DNA from: Botryllus schlosseri
Taxonomy: Eukaryota
Reading direction: 5' to 3'
DNA: 64,000 nucleotides
Assembly (NCBI GenBank): GCA_051294905.1
Contig: CM119382.1
Coordinates: forward strand, 9,796,001-9,860,000
A program made the translations under genes and the position numbers. Positions within the stretch are counted from its first letter, which is position 1. The number at the start of each line of letters is the position of its first letter. This document shows, in pieces, positions 1 through 64,000 of this stretch. The notes below the pieces were generated by a model, which was given only the letters and a program-made list of their open reading frames with translations, was not told where the DNA came from and made no database searches.

Positions 1-770
1 CCAAGTAATGTGGTTTACCTGCACAAATTAACATTGTATAGAGTAGGCCTACTTAAGTAGTTTTTGTAGTCCCACAACTGACTCATGTAGTTACAGTGTA
101 TAATTACTTCTACTCCAACACTACAACAGTTTTGTAACAAAACTAGATAGGGATATAGGGGACATATATCCATATGTATCTTTACATTTTACAGTTCATC
201 AACAAAGAAGTAGTCTAGTGCTTAAGAAGGCTTTCAAGACATATCGGGACAACCAGCTGTAACACTGCTCCAGATTATAATTTCAAATATTATATGTTTG
301 TTGCGAGTTTCCCTTCGTAACTATGGCATGACGAAAATTTAATCAAAAGTGGTATTGGCATTTCATTTGTCACCGAAATATCGAGAATCGTCCTCGAGGG
401 CTGAAGTCGCTTGCGGGCTGCATTTTGGTCATCTCTACACCATCCCATTCTTGAAGCAAAACTACCGACTATTCACACTTTTGATTTAGCAACGTAGAAA
501 GTATTTTTTGGCAGAGACGGTTTAGTGAAAAAGTAAGTAGTTGTCTAGGGATACTTTTGCCTAAAAATTGAAAACCGCAAAGTAGAACTAGAAGTCGTTT
601 AAAATCACAACCACTTGAATAAGTAGTGCAAGTTGGCAAAACATACTCAAGTAGCTACTTCAAAGAAGCAGAAGTACTTTACTACTGGCCAACTCTGGAT
701 TTGAGGCAGGTCTGCGTCACTTGATATTGTAATATCAACTGGGCGAAATAGTGTCAAGATAGCCGATTAC

Positions 771-1166
771 TAGGGCAAGTTTTTGTTGCAGTTAAATCCG
801 TGGAAAGTTGCATTTATTTATTTATTTTTGACAAAAGCTACACTAATAAAAGACCACATTTTGCTCGGTTGACTAAAAAAAAAAGGTCAATTTACCGGCT
901 CAGCTCCCGAAATACCTGTACTTCGGTGCTGATTTACGGTGTTTCAATCGAATTTGGACGTGTATTTCACCAAAACCGAAAATACTTTCATGAAAAATCG
1001 AAAAAGCTGCAAAATGTTGCAAAGAGTTGCATGAAAAAAATGGACAAAAGTTGCAAAAAGTTGCACTATAAGATTCCTTCAAACAGCTTAAAACAGCATT
1101 CCACATATCTTACGAGTATTTAGGAAGCTGCCGGAAGCTGTAAAAAAAGTTGCAAAACTTGCCCTA
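771..1166. mobile_element. Non-autonomous hAT MITE, 396 bp
   Basis: TIR TAGGGCAAGTTTT / AAAACTTGCCCTA; perfect 8-bp TSD CCGATTAC (763-770, 1167-1174); internal AAAAGTTGC repeats. Confidence 0.9.
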
Positions 1167-1489
1167 CCGATTACATTTTCGAAAATCGCACATTTTCGAA
1201 GTGTTGGTGGTCCTTTTGTGTTAGTTAGTTTGCAAAGAAGTGTCTCGCAATAAAGGAAGCAGCCTGCCTTCAGCCGATCAATGTTAGTAGCATAGAAACA
1301 ACGCCTTGAAAACCAATAGAGTGCTTTGGACACCTTTCCTTTTTAGTTGATATAGTTTTCTAATGACTCGAAAATCACCACTTTTATTGTTGTAATCATG
1401 TCAAAAATTATGAATTTTTCTTATACTTCTACTAGAGCGGCAACTGCGATTACTTTGACCGACTCGTGCAAAGGATATTGTGGACTTAC

Positions 1490-2507
1490 CAAGAACAAGT
1501 GCCTCAGCATCGTCTTCCGGTATCGGGTCTGTTACATTTTCCGTCGGTGTGGGATTCGTTACGTGGAAATAGTCGTTGGGACTCTGGGCAGAAACGGATG
1601 CGTCAGATGCGCTCGATTGGTCAGAACAGTCGTTGTTGGCAGTGGCGCTGTTAAAAGAATTCAAGTGAGGACGGGCAAAATCGAGTACCGGTACTGGAGT
1701 AACTAAAATCCAAGTCACGTATCAAGCATTGAGTTGCATAGGCGGCTACTGCTTATTATGACACCACATTAGTAACACGACTTGAATGTTTCAATTTGAA
1801 CATATCTTTTACTCCACAAGGAAAATGATGCCAGTTGCATTGCCACGTGAGCCAAAACTATTTTGTTGCGTTTAGTGGCTCAGTGAGGGTCTAAAATTAC
1901 GACAGAAATGATGAACCATGAACATTCGTAGCCTTATGCTACTGTTTTTAGAGGCATATATTTTAATTACTCGTAAAAATCAACTGTTTGAATTGAACCA
2001 TTAAAATTGATACTTAATTCGAATACTCAAATCAAAGAGACTGGTCCTATATAATAATATTTTCGGATGGTAGCGGATTGAGACTTCATGTAATTATGTT
2101 GCAGAACGTGGGGTACATGAAACGGGGGAATAATAGTACTACCTTTTGCAATCTACATATGGATCTAGAAACGACATCTTTTCATAAAGATCCCATCTCG
2201 GGAGGTGACTTTGTCCTGCCCCTAATTTGGCATTGTCCTCTCTTTTTTTCTTAATTCTCCGGTATTTGTCTCTCAGCATTTTCCATCTGGATTTTACGTC
2301 TGGCACTAAAACAAAAGACAGTAAATTTCCTTTTCTAGCCCCTGAATCAAATCAACAAGTGCAGCACTCACTTGGGATAGAAAGTACATTAGATATCGCA
2401 TTCCACGCTTTGGCCTTTACAAACTTGCTGTAGTAATTGACGTTGCCGGGATCATACAGACAAGGAAATTGCCTGACAGCTTGAATTATAATCTCAAACG
2501 ATTCCAT
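1490..2507 (-). CDS. MADF (Myb/SANT-like in Adf-1) DNA-binding protein, spliced; 3' end unresolved
   Basis: Exon 2372-2507 reads MESFEIIIQAVRQFPCLYDP...KAKAWNAIS. A 66-nt GT-AG intron follows, then exon 2143-2305 reading VKSRWKMLRDKYRR...WDLYEKMSFLDPY (classic MADF plus downstream W..Y..M.FL motif). A probable microexon 2027-2046 and an acidic/Ser-rich exon 1490-1702 follow. Confidence 0.85.
2027..2046 (-). CDS. Putative 20-nt microexon of the MADF gene (RTSLFDLI)
   Basis: Acceptor attattatatag, weak donor gtattc. It is the only segment I found that converts phase 2 to phase 1 between exons 2143 and 1702. Confidence 0.45.
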
Positions 2508-2723
2508 TTTTGTATCTACGTCACCAGCACTACAACGAAACTGGGTTGCCAGCAGGAAATCATGAAAAAACAGACGCAAGCACTAAAACAGTTCCAATAA
2601 CAATCTCAGTATGCCACATACTACTCCTACAATGAAGTAGCTGCAAAATATAGAATACAAGCCGTCACTGCCAATGCGAAGAAACTTTCAGTTCCTAATA
2701 TCGATATTTAGGCCAAAAATGAT

Positions 2724-5527
2724 GGCACTTCTTCGTTATTCCCCACACATCAAGAAGTGATCCCAATGAAACCAATAAATGTTTCCAATAAACGTCAAAA
2801 TAAATGGTTTTTTGCGTTGGGGTGGGGTAGACGGATATTAGGGATGGGGGAGGGAGATACTAGGGTGGGTTAGGGTCAGCTTTGGAGTTGGGATATCCTA
2901 AGATTAGGTTCGGGAGATATTAGGTTTGGGGGAAGGGGGTATCAGGGTGCGGGTTATGGTCAAGCTGAGGCTAGGATATCTTAAGATTAGGGTTGGGGCC
3001 TGGGGGTATTGATGTGGGTTAGGGTCAATGTTGGGTTTAGGGTATCCTAAGATTAGGGTTGGGTAAGAGGATAGGGTGGGGAGGGGGTTATTAGGGTGGG
3101 TCAGGGCCAAGGATGGGGGTTGGGATAACCTAAGATCAGAGTTGGGGGAAGCGGGTATTAGGGTGGGTTAAGGTCCAGGTTGGGTCTAGGATACCCTAAG
3201 ATTAGGGTTTGGGGAGGGGATATTAGGGTTGGGCGTGGGTGATATTAGTGTTGGGGTATCCCAAGATTAGGTTTTGGGAAGGGGGATATTAGGATTGAGG
3301 GCGAAGGTTATTTGGGTTTAGGGTATCGGAGTAATTCCCTCTCAACATGCAAACGCCCGTCTCCACACCATTTCAGATCAAATTGAAAATTTTCACATCG
3401 ATCAGGCATTAAATTTAGTGCATAGCAAACTTTGTTTCAAGAAAATCGGACAATTCGTTACAGAGTTATTGAATTTGAAAAATGACATTTTGTGCTCACT
3501 CGGCCGTGACGCTATACTGCTTGGAACCTGTGTCTAATTGTAATTAACATTATAGTGATAGACCTAAATTTTTAAACTTTAGTAATGGGGTTAGGGGTCA
3601 AATGTCAATTCAAAGTCATCATGTTTTCAAAATCAGCCATGCGTAACAAATATGCAACTCTGCCTAGCGTAATTCTATTTAAACCGATTTTTTCGAGGAA
3701 GGTGTCAAATGGAAGCTTAGAAAGAGTAGAACGTTGCTGAATTGGTTTTGCATGTGATATGTGACTGCCACTTGTCTAAAACTTCATTGAAAAGATGCGC
3801 TCTAAATAGTGCATGACCTGTTCTGCATGAAGTGTCAAAGTATATTTTTAACCGTGTTCCTGTCTTATATTCAATTCATAACCAATTCTGATGGATTCTA
3901 ATTGGTAACAGCTTTCATATGACACCTTACTTATGAATTTTGAGTTAGATAGAGTTGTGCCAGAGAGTTCAGAAATATCGTCACGCATCACTGATTTTAA
4001 CATACTGGTATGTCAATTTTCAAATCAAGATTTGAACCTTGATTCTGTAATGCGGAGGGGAATTCCTAGTGAGTGAAGAACATGTACCACCAATAATTGC
4101 TTACCAGCATTACTACCTGCAGCCTGTATAAGTAATGATTTTAGCAGTTAATATTATACGCAAATTTCATGGTTGAGTAAGCACGAAATCCTCATTCTTC
4201 ATACTGCAATTGCTCAAGAACCGATCAATAAAGTTATATTAATTAAATTCTATTCTAGTCAGAATTGGGTACTTTAGTTGTACATGATATTGCAGAGAAA
4301 TCTGAGAGGGTGTGAAGACGAATTGAAATATTATTTGGATGTTGACTCGAATTACCGATAGTCGGTAAACCCAGAAGCACCCTTGCAAGCATAATGCACA
4401 TGCAATAAATAAAAGTACTCTCTGAGCATGGCAATAATTATCTACTGAAACAAATTATCATATAAGGAGTAGAATAATGGCAAAATCAGATAATCACTGA
4501 ATTAAAATAATTAAATTTAATTAAAAAATGACCTATTTTGCATTATGCACCATATTATATTTTTAACCATGTTGCTGTCAAATATCAATAATAAAACTAA
4601 GTTTCGTGCATTCTAGTTGGAAACAGCTTTCAAATGACACCTTGCTTGTGAATTTTGGTTTAAATAGAATTGCACCAGATGAGTTGAAAAATATCGTTAT
4701 GCATCACCGATTTCAACATATGCCAATTTTGAAATCGCGTTTTGAACCTTGACCCAATACTGTGGAGCGGGGAAATTCGTGGTAAGTGAAGAAGATGTAC
4801 CAAAAATTATTGCTAAATATCATTCAAACCTTTACTCTACGTAACCTCTGAGCTATATCAGTTACAATCACACACAGGTTTTGTGTTGCCAAATTTCATG
4901 GTTGAGTAATCACAGAATCATCATTTTTCAAACTGCAATAACTCGAGAGTCGTTCAACGAAATTTTCCGAAATAAATTCTGTTGTGCTCAGAACTAGATA
5001 ATTTAGTTGTATATAAATTTAGAGAAAAATCTGAGAGGGTGTGGAGACGGATTTAAAAAATATTTGCATGTTGACAGGGAATTACTCATCGTGTCCCTCT
5101 CCCCAACCCTAATCTAGGGATACCCTAACCCCAACTTTGACCCTAACCCACTTCAACCCTAATATCCCCCTCCAACCCTGATATCCCCGAACCCTAATAT
5201 ATCTCCTCCTTAAACTCTAATGTCCCCCTTGCCCCAGCCCTAATATCCATCTCTCCGAACCCTAATATCTCCCCTTCCCAACCCTAATATGCCACTCCCC
5301 CAACCCTACTATCCCCCACATCCAACCCTAAACCCCCCCTCCCTCCCCTAACCCTAATATTGTACTTGCCCAACCCTAATATCCCCCTGTCCCAACCCTA
5401 ATATCCCCCTCCCCTAACCCTAATATCCGTCTCTCCAAAGGCAAAGAAACAATTTATTTTGACGTGTTCACGGGAAACATTTCAAGGGTATCACTTCTCG
5501 ATGTGTGGGGAATACCAAAGAAGAACC
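2724..5527. mobile_element. 2.8-kb foldback element with telomere-like subterminal arrays (MULE-like by TSD length)
   Basis: Long imperfect inverted arms (TTATTCCCCACACATC...GACGGATATTAGGG). ATTAGGGTT array at about 2835-3325, mirrored by an AACCCTAAT array at about 5095-5425. Degenerate 9-bp flanks aaaaatgat / taaattgtt. Confidence 0.8.
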
Positions 5528-5646
5528 TAAATTGTTTCTAGGGAAGTAGAAGTAAGGAACTACACTATACCCAAGTCACCATTTAGTATACACGATATCT
5601 TTCAGGCGGATGTTTGAATTCAGTGTTCACTATGATAGCTCTTAAC

Positions 5647-6419
5647 CAGTGATTCCCAAACTGTGTGCTGTGAGCCTTTCTGGGATATTGGAAAAACAAC
5701 ATTCAATAGGCCTATACGGCATGCAGATAAGCAGATGCGACTTGAAAGCGGTATAACTTCTTCAGCAGGCTGATAAATAAGCACAAGTGGCCGTGTCCAT
5801 GAAACCAATCATGGCATTGCGATTGCCAATGAATAGTGTAATGTCCACATCATAACTGGACGTCTATGTCTGGATAAATTTTTTGATTCATTTCAAATCA
5901 ACTAATAGACTAGAAATCTTGCGACAAATCATGAGCAAGTTTTCTGGAATTCAACCTACTTCAACAATATACTCTCCAGGATTTCCTGTAAACAAATAAA
6001 GGTGGGTAGTCAATCTATTTGGAAGCCATAAATCAAGCAACCGTTTTGCAGAAGACCATCTCATTGATTTTCGAAACGCCCAGTTTTTTGAATCCCTGTT
6101 TTCGCGAAAATTTGTATTCCATAAGTGCAATCAAAATTTTATTGACATTTGTACCGTAAAGGGTTTAAATGTTTTTGTTGTTTTTTTCATTTTGACATTT
6201 GATTACAATAAAAATATGCGACCGAGACACATTGGTTGGAAAACAACGACGGAATGCGAGTAAGTTTGCAAACACTATTATTAAACATTGTTCCAGTCAA
6301 ACATATGGCTGCATAAACAAGCATAATGCGTACCGTACCCATCGCATTAACACGTGAACACGCGAGCGTTATATCATTTTTCTAGTGTGCCACAAGACGA
6401 AAAAGTTTGGGAGCGACTG
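5647..6419. mobile_element. Old hAT-like MITE
   Basis: Imperfect TIR CAGTGATTCCCAAACT / AGTTTGGGAGCGACTG; TSD not preserved. Confidence 0.45.
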
Positions 6420-6764
6420 CTCCAGGCTCTTGCCATATACTAACCGCTAGGCGCTAACAATAATACTAGTCAAAGTCATCAGACTGAATACTATGAACGT
6501 CCTACGGTTTTCAGATAAACCAATCATTTTCATACACAGATTTCATAGCCTCCTCAATCAAGGAATAAACATTGATTTGATGTAAGTTTACAACAAGCTC
6601 CCACCTCGCTCAAAATACAGATAACTAGCCTAGTAATGTACTCAAATAAAGCCAAAGCTTCACTCTCATCATCGACATTGCTATCTGTCAAGTATAATAT
6701 CAGTTATAATTGTTTGAATATAAGTATATAGCACGGTATATGTTCGTATATTGTACCTACATTG

Positions 6765-6810
6765 CGCCGACATTGCCGACATTGCGCCGACATTGCCGAC
6801 ATTGCCGACA
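6765..6810. repeat. Short tandem repeat of ATTGC(GC)CGAC
   Basis: Five 9/11-bp units are directly visible. Confidence 0.85.
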
Positions 6811-6919
6811 TTCACAAAGTAGATGGACCCATCAGCCTACCATCACAAGAAACATGGAAAACAGAATGGGTTGTTTTTGACATGCATCGCTGATCATTCC
6901 GCGGTCCGGTGTTTCTCGA

Positions 6920-8372
6920 ACCATAGTGTCCTATAATATGGTGTCGACACAGGCAATTTGACGGTCATTTTTGACCGGCTTGACGAGCATTAAATTTGGT
7001 AAAACGGGTATCAATCGAAAGCTGACTCTGCACTGATTACGAAAATATAAATTTTATTCCGCTCGTGTCCCTGGAACTCCCACAATCAGCCTCGAATTTT
7101 TCATTGTTATGGAGATTGGCATCGGGACGCAACAATGCTGTCTGGCTCTTTTTCTCTTGAGCTACGCTCTCGTTTCGCCAGACAGCATTGTTGCGTCCCA
7201 ATGCCAATCTCCATAACAATGAAAAATTCCAACATCTTTTGACACAGCAGATAGGGGGTCACGAAATAGCATCATGTAACGAAGTCATTATATCAACGAG
7301 TACGCCCGAAGATGTTTTATTATTATTTAGAGGGCATATCTATTCCAACACACCTCACTGGATCAGCTCTACCGGTAAATCTGATTATGTGAGCAGGGAG
7401 AGGATAAAAATTGATAGCAATATATATGCAATTCTCGATCATATTGTCCGATGCAATCATGAATTATATAAATTTTTCGCGCTTCGCGCGTTTAGGGACG
7501 CTGCTACTAAATGGGCACCCAATGTAGAAGATAAGTACCTGAAAAGCCTGGAGCCCTTGGGGGTCTGGGGGGCGAAGCCCCCCAGTAGTTGGTTTTATCA
7601 CCCTATTGGAGAGTGGTTGCGCACTGTTGTCCGAGGGCCTGCGCAGTGAGTTGGCGTGTTTGCGCAGGCTCTTAAAAAATTAGAGGGAACATTGCTGGTG
7701 TGTGCTCGCTTTTAGCGAAGCGCATAGAAAAAGTATCAACAGCGCCACGCATCTCTGGAGCCCTACGCAACAAGCGGGCTAAGGCAATCGATATCATAAT
7801 AATCTGACATATCCAATGTAGACTACTTAGACGTAGCCTACATATATCTCTATCAGCTGAAGGATATTGCGCGAAAATTGGTAGGGACCTAATACATTCC
7901 GTGGACCAAGTTCTACCCTTACAAGTCAAGGAAAGGCTGGTGTGTGCTCGCTTGTACCGAAACGCATAGAAAAAGTATCAACGGCGCAGCGTTTCTCTGT
8001 GGCGCGGTTGCACATTGCTATTGCCGCGACGTCAGCTGATCCCACTCTCGCCGCTCGGCCGCATCCTTGCTCTTGAGCTAGTCTCTCGTTTCGCCAGACA
8101 GCATTGTTGCGTCACACTGCCAATCTACTCGACAATGAATAATTGGGGGCTGATTGTGGGGGTTCCAGGGCCGCGAGCGGAATAAAATTTATATTTTCGT
8201 AATCAGTCCAGAGTCAGCTTTCGATTGATATCCGATTCATCAAATTTAATGCTCGGCAAGCCGGTCAAAAATCACCGTCAAATTGCCTGTAGCCAAATGG
8301 AAACTGTGACGTGATACAATTTCATTGAACCGTGCGATTTGCTTGTGTCGACACCATATAGGACACTATGGT
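6920..8372. mobile_element. Foldback/MITE with ~230-bp TIRs starting ACCATAGTGTCCTATA, carrying an internal hAT-family fragment
   Basis: 6920-7146 is the reverse complement of about 8092-8372 (with one internal insertion in the right arm); no clear TSD. Confidence 0.8.
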
Positions 8373-8921
8373 CACACGTTCAGGTTCGTGTGAACGCGAA
8401 CCTTTTTGAAAGGTTCTGTGTGAACGCGAATGTGAACCTCGTGACGTCATGTGACGTCATATTGCGAATTCCAACCCTACATTTTAGTGAAGTGATAGCC
8501 TATAGCACGCGTCCCTAGAACTAGATATCCCAGTCCAAATCCCTCCATTTGGCGTACCGATTCTACAGAAATTTTTAGGTAATCCTATTATACTAGGATT
8601 AGCATATGCATGCATGCACAGATCGCGTGTATGTCTCTCATGTGTCTGTGTATATGCTGCACAAACATCAAGGACAAAAATAAACTATGTCCTTTCCTAC
8701 TAAGACAATTCTGTTTGGAAAAATCCTACGTCCGGATCCAGTCCGGCTATGCTGCAATCATTGATATCCTAGTCTCGTTCCAGTTTCTGAATCATAATGT
8801 GATCACTTCTGCTACAGAGCTGTGTAGAGAACTTAGCAGTGCTGCGTACGCTCATGAAGTCAATCGAGGATAATCCGAGATTTATCAACGAAAAACCCAA
8901 ATACCTCCGCTTCTACTAGTT

Positions 8922-10122
8922 CAGGGTTCTCAAAGGGTGGGCCACAGGAGCATTTGAGGTGGGCCACAGAGCTATTTGGAATATTGTAGAACTAGTGAAA
9001 ATTTGGTTATATTTGTTATGTTATTCACTCAAAAATATATTCATATTAAGTTTTTCATCGGACTCTGATGGGACATAATGGCACGTATGGAGTCACAATC
9101 TACAAGTCGAAAATGGGAGGAGAAACGGAGGCTTTTATCCCCCAGCTACGACAGCCTACTGATAACGGTGACGAAAATAATTTCGATTATATATTACCTT
9201 GAAGTTAGTGCTGAAGTGACCAAGTATTCTGGCAGGGTCGTATGTCGTATGCCGTTGAAAGGGGTGTGCATTAAACTGGGACAGAAGTGTATTTGATGTG
9301 GATTTACGGCACCTTGGCAGGTCCCATTATTGTAATATAAAAATAGTCATAATCGCAATTTATTATCAATTCAGCTTCCTATCGAAGTATACGGCACCAC
9401 TACAACGAATCGTAATGTATATTGAGGATTTAGAGCAGCATATTAATGTTTGGAGTCGGTTTAAAATTTCCGGCCTTGAAATCATTGTACATAATGTAAG
9501 AGCCACATGAAATGATTGTACCATTGAATTGAATGTTCTGACATGGCAACTTCAGTAGATACAGGACATACTATATGTACAATATGTACATTGTACAGCT
9601 TGAACATTGAAATTTTCTTTCTCGACACCTGTGCAGTATCCTTTTCACCAAAGAACTGTTGGAAGCTGGGCCCAGCCCCAATCCGCACCATAGTGGAAGT
9701 AAAACCGCAATCACACAGTGGATGCGGGGATTAGATTATTGGGCTTCGCGGCGTGAGTGGAACAGCGGCCATATGAATGTACACAATACTTATACGATCT
9801 ACCAGGACCGTAACTGCTGCACCTAAAACTCCTAATTGGGGGAGCTCCAAGGGGTCCAAATTTCTTGTGTCGTTTGTTTGTTGGAGGAGATTTATTCAAC
9901 TTGTTCAACTTTTGTCGCGCTTCGCGCGATTTCATTACATTCAAGGTCTACATTTGTAATCATCAGTGAGAGAATAATGCGCATATTTTTAAGAAATAGG
10001 CATATCGGCGCCAGCGATAACCACGCCTCGAACGGGACTATGACTCTGGGATAAGAGGTCGGCAACAAAACATTTTCAAACCGGAAAATGGGCCACGGGC
10101 AAAGAACGGCTGAGAACCCCTG
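8922..10122. mobile_element. Buster-type hAT MITE, 1201 bp, with a nested partial CAGGGCCGTAAC-family copy from about 9803
   Basis: TIR CAGGGTTCTCA / TGAGAACCCCTG; 8-bp TSD TACTAGTT (8914-8921, 10123-10130). Confidence 0.88.
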
Positions 10123-11285
10123 TACTAGTTAGAATTGAGTCAATTTTTTTGCATCGTCTTTGAAGACAACTTAACAATTTCACGGCGCTGACAGAAAAAT
10201 TTGAATTTGTAATTAATTTTCCCCAATAAATTAAAATTTGTATTTGGATCTGCGAAGTCCTATACTAGTTAGAATTGAATCAAATTTGGTGTGCAGTGTT
10301 TTTAGGGTAAACTTATAATTTAATCAGTGAATGGCTGGAATCCGGAAAAAAAGTTATTTTTGAACAACCCTAGCGTCCATATATTCCTGATTTTGTATGA
10401 ATTTGTTGGAACGATTAGGAGCTGGGGAACATTTACGCCAATCTTTCAGCCTAACCGCTGCAAAAATCTACAATAAGACACATATAACTTCACCCTACCT
10501 ACAGTCTACACACATAATGCATTGCTGTAAATTGCTGGTGTACGACATTAACTGTGCAGACGCATCAACAGAGTTTTATAAGAACAAAGCCAATAAAATA
10601 TGGGCGAAAGCAGCATTATAACGAATATTCAGGCTATTGCAAATCAGTGTAACTTCTGCAGTTCCCTTTCTGATACGAATGCGGATATGCGAGGCTTCAC
10701 CTCGGAAAATGTTGCATCAGCGTAATACCAATTGTGTAATTGCAGATGAGCTTATAAATTTTGAAGATCGAATTGGCAATTCTGCAGGGCAGGGTTTCGA
10801 TTTCGAAACCCAACCTCCCCTAGGTACACCACTGCACACGACGTAACACCACACCAGTCACGATTCGACTGCCTTTATCGTTCCTAATTTTCTGCATGGC
10901 CAATACATATATGTGGTCTCAAATCTTATGTATGAGCAAGTGTCTGTCATTATCTCCAGGAAACCATATGGACTAACTCAGGGAAGCCCTGGGGTTCCCA
11001 GGAACACGAAGAACCGTTGACTTATACATTGCGACACTGCCACCTATGGACTGCACAGTGCACGGGCGCGTGACAATAACACAATGCAACAAAAAATGTT
11101 TTTGTTGTTTTCAGGTTCTACAAAGTGTCGAAAATCAACATTATTTCATATAAACTTTGTTTTTGATGTTTAGACAGAATGAAATTCTAAAATCGCAATA
11201 TTTTTTAGAAAAGATATCAAAGATATGGCTAAAGAACATCCAAGATGGGTGTTAATCACTTTCAAATATTATTATAACTCTTCCC

Positions 11286-11515
11286 CTGACTCATTCAGTC
11301 TACCTGAAAGAAGACGATGAGAATGTTAAGACTTTGTTGAATGTTTCAAAGTACAATCAATATAACTGGGACGTAGGCCTGATTGGGGACTTTAAAATGG
11401 TAGCGATTTGATGGGTGTGCAAGGGGAGTTCACCAAGTATCCCTGCCGTCTTTGTCTGTGGGATAGTAGGGCTACCACAGAACACTACATCAAGAAAATA
11501 TGACCAAAAAGGTCA
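11286..11515 (+). pseudogene. Decayed DNA-transposase fragment, Chapaev-3 (CMC superfamily)-like
   Basis: Reads LTHSVYLKEDDENVKTLL...YNWDVGLIGDFKMVA, then a frameshift near 11408, then LMGVQGEFTKYPCRLCLWDSRATTEHYIKKI*PKR. This matches from memory the GDLK...G(Y/F)TKY.C.LC.WDSRA..HY...WP motif; the family name needs a database check. Confidence 0.7.
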
Positions 11516-12067
11516 TTCCATACACAAACAACCGATGTACACATCACTACCTCTTCAAATCTCCTGAAATTTGGTACACGCATAGATGAGCTAATTCCAA
11601 ACAGGATGAATTTTATTTTATGAAAATTGGACTTTGGGATCAAAAGTTACGTCACTTTGAAAATTGACTATTTTCTGCTCATTTCCGGTCTGCACATCTC
11701 AGGTTTTATCAATGAAATATTCAAGAAGGTGTAGCTAGATGTTGGGTGTCAGTTTAGATACGGCACTTGGATTTATCTGAAGCTTGTCTGATCGCCTATA
11801 TTTCCAAGTGAAATTTAACACCCTGCAGGTTAGGGCCAATGGTTAAATTGAGGGGGAAATCTAAAATCAGTCAGGCGTTACACGATTTAGACTGCGGATT
11901 GTTCAAAAATTTATTAAAATATTTTGGAAAACACGATCTTAAATGAAAGTTTGCTTCAAAGAGAATTCGTTCATAGCTGTTTGAGTTTGGTTTTGAGACT
12001 GTAAAGTGATGAAATTGCAGTTTCAAGAGCACACTTCATTTGTTTGTACATGGAAATGCAGTACTAG

Positions 12068-12466
12068 TAGGGCGTGTTCAGAAACGAGTCTGGGGTGTGA
12101 GCGGACATCATGTCTCGGGTGGGTTCGGACTGTGTTGCCATTCGGACATCGTGTCTGGGATGAGTTCGGACTGTTTTGCCCCTCGGACATCGTGTCTGGG
12201 GTGTGTTCGGGGCATCATGTCTTGGGTGCGTTTGGACAGTTTTGCAACTCGGACATCGTGCCTAGGGTGTGTTCGTAATGTGTTACCATTCGGACATCGT
12301 GTCTAGGGCGTGTTCGGACATCGTGTCTAGGGCGTGTTCGGACATCATATCTTGGGTGTTAGGACTGTGCTGCCACTCGAACATCGTGTCTGGGGGGTGT
12401 TCGCACATCATGCCAGGGATGTGTTCGCACTGTGTTGCCATTTGGACATCGTGTCTGGGATATGTT
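12068..12466. repeat. Heteromeric minisatellite of 24-bp (CGGACATCGTGTCTGGGGTGTGTT) and 17-bp (CGGACTGTGTTGCCATT) units
   Basis: The units are directly visible and mostly alternate; both begin CGGAC. Confidence 0.85.
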
Positions 12467-12799
12467 TTGTTTGTGCTGCCCCAGACATGCCTCAGACCTG
12501 ATATCTGTGCACTGTTTTTATCCGGACATGCTCCGGTGCTGATACCTGCGCACTAAATACCCCCAGGCATGGTCCGGACCGGATATCTGCGCGCTTTATG
12601 GACACCGACAACATGCGTCCGACGTGATACCTGCGTCCTGAACCATGCGTGGCCTATATATGACCCATATGTCTGCGTTTTTTGCTGATATCTGCGACAG
12701 CTGGGTATATCCACAGTAGTGATAGATGAGTATATGTTTGTGATGCGCACTATTTTAATCTGGACAGGCTTCGGAGCTGATACCTGCGCACTAAATACC

Positions 12800-13033
12800 C
12801 AAATAGCTATTTTTGGGGTTCCAACCATCCGATATCGTATGCGTCGGCTATATCGGGTGGTAATCGTCCGTAGACTCATACAACATATTTTTGGAAATAT
12901 TTACACAATTATGGCATAATTATAAAACTTAAAAAAATAGAGGCTTTTGTTTGAAACACTTTTTAAAACATGTTTTAAACAAAGTCTTTTAGACAAAGTG
13001 TTTTAAATATCCATTTGTTTTAATGCAACCCTA
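12800..13033 (-). mobile_element. One end of the TAGGGTTGCATT hAT MITE family (same family as 35427-35855)
   Basis: Its reverse complement aligns by eye with 35427-35650 (ATTATGCCATAATTGTGTAAATA...CTACGGAC.ATTACCACCCGA). Confidence 0.8.
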
Positions 13034-13070
13034 ACTAGAATGAGCGACTCTGCTGGATGTCGTTTGTTTA

Positions 13071-14438
13071 CTACAAGTAACGGAAGTGTGCAATTATAGC
13101 CAGCGTCGTTGATAGCAATGAAAACGATACCAAGATATAAATTTTTACATAAACGCAAGTAGTGCTGGCCATGGCGAATATAATTGAACTGCCAAATCCA
13201 GCAAATCCGGTTTGAACGATGTAAGAGGAATCTATATCATCAAAATACACGCTTGAAGCAACGTAAGACACTATTCTACGGAGAGCATGAGTAACTCCAA
13301 TGATTACAGCTAACACATACGGAACGTAAAGAGAACTGGCATCAGGTTCCCAAACGTAGGCAACGAGGTAAGTACACAGCTCGAACCCAAGACCCCAAAA
13401 ATACAAAACCGGCATAGACACCGAAGACGTGAGTCGGGAAAACCCAAAATTCACGATAAACGAAACCATATAAGCTATGGAAAGGCATACGCCAATATGG
13501 TCGACACCAAGGCTGCAAGAGACATAGGCTCGTGTGAACTCGGACCACAAAAAGGCAATGAACGCTCCGAACTGGATATGAATTGGAATCGTGAGCACTC
13601 GTAGCTTCGAACGCATATGCACAAGTAATTTTGACAATGAACCACCCAGTAGCGACCGTACCTTCTCTTTCTCCTCGTCACCACCCAGCAATGCATCATT
13701 CGCTGGTAGGCGTGTCCCGGCATTTTCACCAGGAACCGCAAAACAATGCACCATCATTCCGAAAGTCTGAAGACTTCCAAAAAAACAAAAAAACGCCACC
13801 AAGGAGCTACGGGTAGGAATGAGATGACGAAATTTATCCGAATTCTGCTCGAACGCATAATCCATCGGACAGTCGTTTCTTCCACAGTCGGAGATTTCAC
13901 CAACCCACAGCGATCCATTGCTGGCATCCGATCGAACAGCGACATCGTGTAGCATAATTCCAGGTATAATGCTAGTAGCAGCCTGCCCGCAAGCGAAGAT
14001 AGTTAAAAACACAGAAGTCGATTGCTTTCTGATGGTGCCATCTGATTCGCCGTGATTAAATGTGTTCACGATAGCTCCCGCAGCTGACATCATAATACTT
14101 TCGGCGATTCCTATCAAACTGGATGCAATTGTCATTGTCCAAATGTTCTGATAGAGCAACGCCAAGGTGTAAATAACTGAAGGAACCTCTCCGAGGATCA
14201 GACATTTCTTTCGTCCAATCCACGCTACTAATGGAACGTATGCCAACACGGATACGGTACACAACATGCAGTATACGAATACATTGGACGATCCAAGTGA
14301 TTTTTTTATACCAATGCTCGTTTGCAAGCTTATCAGAGTAAACTGCGGCGCGATGACTAGACTAAATGCAATGGATGTCATGTACAAACGCCACTGCATT
14401 GTGGAAATCTTCTCGTAAATGGAGCTTCTACTTAGCAT
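13071..14438 (-). CDS. UNC93A: UNC-93-like MFS-type multi-pass membrane protein, 455 aa, intronless, divergent
   Basis: Family-like segments SLQTSI, G-x-KKCLI, CG-x-NDC loop and RAYVSCSLGV, with many hydrophobic helices. The assignment is at family level; orthology to UNC93A is not established. Confidence 0.85.
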   Translation of the reverse strand: MLSRSSIYEKISTMQWRLYMTSIAFSLVIAPQFTLISLQTSIGIKKSLGSSNVFVYCMLCTVSVLAYVPLVAWIGRKKCLILGEVPSVIYTLALLYQNIWTMTIASSLIGIAESIMMSAAGAIVNTFNHGESDGTIRKQSTSVFLTIFACGQAATSIIPGIMLHDVAVRSDASNGSLWVGEISDCGRNDCPMDYAFEQNSDKFRHLIPTRSSLVAFFCFFGSLQTFGMMVHCFAVPGENAGTRLPANDALLGGDEEKEKVRSLLGGSLSKLLVHMRSKLRVLTIPIHIQFGAFIAFLWSEFTRAYVSCSLGVDHIGVCLSIAYMVSFIVNFGFSRLTSSVSMPVLYFWGLGFELCTYLVAYVWEPDASSLYVPYVLAVIIGVTHALRRIVSYVASSVYFDDIDSSYIVQTGFAGFGSSIIFAMASTTCVYVKIYILVSFSLLSTTLAIIAHFRYL

Positions 14439-16757
14439 GATGTCTTCAGAACCGACTTCAGCTTGACTTTACAGTGAATCCATCACAGCTTCGAGTATCT
14501 GCGACGCGAGATTGTAAGGGATATCCGGATTCATATCAATTTTCCAGCATATCGATTTGGCCTACGACTGACAGTATACTATGATTGAAGGCACAAGATC
14601 ATGTTTCTATACAGTGGAGACTTCCGACCACCGAAGCCACACCAGTTGCAAATCGAGACCATTGCTATCCAATTCAATCTATTTCCAACATCATATACAC
14701 TACAGGATAAACGCAGTAATTCTTTAGCGGAACAGGCGGAACTTACAATACCAAAAAGCGGACCAAGGGGAACTGCCGATCAGGCGAGTCAATACAAAAT
14801 GACTCAAATCTATGCGACGGAATTAGCGGGCAGGGGGCAATCACAGGCAAACGGCGGGCCGCGGAACAGGCACCCCTCTCAATATTCATATTTTCTAGTG
14901 TGATTTTGCTTTGGTACTTCGACAATTGTTGAAGTCTTTATTTCATTTAAAAAATATCATCAAGGAATGTTCTGCAACGTCGAGTCACCATTAAATATTA
15001 CTTTCTGACCCTGTCATATTGCACGATATATGTTTTGCAATTGTATGTAATCAACGTTTAGAGGGAAAATGAGCCAAAACGAAACGCACATGAAAGACTG
15101 TTGAATTTATAAGCCCCCCTCTGGGTGGGTTTCAAAATGTAGACTTATGCCCATTCTCAGGCTTAAGCCACGTCACTCAGTCACAAGTCCGTTTCAATAC
15201 TGCGACTTGAGGGATTTCACCCGCAATGTCGGGCTTTGCTGAGACCGATTTCTAAGCCTGCTATGGGGTAGGCTGAAGTTGTCTATCATGGTTGGTTTTG
15301 GTATGTACTTGTTAGTTTCGTATGCTACAAGCCAGTTTATGAATTCAAAATTCCTTCTAGGACACTCGATATAAATATTTTGTAGATGCCGAGGTAAAAT
15401 CCCTAGTTTCACATTTTCACCGGTGGCTTGGCTGTAGCAGCACGTTAGTAGTTACATCATATCCTTTATAAAGGGTATGGTTGCATCGACCTGATATTAT
15501 CCTGTTGTGGTATCATCTGATACATGTGGTGCAGATATCGAAAGCAATCGGAATGCGTATAGAATTGATCATCACTGTGCAGTGTGCAGTGCAAATATAT
15601 GTATTACATCATATTATAAGGGAGTCAATTCCAATGTAAACCAGATACCGGTATACACAACAAGCTGCATCTGTTTCAAAAGAAATGTCAAGTAAATTCA
15701 TTCTCGTTCTTCAAGTCAATTGTAGAACAGTCTGAAACATGCTTCTTGGCATAGCCCCAAATATGACCTTATTTCAGCGCTATTTCATTCACTTGAAATG
15801 ATGAAAGGCTCAAACAACTACACCTTCGCCGAAGTATTGGCGCATGCTGCCCCTGAGCGTACGTCCGCATATCGATTCATTATCATGGCAGTAACAATGT
15901 GATGTAACTAGATCAGCTACGAGCCACGATCATTACGTTGGGTAGCAGCAACCGTACGCATAGATTCACTTGTTCGAAAACTTCTTTTCCCGATTCTAGT
16001 TCCTAACAAGCACTTGTAGTTGGGCCCATCACCAGTTGCACCATATTGCTTTATATTCACGTATAATACTATTCCCCTCTTTCGAAAGCAACTCCGCACA
16101 CTCTCTGCACGCTTACATCAAGTAACTGTAGGCCTACTACGAATCAATTCCCAAAACCCCACTTCGATTGCCACAGTCAGACATGTTTCGACACGAGTAA
16201 ACGTGCATGACGAGGCATAAATTGGTCTTAAGTCAAGCACAGACTGACTTGCTCAAGTCCGGTGACGAATCAACTTTTGAAACGGAATTAAGTCAGCCGT
16301 AACCAACCTACTTGAGCAAGCCATTCACCGGTTTTGAGCGCGAAGCGAGAATAATACCCCTAGACCAGTGGTTCTCATCATTTGTAGTGCCATTTGGAAA
16401 TAGAAAACAGTTCGCGGTGCACCAGCACAGTGGTTCTGAACTTTTTTGTCTTACGGCACCTGCAAACTACCAGAATACTTAACATCACTCACTTCAGTAG
16501 TAACGATGATTCATGTGACCATCCCTGTAGTCAATCCAAACTATGTTTCTGTATTAAATTCAACAGTTCCAGCAAAAACAAAACAACATTTCACAAATTT
16601 TATTTGAATTTGATTATTCGGCATTTCGCACTAATTAGTAGGGATGGTGATCCGAACCCTGAGAGGTTCTGGTTCTTGTGAACGCAAACGTGAACCGTTA
16701 CGTCATAATGCCAATTCCAACCCCATGCATTCCGTAAAGTAATATATTAATGTACAC

Positions 16758-18739
16758 CAGTGGTTCTTAACCTTGCCTCCAGCGCCCCCCAAGGGGCGCT
16801 GGCGATTTTGAAGGGGGCGGTAACGCTCAGGGGGCGATATGGGGGGGGCGTTGGGCTCAGGGGGGCGATATGGGGGGCGCTGAATAAAAATGGCTTCGCA
16901 GTAGATGATGTGGTAGTAGGACATATCCTTAATGAGTATTCACAGCAAATCAACATTCCACAGAACATGTCAAATCCCGAAATGTTTGGTCGCGCTACAC
17001 GACGATGTTTGCTACATGTTTTCATAAATGAAGTGGGTTATTATCATTCATGTAAAATGAATTGCGCGTCCTTTTAGATCGCCAATTTCCCGTTAAAACA
17101 CTGCCGTCACGCTTTCTAGGTTTATTTTCAACAAAATGTTTCGAATTAGGTATTATATCCCGCAGCGCACAGCGTGTGAAAATCGAAGAAGGAGGCACTG
17201 TATATCAATTTTGAGAGTGAGAGACCCTTTCTACATAAAATAAGTTTTAAAGCTTTGTGCACGAAATGAAGAACTAAATACAGTTGTATTTGAGAGATAC
17301 AAAATTAAAACGTCAGAATATTTCTTTATCGTATCATATAGCATAATACTATCTAGTGTTGTGGTTCACAACCTCCCATGAACGTTATAATATATAATAT
17401 GGGTACTTTGTTTGGAATACATTCATGTTAAAATTAATAACTGGGTACAGTACTAAATTCAATGTGAGCAGATATTTGCATCCGATTCTCAGTCTCCTTA
17501 CTTATAGTTACACGAAGCATTAAGATAAAATCCAATACCATTAATTTCCCCATATTGCCAGTCGCCGATGTGAATTCGGGAGTGTTCGAACCACAGGCTA
17601 TGATATTGTACCTGATTGTTGTTATAACAACCTTGATTTGACCCTGGATATACCAAACAAAATTATTATATGGTTTGTTATAGTCGAATGGTCCTTGAGC
17701 GAAATTAAAGCGCGAAATATTTCCAATACCAAGGTCCCAAAAAGACCGACTGAACTTTGACCTCTTACCAAGGCCAAAACTGCTGCAACCCAAACCCTCA
17801 ATCGGTTAGCTCGAAGGATGCCCTAAATTATTTCGGCGAATGAAGACAAATCAAACATCCTGTTTTGACGACTCTCCCACGGAAGAATACGCATAATTAT
17901 AAAAAATAGAAATAGGCATTTCGGCGTCGGCGAATACCGCGCCACGATGCACGAGGACATATGAAGTTCCGGTGAATATGAGACTCCGAAAAGTGTGTCA
18001 AAAAGATCGCCAGCGAGAAAGTCTTAGCCGAAGAGGATTGCCCTTATCTTGAGCGTAAACTTCGATGTATGTAAGTCTAATTTTCCATATTGGCTTAAAA
18101 CACTTGTGCAGAATTATCATGTCGTCGCAATCTGCACCCCACAGGACAAATAACATCCATCAGAGAAAATTATTTGCCAGTGAAAAAATACCAATTTTGA
18201 ATCGTTTACTTAATTTAGTTTAATACGGTTATGCGTTCCAATATCTTTTGACTATATAGCGCGCAAGAGGTAACAGAATGGCATGTAACGATTAATTGTA
18301 CCAACGGGCACGCCCGAATATGTTCAATTAATAATTATATGGCCTTCATTTTCCAATACAACAGCTCACTCAGCGCTACTGGTACATCTGATTACGTGGG
18401 CTTAGAGGATAAAAAGTTTATAGCGACCTATATATGCAATTACCACCTATTCATTCATGCATTATAGAAAATTGTGGCGCCTCGGGTGACCATAGGCCAC
18501 ACAAACTTTGTTGACCATCGAAATCACGCGACGGGGTTCTTCGGGGCGAAGCCCTCAAAAGTTTTGCTTATAACGCTATGAGTGCGCAAGACGATCGTTT
18601 TTTAGGAGGATAACGAAGTGCTGCTACCGCCATACCTCTTACCAATTGTCTTTATTACAGTCCTTACAATATGAGGGGGCGCTGGAGCACGATAATTTTT
18701 GAAAGGGAGCGGTGGAGGAAAAAAGGTTAAGAACCACTG
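16758..18739. mobile_element. Buster-type hAT non-autonomous element, 1982 bp, containing a nested decayed CAGGGCCGTAAC-family copy (about 17768-18632)
   Basis: TIR CAGTGGTTCTTAACCT / AGGTTAAGAACCACTG; 8-bp TSD ATGTACAC (16750-16757, 18740-18747). Confidence 0.92.
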
Positions 18740-19195
18740 ATGTACACGATAACTAGCGACGACTCAGGTCATATTATGCCACAGACGTTTAAACGCCACC
18801 CACTATCAACTGCAACAATCAAAAGCCACAATAATTTCACAAAATCTATATCTTCCGTCACTTTGCCAACAATTTCGACGAGGACTCGGCTAAACCGGAC
18901 TTGTCTTCTTGAGAGTGAAACATGGGTTTTTATACTTGCACCGGATATTATCTCAAAAACAAGCCAACACCCCAATCGGGCAGATTTGGTAGCATGAGGA
19001 TATCAAATCAAGATAGACCCCGTACAGCTGATAGATTTTTACATTAGGCCTAGCCATCGATGCTTTCTTTCTTTCTATCAATTTTGTTGATGTAAATAAT
19101 TGATTGGTTAACTAAGCACAATCCGCCGTCTTCCTACATGTAGTCTGTTCCGTCCTTGCTATTGTGTGATTGCGGGCAAGTCTCACAGCATAGAG

Positions 19196-20044
19196 CAGGG
19201 GTGGGCAAACTTTTCAGTTCGCGGGCCGCATTCAACATCTGACTCCATTCGCGGGCCACACCGTATTTAATTGGGATTATTAGCCAAAGTGCAATATCTT
19301 TATTTATTTATATAGGAACAAAGGAAGTATGGAGATGATGTCTGTCAAATCTGTATATATGTTTAAAACTAATCAAAAATTAATTTAATGGTAACATACA
19401 CGCGCCAGAAATAATGACAACATTTTTGGTCAACCTGGTCAAACTCAATAACTAATTCAGGTAATATCGGCCGATTCTTAGCAACAGATGTAAATTTGAA
19501 TCTGTGAGAATCGATCTGTTCATAGATTTGCAGATTCTACTTTGGGTTTACCTCCAGGACAGACAATGCTGACAGCATAACCATATCATAACCTTAAATA
19601 TACGCTTCTACAATATATAGTTTCCATAAATATAAAATACATCTATACACATATGTAGGGCAAATCTATACCTAATACACGCGCGAATCGGTGTCCCAAA
19701 TACAGTAACAATAAAATTGCTGGAGTTGCCAATTTCAAATCGCGCTCATGATCCGAATTATGTTATTTCCGTTTTTAATTTATGTGATGGTTACCAATAC
19801 CAGTGCAACCTATGAAAATGTGTGAGCCTTGAAATCGGGCTACTATGCCAGCAATAAAATATACATCATAGTAGGAAAATAACTCATAATTGTCATGTGG
19901 AGATATATATTAAGAAAAAGTATTGCGAATTGCTGCAAAAAATACATTTTAGTACGCAGCATATTTTCTCGAGGCTTTCGCGGGCCGCACAAAATGTTTT
20001 TTTGGGCCGCATGCGGCCCGCGGGCCGTAGTTTGTTCACCCCTG
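19196..20044. mobile_element. Buster/Charlie-type hAT MITE, 849 bp
   Basis: TIR CAGGGGTGGGCAAACT / AGTTTGTTCACCCCTG; TSD GCATAGAG (19188-19195, 20045-20052); subterminal GCGGGCCGCA repeats. Confidence 0.92.
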
Positions 20045-20199
20045 GCATAGAGGCACTAAAGATTCACAAACGGATAGCTGAATATTCCGAGCAAACTTTC
20101 GAGCAAATATTTTTAAAATTGGCAAAGTGCATGCTCGTTCAGTGCTGGATTTCTTTTCATCCTGCCGGCGCCATGTGGGCTGCGGCTATAGTGGTCCCA

Positions 20200-20632
20200 A
20201 GTTGAAATGCAAAAAATTTTGACCAAAGTTGTTATATTGACGTAAAAAATTGTCATACATGAAAAAGGTTCACAGTGCTGGACATTAGAAGTTTTCGGTC
20301 AGCATAAGGGCAGTCCTTTTCAGTTAAGGTTTTCTCGCTGCCGATCATTCTGGCACACTTCTCGAAGTCTCATGTTACATGACCTAAAACTTCATATGTC
20401 TCGGTACATCGTGGCGCGGTAATGGCCGACGACGAAATGCCCATTTCAATATATCATGCGTATTCTTTCTTATGGGAATATTTAATCGAGCGCAACGCGA
20501 GAAAATTTTGAAATTTGCACAAATGTTCAAAAAAATACTCTATAATTTATGGTCATTCACGAAATAATTTTGGGCCCCCTTCGAGCTCAGCCCCCCCAAT
20601 TGTGGGGTTTGGGGGCGGCAGTTACGGTCCTG
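20200..20632 (-). mobile_element. Truncated reverse copy of the CAGGGCCGTAAC hAT family
   Basis: Ends GGCAGTTACGGTCCTG; its reverse complement matches 25963-26340. Confidence 0.75.
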
Positions 20633-21763
20633 ATTAGAACATATGTATGCGTCTCGAAAACAAATCTTTGAAACTTCAATTTACTGAGAAATATTTAACT
20701 GACTTTTGTTATCACGAGTGTTTACGTCAATTACGTGTTATATTGAAGTTTCTGTAAGGCGAAGTCCTGTAAAAAACACTAAATTGATTTTGATTGTCAT
20801 GATTCTTTTGAAAAGTACTGCAACTTGCTAGCTACTATTATACTGCCAATGTCGCTAAATCGAACCGATGTATTCGTAGCTCTCAGTTTAAACTGGTATA
20901 ACACTTGCATCATCGTAACTTACACCAAGTCCGAGTAGTCCATTAACTTCATATTCCGACACGATCCAGAAAAATTCGTTTCAAATTTCCAAATCAACTG
21001 AAAACTTTATGCTTCATTTCTATAATTAATCTGCGAGCGCCCAACGTCTTGCATTTTGCAATTGAGATCTATAATTGTAATAGACTGGGCGGACAGGCAA
21101 GAATGTTGACGCTGTAACGTCGGTTGAGAATTTGAACCACTGGTCCAATTCAACTGCGAACATGCTCTGAACGCTACAGAGTAACTTGCACATTTCTCCG
21201 ATCATCGGAAAATGTTATCTCCAAAGCAAACATTGCCAAGTACCCAGTGGTGGCTTTTGGGGTGGGCGAGGTGGGATTTGGATTTTGCGCTTTTTTCAAG
21301 GAGAATGACGAATAAACATGGAAATCCGTGCACCAAGCAAGAATATGATTCCGTACAGATGTGTCAATCATCATCAAATCACTGCATTTGTTAGAAAAGT
21401 CCCGTATCCCGATAATCATCACGTCTCTGCATGCGGTAGAATAACTTAGTTTTGATGTAGTCTATCCTTGCACACATGCAAAATAGACATGGCCGAATCC
21501 AGCACCTGGGCAAACCTTTGCGGTGGTGAAAGATAGATAATAATAACCGAGACGGAAGGGGGTCTGGGGGCGGAGCCCCCCAGAAGTTACGGATAGATAC
21601 TTATAGGGGGCCCCCGGTAAGTCTCACCCCCCCCCCCCCCGTTCGTAGGGCCACCACTGCAAGTACCAATATCCACGAATGAGTAACCTCTCCTTACATT
21701 TACTGCAACAGCTTCTCCGCATAGTTCATGGAAATCGAGTGATTTCAAAAGCGCTAGCGCGCG

Positions 21764-21769
21764 TTTATT
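21764..21769 (-). other. Candidate AATAAA polyadenylation signal for ROR
   Basis: The first canonical hexamer I noticed, about 780 nt downstream of the ROR stop; no transcript support. Confidence 0.25.
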
Positions 21770-22549
21770 CGACGACAGATAACAAATATTCAACGAGATC
21801 AAAGGGTAGAAGTAGCAATTAATAAAGCAATAATATAATCAATGATAAAGATGTACGTATAAAAAGCGAAGGATTGTTTCGTCAGATCAATAGAATTAGG
21901 AATCCTCGGGGATTGCGCTAAATATTTGTTTCCGGTGTCTGTACACCATTAGCGCTATCTGGGTCGTGTCATCATGAAGAAAAAACGCGTCACTTGAAAC
22001 ATGGATTTCGCATTGGTTGATACAATACATGAGTAAGCCAATCCAACTATTTTGAGGATTCAAATGTTTCGGGAATGAGAATGCCGCATTCGTACCAGTG
22101 ATCATAGGAATCAACACACAAAAATTGTAGTAAGTCCGTAACTCATGCTATCAATCATGTAATTACACTCACGAGTAAGTAAATAAGCTTGATCGTGACG
22201 TTGGCAAAAGGAACTAGCAGAGTTCCCCGCATAATTATTCAAGATTAAGCTTGCGACTCCATTGTTCAATGACGCCATTAAGATCCCATTCCGGACATTC
22301 AATGACTATCATTTTGGCGATGCTACCTTCTCGATCACGCCTGTAGAAACAGTAGCAAATATTGCTTTTCACGTTCGGCTACAAATAATGTTCTTCTAGC
22401 GCGATACCGCGTCGGGGCCTGCGTGTCCGCTATGGCGTCAACAATGCGTCGATACAATCACTCGGACATCATCCTCGACCGTGAACAGTCCGAGTAGGAG
22501 ATCCAGCATATCTTTGTGGTTTTAACCGCAAAGTTACTTCACTATGGCG

Positions 22550-23438
22550 CTAACCCGAAAAGTTACGGTCCACCGGGTTCGTAAACGGTGTCGCGGTCCG
22601 GTTATTGGATCCGGTCTTCGGGACGTAAGGTTTCGGTCCTAACAGCGGCGATGTCAAACTAGTGGACTGGTTTGCGACATTGCTGCCATCGTTGTCCTCC
22701 TCCACCGGCAAACCAGAGTCGCAAGATGGCGCTTTCGCACTAGACGACGACGACGATGACCGCGTCTCGTCGTTTTCAGCTTTTAGCGTGATTGACGACG
22801 GCTGCGTCTGCTGTTCGCTGTCAATCTGTGACGTCGCAGTCGCTTCATTATCGCTGTAGGCGTTGCTGGGAAACGGCGGCGGGCCTGTAGATTCAACGTG
22901 ATCGCCTGTGTTTATTTGTGTGCTGTTTTCGTCCTCTGTAACACCGCTGAGAGGCCTGCGAAACCCTTGGTTTTGTTGGGTCTGCTGTTGGAAATGCGCC
23001 GGCTGGCAGTCGACCACGCCGTAAAATTTATGCTGCGGTTGTCCACCGTATTGGAACGAATGGCCGGCCGAGCTGGGTCGAGAAACCGCGCCGAATTCGC
23101 TGCAGGAAGACGCGCAGCTGCTAGCGCTTCTACTGCTCTGCGTACCTGGCCTTCGCCCGGCGCTCATCGCGTAAGCCTGGTTGTTTTGATGGTCCGCGTA
23201 ATATCTCGGTTGGAAGGTGTTCATTTCGTAGTTCCCCGGGTATTCCTGCGGCTGTAAGTCTATGCGTTGCCCGGTGTATGATTGGGCGGACACGTTAGGT
23301 CCCGGGGCGTAGCCGTTTTGCGGGTGGTTTGGGATGTACTGCTGTTGTTGCTGCATGTTGGGATACAGGCTCACCCCGGTGACGGCGTTGTATGTGGGTG
23401 GCGGAGATGGGGTACCGTAACTCGGGAGGCTGGAGTCT
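22550..23438 (-). CDS. ROR: ROR last exon, S/P/Q-rich cytoplasmic tail to the TAA stop
   Basis: Extends the ORF track entry 22550..23374 upstream to acceptor cttatatttcag; low-complexity Pro/Gln/Ser tail as in RORs. Confidence 0.88.
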
Positions 23439-26400
23439 CTGAAATATAAGGATTTTCGTTACTACACCACGTAAATTTGCTTTATGCATCTATTCGAGCA
23501 GTGGTTCTTGAACTGAGCCAAGACATTCTAAGAACCACGGAATCCGAGTCGTGAGTGTGGTCATGGCCATTAGCGATGTAGTTCTAGTTCCGCAGAGCTC
23601 AAGTAGCTTTTGTGTACTTACAATATTTACTCAAGTGGTTATGATTTTTCACTACGTCCATTACTACTTGTCAGTTTTCAGTTTTTTAGGCGAACCCGGT
23701 CCTGGAAAACTTACTTTATTACCTAGTTGGAAATTGCTACTTCTACTTGTACCAGAGTAAAAATTTACGACTTTTCTTCTACTTCTACTTTGAGTACCAA
23801 CAGTGACTACTTTGACCACCTCTGTTCGTATATTTGTTATGGGCAGAACTCGCATATCAGTTTCGGGGTGGCGATAATTTTGAATTCGTTTTGACTTTTG
23901 AGTATTCCAGTCGCCATGTAACTAATGTAATTAGACCGACAATGGCTTGAAACTACTCATTCGAAATGAGGTGCAGCTAATAGACGGAACGAAGTCAGAT
24001 TTGTACTCACACTATTAGTGCTATAGCTCGTGACCCGAGAGCTGAAATTTAATATAACTGGTCTTAATCGAAAGCCAGTGTCGCACTAATTCCGAATATA
24101 CATATTAAAATATTGTCAGGGCAATCGAAGTATGGAACCGCCTCAAAACATCCCTCAAAGTCTTAAAATCGGGATTGTTCCGAACAATAGCTTGACGAAG
24201 TTGGCCATTGAGTTGCAGCGCTGCCATTGTTGGAACATTGTCGATTGTCGGGGTGGTTCCATTGCCCTGACAAGATTTTTATTCGTATTTTTGGAATCAG
24301 TGCGACACTAGCTTTCGATTACGACCAGTAGTATTAAATTTAAGCACAGGGGTCGCCAGCTGTAGCACAACCAATTACGCCACTTTTAGATTGGTCCGCA
24401 ATAAGAGACACTGGTTGGCCAAGCGAAACGACCGGAAGTTGCGTATCTATCTATGCGTAGATTAGTAATCTATACTCACACTCCGGAATATTGGGCGTAC
24501 TGTCCTTCGCGCATGATGTTCGACACTTGCCGGTGGATTCCTCTCGCTAATTGTGACGTCACACGAGTGACATTGGCGTTGTCCCAGCCGCAGAGTTTGC
24601 CGTAGATTTCCTGAAATACCACCCAAAATGATTTAATAAAACCGACATTATATATAAATTATAAAGTCAATATTTAGATAAAGCCATAAGGGAAAGTATA
24701 AAACTTTACTTGAAATATCAGTTTCTTTTTGACATTGCTATTAGTATTACGACGTGGTGGCAAAAATCCAGAATTGACAGAAACACGGATGGTCAAAGTA
24801 GTTGGCGTTGCTATTCAATTAGAAGTATAAGTAACAATAACAGAGACATGTCAAAGTTAATTCAAGTAGTACTAAAAAATGATGATATGAGTAGTACTCA
24901 AGTGGCAGTGAATCGGAAGTGACCGCAATTGCTTCATGATTAACGCAAAGTGACAAATAGGTGTATTGTCCAAAAATATATTCACTTATTCAGTTACCGT
25001 GATACAGGGGCTGTCACTCATGATTCGTTGCCACGACGATTTCAATAAGGTGATGCATGTATAATGTATATCTAAAAACCCCATACTACTTTACAAAATC
25101 GAAAGTATGAAAAGTCAGTAGTTTTGTAGAATTTTGTCAAGTAGATGTGGAAGTAGTCTAAAGACATAACCACTTGAGTAATTAGTACATATATGCCAAA
25201 CCCTACTTGAGCACTCGGAAAAAGTAGTATTGGTCAGCTGGGGATAGCAACCATTGTCCTTGATAGTAATTCGTGAGTGGACGTCAACACAGCTCCAAAC
25301 AAATCAGGAGATGAACAATACCTCACCTTAAAGTTGGGCCTCGTGGCTGGTTCTTGAGCCCAGCATTCGCGCATCAGGGAATACACCCGCGCGGGACATT
25401 GGTCAGGACACGTCAAAAGTTGAAATTGCGTCACCATGTCCAAAACCTGCCAAAAGAGTACGCGGTTACGCCGGCGACTTTACAGAGCTTGGCCGTCACG
25501 ACAAGATTATTTCGGAAAATTTAAGAGTGTCTCACCTCCTGGTTGCTGTATCCGCAGTACGGCTGCATGCCGTAGCTGTGAATTTCCCATATCAGAACGC
25601 CAAACGACCAAACGGCGGTCTTTTCGGAGTATGTATTCATGCTGATGCATTCCGGAGCCATCCATCTGAAGGAAAACGTATCCGTATGAACCGACCAGAT
25701 GGGATTGTCAACACAGCAGAAGGAAGAATAATTCGCGGGTCAGTGAAGTGTAAATCAATTTCCCCTGCTCGCGTCAACAGCACGTGGAACGCATTTTGGG
25801 CGAATACATAAAGTTTCCCGCGCGCGCGCTCACCTATTTAATTAGAGTCTCGCACCGTGAGAACTGCGAAAGGTGGTGCACGTAGCATTGTGAATCGGGA
25901 TACCGTATCTTAAAATGCGAAATTCCCGACCATGATTAGGGTATTTAACCATAGGATATAACCAGCACCGTAACTGCCGCACCCCAAACCCCCCAATTGG
26001 GGGGGGCCCGAGCTCGAAGGGGGCCCAAAATTATTTCGTGAATTAGCATAAATCATAGAGTAATTTTTTTAAATTTATGCAATTTTTTCAAAAAATTTTT
26101 CGCGCTGTGCGCGAATTCAAGATGCCATTTGTCTTTATTATTGGGTATTGGGCCATTACCGCGCCACGACCCACCAAGACATACAAACAAGTTTTAAGCC
26201 ATATAACATGAGACTCCAAGAAGTGTGCCAAAACAATCGGCAGCGAGAAAACATTTGCCGAAAAGGACTGTGCCGTTATGCTGACCGAAGACTTCGTTAT
26301 ATATACAAAATAGGCTACATATAGATTTAATTGTCCATAGCGCCTAAATGACTGGCGCCGAATGTTCCCGTCTTGGCAATCTGAACCTCACAAGACAAAT

Positions 26401-29400
26401 ACCATCCCGCTGAGAAAAATTTTACGCCAGTGAAGAAATACCAATTTGAAATCGTGTGCGTCTTTCAGTTTAGTACGTTCATGTGATTTTATATTTTTTG
26501 ATCTAGCAGACTGGAAGTCACGAAATAACATCATGTAACGAAGTCATATCAACGGGTCCGCCCGCCCGAAGATGTTTAATTATTATTTACGGGCCCTCCC
26601 GTCTTCAAGACACTTCACTCAGCTCTACCGGTAAATTTAATTACGTGAGTAGAGAGGACAAAGTGATAGCAATATATATGCAATTGCCGATCTGATTGAC
26701 CGATTTTATCATAAATAACCGAACATTTTCACGCTTCGCGCTGGCTCGCTATACAGTACAGCTCATTGCGTGACAAACGCGGGCAACGTGATTGGGGGGG
26801 GTCGTTATATCATCCTATGGGAGTCCAAGACCCAAGTTTTTGGGTTCCCTGACGAGGTGCTGTTTCGTTCCTGCCAACGGGTATACGCCCGAAGATGTTT
26901 ACTTATTATTGAGTGGTCCTACCTTTTCGAACACACGTCACTCAGCTCTACCAGCAAATCTGATTACGTGATCAGAGATAAGATAAAAATTGATAACAAT
27001 ATATATGCAATTCCCGATCATACTGGCCGATTCAATCAAGAATTCTAGAAATTTTTCGCGCTTCGCGCGCTTAGGTGAGAAAAGCTGACTCACCCAACAC
27101 CCCCCCAATGTAGATGATAAGTAGCCATAAACAGGGCAAAGCCTGAGGGGGGTCTGGGGGGCGCAGCCCCCCAGAAGTTAGGTTTATCACCCTATGGAGG
27201 GCCCAAGACCAACGTTTTGGGGGGGGCCTGACGAAGTGCTGTTACGGCCCTGGATATAACACGATGTTAAGAGTGTCGTAATCTTAAAAACGCATGAACG
27301 TTAGGATACTCGTCACAAACGCGGTGAAATTTGCATATTGTGTTGACTAAAACGTAGGGAGCTATGGAAAAGAGTTTCAGATCTAAGGAAATGAGCATCT
27401 TTGCGACATCGAAAAACTTAAAAAGACGTCTTGAAAATTATAAAACTTGCACAAACTACACTTTTTCGGAATCCCTGACATTTCCCCTGACCCCAATTTT
27501 GCCGCAGAATTTCCTATCGCCTGGCCATCGTAACTGTGTATGAATCGTAAGGTTTGTATAATTATGATATTTTTTGGATATGATTTATACATCAGAACAG
27601 GACTTTGCTGTTGTATGAATGCTAATTGTCACCTTCGCATTGGGATATATTCAACAACAGTGAAGTATTGTGAAACGTATCTGTCAATGATGTGTGATGT
27701 CCATACCTAATCGGGAGCATTCTACGGCGTTGCGGCGACCTATAGTAGCTCGACAGATAGCAGTCTCTGACGACGTCAAGGTTGCAGATTTTCAGGACAT
27801 TATTCTGGCACACGAGAACATTCCTTGCCGCCAAATCGCGGTGAAAGTAACTGTGCGATGTGAGATATTCCATCCCAGATGCGATCTACAAAACAGAAAA
27901 CATTGTTTACGGGTCACAGTATATCTGCGGGTTGCTTCATTCTGAAAACGCCGGGGCAAAGCCTGTAACTTTAAGAGTGTTGAGTTATATTCCTTTTTGA
28001 TATGTACGCAAATCGTTCTGTCGCGTCGATTCGCGAGATGGATGAGCGATTCGGGAATTGTTCATGTGATGTCACAAGCGTTCGGACGACGGATCAAATC
28101 AAGCGTAAACGCCCGTTATCCGTGCTGTCGACCGTGTTCGGTTAAGCGTTTGTTTACTCAAAAATACGATTACTCGGGGCAGTTACAGTTTATGAATTCA
28201 CAGTTCACACCTCGTTGTGTTGGACGAGTGGTGGTATGGAAAACCTAACACTGTTGCCGTTGAACAGCCTGAAGTGCTGTATTCATTCGAACAGACCAGA
28301 CGCTGTGCTAGACAACGGTTCGTAATAAAAAGGATATGGTGATTAGATTGATTACACATCATTAAACAAATTATTGTAGAAGTATAGAAGGGTATTTCCT
28401 AATTGCCAGCGATTTTACAATTAGGAAAATATAAGATTAACGTATTACGGGTGGGACCAGAGATGACGGAAATGACGAGGTCCCGTACTTGGCAATCATG
28501 ATGTGTTTCCGTCGAAGATATACGAAAATCAGGGTCGTATCAAATGTTCACATTAAGATACTTCGGGCTAGTGCCAAGGATTTGGTTGCATATCCAACAC
28601 TGTGTATATATTGGTTACTACCATCTTCGACATTCAACTGACTGGACAAACGAATTTGACAACGGGATGGGTGCTGCCTTCTGCTGGCATTGTAAACACT
28701 GTGTATCCAGCTGCTATCGGTGCTTTCGTTCGTGATTACTAAAATATGACTTCACAGAAAAGGGCAAGGTATTGAGCAAAAATTTGATATTTTGTCATTC
28801 AGCAAAAGACAGATAGGAATGAACAGCTTCCCTATGTTTTCTGATATCATGAACATCACATGAACACGAAACGAAGCACCAATAATTACAAAAAGAATGA
28901 GATGAAGATCCGAAATGGACTATACGAAATCGTTATGTGGCATCGATACCGTTGTGACCGAATGATTGGGAGATGCAAGTACCAAAAGATGACAAAATTA
29001 TGACACTTGCTGACATATCAAACAAGCTGCCTTACCCATAATATACCTATCGCATCAGCTGATGATACGTTGCGGGCACTGACCTGAGTCATCATGTTGA
29101 TAAAGTCATTCGACTCCAGTGAGCTCGACGTTTGGCTGCTGGCGCTGCTCGACAGCTTGGTGGGTACCACAACGTCTGAATTTGGCGAGTGGAGATTCAG
29201 AAACTCGTTAAGGTCAACGCGGTTCGTGTATTCGAATATCATGCACTGTCGCCCGGGATGCATGACGACAGCCTGAACAAAGGCAATGGAAATTGATCAA
29301 TGGGCACCAAACGGAATTGAAACGCAGTAAAGCAGAGTGATGATATTGCTAGATAAAGTAATCGCTGTGGAGATTCATACAACGCAAGATCCATTATATT

Positions 29401-32400
29401 TATAGGCATGTCAGCTGCCGCAAGCGGTCTGGGTATGTTAAATTCTAACATCGTCCTGCGGATCCAATTACAGATTCCACGAAGAAAAACCAACCATCTG
29501 ACACTCATATCGGAAAATGGATCAACTTAGTCGGAAATTTACGAAGTTATAGAGGATTTCTAGTCTTGGAAAAACTAGAAAATCTCAAGAATTTTGATAC
29601 CAGTCCGCCGCATAAATTTCGCGAGAAAAATACTAAATGATATTTTCAACACACCTTCAAACAGGCCACATTCGGGTGCTGCAGCTGGCTGAGCTTGTCC
29701 ATTTCGCTCTGGAATTCGTCGATTTGGCAAGGCAAGGAGCCTTCGTTGAGAGTCTTCACCGCAACCTGAAATCCAAAACGTGTCTTGACCGCCGATAATA
29801 AGGACGATTGTGTTGTTAACAAATTGGATAACGAAATCCGTTTCCTCTTCATCGATGGTATCGGAACCGAACAGAAATAACACAGTCTAAATTTCCACTT
29901 GGAAAGAGTTGTAATATCACCGGAAAATTCAACTTAATCGAATCAAAGCTAAGCACTTTGTAACCACAGACTCTCCAGAAAGTGTCGGGAATAAATAATT
30001 ACCAATTGTTTCACATTGCGATTCGAGACGACGCAATTCTATCAATGTGCGGGACTGCACAATCGCAACTAGTAATGGGGTAACCATTTATAGGTCTCGT
30101 CGACCCCGACAAAAGTTCACAACGCCCCACTGGGATCTGAATTTATATTAATCGGCGAAATAGTCGACTTCCTCGCAAAAATAAATGAATTATGCTCTAG
30201 AGCAGTGGTTCTCAACCTGAAAGCATTGAAGTGAGGGGGGGGGGCGAAGAAGCGGTCAACTGAAAAAAATTCGCGCTGGCGCGATTTGCCGATAGTTCAC
30301 GCGTGTTTCTCTATATACAGACCGAATTCCATAATTTTAATCCTCTCATCAACACTCATAACCTTCCATACCATTAAACAATCTGTTGGGGTTGCTAGCA
30401 TCCCGGTTGGATTTGGTGATATGACGATAAGGGGGGCGCGAAATTAATCACTATCAAAAAGGGGGCGTGTCTAAAAAAGGTTGAGAACCACTGCTCTAGA
30501 GGCCTCGCCGTCTTCATTTCCGGTCAATTACCAAAGTAAATTGGGACCAAATAGCAGGTTTGTGTATTCGTGTCGGTCTGAGCAAGTTTCCTTTGTTCGT
30601 TACAACTTTCTTGTCATGCACGAAGTTATACCGATATGCCTCGCGAGCTTCCTTTTCGTCGGAGGAGAATGTCCCTATTGTCAGGTGTAAGTTTTGGTTT
30701 TTACCTAATCACATATTAAATGACTATTTTCGTGATTTGGGTTATTTTTGTCGACTTTCTAATAATTTCATTCCATATAATTTTTGACGTTTACGTTCTA
30801 AATATCGCCCAGCGAGTCATAAAGCGATATGTAAATGACTTACACGCGTTGCCTACATTGTACATAAAAGGCCCCAATAAATTGCGATGTTCATCGCATG
30901 TAAACAATACCACCAGAAACATATCTTAACGCGAAATCTTGTTCTAAATCGATTTGTGAACCAATTATAGCGCCATTACATCTTTGCATTCCTGAGAAAG
31001 GAGTACGTGCGTGGACCGAAAGCTCAATATCCACAAAATCTCTTTCGAGAAATCTGTATTTTGAATTGAAAACACCGGTTTAAGATCCTTATCAATTAAT
31101 CCAACACATTCTTGTTAACGACAGGATTTCTACTGTGCTTGTTTCTAAATAGAAGTGTCGCATAATTCCAACGTGATAAACAAACCAAGCATTACATGTT
31201 ACACCAAAGTGAGCTGTTAGGCTTTTCTAGCGACAAGCGAAAAGTCCGAGTTAGCGCAAATGATGGGTATCAAAGTCGGAATGTCCACGGATTCAATTGG
31301 CGTGTTTTTGAATGTGATTGCGGTGTCTGCAATATTGCAACTGTCAATATTAAATATTAACAAAAAGCGTAAGTCAAAACTGTACTCGATTTGTCATTCC
31401 TGTATAATGGATCGACTTGAGCGATGCAATAATTGCTCATTGTTTATAGAGGTATGCATATAGACAGCGATAACAGTATACGTATGAAAATCAATGTGAT
31501 TGGTTATAACAAAACGCATTGTCACGACATCAGTTATTTATACTGTATCAATGCATTCGATAAAACATCAGCAGAAAATAGTCTGATGATAGTTCGGTTC
31601 GTTAAGTTACAGTGCTCCGCCATCATACAATAGAAGAGCACCAATTTCCCAATTCGAAAATACGCTCTGTCCAGTAGGTCAAGGATTAAGGCAGATCGTA
31701 AACTCATAGCACGGCATCACTTAAGAACACGAAGAGGTGCTTTTGAAAGACCGAATTTTGAGAGCATGTTTATATGATACAGATATGGTCAAAGTGCGAT
31801 ATGGTTGCGGAACCCGTAATCTAACACTACGCCAGAGTCATACGCGAACATATATCGGCACGCGATGTATATTAAGAGCGTTTCCTGTCTCATTCGTCAA
31901 CATTGTAGGATCATGTAACGGAAATGCAACTTAAGGGGGCGTGATGTGATACCATATCCCGTCTTGTGTGGTTATTTGTTATGTAATTGAACTCTTACTA
32001 ATGCGTCTTGAAGATGAACTGCACCTTTCTGGGCTATGTTGTCGCTGATTTTTGAATTGACATATTTGCCGCACATACGTCACATAGTCCCGAACATGTA
32101 TTCAAAATGGTGTACCCATAATACGTGTGGGAAGTCACTCTTTTTAGTTGATTAAAATCCAGTGCGTGATACGCGTGTGCATTTTCAGTAAATATAACTC
32201 ATTGATAAATATTTTGGATCTGATGATATTTTTAGCCGCCATCCTATTCGTAATCAAATAGAATAGGTATAAACTGCCGGTCCTCAAATGACCAATGTAC
32301 TTACATCTCTACGTAGCATACGATGGCAATGATGTACATCTATTAAAGGAGTTGAATCGTTGCATATATAAACCATAGCTGTGTAGTGTGCACTGTGTAT

Positions 32401-35400
32401 TCCAGCTCGATCATTAAGCATGATATATTCAACGTTCGAAGATACATTCAACGCCATTTAGGATACTGAAAGCGATGTTTACATTTGAATAACAATTTCA
32501 TAAACGTCAAGAGTCTGTAAATAGTTGTCTTTCTATCAAGATGAAACGCGACCGGAGGCGCGAGGAATTCGGTGGCTGATTGCGTGTTCGATAAGGCGCG
32601 CCTGTGTAAACAGTAGCAAGCGATACGCCAGATCTCAGAAATTCAATTATTTACAACCATTACGGTGTTAGTATTGTGCGAGCCTATTGACGAGTTGACA
32701 TTGCAGTAGATGGACTGTCGTGGCACTATGAAATTCAACTTGGACTACGATTCTACTCTATCCAATAGCCAATATCACGTTTACCTCCACCTTTACGCTG
32801 AGGCTGCATAACAGCATGGCACGCGTCTTGTAACAACGTGGAAACGAGTTCTATCAGACCATAGATAACTAACCTACGTAGGTTAGTTATCTATAATCAG
32901 TCTGCGCACGCGGTGTGCGTACATTGTGACGTCATAATTTCACGGTTAAATAAATACGCCTAGTGTATTTCCAATTGTACTGTTACGAAAAACGGGAAAA
33001 TGTCGGACGTATGTGTATCGACAGTTCGACACGCTGTCAAATCAAATTTGCCGGGTACGTGACTACTTCTTTGAATAGGTATTAGAAGTGTACCGGTATG
33101 ATTCACACCATGTAAACCTTACATTCTCCATGTCGAATTAAAACTAAACGACAATAGTGTTTGCTAACAAACCAACTACGCTTCTAACAGCCGGCGGCTA
33201 GACTAAAGCTTACGCAGGTGGGATGTTCTAACACCGCAGTATAGGAAACTATCCGTCGGTGAGAATCTACATTCTGCGAAACTCGCAAGAATGCATTGGA
33301 GCCGGCGAACAGTAAACAGTGGCTGCATCCGGATCCTGTACGTAACAGGAAGAAATGTTTTGCTGAGCAATCGTGGGTTGGCTTGACAAATAAAAATAAG
33401 GGTCAGACAAAGATAATTATCAAAATTGGGAATGGTGAGAAAGGTAAATCCTATCAACGGAAAAATACTTCTGTTTGGAGTCAAAGGTGGTCTGGTACAA
33501 TAAAATTTTACGTTTACGATGTACCCCATGAGAGTTCTGAGTAGCCTACTAAAATGTGCATTATAGCCAAATCCCCGAAATTTATTCCTTTCGACTGAGC
33601 GTAGCACCATCATAGTTGCAATTCGTCACTTCATAACCACATATATTCTGTATTGGCATCGTGGATATAATCTAGCTATGTCCGCTTATCATCGGCTGCA
33701 TGACTACCAACCGCGCACAAACTCGACCATCTCACGACTGTGACAACACCAGTATTGCGCAAGCAATCCATTGTCAGGTTCAAACCTGCTATTTATTTGT
33801 AATACTAAAATATCAAATGGCAAAAAAGAGTTAAAAGAGAGATAGGAAACATCAAATATAACATCAAAATAGTGAAAGTCAAGTACAAAAGCAATGAAGA
33901 CTTCAACATGTCAACGGAAGAACGTCTGTACGGCATTCAACCATTCTGCACAAAAGCGAAATAGAACATGGGCAATTCACGGGTACAGCATCAGTCCATA
34001 TATTCTGGCATGTACACGGCGGCGTCACAGTGATAAGTCTAAGGATCACGGTTTCCGCTGTTATAGAAACGAGAAGGCCTACATCCGCGAATAATCTTCC
34101 CCTGACATTGAAACCTTGGGGTTGGCAAATAACTCGCCGGTTCTCAAAGCCAGCAGTATTCCAGCGTGATGACATAGCGCTGCGGTAACGCTTCCACCAC
34201 AAAACCCGCTAACCGCGCGCTCAAGCCGTTAATTACAGTCCATTCGCGAATTTGTTTTGATGCAGTCTCTCCTTATTTCCGGTTAGAGGCGGGAATTACA
34301 TCCAATTATAGCCGGGCTTAGTCGGAATAATCTCTGTTTTACTTACAGGAAAATTCGAGTTGTAGGTCAGATTTTGAGAGAGCTGGGCCTTGTACACTTT
34401 GCCGAACTGTCCCTCTCCCAGGTCCATCGTGAAGCGGAGGCTTTGTGGATTCACGTGGGGTATATTTGTCATCTGTAATCGCAATACATTACCGAGGATT
34501 TGTCGCACAGTATTTGCAGTTTGTAATCCGGAAGATTGATATCAGGGCGTCAAAGCGATAAATTGTGAACGAATGGTCGGTAAATATGTGTGCATTATAT
34601 TGTTCTATTATATCCCGGAAAGGTGATGGTAATGAGTTTAAAAAACGTGACTCTACCCTTTGTACGATAATCCTCGACACACAGCGTAATATTGTAGCGT
34701 TTCTCACGTTTTTGGGCGCCATTGTCATTTCCACCGAGTGAAACGCGGTGCCACTATCCACCACCTTGCCGGGTATGCCCTTTTGCGGCCTTCTAGTCTT
34801 TCTGCCGCGGCAGCAAAAGATGAATGTTCCCACGGCGCACAGAATCAGCAACGGAACCGTTACGCTCGGTATGAGAATGGTGATCAATCCGGATCCGTCA
34901 GTCGAGACCGCTGAAAAGATATACCACAATGGTGTTGCCGCGATAATGTTATAATACGCATAAACAGTGTATATACTTCGACACTTAATCCACTATATGT
35001 GTCAAAACATGAAAGATACGCGGAATATGTCACGTAATGTTTTTAATCCTACAGTTTGAATCGTTTAGCGCAGTGATTCCTAAACTGTGATACGCGGGCA
35101 ACCATAGCTTACCTATAAATTTATGAAGCTTGCGAATTGATGAAGCAATATTTGCACTGACTGGCTCATTTCCAGAAGCTCAAAATGGCACGAGATTTAA
35201 AAAAAATGGGGATCGCCGGTCAGCGGTTGCATTTTACTTGTGCGGAGGCCTTCACTTTGTGATAACGCGCTAAAGTCTATATAAAATAGGCTACATGTGT
35301 CGCTGGAATCATATCTTAGCATGGGTATCACTTCATATCTAGCCAATCTAGCATCAGCTAATGAACGGCCCGGAATGTTTTGCATTCAAATAAAAAAGGG

Positions 35401-38400
35401 AATTTACATTAAAATGCCATTACCATTAGGGTTGCATTTAAAAAAAACGGTGTTTTAAAACACTGTGTTTAAAACATGTTTTAAACAGTGTTTCAAACAA
35501 AGGTCTTTTAAAAAAAAATGTGTTTTTTTAAGCGATAAAATTATGCCATAATTGTGTAAATACTTTCCAAAAAACATGCTGTATGAGCCTACGGACAATT
35601 ACCACCCGAAATAGCCGATGTATATCGATATGGGATGGTTGCAAACCTCAAAATAGTCGGTTCAACATTAATAGTACAGATATTTCGTCAAAGGAGCTAT
35701 AGCTACCCTGTATTTTTAATTATTAATGCCAATCCACTATGACGTCACAATTCAATATTCGTGAGGTGATGGCTTGAAAAAAAAACATGTTTTAAATTAG
35801 GGCCTTGTTTTAAAATGTTTGTTTTAAATTGATTTTTGTTTTAAATGCAGCCCTAATTACCATTGAACACGAGGTCAGAAGAAGAGGGGAAGAATCATTC
35901 GTTACAGTATGATGTCATTACAACATGCTAGACTCTTGCTGCCTCCTGGTTACAGAAGAAAGAAGCAACCATCGTCAGATCTACGACACTGCGGCAAAAT
36001 GAAACAAAATCTCAACACATTTGTAACGCGCGGTAAATATTACGGAGAGCTGCACGTAGTCTCGCTCATCCACAAACACATTTCCTATTACCAATTACAA
36101 ACAGTCACCGGAGATTAAAAGTTTTCGAATCATCTTATATCCCGAACTGTCGAGATTAAAGTTTCACATCGTGACATGAACTCACCGCAGTGTGAAACGT
36201 CACACGTCGCCCTGACTTTTCTAGCCTCATCCACGAAACACCAGGGCCGCTCCTCCACGGCACCAGGATTCCGGCAGAAATTGTGACCACCAGACAATTC
36301 AGGATACTGAAAACAAAAGAATTTAAGCTTAGATGGATAACAGACTTAATAAGCTCAATTCTATATCATCACGAAATCGCACAATAAATCACGATGGGAT
36401 GGTTTCTGTTTGGTCGATTGAATATTATTATAGCGACCAGAATTGGTGAAGGTTTCCACAACTTCCCTAAACTATGAGTTTAAGTGGAAGTAACCAATAG
36501 AAGAGATGAAAACTTTTTAAGAAGTAGTAGATTGTTAGCAGTTAATCGGAAGTGTAAACTTTCGACATTGCAAGATTTCTCTTCGTGACTAACGCATAAT
36601 GGCTAACGACATTGCAAATTGGTGCAAACTTTTCAAAAATATATTCATTTACCAGGAGCCATTACGCGGTTCATATGACAAGTTCTCTCAAAACATCTAT
36701 CGCAAAACTACAGTCTGAAATTATAACCAGTACAGTGAAAAATGCAAGCAGGCACAACACATTTGAGCATTACAAAAAAACTGAAGGACTGCGTTGCTGA
36801 CCAGTGAGCAGTGACCACCCCTTATAGCAACACAGATACACGCTTTATCGTGGGAACGTCTACAAGACTCAATTCGTTACCTCTTGGACCAAATCCAGAG
36901 GCCAGGTTTGGCACTTCAATCCCGACTCGGTCGATCTTTTTGCGCCTCTGTACCCGGTGCCCGTGTCGTTATAGCAACCGTGCTGGCGGTTGACGACCGA
37001 TGGCAGGCCTACTTTCAAGCAGGACGCGCCGCGGGGTGTGGTGGGCGGCAATTGAGAGCAGTTGGCTGTAGATGCGATTTCCTGTGAAGAGTGATATATA
37101 TCAGATCCATGTCGATTGATTTACATGCTAACAGACAACGCCGTAAATTAGCAACGATTTTAACTGATCTGATTTGCTCACTGGTGAATGCATTTTATTT
37201 TGATATTTCGATGGGTATTGCCGTAACGTTTTACACAACTACAAATATTTTATCTTGTATTTCCACCGGCGAAATGATACCAAAAAGTGCAGATGGCCTG
37301 ATTTGCACCTCCCGCTATGGCGCTAAACCGGTAATTAAAACTATTTTCCATTATGAATTCACAGCGTACTAGATTATTCCAGGGCAGTTTATTCGATTTT
37401 CATGATGAATAACATACACTAATGTCCACGCGAAGGCTTACGGTTATACGTCACAAACATCAGCATAGCTTCTTAACAGCAATTTTTTTGTCCGTAAATT
37501 TTGCGACCTATACCCAATTCCTTACCGACCGGTACTGCAGTGCCGAGAATGCAATCTTATACCTCCATGAACACATCGTCGTCCGGGTTCGCGAATTCGT
37601 CCTTGCACACGTCGTTCATAAGAAGTTCGCAGTCCTCTCGGCAAAGCCGCGAAGCTCTCTCCTCCGGTGATTTCCTGCCGTTGAACGCCGACATGACCTC
37701 GTCTTCGTCTTCGCAAATCGGGAACACGTAGTAGCAAAGGGCGGGCACCGCGAACTTATGACAAGTGGCGGATATGATGTCTGGATCTTCTGTGGCGAGA
37801 GAAGGGCTGGGTGAGACACGACTTCGTAACGGGGTACGTTTCTGGTTTACAGAAGCAGGTTTTGCATACTTGGACTACATAAGTGGTCTTTTTATTCAAA
37901 ACTACATACCTTTTACACCTTTGATTTTGTAAAGTTAATTTAAGGGTAAGGTTGCAGCATTTTCACGGGTGGAGAAGTCATAAGGACCGCGGAAATAACT
38001 ACTGCATTACTGTAACTCAAAACACCAATGTGCAGTGTCACCAGTCATTTTGCGTTTGTTTCGAAGATATATCACGTGAATTTTAAAAGTTCCCACCTCA
38101 GATTTACTCATAAAAGGTATCCGAATCGTCTAAGAAATCCACTTTTTTAAAGTACCTACTTGGAAAATTTTCATGCCATTCATTTTCTATTTTCATTTGA
38201 AGTAGTTTTAACCTGTCTAGGAAGTGGCTATTTCTACATGTAATTGCGCAGCAACGCTGACTATTTGGACCCGCACTTCTGGGTAAGACTTGAGAGTAAG
38301 AACTACTTTAATGCCAATGGTTGATAAGACGGCTGTAGTTGCGACGACAGAGATTAGACACCTACTTATGCGTTTCACTGCCACTGATATGAGTTTCTCC

Positions 38401-41400
38401 ACCTCCATTTGCGATTGATAAGGATCGATGTAAACGTTCTTGCCGCCGAGAAACGGCCGGCATGCGTATCCCACGTACTTTTCGCATCTTCCTTGCGGTA
38501 TTATTCTGTAACGAGAATGTGGAACATACATGCATTTTGCGAACCAGTAACTTGACAGAGGATAATGCATGAGATAGCGGTTGAAATGGCGAAGTGGCAG
38601 GCTAGCTGCGTTTTGAACCCGTTACAACTTTCAGTCAGCTTGAGAATCAATACAAAGAGGACTATAAATCCATAGATTGTGTAAAGCGTGATTATGTCAT
38701 TGATGTAGCAGCAAATACCTTTCACATGGATGATGCCATAACCAACTGACAATAACCAGCCTATCGTACCTACGACCAACTAATGTGATCGAATTAAAGT
38801 GCGGGTGAAATTATGGACCATGGTCCATTATGAAGGCTCACTGACGAGTAACAAACAACAAGATCGGCAGAAAAACATGAGAAACGTAATGGTCCGATCA
38901 CACCCAGACATCACACCTTGCCGTAATTTAACGGTGAGTGGCCTATTTTTATGTCCACTGTTTTAATTGCATATTTCTCAGAATTGGACAGGTAATTAGG
39001 TCATACAAACAGCACGCCTTTAAAGCAGACCTTTGATTTAGGAGGGTGAGCGTATCTATTTCAGAATTTTTAAAAATTCGGTACTCACGGCTCTTCGTCT
39101 GTTGCTGGCGGCGGGGGTTTCACTGTCAACAAAAAAAAAGACACAATGATTACTGGTGAAATATGTCGTGAAACAGTCAAGTTGGAATATCAAAAATCGT
39201 ACACAGGCTATTCAATCAAAGTGGAAACCGTTGTCAAAACAACTATAACATTCTCACGCGCTCAACGTCAGGACAATAAATATGGAATCACATTAGACTG
39301 CGCTAAACCGGATAAACCCAGTGACATATTTGACGAAAGTCTTCGTCTTAATGATAATCTTCGTAAGCCAGAGAATGACCAATGTATCTAATCTTGCTGA
39401 TGCAGGCTAAGAGGCTTAACGACTGCTTAGTGGAAGTTGATGAAATTGCGCTAAAACGCTGATCTTCGTCAACCCCGGTGGCGGGCGATGAATACCAGTC
39501 AGTTCTTTGTGGTGCCAGTCGACCGTGTGATAAATATGATTTATAACCATTGAGGTTTTGAATTGCCATTGATTGGAACAAAGCTTTATAGATCGCACTC
39601 CGGTGGATTTTCGGCTATATCACGACACAGTTATTAACCAATATTTGCGTAAGTCTGATTTGGATCAATTCTTTTGCTGATGCTTGATTAGAGGATTAAC
39701 AGTTGACCACCCATATATCCAAACCCTCAACCCTGAAGACGTGGTTACTCTCGGAATAGCCACCACAGGGTTTGGAACATCTCAAATATCATGTGGCGAC
39801 CACATCCGGTGTGCTATGACGTCACAGTTCACAAAAAGGTGAGCTGTACCTCACCCTTAGTCGATGCGCAAGCCAGCGGTTTCCGCATCGCAATCACAGA
39901 TAACGCCAACACCTCATCTGGATAATGTCACCGTCGATATGGGTGAGCGCAAGTCATCCTGACTTGAGCAACTTCAAGTCAACTCTTCTGCTTAAAATGC
40001 GCGGGTACTTGAGCTCTTACCGACAGCACGGTTATGTTCAAGGTGGCCTTGAATTTCGGGATGTAATGCGAACCGATATACCGTCATTTGGGGTCGTAAT
40101 TAACAGAGAAAAGGGCTCGGGTTACACTTTGGTTCACCAGTCTCTCGTCGGTGACCACGAAACACGAAGCTAGTCTGTGTTTCCTCGTTCAATGCCACAC
40201 GCAATCAGATGCGGTAACGAGTGGTTTGAGTGAGTTGCATTATTATTTCTATCAGAGCCAAGGACATTGCATTTTAACGCTTCTCATATTTTACATTTGA
40301 TATCCGTATACCCATTAGACATAAGTATTTTGTAATTTAGCCACTGGCTCTAACCGGAAATGTTACATTTTGTCCGTGGCCACAGGCTTGGCATTCTTGC
40401 ACATCACAGCGAGTGACATATCGATTAACGTCGATGAAAATGTTGTGTACATTAAACGTATAAAGTTATACTTGAACATGTAACCCGATGGTAAGTTGAT
40501 AATAATCCATACGCACGTAATCCGTACACCATATCCGTAATTACGCAATTGCAATGTCCTAAAACCAAGCATACCGTACTGGAACTCAGCGCTTTGCCTA
40601 ACGCAGGACCTTATCGTGTTGTGAGCAAGAGTTTGATAACATCAGATAAGGTCGGATTGAAATTTCAACCAGGCATCAATCGCCCTGACGCTGTGATACC
40701 AGCGAAACCAACGTTAAAATATTCAATCATGCATCAGTTGAGAAACCCTTTGGCCAAAGCGGTGCATATTCTAGTTTTCTATTTTACCCACTATTATATT
40801 CCGCGATGGGCTCACAAAATCTCAGCTAATTACGCATCTTCTTACAACAAAGCGCATAACACGGTGTCGAAAGAATATCAGGGACGCGTCCGTTATCACC
40901 GCGATAAAGCACACATAAGATAAAGCGGAGGCGCGCGGTTCGCTGGGAACGGTACTCAGAGCAAAGTCCGCAATTAACAACAATGGAAATACAGGGGAGT
41001 GCTATCCACTCCAACTGTGGTGCATATCGAAAGGGGTGTTTGCCTTGCTATGAAACATTAACTGTTGAACTCATTAATTCAGATATCCGTGTGAGTTTTT
41101 CAATGTATTTCATATATATTCCACGGCACAAGCACGTAGCGCACATTGACACTTTCCCGATTCTACTTATACCACGGTACGATAACTGAATCTCAAAATA
41201 AGTCGTTGACGAAGTGCCGCGTGACAACTTGAAATGTGAAGAGGTAATTCATTCGAATCGGTGTCATTAACGAAAGATATGGAACATTAGCCGATTACTA
41301 ACGATTCCAATACCATTCTCAGATCCTGCTGTTTGAACGGGCCTGACGTTGTGAATTGACGACACTTGACTAAATTCTATAATTCATATGACAAATGAGA

Positions 41401-44400
41401 TTCGTGATCTATCGCCATCACTACAGACCCAGATGATCATATCGCGCAATTGGCGAGACTTGTGCAACTTAAAGCCGTGATATTAATGGGGCATATGGTA
41501 GCTTAGCGTACAACCGAACCTAGGCCAGTATGGTGATGACACAAATATATACGTTGCAAGTTGCAGTGAGAGTCTGTGCTGTTGCACCATGCTGAAGCAA
41601 AGTGGGCGACGCATCACAAATTTTCCACGTAATAACTAAAGAAATCGGACAAAGACGTCACGTCGAGAAAGTGATACAGTGAAAAAATGCATGCCAGAAA
41701 TTTAGCAAAGGGTTAAGAATTGATGAATGATGACGCGTGATGGTGATACCACAGAGATCGCTAGAGCGCGGCAGGACCACTAGTGAATACTGCAGTTAGA
41801 ATACGATGACTTTCTGAGGAGAATGGCTATACTGTAAATATTGTTTTCACGCCTACAATTTTATTCTGATACCAAATCATATTTAAAGCCTCTTTGGAAT
41901 AGCGAGCGAATTCACAGATATTTGTTCCTATCGTTAAGATTTACAACGATGCATACCAGGTTTACTAATCACGATTATGCGAGAACCGATCAAAAGGCCA
42001 TTATCAACCCATCGAATCAAAATGTCTTTGGTAACGATCCGTTAAAAAGGGGTGCGGATTTTCCGTGCAAGTTGTAAAGAACAGGCGATAGTATCACCCC
42101 GTTCTTAACGACCGTGTCCAGTCAGAGCGAAATCCGTGCTAGTTATGGTCACGGCCGAAATGGGATAGAATGCCTCCGACTTTTGGCATCGGTTTACTCT
42201 CACGCGACCATTTCGAAACGCGACGCCTCGTCAGGAACAGGCCAACATAAATATCCCTACGCCACTGCAGTTGTCGATAGAATCGTATCAAGTCCAGTCG
42301 CTTTAAGCATCGAATCTGCTAAAAATACATCAGGCTGCAACAAGCACTTGAACAATAAATTCTCACAAGCGCCGCATCAAACACGCGATTTCGAGAACTG
42401 GGCAGTGGGCAAGCTTTCTATTGCGTGCGTGTCTTATTACAAGAATGCCACCAATAGCGGAACACACGGTATGTATTTTTTTAATGCGAGATATCTTCAG
42501 AGAAATGCTTAATTCTAACACCTTCTTCGCTTAACATATGAATATTGCATGAGAAAGGTGACACCAACTTATAAATCACTTGGATGAAAAAATAGTAGAT
42601 CGCATCAGGTACATATAGCTCACCGCCCCATAACTTAGTGACAACTAAACTAAAATAGGCGACCGAATGGAAGAGGCGGACCCTATAGGTGGGGTTGCAT
42701 TTAAAACAAGAGGTGTTTCAAAACACTTTATTTATAACATGTTTTAAACAATGATTCAAACAACTGCCATTTAAAATATATGTTTTAAACGAGGGCAATG
42801 TTTTAAACGTGTATGTTTCAAATGCAACTCTACCTATAGGCTGGAAAAAGTACGTGGATGCTGACACCGTAAGTGACCCGAGGTCATTTGGGGTTGGGAG
42901 TTGCTTGCCCTCAATATTTTTACTGAAATGTTGCACGGTGGAGTTTCGCAGTAAACTTATGCAGTATGCTGTGACGTTCCATGTTCAAATACAAACGGTC
43001 CATGAGTACAGTTTATGATGCGTCAAGGATATAGATAGGCCCACCCAGCGGTAAACGTGGCAGCCAAAGATACCAGTTTTAGTGATCGGGTCTTGGGTCT
43101 GACCCGGCCGGGGATTGAACCCACGACATATCGATCAAGAAGACTATCCACCATTACGCCATGTTTTTCGGTATACATCGCGAAAATAATCGCACCCTCC
43201 TTTTCGCCCAAATCCAATCGTACCGTACCAAATATTGTACCGTACCAATTCCTTGATCGGTATTCACATTCTCGCAAATACACACATCAAAAGACGGGCT
43301 ATGTACATCTCAATTACGAAAACAATTTTGCATCCTCGCATTCAGTAATTCGCTATAAATAGACTCCTGTTATGGACTGAATAATAACTTCGTGCAAGTC
43401 AATGGATAGTTTGTTTGCTTAAAAGTTTACGTTTTCGGTGTCGACCCACACATCAAAAACATTTCACTCAAATCCAGTTTAGCGCTTCATTTCGAGGCCG
43501 CCCCCTGTCAAAACTGTTTGTAATTGCCAAACTGCTTACGCTTCAAAACGTATACAATTTCGTCTTCAAACTTACACTGTAAGGCTATTGCGGTCAGCCA
43601 AACGTATACAGTGTACATTGAGGCTAGCGTTGACAACAATGAACGCATTAGGGAGGCTATACACATTATGACCTCAAAATATCCCAACCCCATGCGAAGG
43701 CTTTGTTCGCAATGTTCAATTCCATCGCATCTGCGTACGCAACCGACGCGTTTGATGTGCGAATATATTACGGAATAAATTCTCATTCTCAAGGTGCCGC
43801 ACGGTTCGGCGCAAATAAATTTATGTAAAATATCAACCGCTACAGTGATCAAAGAACACGTGAACGCAATCCTAAATGATCCTAGCTGAATACTCATCGG
43901 GCTCAAAGCGTCAACAGGGGTTGCGGCAGATGTGGTCATGGCCAGTAGCGAAGTATTTCTACCTTTTAAAATTACTCAAATAGGTTTCACCTTCTCAAGT
44001 GGATATGCGTTTAGACTGCTTAAACTTCTACTGAGTTTTTCAGGCAAAACTGCTTACTTTTTCACTTTGGATTTAGTAAAGTAATTTTGGGATGTGCTTG
44101 CATGAAAACTGCGCAGAAGAGCCCCAGTGTCACGGTAATTGTAATAATTTCGAAATTTTCATCTGTTTTTAGTGTCGTTGTCCATTTCGAGTTAGTCACG
44201 AATATCAATCCTGCAATTTCTAATGCGGTCACCTCAGATGGGTTCCATACTATTACCGAGAAAACCATTACCGAGAATGTCATTACCGAGAATGGACATT
44301 ACCGAGAATGGAGATAACCGAGAATGGTCATTACCGAGAATGGACACCACCGAGAATGGACATTATCGAGAATGGCCAATGTCAAGAATATAGCTTACTG

Positions 44401-47400
44401 GGACTGACGTTGTCGAGAAATTTATACCTGAGCATCGATACCGAATGAGGCAACGCCGTGGTGCACACACATGACCTGTTCATGTGCATAACATGCCTGC
44501 ATTGCATATATTGCATTCTCGGTAATGTCCATTCTCGGTGGTGTCCATTCTCGGTATTGGCATTCTCTGTAATGGTTTTCTCGGTATTGACCGGACACTC
44601 CTCAGATGAACTGCTAAAAGTAAGCCACCCAACGACCAAATTCACTTTAATTTGCAATGCTTATTGATTACTTCTCCGATCTTCATTTTGTATTTCTACT
44701 AAAATTAATTTTGACATGTCTTGGAAATTGATACTATTACTTGCTATAGTGTAGAAAGCTATGGCGTCACTTCGACTTTTACTTGAGTAGCAACGATGAA
44801 TACTTTGACAATCTGCCGGAATAGTAGTTCTGGTTTGGCATACCAACAGTAATTGGATCCTGTGAAACGGCCGGTGAGATAATAAGGTACACAGTTTACG
44901 TTTTGACATTGTTGATGCGATGACGCTGTCAAATCAGAAACAAAAATCTACCAGCAACCTAAAGCGGGATTAATGAGTCGTCAATATGTAATCCCTCTGT
45001 TAGTAGGTTACACCGCTGTGTTTCCGCATAGAGGCGATATGACAATAATCCCGGCGTTACTTTGAAGCTAGGGAGAAACGATTATGACGCGTACTACGGT
45101 TTCAGTCAATTCACTCCGCAGGAACAAGGAGTGATTGTGCGGGCAACACGATTCTGCAGGTTGCCGAATATCTAACCTGGCTGTTGTGGGTCAACAGCCC
45201 GGGGTCAGAGTCAAGTAAACATATCTAATTGAAAGCAATACAATGCATTATTGCGCTATTTACTATTGGGCGGATATGATCACGAGATATTCGCGGGGCT
45301 TTTGTTTGTTGGCAAAAGTTGATAACAATCTTAGACAATACAACGCGGTTCAGAGCATCCAATATACGCATTTGGGGTACTCGCATAAGGGTCACAAGTT
45401 ATTCGCATGCCTACGTGTTAGGGTGCCCGAATCGTAATAATAATATACTAAAGAACATTGATAGTCATTCATTTCAGGGCCAATTTATATTAAATATGTC
45501 TTAGCGCTTTCAAGTCCTACTTGATTGGTCTTGTAATACTTACACTTAAGTCAATTCTTAATAAATTGCTCTTAGGTATTTATTTAACCTTTAATAACAC
45601 ATGCCAATGACTACCTAGCTGAAGTTATGTATCCGAGTGTCATCCCAACTTCATACACTAGTAAACTGACTATACTTAGATTTTTACGATGTTATTGATA
45701 AGCAGAGTTTGAATTCTTACAATTCTACCATACTATGGGCCGCGTTTCAGTTTCATTCTACGAATACCTTGATTTATCCACAGTTACCGAAGAATTGCAG
45801 CCCGACGCGCGAAAATACACTAGAACTTATGCATCGGAAGTATATTAAAGCCGCATAATCCCGACCAAACAGTTTCAATGGCATTTCGCGTTCGCCCGAG
45901 CCATTCCTTCCGGTAAATCAATATGACCAGTGACCACCGACCGCCAGATATCTCCAATTCTATAAGGCCTTACGAAAACATCATTGTGAAATGGCAATGC
46001 GGCGTGTAACAGAAATAAAACATTTATCACCACCCGGACACTTTCTCTCAACTTTCCATCACTCCTCGATGATGTAATCATGATATATCATCCCCGCCAA
46101 TAGCGCAGCGATCGGTCTGGTTCGCTAACGAGGCGTCCAACGCAAAAGACGCATGCATGATCAGATCAGGGTTACCATTATATTCAACGGCTTTATTACA
46201 CCAGCTCGCGCTACTGCCAAGAGAAATCGCGCTCCATGCACAGGAGTCCTGGCGTATTCTATTACCATTGAATAATATATACATATTGCAACAAACCCGA
46301 ATATTGATAACATTGATACACAGTGTTCTTCCCTATTTTCGGCTAGTGGCTGACACTTGGCCCTGGCGAGCGTCATCCGAAAATTTTCGGGTTTATTCCA
46401 CTATGAGTATATTATTCAATTGTATACTGAAATTTTGTACCTCCGAGAGTCTTTTCAAATATTACTATTGGTCAATCCGACAAAGGCTATATCATTAATT
46501 CACTATGCTAAGACTATGATAATTGATAACTCTTGAGCAGCTGCGCCCGAGAAGTCTTCGAGTTACGATTAGGGCCGGGCACAAGGACTCTGATATCGAT
46601 TGTAATAGTACGAGTCGAGCATACGGTCGATGTTTTCCGAGACGCCGGTTTTCAACTTACCGAATCCGACTTTGAGGTAAGCTTTCGTGGCTACTCTCCT
46701 AAATCCGTTCGACGCCTCGCATCTGTACTTGCCCGAGTCCGCAGTGAAGACGTCCCGGATCTGAAACCTCGAAGTGCCGTCTCTCTGACGGATCGAGTAC
46801 CGAGGCTCTTCGTCTACATTTATCACCTGGTTGGACCGGTACCTGAGTAGAAATTGGAAAGCATTAGTGGTCAGCGACGAAGTACTTATAATTTTTCGGA
46901 GTACGTAAGCAGGTTTTGTCTAATTGTTCTAGTTCATCAATTGGTTATGTTGAAGACTCTTTTCAATTCTACGTGAACAGTTTTTTAGGGAAAATTCCAG
47001 ACTTTTTACACAGGTAGAAAGTCGTTTCGTGATGAGTTCATATCTGCTCATTACATCGCAGTGTGTATTGCATATCGCGTTGTACATTGTGTGCGTTTGG
47101 ATCGGTTGAAAAAAAAAATCACGGCGTTGTTTCCATACTTCTACTTAGCCACAACACTGACTATTTCGATCACCGCTGCATTTTATGCTATAGGCAATGT
47201 CGTATATGCAGTTATGCACCTTAAATTGAATATGTAAACGACCGTAATTGTGTCGGACACTCGCGCAATCACTCTCAAGTTACGTAGCGTTACCTGAGCC
47301 AACACAAGGAGAACAAAATTTCGGATTCTACTCTGGGCTACAAGTGGCTTTGCGCGGTTGCCACAATATCTGATTTGGAGGTGGATAATCCGACAAATGG

Positions 47401-50400
47401 GCCTGATCGGATCAATTCCGGAGCGGCGCATTTGCCGAATCAAACGCTCCGGTGATCCGTGCGGTTTAATCCTGGTGTAGAACCTCTACGTCTGCAGGCG
47501 GGCCACACCAAATCGCGGTTACTATAAATCCAAAACAATTGCCTATGAGTGCTAAAGCCTAAATATATTGTTGCCCGTAAGGATTATGTGGGCAGATCTG
47601 GAATGTATAATGAACATAAGTTACCATACTAGTTTAAATAAGGTTCAAATAAATAGATCATACAAGACCCTGCATCTATACATTCATGATTCACTGAGGA
47701 ATAAACAATATAATTGGGGTCAATCGTAGAGAACAATCCACGAAATATACATTATAAAACGACGACAAGGCTACTGGGCAATTTGACCACCTCACATTTT
47801 CGTCGATTAGTTATTGAGCAGTTCGGTTTTTAACACTTTTATATGATCGCGGCAGGGTTGTAACCAGGTCACAAGGCTCCGAGTCACAAGTCAATCTCAT
47901 TTTTATAGCTTTGACTCGAGTCAAGTCGAGTCATTTTCAATTCACCACCGAGTCAAGTTCGAGTGCAAGTCATCGAGCAGAGGGTCAAGTCCAAGTCATT
48001 ATGGTGAATGCTCAGTTTCCAGTTAAATTCTACTTAAACCCACTTTTTATAACTCTGTTTGGTGATATCGAATGGTTCGCATTTATAATATACTAGTTCT
48101 CCTTAATTTTAGCAGTTTTTTAGCGAATTTTTTCAAGTATACCAGTACCAATAGACGAAATCCCAATAGTGTGGTTACTTTACTATTCTTCGAATTTATA
48201 ATGAAATGTCGGTCTTGGCCGTTTGAGTCTCGAGTCTTATGACTTGGTTCGAGTGATGCGCAATGACTCGAGTACAAGTCGAGTCTAGACACAGATTGAC
48301 TTGAGTCGAGTGATTTCCGCATTTTGAGAAAATTACTCGAGTCACGTCGAGTCATCAGAAAATCGTGACTCGAGTCGAGTCATGACTCAAGTCATTACAA
48401 CCCTGGATCGCGGCAAAGAAATTACATCACATTTATCAAATCCGCCCGGTCAAAGTGATGGGAAGCGTCACAGGTGTTATAGCTACAGCATGATGAGGAA
48501 AAAATACGTATTTTGAGTCAGACTGGTTACTATGTTACCAGCGAATGGCATTGAGCGGGTACCCAGCTATTTGATTAGTGTGCAGAGTCCGAAAATGGAG
48601 CAATCTGCTACGGCTGAAGACCTTTATTCTGTTCTACCGGTTTCTTCGCAGTCGCACAGAAGCCAAACATTAATCTTTTACCAAACTAATGCAAACGATA
48701 TCACCGCGGGAATTACTTTTTCTCAACGTTACTGGTCGTAACAGTGATTAAACATCGAAATTTGGATCCCAATAATCAAGCGCTCTGAACTGCTTCGTGC
48801 TTATACAATATACACACATCACAGCCATCCCATTATATGATTCGGCATTGGCTAGGCTAGATCATGTTCTCGTAGCTCTGCAGACTTCTTAACGTTACGC
48901 ATCAAAGCCTAATCCGTTGCAATTAACGTAACCCGTCTACATGTGATCGTGACCAATTGACCGGCACATCAACACGGAGTGCGATCAGAAACACCGAGAC
49001 CACGAGACTTTGCATACAAAAATGCATCGATTCGCTATATCCTACGCAAGGTACCGTTTCTAATCTATTGTGTCCGTGTGTTACTGCAACAAATCGAACA
49101 ATGGCGGCGCTGAGTACTCTGCTCGTGTTGAGTAAATGGAGAGATTATCGTGTGAAGAATTAAAGGCTTTTCGAACGCCCTTTGCACTCGGCAACAAACG
49201 TGGTTCAGTTATGCGTATAAGCAACTTGTATTCACGGCACCTCTCCAGTGTATTTAGGCCTAATCGAAACATCGACCACCAATGTTGACTCAAGGATAAC
49301 GCGCTGCTATTATACCATCATTAGACGATCAACTATTGTTGTTGCGGGTGTTTGCAAAACAGCAAGGATATCACTGGTATCTGTGGAACCAAGAGTGACA
49401 AACGATCGGGGCCGGGACCCTAGCGCCTTTGATGAATGGATGTGATTGCAACGCGCGACGCTTGCACGCAACGCCTTCAAGCAGTCATGCAGACAGGGAG
49501 GTATGACCGCCCTTCACTGTTAAGTTCACCTGGCATATCTGAGATTTTCCAACAGTTATACACTACACACCCGACAAAAGGTATCGGTAATATTCATAAT
49601 GTGTAAAAATGTCCCTGCCGATATCAGTACGAAATGCAGACATGCCTACACTGCAGAAACACATGATATCTGTTTAGTGAAACTGTCCACCGTTGGTGTA
49701 GTAAACATTCAAATATGCGAGGGGCGAAGTAAGGGGTGTATATAAATTTATTTAACACGGCTTGGGGCATGAATGCTTTGTGAGGCTGTGAGCATAAATA
49801 ATGTCACATTGTCAGAATCCAAGGTTTTTGGGCCGAGTTGTCAATAACAAATTGTCCACTGATCTAGCGTTATGAACATTGTGCTTGTGTGATATGCCCG
49901 GGTTTCCGTGGATTTCTCTCGCGCAAGGACCGAGTAAACTGACCGGCCATTACGTCACCCGTCTAGGATAGCTTATTACAACCAAAAATCACTCACCACG
50001 TAAATTTGAGGTCGTCAGTCGGGAAGCCGTCGACCTTGCATTTGAACTGCGCCTTGTCACCGGAGTAGAGCGTTTGGTTCTGCATTTCTGACACGATGCG
50101 CAGATAATGGTCTGAAATGACGTAATCGTTGACGTAATTAGTAAATAGCGGGCGACGGACAGATTTCAACACGAAGTCCGCGCTCTGAACACGTTTATTC
50201 TACACCCTTTTTCACGCAGCGCCTACAGACTATTCAACGGAGCTCTATCCGTCGTCAAATACCAAAAGTACCTTCACTCGGTGGCTGCGATTAGGTCACG
50301 TATGTTATTACAGCTTAGAAGTGCGTGTCCGTGTAAAGGAAATTTTAATATCGTCCGCGAGATTGCCGGAGCGGTGCTGATTTATCGCTCGTGGTTTAAC

Positions 50401-53400
50401 TTCTGCTTCAATGACGGGGCGGATTATCGATGGCTTTTTGTTGCGGGCTATTGAACATGACGAAAGGCTGCTTAGTGGATTAAGCCGGGAAGTTGACAGT
50501 TTCGAGCCCCGAAAAATGGCACGCGGCATTGCGCATGTTGAGAAGGTGGTATTGATCAAATAAGTCGGGATTTCAACACTCTGATTGATGCCTGGTTAGT
50601 AAGCATCGCAAATGGAGACATGGGTATCTCCTACATTTCGGAGTTATTCCAATTGAATAGCCCCCGCCAGATCACAGTTCTTCGTAATGATGATACTGTA
50701 TACGGCAACCGCCGGAAGCAAGGTTAGGGAGCCCACCTATTGTGATCTTGGCAATATCACCACAAGAGTTGACCTCGTACAGGGATAATCGGTTTAGTTA
50801 ATCAATTACGGCGGGAACTATTTCACACAGAGCTTCCATGGATGGTGTTAAAGTCCGGATCAGTTTCGTACGCCGAAAATGCTACATGATGTAATTATAA
50901 TGGTGATGTCAGTTGGGATAATGGTATCAGCACAAGTCTTGTATGGTGTAGTACTGAAAAACCACCAGAAGCTTTTATATCCGTGCGAAGACCAACTATA
51001 CATCACGTATAATTTCAAATGGCCCATCCTCGTAGAATCCGCAAAGGGCCGGCGGTAAACGGGTCGGCCCTTGTGAAATCACTTCTCCACAACTCGTGCG
51101 TGGCAGGCTTTGTTATTTCCCGAACAGGTCACGGGTGTAGGCCTCGCAGCGTGTTTTGATTTACCAGCGTATAAGACACAGGCGAAATAATGACGCTACC
51201 AAAAAAGAGGTCCCTCGTAGAATAATCCTCAAAGCTATTTATCGCCGTGTTTATTTTAGATTACACTCCGCGCAGTTGCATACGATCCCGACTGGAAGAG
51301 GTTGTTTTACGCGGGTGTATGTCAACAATAGTTTCTTCCCCGTGAAAGGGACTTTATGCCTTCGTGCCTTCCTGTGCTGTCACGGATAGATGTTATGATT
51401 TCGAATCTATAAACACACGATGAATGACCCCCGACAATCTGTGCCTGATGGAATTCTCTACTTGGACGCCAGAACCACACTGTCACTCAATTAGGGATTA
51501 TATTGCCCCAGATATTCCGATCAATACAGTTACTAAGTAACAAAGGAAGTTGCTAAAATCTATTGAATCCGAACCTATGTTCAAAGCCGCAAATATTTCG
51601 AGGGTCAGCAAGCGGACGTGATCCCGCTCAAGTCAAAAAGTTTGTATTCTGCATTTTTTTAAGGTGCTGACTTCAGATTTCGCCAATCTTCGCTTGTCGA
51701 CGCGATAGCATCCTTATTATACATTAGATATGCCGGGGAATGCAAATTGGATATGGATATGAAATAAAATCTGTGTCTCTGGCTGACATAGTATTTTCAC
51801 ACATGGGTACACTCGCTGATACAAGTATTATGCCGTACGTGTTCGAAAAGTAATTGAATCACCGAGTGACAGATAAATATTGTATGATTACTTATGTTGG
51901 TGATAATTACTTTTCTTGAAAACAACTTATGTTTATGATTCTGCCTTAGTAATGATCGATTCGGTAATGCGCTTCAACTTGCGGCCAGTGGCCGGAAGGC
52001 AAACGCATAACTATAAATGACTATTTGCTGCCTTGCGCGTCCAGTAAATCATGTTTATAAGAAATCCATAAATCGCCCGGACGCACAGGTATTTTGTTTT
52101 CTTTTTGGAAGATGTAAGCAAAAACCAATTTCTTGAAATGACCTAGGGATACCCTGACAGGTTATATTTTTATATTATCATATATTCCACACCGAAGCGA
52201 ATGTGCCGAATGATTGGTATATTTGTCTATGCAGCAAAACCACATTGCTAAAAGTGAGATCATAGTACTTACTCTCATCGCCATTCTTCCGTCTTCCCGG
52301 GTTCGGCCCACTGCAATAATTTGATTGGTTTTATTTACGTATAGGCGGCAGAAAAGTTGACCGATGAGGCAGTGACCATCTCTTTTATCAAGAGAGCCGA
52401 AATCAGTTAGCGAAATGTGCCATTCATCAAAATTACAATTATGACAGAAGGATGAAAAGGATCAAATTACGGTTTCAATACGAAATGGACAGTTCCAAAG
52501 GCTACACCTATACCATAACCATTGCTAACTTTGCGCCGTCCGAATATCATTACGCTGTGATGTATTCATGCGATTGGCCGGTCGAAGCCGGGAGCGGACT
52601 GGATACTTTCATTCTGCAGTTGCAGTAAATGCGCATACGTAAGTCTGAGATTTACAGCTTTCTAATGGTTATAATTAGACCCAGTCGATATTGTATTCTA
52701 AGAAGCTTGTATACATAACAAACCAAATTGCTTCCGAAGTATAATTATCGGGTATAGGTCAGTGTATATTCCATATAAATCCGACAAGGGGCTCTTTTGA
52801 ACGAGATGGGGACTATACGTCATAGGGGTAAAGGTTGCGTCTCGCTTTACAAAACATAGCTGAGACCACATGTAACGAACATTCTGCAAATAACTGTACA
52901 ATGTACATTGCATACATGACGCAATAGCAACAACAACAAAAATGGGGTATAACATCATTTCATGTAAACGGTAACGGGTACCATGTGGCTCGTACCGTCA
53001 CAACGGTCCAAAATTTAGAATTTGATCCGTTGTGATCAGGTGAGTGATACAACATTTCACAGAAGCAATCGTATAAGCAACAAAAGCATTCTTTAAATTT
53101 AATTTAAAAAAGCGGGGGCTACGTGGATTGTGGAATCAGGCGTTACAATGTATGACACGCACCCTCAGCAACGATCCAACATACCTGATACGGTATCAAA
53201 ATATTATTTCTACGTGACCAGCACAGTCGGGATTGACGCTTCATATTTCAACAGACCTTCATTAAGAACTGAATATCTTTACATCTATCTCATCGCGATC
53301 CTTTTCAAGCAGGTGGAGACATGCGCATGCGCACTGCCCAATTGTGTAGCCGTAGCGTATCTATTCGCAACTCTCTCACCGGGTAGGTACAAACCTCCGC

Positions 53401-53618
53401 GGAATGCGCACAGTGATACATGCATTTATAGAGCAGCTACCGAAGAATGTTTTGACTCAATCGATACAATATCCTTATCTCCCCAGTATTGAGAAGGTAT
53501 TTCGAGTATATAGCTAAACAAACATAATAAAATTACCTTTCGGCAAAGTTGGTCCCCCTTACTGTGTTGATGCTAGGAATTTCGACGGGATCTTTCAAAA
53601 TTGAAGTGAATCCCGTTT
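22550..53618 (-). CDS. ROR: ROR-family receptor tyrosine (pseudo)kinase, 18-exon model, 5'-partial (signal peptide exon not located)
   Basis: Exons (5'->3'): 53537-53618, 52273-52310, 49997-50111, 46661-46842, 39089-39122, 38366-38505, 37563-37789, 36881-37081, 36186-36306, 34708-34910, 34347-34472, 29655-29765, 29084-29272, 27707-27885, 25536-25665, 25327-25446, 24480-24610, 22550-23438. All introns are GT-AG and all phases are compatible. The domain order Ig-CRD-kringle-TM-kinase-S/P-rich tail is diagnostic for ROR. Confidence 0.95.
24045..24341. mobile_element. MITE with ~90-bp TIRs in the last ROR intron
   Basis: AAATTTAATA..ACTGGTC.TAATCGAAAGC.AGTGTCGCACT...TTGTCAGGGCAAT is present at 24045-24140 and inverted at 24255-24341. 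Confidence 0.8.
24480..24610 (-). CDS. ROR: ROR exon, kinase end and tail start ([10 protein letters not shown]...QYAQYSG)
   Basis: Resembles the ROR post-kinase EIH-x-x-L-x-x-W segment. Phase 0->2 links the flanking exons; acceptor gtatttcag, donor gtgagt. Confidence 0.85.
24740..25235. repeat. Dispersed AGTAG/TACTCAAGT-rich repeat family; related copies at about 480-700, 23570-23830, 36480-36560 and 44660-44850
   Basis: Shared strings such as GACATGTCAAA.TTAATT and GCAGT.AATCGGAAGTG between copies; probably a non-autonomous DNA transposon. Boundaries are approximate. Confidence 0.6.
25327..25446 (-). CDS. ROR: ROR exon, kinase subdomains X-XI ([31 protein letters not shown])
   Basis: CP-x-x-CP-x-R-x-Y-x-LM-x-ECW...RP-x-F; acceptor cttttggcag, donor gtgagg. 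Confidence 0.95.
25536..25665 (-). CDS. ROR: ROR exon, kinase subdomains VIII-IX (WMAPE...[29 protein letters not shown])
   Basis: WMAPE, WSFGV-x-x-WE and YG-x-QPY-x-GYSNQE as in RORs; acceptor ttccttcag, donor gtgaga. Confidence 0.95.
25963..27252. mobile_element. hAT non-autonomous element, CAGGGCCGTAAC family, 1290 bp, with an internal tandem duplication
   Basis: TIR CAGCACCGTAAC / GTTACGGCCCTG; TSD GATATAAC (25955-25962, 27253-27260). The module at about 26570-26740 is repeated at about 26895-27060. Confidence 0.9.
27707..27885 (-). CDS. ROR: ROR exon, catalytic loop and activation segment (IASGMEYL...HRDLAARN...[18 protein letters not shown]...LPIR)
   Basis: HRDLAARN and YxxxYY present; the DFG position reads NLD. 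Acceptor ctgttttgtag, donor gtatgg. Confidence 0.95.
29084..29272 (-). CDS. ROR: ROR exon, kinase hinge and insert (CMIFEY...[15 protein letters not shown]...DFINMMTQ)
   Basis: MIFEY...DL-x-EFL and the ROR-typical SP-x-SDV insert; acceptor tttgttcag, donor gtcagt. Confidence 0.93.
29655..29765 (-). CDS. ROR: ROR exon, kinase subdomains II-IV (VAVKTL...EFQSEM...[10 protein letters not shown])
   Basis: VAVK lysine, alphaC Glu and HPN; acceptor gatttcag, donor gtgtgt. Confidence 0.92.
30203..30493. mobile_element. Buster-type hAT MITE, 291 bp
   Basis: TIR CAGTGGTTCTCAACCT / AGGTTGAGAACCACTG; TSD CTCTAGAG. Confidence 0.93.
34347..34472 (-). CDS. ROR: ROR exon, kinase subdomain I ([18 protein letters not shown])
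   Basis: Canonical GxGxFG loop; acceptor gattacag, donor gtaagt. Confidence 0.93.
34708..34910 (-). CDS. ROR: ROR exon, transmembrane and juxtamembrane ([30 protein letters not shown])
   Basis: Hydrophobic run with the ROR-typical IL(I/V)PS...P, followed by a CCR basic stop-transfer signal; acceptor tcttttcag, donor gtgaga. Confidence 0.93.
35427..35855. mobile_element. hAT MITE, TAGGGTTGCATT family, 429 bp
   Basis: TIR TAGGGTTGCATTTAAAA / TTTTAAATGCAGCCCTA; TSD ATTACCAT (35419-35426, 35856-35863). Confidence 0.92.
36186..36306 (-). CDS. ROR: ROR exon, kringle second half ([15 protein letters not shown]...PWCF...CDVSHC)
   Basis: Kringle HN-x-CRNP and PWCF signature; acceptor ttttgttttcag, donor gtgagt. 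Confidence 0.95.
36881..37081 (-). CDS. ROR: ROR exon, CRD end and kringle start ([11 protein letters not shown]...SGLKCQTW)
   Basis: Kringle CY-x-x-x-G-x-x-YRG...SG-x-x-CQ-x-W; acceptor ctcttcacag, donor gtaacg. Confidence 0.93.
37563..37789 (-). CDS. ROR: ROR exon, CRD core ([20 protein letters not shown]...[19 protein letters not shown])
   Basis: Matches the ROR CRD pattern C-x-x-FA-x-P-x-LC...FP-x-C and LCR-x-x-C-E-x-L; acceptor ccttctctcgccacag, donor gtataa. Confidence 0.93.
38366..38505 (-). CDS. ROR: ROR exon, Frizzled-like CRD start ([23 protein letters not shown]...)
   Basis: G-x-C-x-x-Y-x-G-x-A-C pattern of ROR CRDs; acceptor cgttacag, donor gtaggt. Confidence 0.92.
39089..39122 (-). 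CDS. ROR: ROR 34-nt microexon, Ig-CRD linker ([12 protein letters not shown])
   Basis: Acceptor tttttttttgttgacag, donor gtgagt. Phase 1->2 is exactly what is needed between the Ig and CRD exons. Confidence 0.8.
42690..42832. mobile_element. Short hAT MITE, TAGGGTTGCATT family, 143 bp
   Basis: TIR TGGGGTTGCATTT / AAATGCAACTCTA; TSD CCTATAGG (42682-42689, 42833-42840). Confidence 0.88.
43038..43161 (-). mobile_element. tRNA-derived SINE, 5' part
   Basis: The minus strand has an A-box-like TGGCGTAATGG and a B-box GGGTTCAATCCC, followed by GGCCGGGTCAGACC.AAGAC...AAAACTGGTA, a non-tRNA body typical of invertebrate tRNA-SINEs. Confidence 0.7.
44240..44598. mobile_element. Foldback element with CATTACCGAGAATGGA subterminal arrays
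   Basis: About 9 direct units at 44250-44385 and about 5 inverted units at 44512-44590; flanks acctcagat / tcctcagat (8/9). Confidence 0.85.
46661..46842 (-). CDS. ROR: ROR exon, Ig domain second half (YRSNQ...[37 protein letters not shown])
   Basis: DSGxYxC motif; acceptor ctactcag, donor gtaagt; phase 2->1. Confidence 0.95.
47853..48405. mobile_element. hAT MITE with GACTCGAGTC palindromic repeats, 553 bp
   Basis: TIR CAGGGTTGTAA / TTACAACCCTG; TSD GATCGCGG (47845-47852, 48406-48413). Confidence 0.92.
49997..50111 (-). CDS. ROR: ROR exon, Ig domain first half ([38 protein letters not shown])
   Basis: Ig I-set pattern FKC-x-V-x-G-x-P...W; acceptor tttcag, donor gtgagt. The Trp codon is split TG|G with the next exon. 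Confidence 0.92.
52273..52310 (-). CDS. ROR: ROR 38-nt microexon ([14 protein letters not shown])
   Basis: Acceptor attattgcag, donor gtaagt. Phase 2->1 bridges the 53537 exon and the first Ig exon in frame. Confidence 0.65.
53537..53618 (-). CDS. ROR: ROR exon, N-terminal pre-Ig segment ([27 protein letters not shown])
   Basis: Acceptor ttctttgcag, donor gtaatt. Open only as phase 1->2, which matches the next 38-nt exon. Confidence 0.6.
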
Positions 53619-54980
53619 CTGCAAAGAAGAATGTCTAATACAGTCTTATACATATTAGGAAAGGAAAATAATTAGATATAACACAACACTACCCTACGCA
53701 TGTCTTGTATATGTATGTATTGTATACATATACATACCGTATGCATATTTGGTATACACAGAGCATGCTACTTTTGCAGAATGCAGGCACTGCAATGTTG
53801 CGGCGAACAGTATGTAATGACCGTAAATTTCAATTTACTATAATGTAGCTAAGAATAATATGTTTTCGGGTATAGTTTCGCTACAGTTTGGTAGGAGCAA
53901 AGGCGCATTTCGACACCAACAAAAACATTTTTACCACCAGATTACAGGCTACAAATATAGGCAGAACTATGACAAATCGATTTCCACTTAAGCACACAGT
54001 GGCTGCGTAATTTTTTTCGCGGTTGTTGTACGGCCACAGACCAGAAGCTGCAACGTGACCTAGACTATTCTGGGTTATGCGAACTTGATTCAAAGCATTG
54101 TCAGTCTGGTAATAAAAAAGAATCCAGAACTTTAATGACGCTATTAATAAACAGCTCGCTCGACTCCGTGTGTTATAGCAATTTTTGCAGAAAAGTACAG
54201 GTGGCGTTTTTACTTTCGGGAAATATCTACAGCTCGGCAAATCAAAAGTCAGCACATATCACTATCGACGCAATAGACGCAAGCACGGGTGCTGTTTTGG
54301 TCATTCGGTATATTTTAATCGGTCTAATATCTCCAATGTCGCTGTCTAACTAATCGTGGCGATAAAATGCTCGAAATTCTTCGCCGACAGAAACTGTCAC
54401 TTCTACGAGCGCGGTAGAAATGTCAGACACATTTAGAAAGGTTCAGTAGACAGTACACGACTTATCGACATTGATTGTGACGTCCGTTCGCATCGCTAAC
54501 TCCCTCGCGACTGGTTTTACGGCAAGATTGCATCACTACGAAATGCGACTTGTCCAATATTTGAAGATTTGCTAACTGGTTTCCGCAATCTTAGATTGAC
54601 GCGGACACGTCACGATATTGTAGCAAGTTTATAAGAGTGTCATGTCGATGTATTCTGGATTGTTCCGTATCGCAATCTCAATATCCAGTTGCATTAAGCA
54701 CTAAAACGTTTACAAAAATAACTACTTAAACAATTCACGAGAAATCACCTATATTTTTTGTAGCTCATCGTTGCGCTGCAATTCGGATATCGCATCAAAA
54801 AACTTTGCGATTATCGAATAATTTTCGCAATAAAACAGACCACGGGTATGAAAACTTTGCGTGCGCTCTGCACCTTCACGCCGCTTTCATCAAGAGATTT
54901 AAAGAACCGTCGACTGTCAACCATGTTCGCTCTTCCCTGTCATATTGTAATTTCGCGGATGTAAAATCGATCTGGTAAAC

Positions 54981-55241
54981 GGTTCGTAGACATATGAGCT
55001 TGAGCATGCGACATTATCGCATGCGACACATGAGCATGTGGGTTAAATTACGGGTTAGGGTTAAATTTAGGCTTGGGTCAGGACAAGACAAGGTTTGTGG
55101 TTTGGACAGAGATAGCAAATAATTTCAGGGTTATGTTTAGTGTTGGGGTTGTAAAGTCAGATGCTGAAGTGACACATGCTAAAGTGTCCAATGCTTAACT
55201 GTCGTTTTCCATTGTGTCGCATGCTGATATGTCGGGCAACC
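54981..55241. mobile_element. Small foldback/MULE-like element with an internal GGTTAGGGTT tract
   Basis: TIR GGTT....GACATAT.AGC with ATGCGACA subrepeats; flanks ctggtaaac / atggtaaac (8/9). Confidence 0.7.
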
Positions 55242-58200
55242 ATGGTAAACCACCCGATATTTCATGACCTCACACACAGACAATATTCGGAAGTAGTACG
55301 GGCTGTAATAAACAAAACTCGGATTATTTTCCGTCTGTTTAGCGAGGTTCCTGTTCAATCACCATTCCCCATCGGGTGGTGTCAAAGACGTAATTGTGTA
55401 CTCGCGCGACACGTAACTTCCTACGCAGTCACATTTCTTGATTGGCGACGCAAACATTACTATAATGGCAACATGGGCATTGGACAATATGCGTTGCGCA
55501 TCAGTTTAACTGAGCGAAGCTTTAGTTTTGAAATCGGAGATGGGTTTTAATGGTGACGTTTCAGTATTAGCCAGCGCTTTGAGATCGTGACTTCAATGAA
55601 ACTGCCGCGTGTCACATTGGAATTGTACTGTGTCTTTATGTTGAGTACTCTATACCATCTTTTAATAAACCATATTAGATCTCATCATTGTTATGGTGTC
55701 CCCGCATTGGCACTTGTACGCGAAACATGTTCTATGATAATACACAGGGGTGGAATTTATACCCGGGGGGTATATTAATTCATATTTGATAATATCACCC
55801 AATTACTAATACATAACACACATAACAACGATATGAATCCCGTGAGAATTGAAATGTGTTTAGCCATAGTTTCGAAATGTCAATCGTAAATGACGACCAA
55901 TTACATTCACATTTTGTATTCAATTCAAACACAGTTGCTTCAGAAACCAGCTGCACAAAGTTAGTTACCAGTTTTTTTTATAGAAAGGCATCATAAAGCA
56001 TCACTTTAACGCTATATGTCGTTGGTCGGTTCAGTACATCGTGCAGATCACGCCAATAATGAAGCATACCAAGAAAGGACTTTATTGATTCGCTTTCGAT
56101 TGGATTCTTCGTTCTGGGAAGATTGCACTTGTGGTCGACTTATAGCCTCGTCATAATCTTGTTACGGTTACCGGGCCACACGAAATGCGCGCAGCGCGTC
56201 TGACATTAGCACTCGTACGACAAGTACACCGTCGTAGTGGGCAGTTGTGTAAATACCGTCGAGTTTTCCGCGTGTCTCGAATTCATTTGGGTGTTGAGAC
56301 CCGGCATTTTGGCTGTGATGAGACCAGACGTTCGCGACTTGGTATTTATTGGAATGACTGGACCCTTGAAACACCTACTTTTTCAAGACTGGTAACACGT
56401 AATACATTCCCATCGATCATGTCTTGTTGGTATAAATCCCCTCGAATTGTGTTTTTCCTACGGATTAAGGGGAAAATTCTACTTCATGGCGTCGCGGGTA
56501 TGTTTCATGTTGTCACACACGTTCAACGCGTCTGGAACGGGGATCACCGCCGACCGACGAATGCTGTTTCTAGCATTAGAATAATCCACTTTGTTTTCAT
56601 TGCCTTCCCAGCCGTCTTGATTTTGTACAAAATAAGGTGATTCAATACACGCAAATCCACCGTAAGACCGGTGTGAAATGGGGAACCGCGCTATTCGTCA
56701 ACCTTTCGAAAGCCCTCTAGCCCACTCAACCAATGGAACGGGGACTCGGCTTTTGAAACGAAGAGCAACAAGCATACTCGAAGAATTAATACTTTTCCAT
56801 TCCCATGTGAGCCACAGGCTACTTCAAAAGCGCGCCTTTAACACACATCGCCACCAGCGCCGAATGGTTGCAATTTCTATGAAAATCTACCAAAAACAGA
56901 ATTTGCAAAACTACGGATTACCAGCTTTATGACTACATTACAATAATGGTATCCCTACACAAAACAGCGTGGCCGATGGCGTGTGTTCTTATCTGTATAT
57001 CAGTTCTATACCTCTTCTATAAGAAATATCAAGGATTATAGATGCTATAACCCTATATTACCATGTCTACACTACATTTCACGTCCTATGTCAGTAAACT
57101 AATTAAAGTCAATCCCAAAGTTTCAAAGCGAAGAACTACGACATCCGGATTCCAACATGGAATCCGAAACCACCGAGACACATCCGCAACATATTTTAAT
57201 GGGCCTAATATTTGTTCCGAATCAGTTAATGAAGGCTTTGCATCGTTTTAGGAGACCTATCACTTTTTGCCGCAACGCGCGTAATTACCGGCGTGGAAGG
57301 CAAAATATCGTGAAAGTATTTGTTCAACGCCATGAGATCGGCGAGGTTTAAATCGATCGCGAAAGTTAGATTTACATTTCACAAATAGAGAGCGTTTGGA
57401 TAACACGGAAAGTCGACAACATACCGGCAGCAGTAACATAAAGTGATATCTAATATGTCACTTCGTGTAAAACCGCAACCATACGGAGCGTGAAATTGCG
57501 AACGTGACAGCATCTTGCATAGGCATGCCAGTGGGTGTGCGCAGTGTGGTGTCGACAGGGATTCTGCTAAGAGCAACCCTTTATCGGAGCAGCGTTGAGG
57601 TACCGAAGTTTAGTTGAGGATGGTTCTCGGTGGAAATTCTGAATCCAACACCGAAACCATGCTACGTTATTTTTTAATATCCACGCCACAGAACTGACAA
57701 TAATTCACAGTTGATCTACCACGATTGTGAATCGCGCCAACCCTCATTTTTATATCTATTTTTGGTGAAAATCAAGCATTTCAGAATTGAAATGCTGCAT
57801 CACCTTTAAGCCCTTCCGTCAGTATATCAAGTTCAACCTGACGCCGCGCCATCCGGTAGCGTATCTGATGAGGGTTATCACTTTTCCTTTGACCCAAAAG
57901 CCCCCATGAACATTCCGTCCGAAAGTGGTTCATTATACTCAACTTGTCGCTGGCGATGACCCGAATCTTGAGTGGCATGTCGAGCGGCCAGCACTTGGCA
58001 TGATTCCGTTCGTTGGAATTAGCGGGTGTTGCAGTCGCCATGAACTCTATTTAACCGCGGCTTCACTGATAGCTTGCGTAGATAAACAATTCCGAGTACC
58101 AGCCACTGCGCAATACCATTCGCCTTTGAGGCGATTTAAACCGGTTGGAAGTCATGTATTTACCTATAGAGCTTAGTGATTTCGCCCGCACAGACCAGGC

Positions 58201-61200
58201 TTGAAATTACAACGCAAAGGCATATTAGTAACATTTGTCAAGATACAAGACGACACAGTTCAGGTAGTTGGGTTAGTTGATAATATTTATCCCACTTACT
58301 TACTATGACGCAAACACAACCCGATTTCACAAACTTTCCTGAAATCTGCAGGTATATTTCGACTTGTATCAATAGACCGTGCTACGCTTGAGACATAGAA
58401 AGTATTTACGTTGAATTTTCAAAGGTGGATCCGTTTACATGAAAGTGCAAAGTAATTTAAAGTCCTTCATAGCAGTGACATTATCTCTTGTAAGATCTAT
58501 TTAGCACACAACCCCTCCTCATGTGGGCGTAGAGTGCCCCTTTCAACTACCGTAACCTAGGTGGAACGTTACTCTGCCTGTATGAAAGCAAAGCCACTCC
58601 AAATTTGTTTGCATGGCACGAAAGATTTACTCATGCTTAGATGATAGTACGAAAGGGAACATCATACGCTAAACGGCCTCACATTTGCGCACCAACAGCG
58701 TGATAACTGAGAAGTGTAACGCGGAAGACATTATATAAATAAGGATGCCTATGGGTCCTGACTAGCTCGATAGGTGATTATCAGCAATATATGGCTAGGT
58801 AGTAGGTATTGGTGGGAGAGTAGGCGACTGTACTGTTGTTTCAGGTTGTCCACGTATAAGATTAATATTACGTCATTATTCCGCGCTTGATTATGTGATT
58901 TGTTTCTGATTGCAATTCATTCATTTTACTTCTATCGTTCAAGTAGCTCGAAATAACTATGGCGATGTAGATGCATCAATAACTACCGCCCACCGCTTAT
59001 TTTTTATGAAAACATACATTTGCGGATACTAAACTAGTCATTCATCTTGGCGGCGTAGCATAAGAAGCTCATGTTGAACTACAGCTACTGGGGTAAGGAA
59101 ATGATGCTGACGTGAAACGTGCTTGCTATCCTGCGATAGCTTGACTGATGGACGCCTGAACAGCCTTGCGAATGTGCAAACTGTAATAAATAGACAGAAC
59201 ACCGGTATTTTTGACATTCTGTTTGCAATCACTCACCATACCGAAATATCGATGTTATCGAGAGTCAACAAAATCATCTTCAAGCAGGGTCTGCATGAAA
59301 ATGCTATGTCCTGAGTTGAAAATATAATTTTACTCTGAAAGCAGGTTGGAGCTTGGAGGTAATATTATTACCGATGTTGGCTGACTTCAAGTAGTAGATG
59401 GCAGCCAATGACATTTCCAAATTGTGTGAAATTCACACTGTGTGTGTCCAAACATCTTGATGATTGCAATTATAATACGATGTATAAAAAACACCGAAAA
59501 TGCCCCGAGGAGCAATTCGAATTTGACGAACAGTAATGAACTATAATCGGGTATTCAGCGACTGGCGTTTGCGGCTGCAATTTCGACATATCCCCACACA
59601 TTTTAATCTTCCGTAATCCGCTATCGTTTCTACATAATATGGAAGACGCTTACATCCCAACGTACTCCGCAATCACGCGGTGGTACCGTGGATGTTTGTA
59701 GTTCTGAGATTCCAAAAGCCGGCATACACACAATACAACAGGAGTGATAATGTTATGAAGCCCCAGAATTCAATCGGACAAGTCAGGACGATACTGCCAA
59801 TCGAAATGTCTGCGCATTGACAAGAGTCAAGTGTTAAGAGTCGATGGGTACTTCCCACGACCGTAACGACAATAAGGAAGGCGTCAAAATGCAGTATCCC
59901 AGCTGAGGGAGGCTTGCATGATAATTATATCAAACGGCTTTTCGCTATATCGCCATTACTCATTACTTTGCGGAACATTTGGACACATAAGTAGCACCGG
60001 GAAAGACGCGTTGAGCTTCGTCTAGCTGCAAGAGTCGAGGCAGGGTTAATTCCTTCTTAACCGCGATAGCGAAGCAACAGAGCATAATGAAGCTCTATTA
60101 TCCCCAGAGAGCTAATCAACCAGGCTTGGAGATCTGAGTTGGTTTTCTCTCAAACATGAATTAACAAATTGATCGCTAATAAGGAAGCGATCCAAATCGC
60201 ATCAGTTCTAGCTGGTGCCCTTCTGCTGTTACATGTGTCATAAAACTATAGTCGGCTTGCAATAGCACAACGCAATACACATGATGCGCGCAATAGAGAT
60301 ATGTGATTATTACCACGTCCAGCATTGCCGTATTTCAATCATATGGAATCCTACATATATCGAGTCCTATTATGTGGATGTTCTATGATAGAACCATGAA
60401 GCCATTTAACTCACTAATATTCAAAATAAACTATATATCATATTTGGAGATCGTGTGAAATTACAGAAAATGATCGCGAGTAACGGCCGTGTGTCTATTG
60501 TTGTTGCGATGCCTAATTAACGGTTGTCTCCATCATTTACCGCACAAGCATCACTTGAAGTCCTCAGGAAAAGCTTAACCCTCGAATTCAGTCCAAACAC
60601 GATCTCCACAGGCCACTTGACATTGCTAACCCCTCTCTTTTAGCACTTCGCCCAATTCTTTCCGTGGCCTACAGTGACCTTTTGTTGTCGAAATTGAAAC
60701 GCTTCCTGTCATTGTCGTGGCATAAAGGGCGATAAAATGCGGAAAATGAAATGTCTGGTTTTGTCTAATTTCTTTGTTTTACCTTACTAGTTCCCATGAC
60801 CATGAATTAATGTAATATCGACTGGCATTAATCGAGGCTACAATGCGATTTGGGATAGGTAATCGATTATATTCGCTGAACCTACTTACAAAAAAAATTT
60901 GATCAGTTGCGAATATGCTGTAACAAGGGAGGGGAACATAAAATATGTGAAACTATCGGATTATTGGATTTCTTTGCATGTAATCCGCTATTCCAAGTCA
61001 CCCGCGATAGTGCCACGAATCTGCCGCAGGATTAATAATATGGTCTTTGGTCTGCCAAGTTACGCCATGTTTGAAAACCCATTCCTGCATCTTCTACGCT
61101 ACATACGCCTGTAGCGTAATGTTGACCTCAATCTGTTCGCAAAGTTTGGTTAATATGTAATCCAAGAATGTCACAAGAAACAATAAGGTTTGCCATGCAT

Positions 61201-64000
61201 AGACATCACGCAAAGTCTACAATTATATTCCTTTTTGGATACATATAAGTAACTACATATATAGCCGCCGTTAAAATTCGAGCCATCAAACGACAGACAT
61301 ATTTGATTATTAACCGACAGGAATCACGCAGCTTCTGTGACAGTATATGCCCAATAATTCGCCTTCATACTGAAACTAACAAGTCAAAAATGCGCGAGAT
61401 TGATGGAACACGAAATGGCACTACATTCGGACATCTTCAAACAGAGTGTGCGATTAACCGCAGCGGTAGAAATGACATAAACATATTCCTAATTGGGTCT
61501 TCAAATGTTCACTTCGATCACCGGTGAGCCAGAAAGCGACAATGCGAAGCGGATCAGCGATTCAGCGGTGGCCAAAGCAAATTTACAGACGACCCGAACG
61601 CCAAATAGGCAAAGATATGCGAATCCACACCCAGTCGCCCATGCTGTGTGTGATGAGAAGATTAAATACTACAGTCATGAATATCACGTTCCGGTGATAG
61701 AAGTAGTTCGGGTACATGTTTATTACACACACATTATTGAAGAATAGTTATTGGAATAGTATCGTTCAGGACGGCTGATCGATTGAGTCTAATTAGATTT
61801 TGTTATCTAGAGACGTCTAAGAGTGGAGACGTAGATTAATGACATAGCCTTTATTAAAGTAACCTTTTCTGGCCTCCTGCAAATCCGTTGAGTTAGATAT
61901 AGCAGCAACTAGACAGTGACAGAATTCGAGCAAAGAACAATTGAAAAAAATCATGGTTTCACAGGCGCGTTACAGTAATTCTTATGACGTCATAACAATT
62001 CTTGTATATTTTTTCGGTTCCAAACTGAAATTCGCTGGTATAAGAATGGCGAACTTTGGATATGCGATGCGGAACAAAAGTGTTGAGGTGACTTTGGCAC
62101 TTAATTAACGACCATCATTCGATTCATTGCGATTCGTAATGACATCTTGGTACCACCCAGCAAAGCAATGCATCGAGCTTACCGCGAGTCTGTAGCACTA
62201 ATAAGTAATTTGTCTTCAGAAGATTGGGTAAACATTGTGCTTTATCATCATACGCAGTCCGTAATGCCAAGAAACAGAGTGGCGTGATATCAAACCTGTC
62301 TCATAAAAATGCGATACATCTCGTGTGTGAGTAATTAACAAACTGAATGACATACGTCTTTCGTAATATAAAATGACGCAGCATGCTCCAATCGAGGATG
62401 TACCAACACAAATATGATTAACCTTTTTGTTGTTTAAATAATGGCAGCCAGCAGGCCAGCGTTATGAAAAGGAGTGGGTATTACATTTGAATGAACTCCA
62501 CATGTCATAATATCAGTTACAGTTGATTTACTCCCGTGTCAAGAATAGTTCACACTTATGTGCATTGGACAGCAGTTTGTTCTCTATCTACAGTTTGGAT
62601 CATAATATATTCGCTAGTATTTTGTATACTAGGTCGCAACGGAAGATCACGAAATCCAATACACAACGATGATCACAATATTTTTGAACAAGACAAGTTG
62701 AGTATTTTCCGACTTTAAAGGGTCCGAGAAATCAGGGTGGGCTACGTTGTTGTGAACAGTATGGACTGATATGTGTTCCCAATTCCACCAATCGATAAAA
62801 CATCAAAACATATACCTTATCGAAGGATTCCGACTATCTGGCAACACTGCGCTTTGACAACAAAGATTTCGCAGCGACTTATCAGTAAACGTTTCAACAC
62901 CTCGCTTCCCGTAGCATGTACGACAGAAACGATATCAATCCCGTACGCATCCGAACCAGTGCAATTATTATCGAATCTACTCAGGCACAACTTTTAAACG
63001 GCTTTGAAATTGTCATTAACCGGTAGCGAATTTGTTGTCGCCTACTCTAGTGAGGGGTATAAATTATATGTCGCTGCGCATCGTCATATTAGTAGGATTG
63101 ACAACTGCCATTATACAGATGTGTAACCTTTTACCGTGCTTAGACCAACGGATTACTGACATAAAATTGCTGCCATTCCCTGTGTGCTTCCGAAAACATG
63201 CTGAGGCCTACAACAAAACAGGCTGCGGTAACACCTACATTCTACAATCTATTTTCTTGCATATAGCGACGGTATCAAAACTGAGATGTCGCACGGTCAC
63301 TATGATGTGACGGTATCATTCAATGTTAACATGTAGTGTCCACTGTCCAGCTGTACACTGTCCATGTCCAATGTCCAACCTGTGTCATGGACTTGCGCTA
63401 CATCCGAACCCGATGCTAAAAAGGTACTGCAATTCATTCGCTGTAGTAACTCAAAAGCTCCTTCCAAAGAATGAATGGGTCATTCGATCCCCGCCGGTTA
63501 GCGATATCAAACTATAGTACACCTCACCCATCTTAATCAATAACACGATTATGTATTGGCAATCCTGTAATAAATAATCATTGAATATGCATATGCAATT
63601 ATGCATGTGCTGTGATTAATTATTATAGGCTACTGCGACATGGCAAGAAATGCAGGAATAGAAATTTTTATAGGACAAGTATATACCTTATATACACGCT
63701 TCTATTTCAACAAAACCCCATATAGACAAAGGTGGGTGCGAAATGTGTCCACTTCGTGACTGCGCCGCAAACCAGTAGCGTATAAGCAAACACACGAACA
63801 GATGCAGTCTGTTTGGACATATGTGTGTACAGAGTGCTCAAATGTCAATAACGCAAGTGGCGATTACAACTGGAATATAAAGGAAAGGTACAAAGTAACT
63901 ACCGCACCTCATGCGTAATTTAGCATCTATTGATTTGTGGAATTCACGCCGTGCACCCTTTCGTAAACAATATTTCAATCGTAGCGCAACAGTGCTGGTT

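Follow-up and report, generated by a model that had tools for sequence, protein, structure and literature searches.

Substitution of the DFG and alphaF aspartates in a ROR-type receptor gene of Botryllus schlosseri and its tunicate relatives

Vertebrate ROR1 and ROR2 count as pseudokinases, whose signalling does not depend on robust catalysis (PMC4100928; PMC13259870). In alignment, and in Table 2 of PMC13259870, they retain the DLG Asp and the alphaF Asp and are altered at the Gly loop (Cys/Asp) and in the HKD motif, as an earlier note on the DNA studied here had stated. The C. elegans family member CAM-1 has kinase activity in vitro, which it loses upon introduction of D744N (PMC4100928). 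Both D744N and the MuSK substitution D743N served as kinase-inactivating controls; in the mutants, activity dropped to the level that remains in human ROR1/2, 100- to 1000-fold under wild-type CAM-1 and MuSK, with trace phosphorylation still detectable (PMC4100928). An independent loss in another ROR lineage is on record for Nematostella, whose ROR is predicted to be inactive by virtue of a Val in place of the VAIK Lys (PMC4100928). Outside the family, PTK7 (ALG, without the Asp) and RYK (DNA) are Wnt-pathway receptors with an altered DFG motif that signal without catalysis (Table 2 of PMC13259870).

Here, we analyze a ROR-type gene located in a stretch of 64,000 nucleotides of the Botryllus schlosseri genome (GCA_051294905.1, contig CM119382.1, positions 9,796,001 to 9,860,000; hereafter the window). 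Like vertebrate ROR1/ROR2, it has the Ig-CRD-Kringle-TM-kinase-tail organization, and it shares with them the middle Leu of the DFG triplet, the YxxxYY activation loop and the hinge Tyr. The pattern of catalytic residues is reversed, however: the vertebrate proteins keep both Asp residues and have changed the Gly loop and HRD, whereas the tunicate RORs have changed the Asp residues and kept the others.

Gene structure and family assignment

The gene lies on the minus strand, at approximately 50190-22550 of the window, and consists of at least 15 exons (Table 1); a signal-peptide exon was searched for further upstream and not found. The 15-exon model comprises 3117 nt with GT/AG junctions, no internal stops and a TAG end, in agreement with the earlier proposal that frame and splice sites stayed intact despite the loss of the DFG Asp and the alphaF Asp. 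The domain order along the exons (Ig, Frizzled-type CRD, Kringle, TM, tyrosine kinase, tail) is that of a ROR, with Pfam matches to I-set, Fz, Kringle and PK_Tyr_Ser-Thr, the last in four exons. By direct reading of the model the CRD holds ten Cys, and the 296-residue C-terminal tail is rich in S/T/P/Q, 50% identical to that of the Styela clava B protein (see below) and conserved in two more stolidobranch transcripts. The putative TM segment, read by eye, is a hydrophobic run of 24 residues followed by basic residues.

Table 1. Exons and catalytic-site codons of the ROR-type gene (positions in the window).
Feature	Position	Strand	Basis
Ig-domain exon 1	49997..50190	-	tblastn with Styela and Clavelina RORs; in-frame junction to next exon; 5' limit loose
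Ig-domain exon 2	46657..46842	-	Pfam I-set E=5.8e-10; 47-53% identity to tunicate RORs
CRD (Frizzled-type) exon 1	38366..38505	-	tblastn and junction; acceptor 38487 scores 192 vs 191, 5' limit provisional
CRD (Frizzled-type) exon 2	37563..37789	-	Pfam Fz E=5.6e-6 for the exon alone; junctions
Linker and Kringle exon 1	36881..37081	-	Pfam Kringle positions 1-31
Kringle exon 2	36186..36306	-	Pfam Kringle positions 42-79, E=6.5e-9
TM helix and juxtamembrane	34735..34910	-	Hydrophobic run; donor 34735 picked by score, alternatives 34708, 34765
Kinase exon, Gly-rich loop GEGQFG	34347..34472	-	Motif reading
Kinase exon, VAVK Lys and alphaC Glu	29655..29765	-	Pfam PK_Tyr_Ser-Thr
Kinase exon, hinge (FEY) and Ser-rich insert	29084..29272	-	Pfam PK_Tyr_Ser-Thr
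Kinase exon with NLD and YLSSYY	27707..27885	-	Pfam E=1.6e-15; ROR1 alignment; both boundaries confirmed by spliced X8 record 16
NLD codons AAC-CTT-GAC, replacing DFG/DLG	27775..27783	-	Direct translation and alignment
Kinase exon, WMAPE and alphaF (EKTAVWSFG)	25536..25665	-	Pfam E=4.1e-17; spliced contig
Ala codon GCC, replacing near-invariant alphaF Asp	25614..25616	-	Direct translation
Kinase C-lobe exon (alphaG-alphaI)	25327..25446	-	tblastn with Styela and Clavelina RORs
Kinase-domain end and conserved post-kinase segment	24480..24610	-	74% identity to S. clava B
Ser/Thr/Pro/Gln-rich C-terminal tail exon	22550..23438	-	TAG stop 22552-22550; acceptor 23438 picked by score, alternatives 23429, 23420

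Kinase similarity to ROR1/ROR2, together with the domain order, supports the ROR identity proposed in the earlier note. The best PDB matches are vertebrate ROR1/ROR2 (6tu9, 4gt4 and 3zzw; ~300 bits), with ROR1 the best match of the window exon, and the top non-tunicate database matches are all RORs. For the orthologue P0186, a kinase-domain comparison gives 303 bits with ROR1 and 300 with ROR2, compared to 236 with MuSK and 222 with TrkA. In a maximum-likelihood tree built without a MuSK or Trk outgroup, the tunicate RORs form a single clade (support 100/100), in which S. clava B is the sister of the window gene (97/92) and S. clava A clusters with a second ROR gene of the genome, on contig C5 (100/100). 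The window gene is the orthologue, in a stolidobranch sea squirt, of the Styela clava "ROR1-like" paralogue B. Tunicate orthologues and paralogues are 60-75% identical to it in the kinase domain. The stem branch of the tunicate RORs measures 0.62 substitutions per site, and the tree length within the clade several substitutions per site; because tunicates evolve fast genome-wide, this long stem is no evidence of relaxed selection on catalysis.

Two substituted catalytic sites and their distribution

The activation-segment exon, flanked by an AG acceptor and a GT donor, has a translation that opens with IASGMEYL and closes with MLPIR, and reads KIC-NLD-VV (N 27783-27781, L 27780-27778, D 27777-27775). 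In a phmmer comparison against the PDB, NLD sits under the DLG of human ROR1 (6tu9) and the DFG of FGFR2. The next exon, translated as (R)WMAPE...YSNQE, reads EKT-A-VWSFG. Retranslation and PDB alignment confirm both readings, which were first made in the earlier note. The DFG Asp binds Mg and the alphaF Asp anchors the catalytic loop. Asn in the DFG-Asp column makes the protein a pseudokinase under the sequence definition (absence of the VAIK Lys, the HRD Asp or the DFG Asp); GEGQFG, VAVK, the alphaC Glu, HRD and WMAPE are canonical.

We surveyed 220 ROR-level proteins (22 from the tunicate clade and 198 others) and compiled motifs for 34 RORs, including 18 aligned tunicate ones. The tunicate-clade set consists of Ciona, Phallusia, Clavelina, Styela and unnamed transcripts; the named animals cover three ascidian orders (Phlebobranchia, Aplousobranchia and Stolidobranchia), and larvaceans were not sampled. 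All 22 tunicate-clade RORs have N-L-[G/A] at the DFG position (NLA in three unnamed sequences, NLG in the remainder) and Ala, Val or Thr at the alphaF Asp. Among the 198 non-tunicate RORs, the alphaF Asp is present in every one and both Asps are retained in 197, the exception being one fish ROR2 entry with NLG. NLD is found in the window gene only, contrary to the possibility that it is widespread in active invertebrate RORs; the S. clava orthologue and the C5 paralogue have NLG. The earlier note had ascribed the loss of catalytic residues to this lineage, and of both the Mg-binding Asp and the Gly of DFG. The loss is real and both residues are absent here, but only that of the Gly is private, as all sampled tunicate RORs share the Asn and the Ala/Val/Thr.

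The other elements of the active site are nearly invariant across the tunicate clade, including the Gly-loop glycines, the beta3 Lys, the alphaC Glu, the HRD Asp and the catalytic-loop Asn. Of the 18 aligned tunicate RORs, 17 have a Gly loop of the form G[ED]G[QK][FYL]G, the exception being P0030, a long-branch Ciona copy with GHGLFG; HRD is kept in all, and HKD of the vertebrate type is absent, as is the vertebrate-type Gly loop GxCxxG/GxDxxG from the window gene. CAM-1 and the RORs of amphioxus, hemichordate and most protostomes have the same architecture with the ancestral GxGxFG, VA[IV]K, HRD, DFG and alphaF Asp; the canonical GxGxFG/HRD/DFG/Asp set was found in hemichordate, amphioxus, brachiopod, molluscs, annelid, priapulid and arthropods. 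Tunicate RORs carry naturally the equivalent of the D-to-N change engineered as CAM-1 D744N. The Nematostella loss hits the beta3 Lys instead, and PTK7 and RYK, with HKD and other ectodomains, belong to other families and are unrelated by descent to the tunicate change.

The middle Leu (xLG) is common to tunicate and vertebrate RORs; amphioxus, hemichordate and almost all sampled protostomes have DFG, with flatworm RORs (DLG/DIG) as the protostome exception. Of the vertebrate-type DLG, tunicates have the Leu and not the Asp. Comparison of these motifs suggests that one step, Phe to Leu, may predate the tunicate-vertebrate split. The proposal of a route independent of that of vertebrates therefore holds for the Asp sites, which differ, but the shared Leu implies that the routes are not fully independent.

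A second, DLG/DFG-bearing ROR paralogue, which the earlier note suggested looking for, is absent from the genome: the C5 copy has NLG and a Val at alphaF, and no third gene combining Kringle and kinase was found. Other tyrosine kinases of the genome have DFG, and the three with the alphaF exon in the fetched DNA read DVW[SA][FY]G.

Annotated tunicate RORs include Ciona intestinalis XP_002130072 and the "ROR1" entries P0180 and P0181, C. savignyi H2Z715, Phallusia A0A6F9DQE4, Clavelina XP_076811959/60, and Styela clava XP_039260764 and "ROR1-like" entries of the UPI series. They have the same Asn and non-Asp alphaF residue, with NLG/NLA compared to NLD in the window gene. The "inactive ... ROR1-like" names that some tunicate entries carry reflect automatic annotation transfer from human ROR1. 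We found no paper that describes a tunicate ROR pseudokinase or notes that the altered residues of tunicates differ.

Catalytic state and maintenance of the gene

From the residues lost, we infer a loss of catalysis in tunicate RORs. It is probable that the tunicate ROR is a conserved pseudokinase with scaffold-type signalling, in which the DFG Asp was replaced by Asn and the alphaF Asp (by Ala in the window gene) in losses that arose once. Each Asp would have been lost in a single event, before the sampled tunicates diverged and before the tunicate ROR duplication, with both losses kept since; the change of the DFG Gly to Asp would have followed later, in the window gene alone. The ectodomain, in which a CRD is present, is expected to bind a Wnt5-type ligand like other RORs. 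The intracellular domain would transfer no phosphate by itself; it probably works as a folded scaffold or an allosteric module, which other kinases may phosphorylate or dock on. The strictly retained fold, the tyrosines of the YxxxYY motif and the conserved segment after the kinase domain may serve this role.

The near invariance of the other nucleotide-binding and catalytic residues across the clade is unexpected for a functionless pocket, so that the domain might bind ATP or retain some atypical catalysis. The tunicate ROR kinase could be alive in this sense, binding ATP as a conformational switch or performing weak or atypical, metal-sparing phosphotransfer with Asn as a poor stand-in for Asp. 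We regard this as unlikely, even though essentially every one of the 18 aligned tunicate RORs has G-x-G-x-x-G, the VAVK Lys, the alphaC Glu, HRD, the catalytic Asn and APE, whereas vertebrate RORs have let the Gly loop and HRD drift. CASK functions although it lacks the DFG Asp, and MNK1/2, in which the motif is DFD, are active kinases. On the other hand, two of the most invariant residues of active kinases are both gone, and the Lys-Glu pair and HRD have structural roles as well, so that their retention requires no catalysis. The same D-to-N change is the kinase-inactivating control in the two nearest relatives tested (PMC4100928). The new Asp at DFG+2 of the window gene might supply a relocated carboxylate, but it occurs in one gene only, the orthologue and the paralogue keeping Gly; that tunicate RORs are not dead, with the NLD Asp as a relocated acidic ligand here, is more doubtful still.

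A 2588-nt contig of run X8 (record 16) joins 25665 to 27707 exactly and covers both exons in spliced form; its 2-nt overruns at the piece ends match the adjoining exons, the one past 25536 fitting the first bases of the next exon. That X8 is an RNA run was only a guess, for which the spliced contig itself argues. Relative to the alphaF exon the contig has four mismatches, all located and all synonymous; relative to the NLD exon it has three, one of them unlisted and unlocated, so that the RNA does not verify every base of NLD. All eight listed coding variants (three runs) are synonymous and at third positions, with a probability of ~3e-6 to 1e-4 in the absence of selection, while the adjacent intron diverges by ~8% in the X5 haplotype. 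No part of the protein is better conserved than the kinase domain (75% identity to S. clava B vs 64% for the CRD; 60-63% vs 36-41% to Ciona and Clavelina). The gene is functional, expressed and under purifying selection.

It is highly improbable that the window gene is a duplicate in decay, on its way to becoming an unprocessed pseudogene, with NLD and Ala as symptoms of that degeneration and the C5 paralogue doing the work. What points to decay is that its terminal branch is about three times that of the S. clava orthologue (0.24 vs 0.078; the excess of the A copy is smaller, 0.14 vs 0.077, i.e., 0.024 + 0.053), the Gly-to-Asp change is private, and a ~6% sample of bulk RNA-seq run X23 contained no exon reads. 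Against decay stand the open frame over 15 exons with canonical splice sites, the correctly spliced transcript contig, the synonymous variants next to a diverged intron, and the retention of the orthologue in S. clava and at least two other stolidobranch transcriptomes; as both copies inherited the Asn and the non-Asp alphaF residue from their common ancestor, these are no sign of decay in this gene. That the two codons are mistakes of assembly or sequencing, for which we found nothing beyond the unlocated X8 mismatch, can be dismissed for practical purposes. The same residues recur in the C5 gene and in at least six named tunicate species, as seen in independent assemblies and transcriptomes, and their presence in all 22 tunicate-clade RORs likewise speaks against chance. 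Runs of three studies span the exons with no listed difference at either codon. Other tyrosine kinases of the genome have DFG and, where the fetched DNA includes the exon, the alphaF Asp.

Implications for ROR signalling

How RORs signal, and whether this ever requires the receptor's own kinase activity, has long been debated for human ROR1 and ROR2, both of them targets of cancer drugs. The advance made here is modest, as ROR pseudokinases were known, an independent loss is on record for Nematostella, and our argument is a comparison of sequences; what it adds is a two-Asp loss common, in the alignments, to all sampled sea-squirt RORs and absent from the other animal groups sampled (apart from one fish entry with Asn). 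Tunicates and vertebrates, as sister lineages, appear to have degraded the ROR kinase at different residues while sharing the Phe-to-Leu step, a pattern that fits ROR catalysis being already dispensable in their common ancestor. Selection preserves the kinase fold itself more than the Wnt-binding domain. Ciona, for which knockouts and rescue constructs are standard, has the trait as well, so that a simple chordate embryo could serve to test ROR signalling that does not depend on the kinase.

Structure of the window gene and its altered codons

Minus-strand open frames of the window gave Pfam matches to Fz, Kringle (two exons) and PK_Tyr_Ser-Thr (four exons), and two Ig exons, one of them a Pfam I-set match, were added upstream by tblastn with tunicate RORs. 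Splice junctions were solved singly from GT/AG sites and frame anchors, which yielded a model of 15 exons (3117 nt, 1039 codons) with zero internal stops; no signal-peptide exon was identified. From the N-terminus, the encoded domains are Ig, a ten-Cys CRD, Kringle, a single hydrophobic helix and a tyrosine kinase, followed by a short post-kinase segment that is conserved and by an S/T/P/Q-rich tail of 296 residues, an order that corresponds to the architecture of ROR. The kinase domain of the orthologue from Styela clava (the 'ROR1-like' paralogue, hereafter S. clava B) scores 303 bits for ROR1 and 300 for ROR2, versus 236 for MuSK and 222 for TrkA. On every testable criterion, the window gene belongs to the ROR family.

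The earlier note had described the replacement of DFG by NLD and of the alphaF Asp by Ala. Reverse-strand translation and phmmer against the PDB show this to be exact to the base, with NLD placed under the DLG of human ROR1 (6tu9) and the DFG of FGFR2. By the sequence definition the gene is a pseudokinase, although it has neither the Gly-loop Cys/Asp nor the HKD of vertebrate RORs. The hinge Tyr, which in ROR2 occludes the ATP site (PMC4100928), is conserved in the window gene, but was rejected as a mark of inactivity as it is also present in active RORs and MuSK.

Coordinates of the ROR features (window positions, unless a contig is named)
Feature	Position	Strand	Remarks
NLD exon	27885-27707	minus	AG acceptor and GT donor; ...[35 protein letters not shown]...MLPIR
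Asn, Leu, Asp codons	27783-27775	minus	reverse-strand translation
alphaF exon	25665-25536	minus	(R)WMAPE...[11 protein letters not shown]...YSNQE
Ala codon GCC	25616-25614	minus	reverse-strand translation
TAG stop	22552-22550	minus	end of 15-exon model
Second ROR gene	G000 C5 ~7418900-7427200		L038+L040+L039

Transcription and constraint

Four sequencing runs (X1, X5, X8 and X23) were compared with window positions 25400-28000. Record 16 of X8 (a run guessed to be RNA), a contig of 2588 nt, covers 25534-25665 and continues unbroken into 27707-27887. It represents the spliced form, in which the 2041-nt intron is skipped at exactly the predicted sites, and the 2-nt overruns at both ends of its pieces are accounted for by the bases with which the adjacent exons begin or end. 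The NLD and Ala codons are untouched by any listed run difference. In the alphaF exon, X8 has four mismatches, each of them located and synonymous; the NLD exon piece contains three, one of them unlisted and unlocated. Coverage of the exons was zero in the bulk RNA-seq run X23, which is uninformative (raw reads, ~6% sampling only). A homologue search with the tail exon found no protein of B. schlosseri, and matched orthologues from other stolidobranchs only (P0367, P0368).

Selection was judged by polymorphism and per-domain identity in place of dN/dS, as synonymous sites are saturated between species (pS 0.8-1.0 over 45 mapped kinase codons for the second B. schlosseri ROR gene and its S. clava counterpart, locus L042). 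The listed coding variants in X1, X5 and X8 are all synonymous third-position changes (8/8), for which the chance without selection is ~3e-6, or 1e-4 if transitions alone are allowed; the flanking intron of the X5 haplotype is ~8% different. Identity to S. clava B is 75% in the kinase domain, 64% in the CRD and 50% in the tail, and identity to Ciona and Clavelina is 60-63% in the kinase domain, versus 36-41%, making the kinase domain the most conserved region of the protein. The window gene is intact and transcribed, its transcript is correctly spliced, and purifying selection acts on it; the open 15-exon model and the spliced X8 contig uphold the earlier statement that its frame and splice sites are intact. 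The kinase fold matters, whatever its job.

The intron block at 25922-27313 consists of very high-copy repeats (summed contig depth 1e4-1e6 vs ~12-90 in the flanks), including tandem units at 26563-26741 and 26886-27068 that lie ~325 nt apart and are 78-81% alike. As a contig of X5 joins 25953 straight to 27252, a haplotype without the whole repeat block exists. Between the assembly and the X5 haplotype, ~8% of intronic sites differ in window positions 25400-25953, which reflects very high heterozygosity or population divergence, typical of sea squirts.

Distribution of the changes among RORs

The earlier note had raised the possibility of a ROR paralogue with DFG or DLG elsewhere in the genome. 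A genome search with the exon identified one further ROR copy, 70% identical to the window exon and with a Kringle exon just upstream, but this gene reads NLG (KIS-NLG-VV, EKS-V-VWSFG). Its layout, CRD-Kringle-kinase, is like that of the window gene but more compact, and its S. clava orthologue is XP_039260764 (S. clava A; kinase core 83% identical). No third ROR or MuSK-like gene with DFG was found in the genome, and no other kinase locus adjoins a Kringle exon. The other tyrosine-kinase loci (InsR/ALK-, DDR-, Eph- and Src-like) all have DFG, and DVW[SA][FY]G is present in the three whose alphaF exon lay in the fetched DNA; the change is therefore specific to ROR.

The stretch from the CRD to the kinase end measures ~6 kb in the second gene versus ~13 kb in the window gene. 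The hinge and HRD exons of the former are a single open frame, so that this intron was lost or gained between the paralogues. Kringle is strongly expanded in this genome: of 85 matches at exon level, most lie in tandem clusters with no relation to ROR (for example C2:2.32-2.36 Mb, C2:21.04-21.08 Mb, C8:12.49-12.52 Mb, C13:9.80-9.92 Mb and C1:31.81 Mb).

An exhaustive HMMER search using the activation-segment exon (60 residues) returned many RORs with DFG and SDVWSFG. A few read NLG and S[AV]VWSFG; these belong to Styela clava, Ciona savignyi, Ciona intestinalis and Clavelina lepadiformis. Through further homologue searches, the collection was extended by Phallusia, by one more gene from each of Clavelina and Styela, by three entries of Ciona intestinalis and by seven unnamed proteins derived from transcripts, as well as by amphioxus, vertebrate, hemichordate and protostome RORs from outside the tunicates. 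Residues were tabulated for 34 aligned kinase domains and surveyed in 220 ROR-level proteins. All 22 tunicate-clade sequences, the named ones representing three ascidian orders, carry Asn-Leu-[Gly/Ala] and have Ala, Val or Thr in place of the alphaF Asp. They retain the canonical VAVK, alphaC Glu and HRD and, except for the degraded P0030, the Gly loop. Asp is found at both sites in 197 of the 198 non-tunicate RORs surveyed, and the RORs of amphioxus, Ptychodera, Lingula, Aplysia, Haliotis, Capitella, Priapulus, Limulus and crustaceans are fully canonical. Only ten of ~283 columns show a fixed difference between tunicate and other RORs, and these include both catalytic-core Asps and the Asp of YxxDYY.

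The sole non-tunicate exception among the 220, P0291 (UniRef, Amphilophus citrinellus ROR2), has NLG for DLG; being a single database entry, this may be a mistake or a genuine private substitution. A third Ciona ROR copy, P0030 (Ciona intestinalis XP_002130072, named 'ROR2'), has a long branch (0.69), a degraded Gly loop (GHGLFGPV) and an altered activation loop (NASSYYT), and Fz is missing from its precomputed Pfam matches. It represents a more degenerate tunicate member of the family and is not orthologous to vertebrate ROR2. P0023 (locus L041, ENA metagenome contig ERZ25067879), a ROR-like kinase of 483 residues encoded without introns, has NIG with the alphaF Asp kept, lacks the beta3 Lys (VLAS), and shows a degraded Gly loop and a very long branch. 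Its use as a larvacean sequence ordering the two losses was dropped, as the metagenome contig is unattributed.

In a maximum likelihood tree of kinase domains, the tunicate RORs fall into a single clade (100/100), whose stem is long (0.62 substitutions/site). Within it, S. clava B is the sister of the window gene (97/92; 75% identity), and the second B. schlosseri gene clusters with S. clava A (100/100). Most simply, these sequences can be read as showing a single Asp-to-Asn change and a single loss of the alphaF Asp, both predating the divergence of the sampled tunicates and the ROR duplications. The Gly-to-Asp change that gives NLD is private to the window gene, since its orthologue has NLG. 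The middle Leu is common to tunicates (NLG) and vertebrates (DLG), with DFG elsewhere, so that the Phe-to-Leu step may be older than their split; DLG or DIG in flatworm RORs indicates that it can also arise convergently.

Predicted loss of catalysis

Human ROR1 and ROR2 are catalytically deficient and C. elegans CAM-1 is active; CAM-1 and MuSK proteins with a D-to-N mutation fell to the residual level of the human RORs (PMC4100928). Tunicate RORs naturally carry the change engineered in these two kinases. The alphaF Asp, which ties the alphaF helix to the catalytic loop, is also absent from them. On the basis of both substitutions, and by analogy with the mutants, tunicate RORs are probably pseudokinases. 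We infer a loss of catalysis with a scaffold role, in which the ectodomain would bind a ligand, putatively of the Wnt5 type, and the signal would be relayed via the conserved kinase-shaped scaffold, its tyrosines and the tail, any phosphorylation being done by other kinases.

It is less likely, though the main alternative, that the ATP pocket is still used, with the domain binding ATP as a switch or keeping an atypical activity. Across the tunicate clade there is almost no variation in the Gly-loop glycines, the Lys, the Glu, HRD or the catalytic Asn, unlike in vertebrate RORs, and the private Asp at DFG+2 of the window gene could conceivably contribute. Decay of the window copy is very improbable, being contradicted by the open frame, the spliced transcript, the synonymous variants and the conserved kinase domain. 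An assembly error at the two codons is scarcely credible, as the trait recurs throughout the tunicate clade and the listed run differences spare both codons.

A full-text search found no literature on tunicate RORs lacking the DFG and alphaF Asps, although an earlier mention is possible, and the tunicate database names 'inactive ... ROR1-like' are transferred from human ROR1. An independent ROR loss, at the VAIK Lys, has already been described in Nematostella (PMC4100928). The main use of the result, tunicate RORs as probable pseudokinases, lies in comparative reasoning and as a starting point for experimental work in Ciona.
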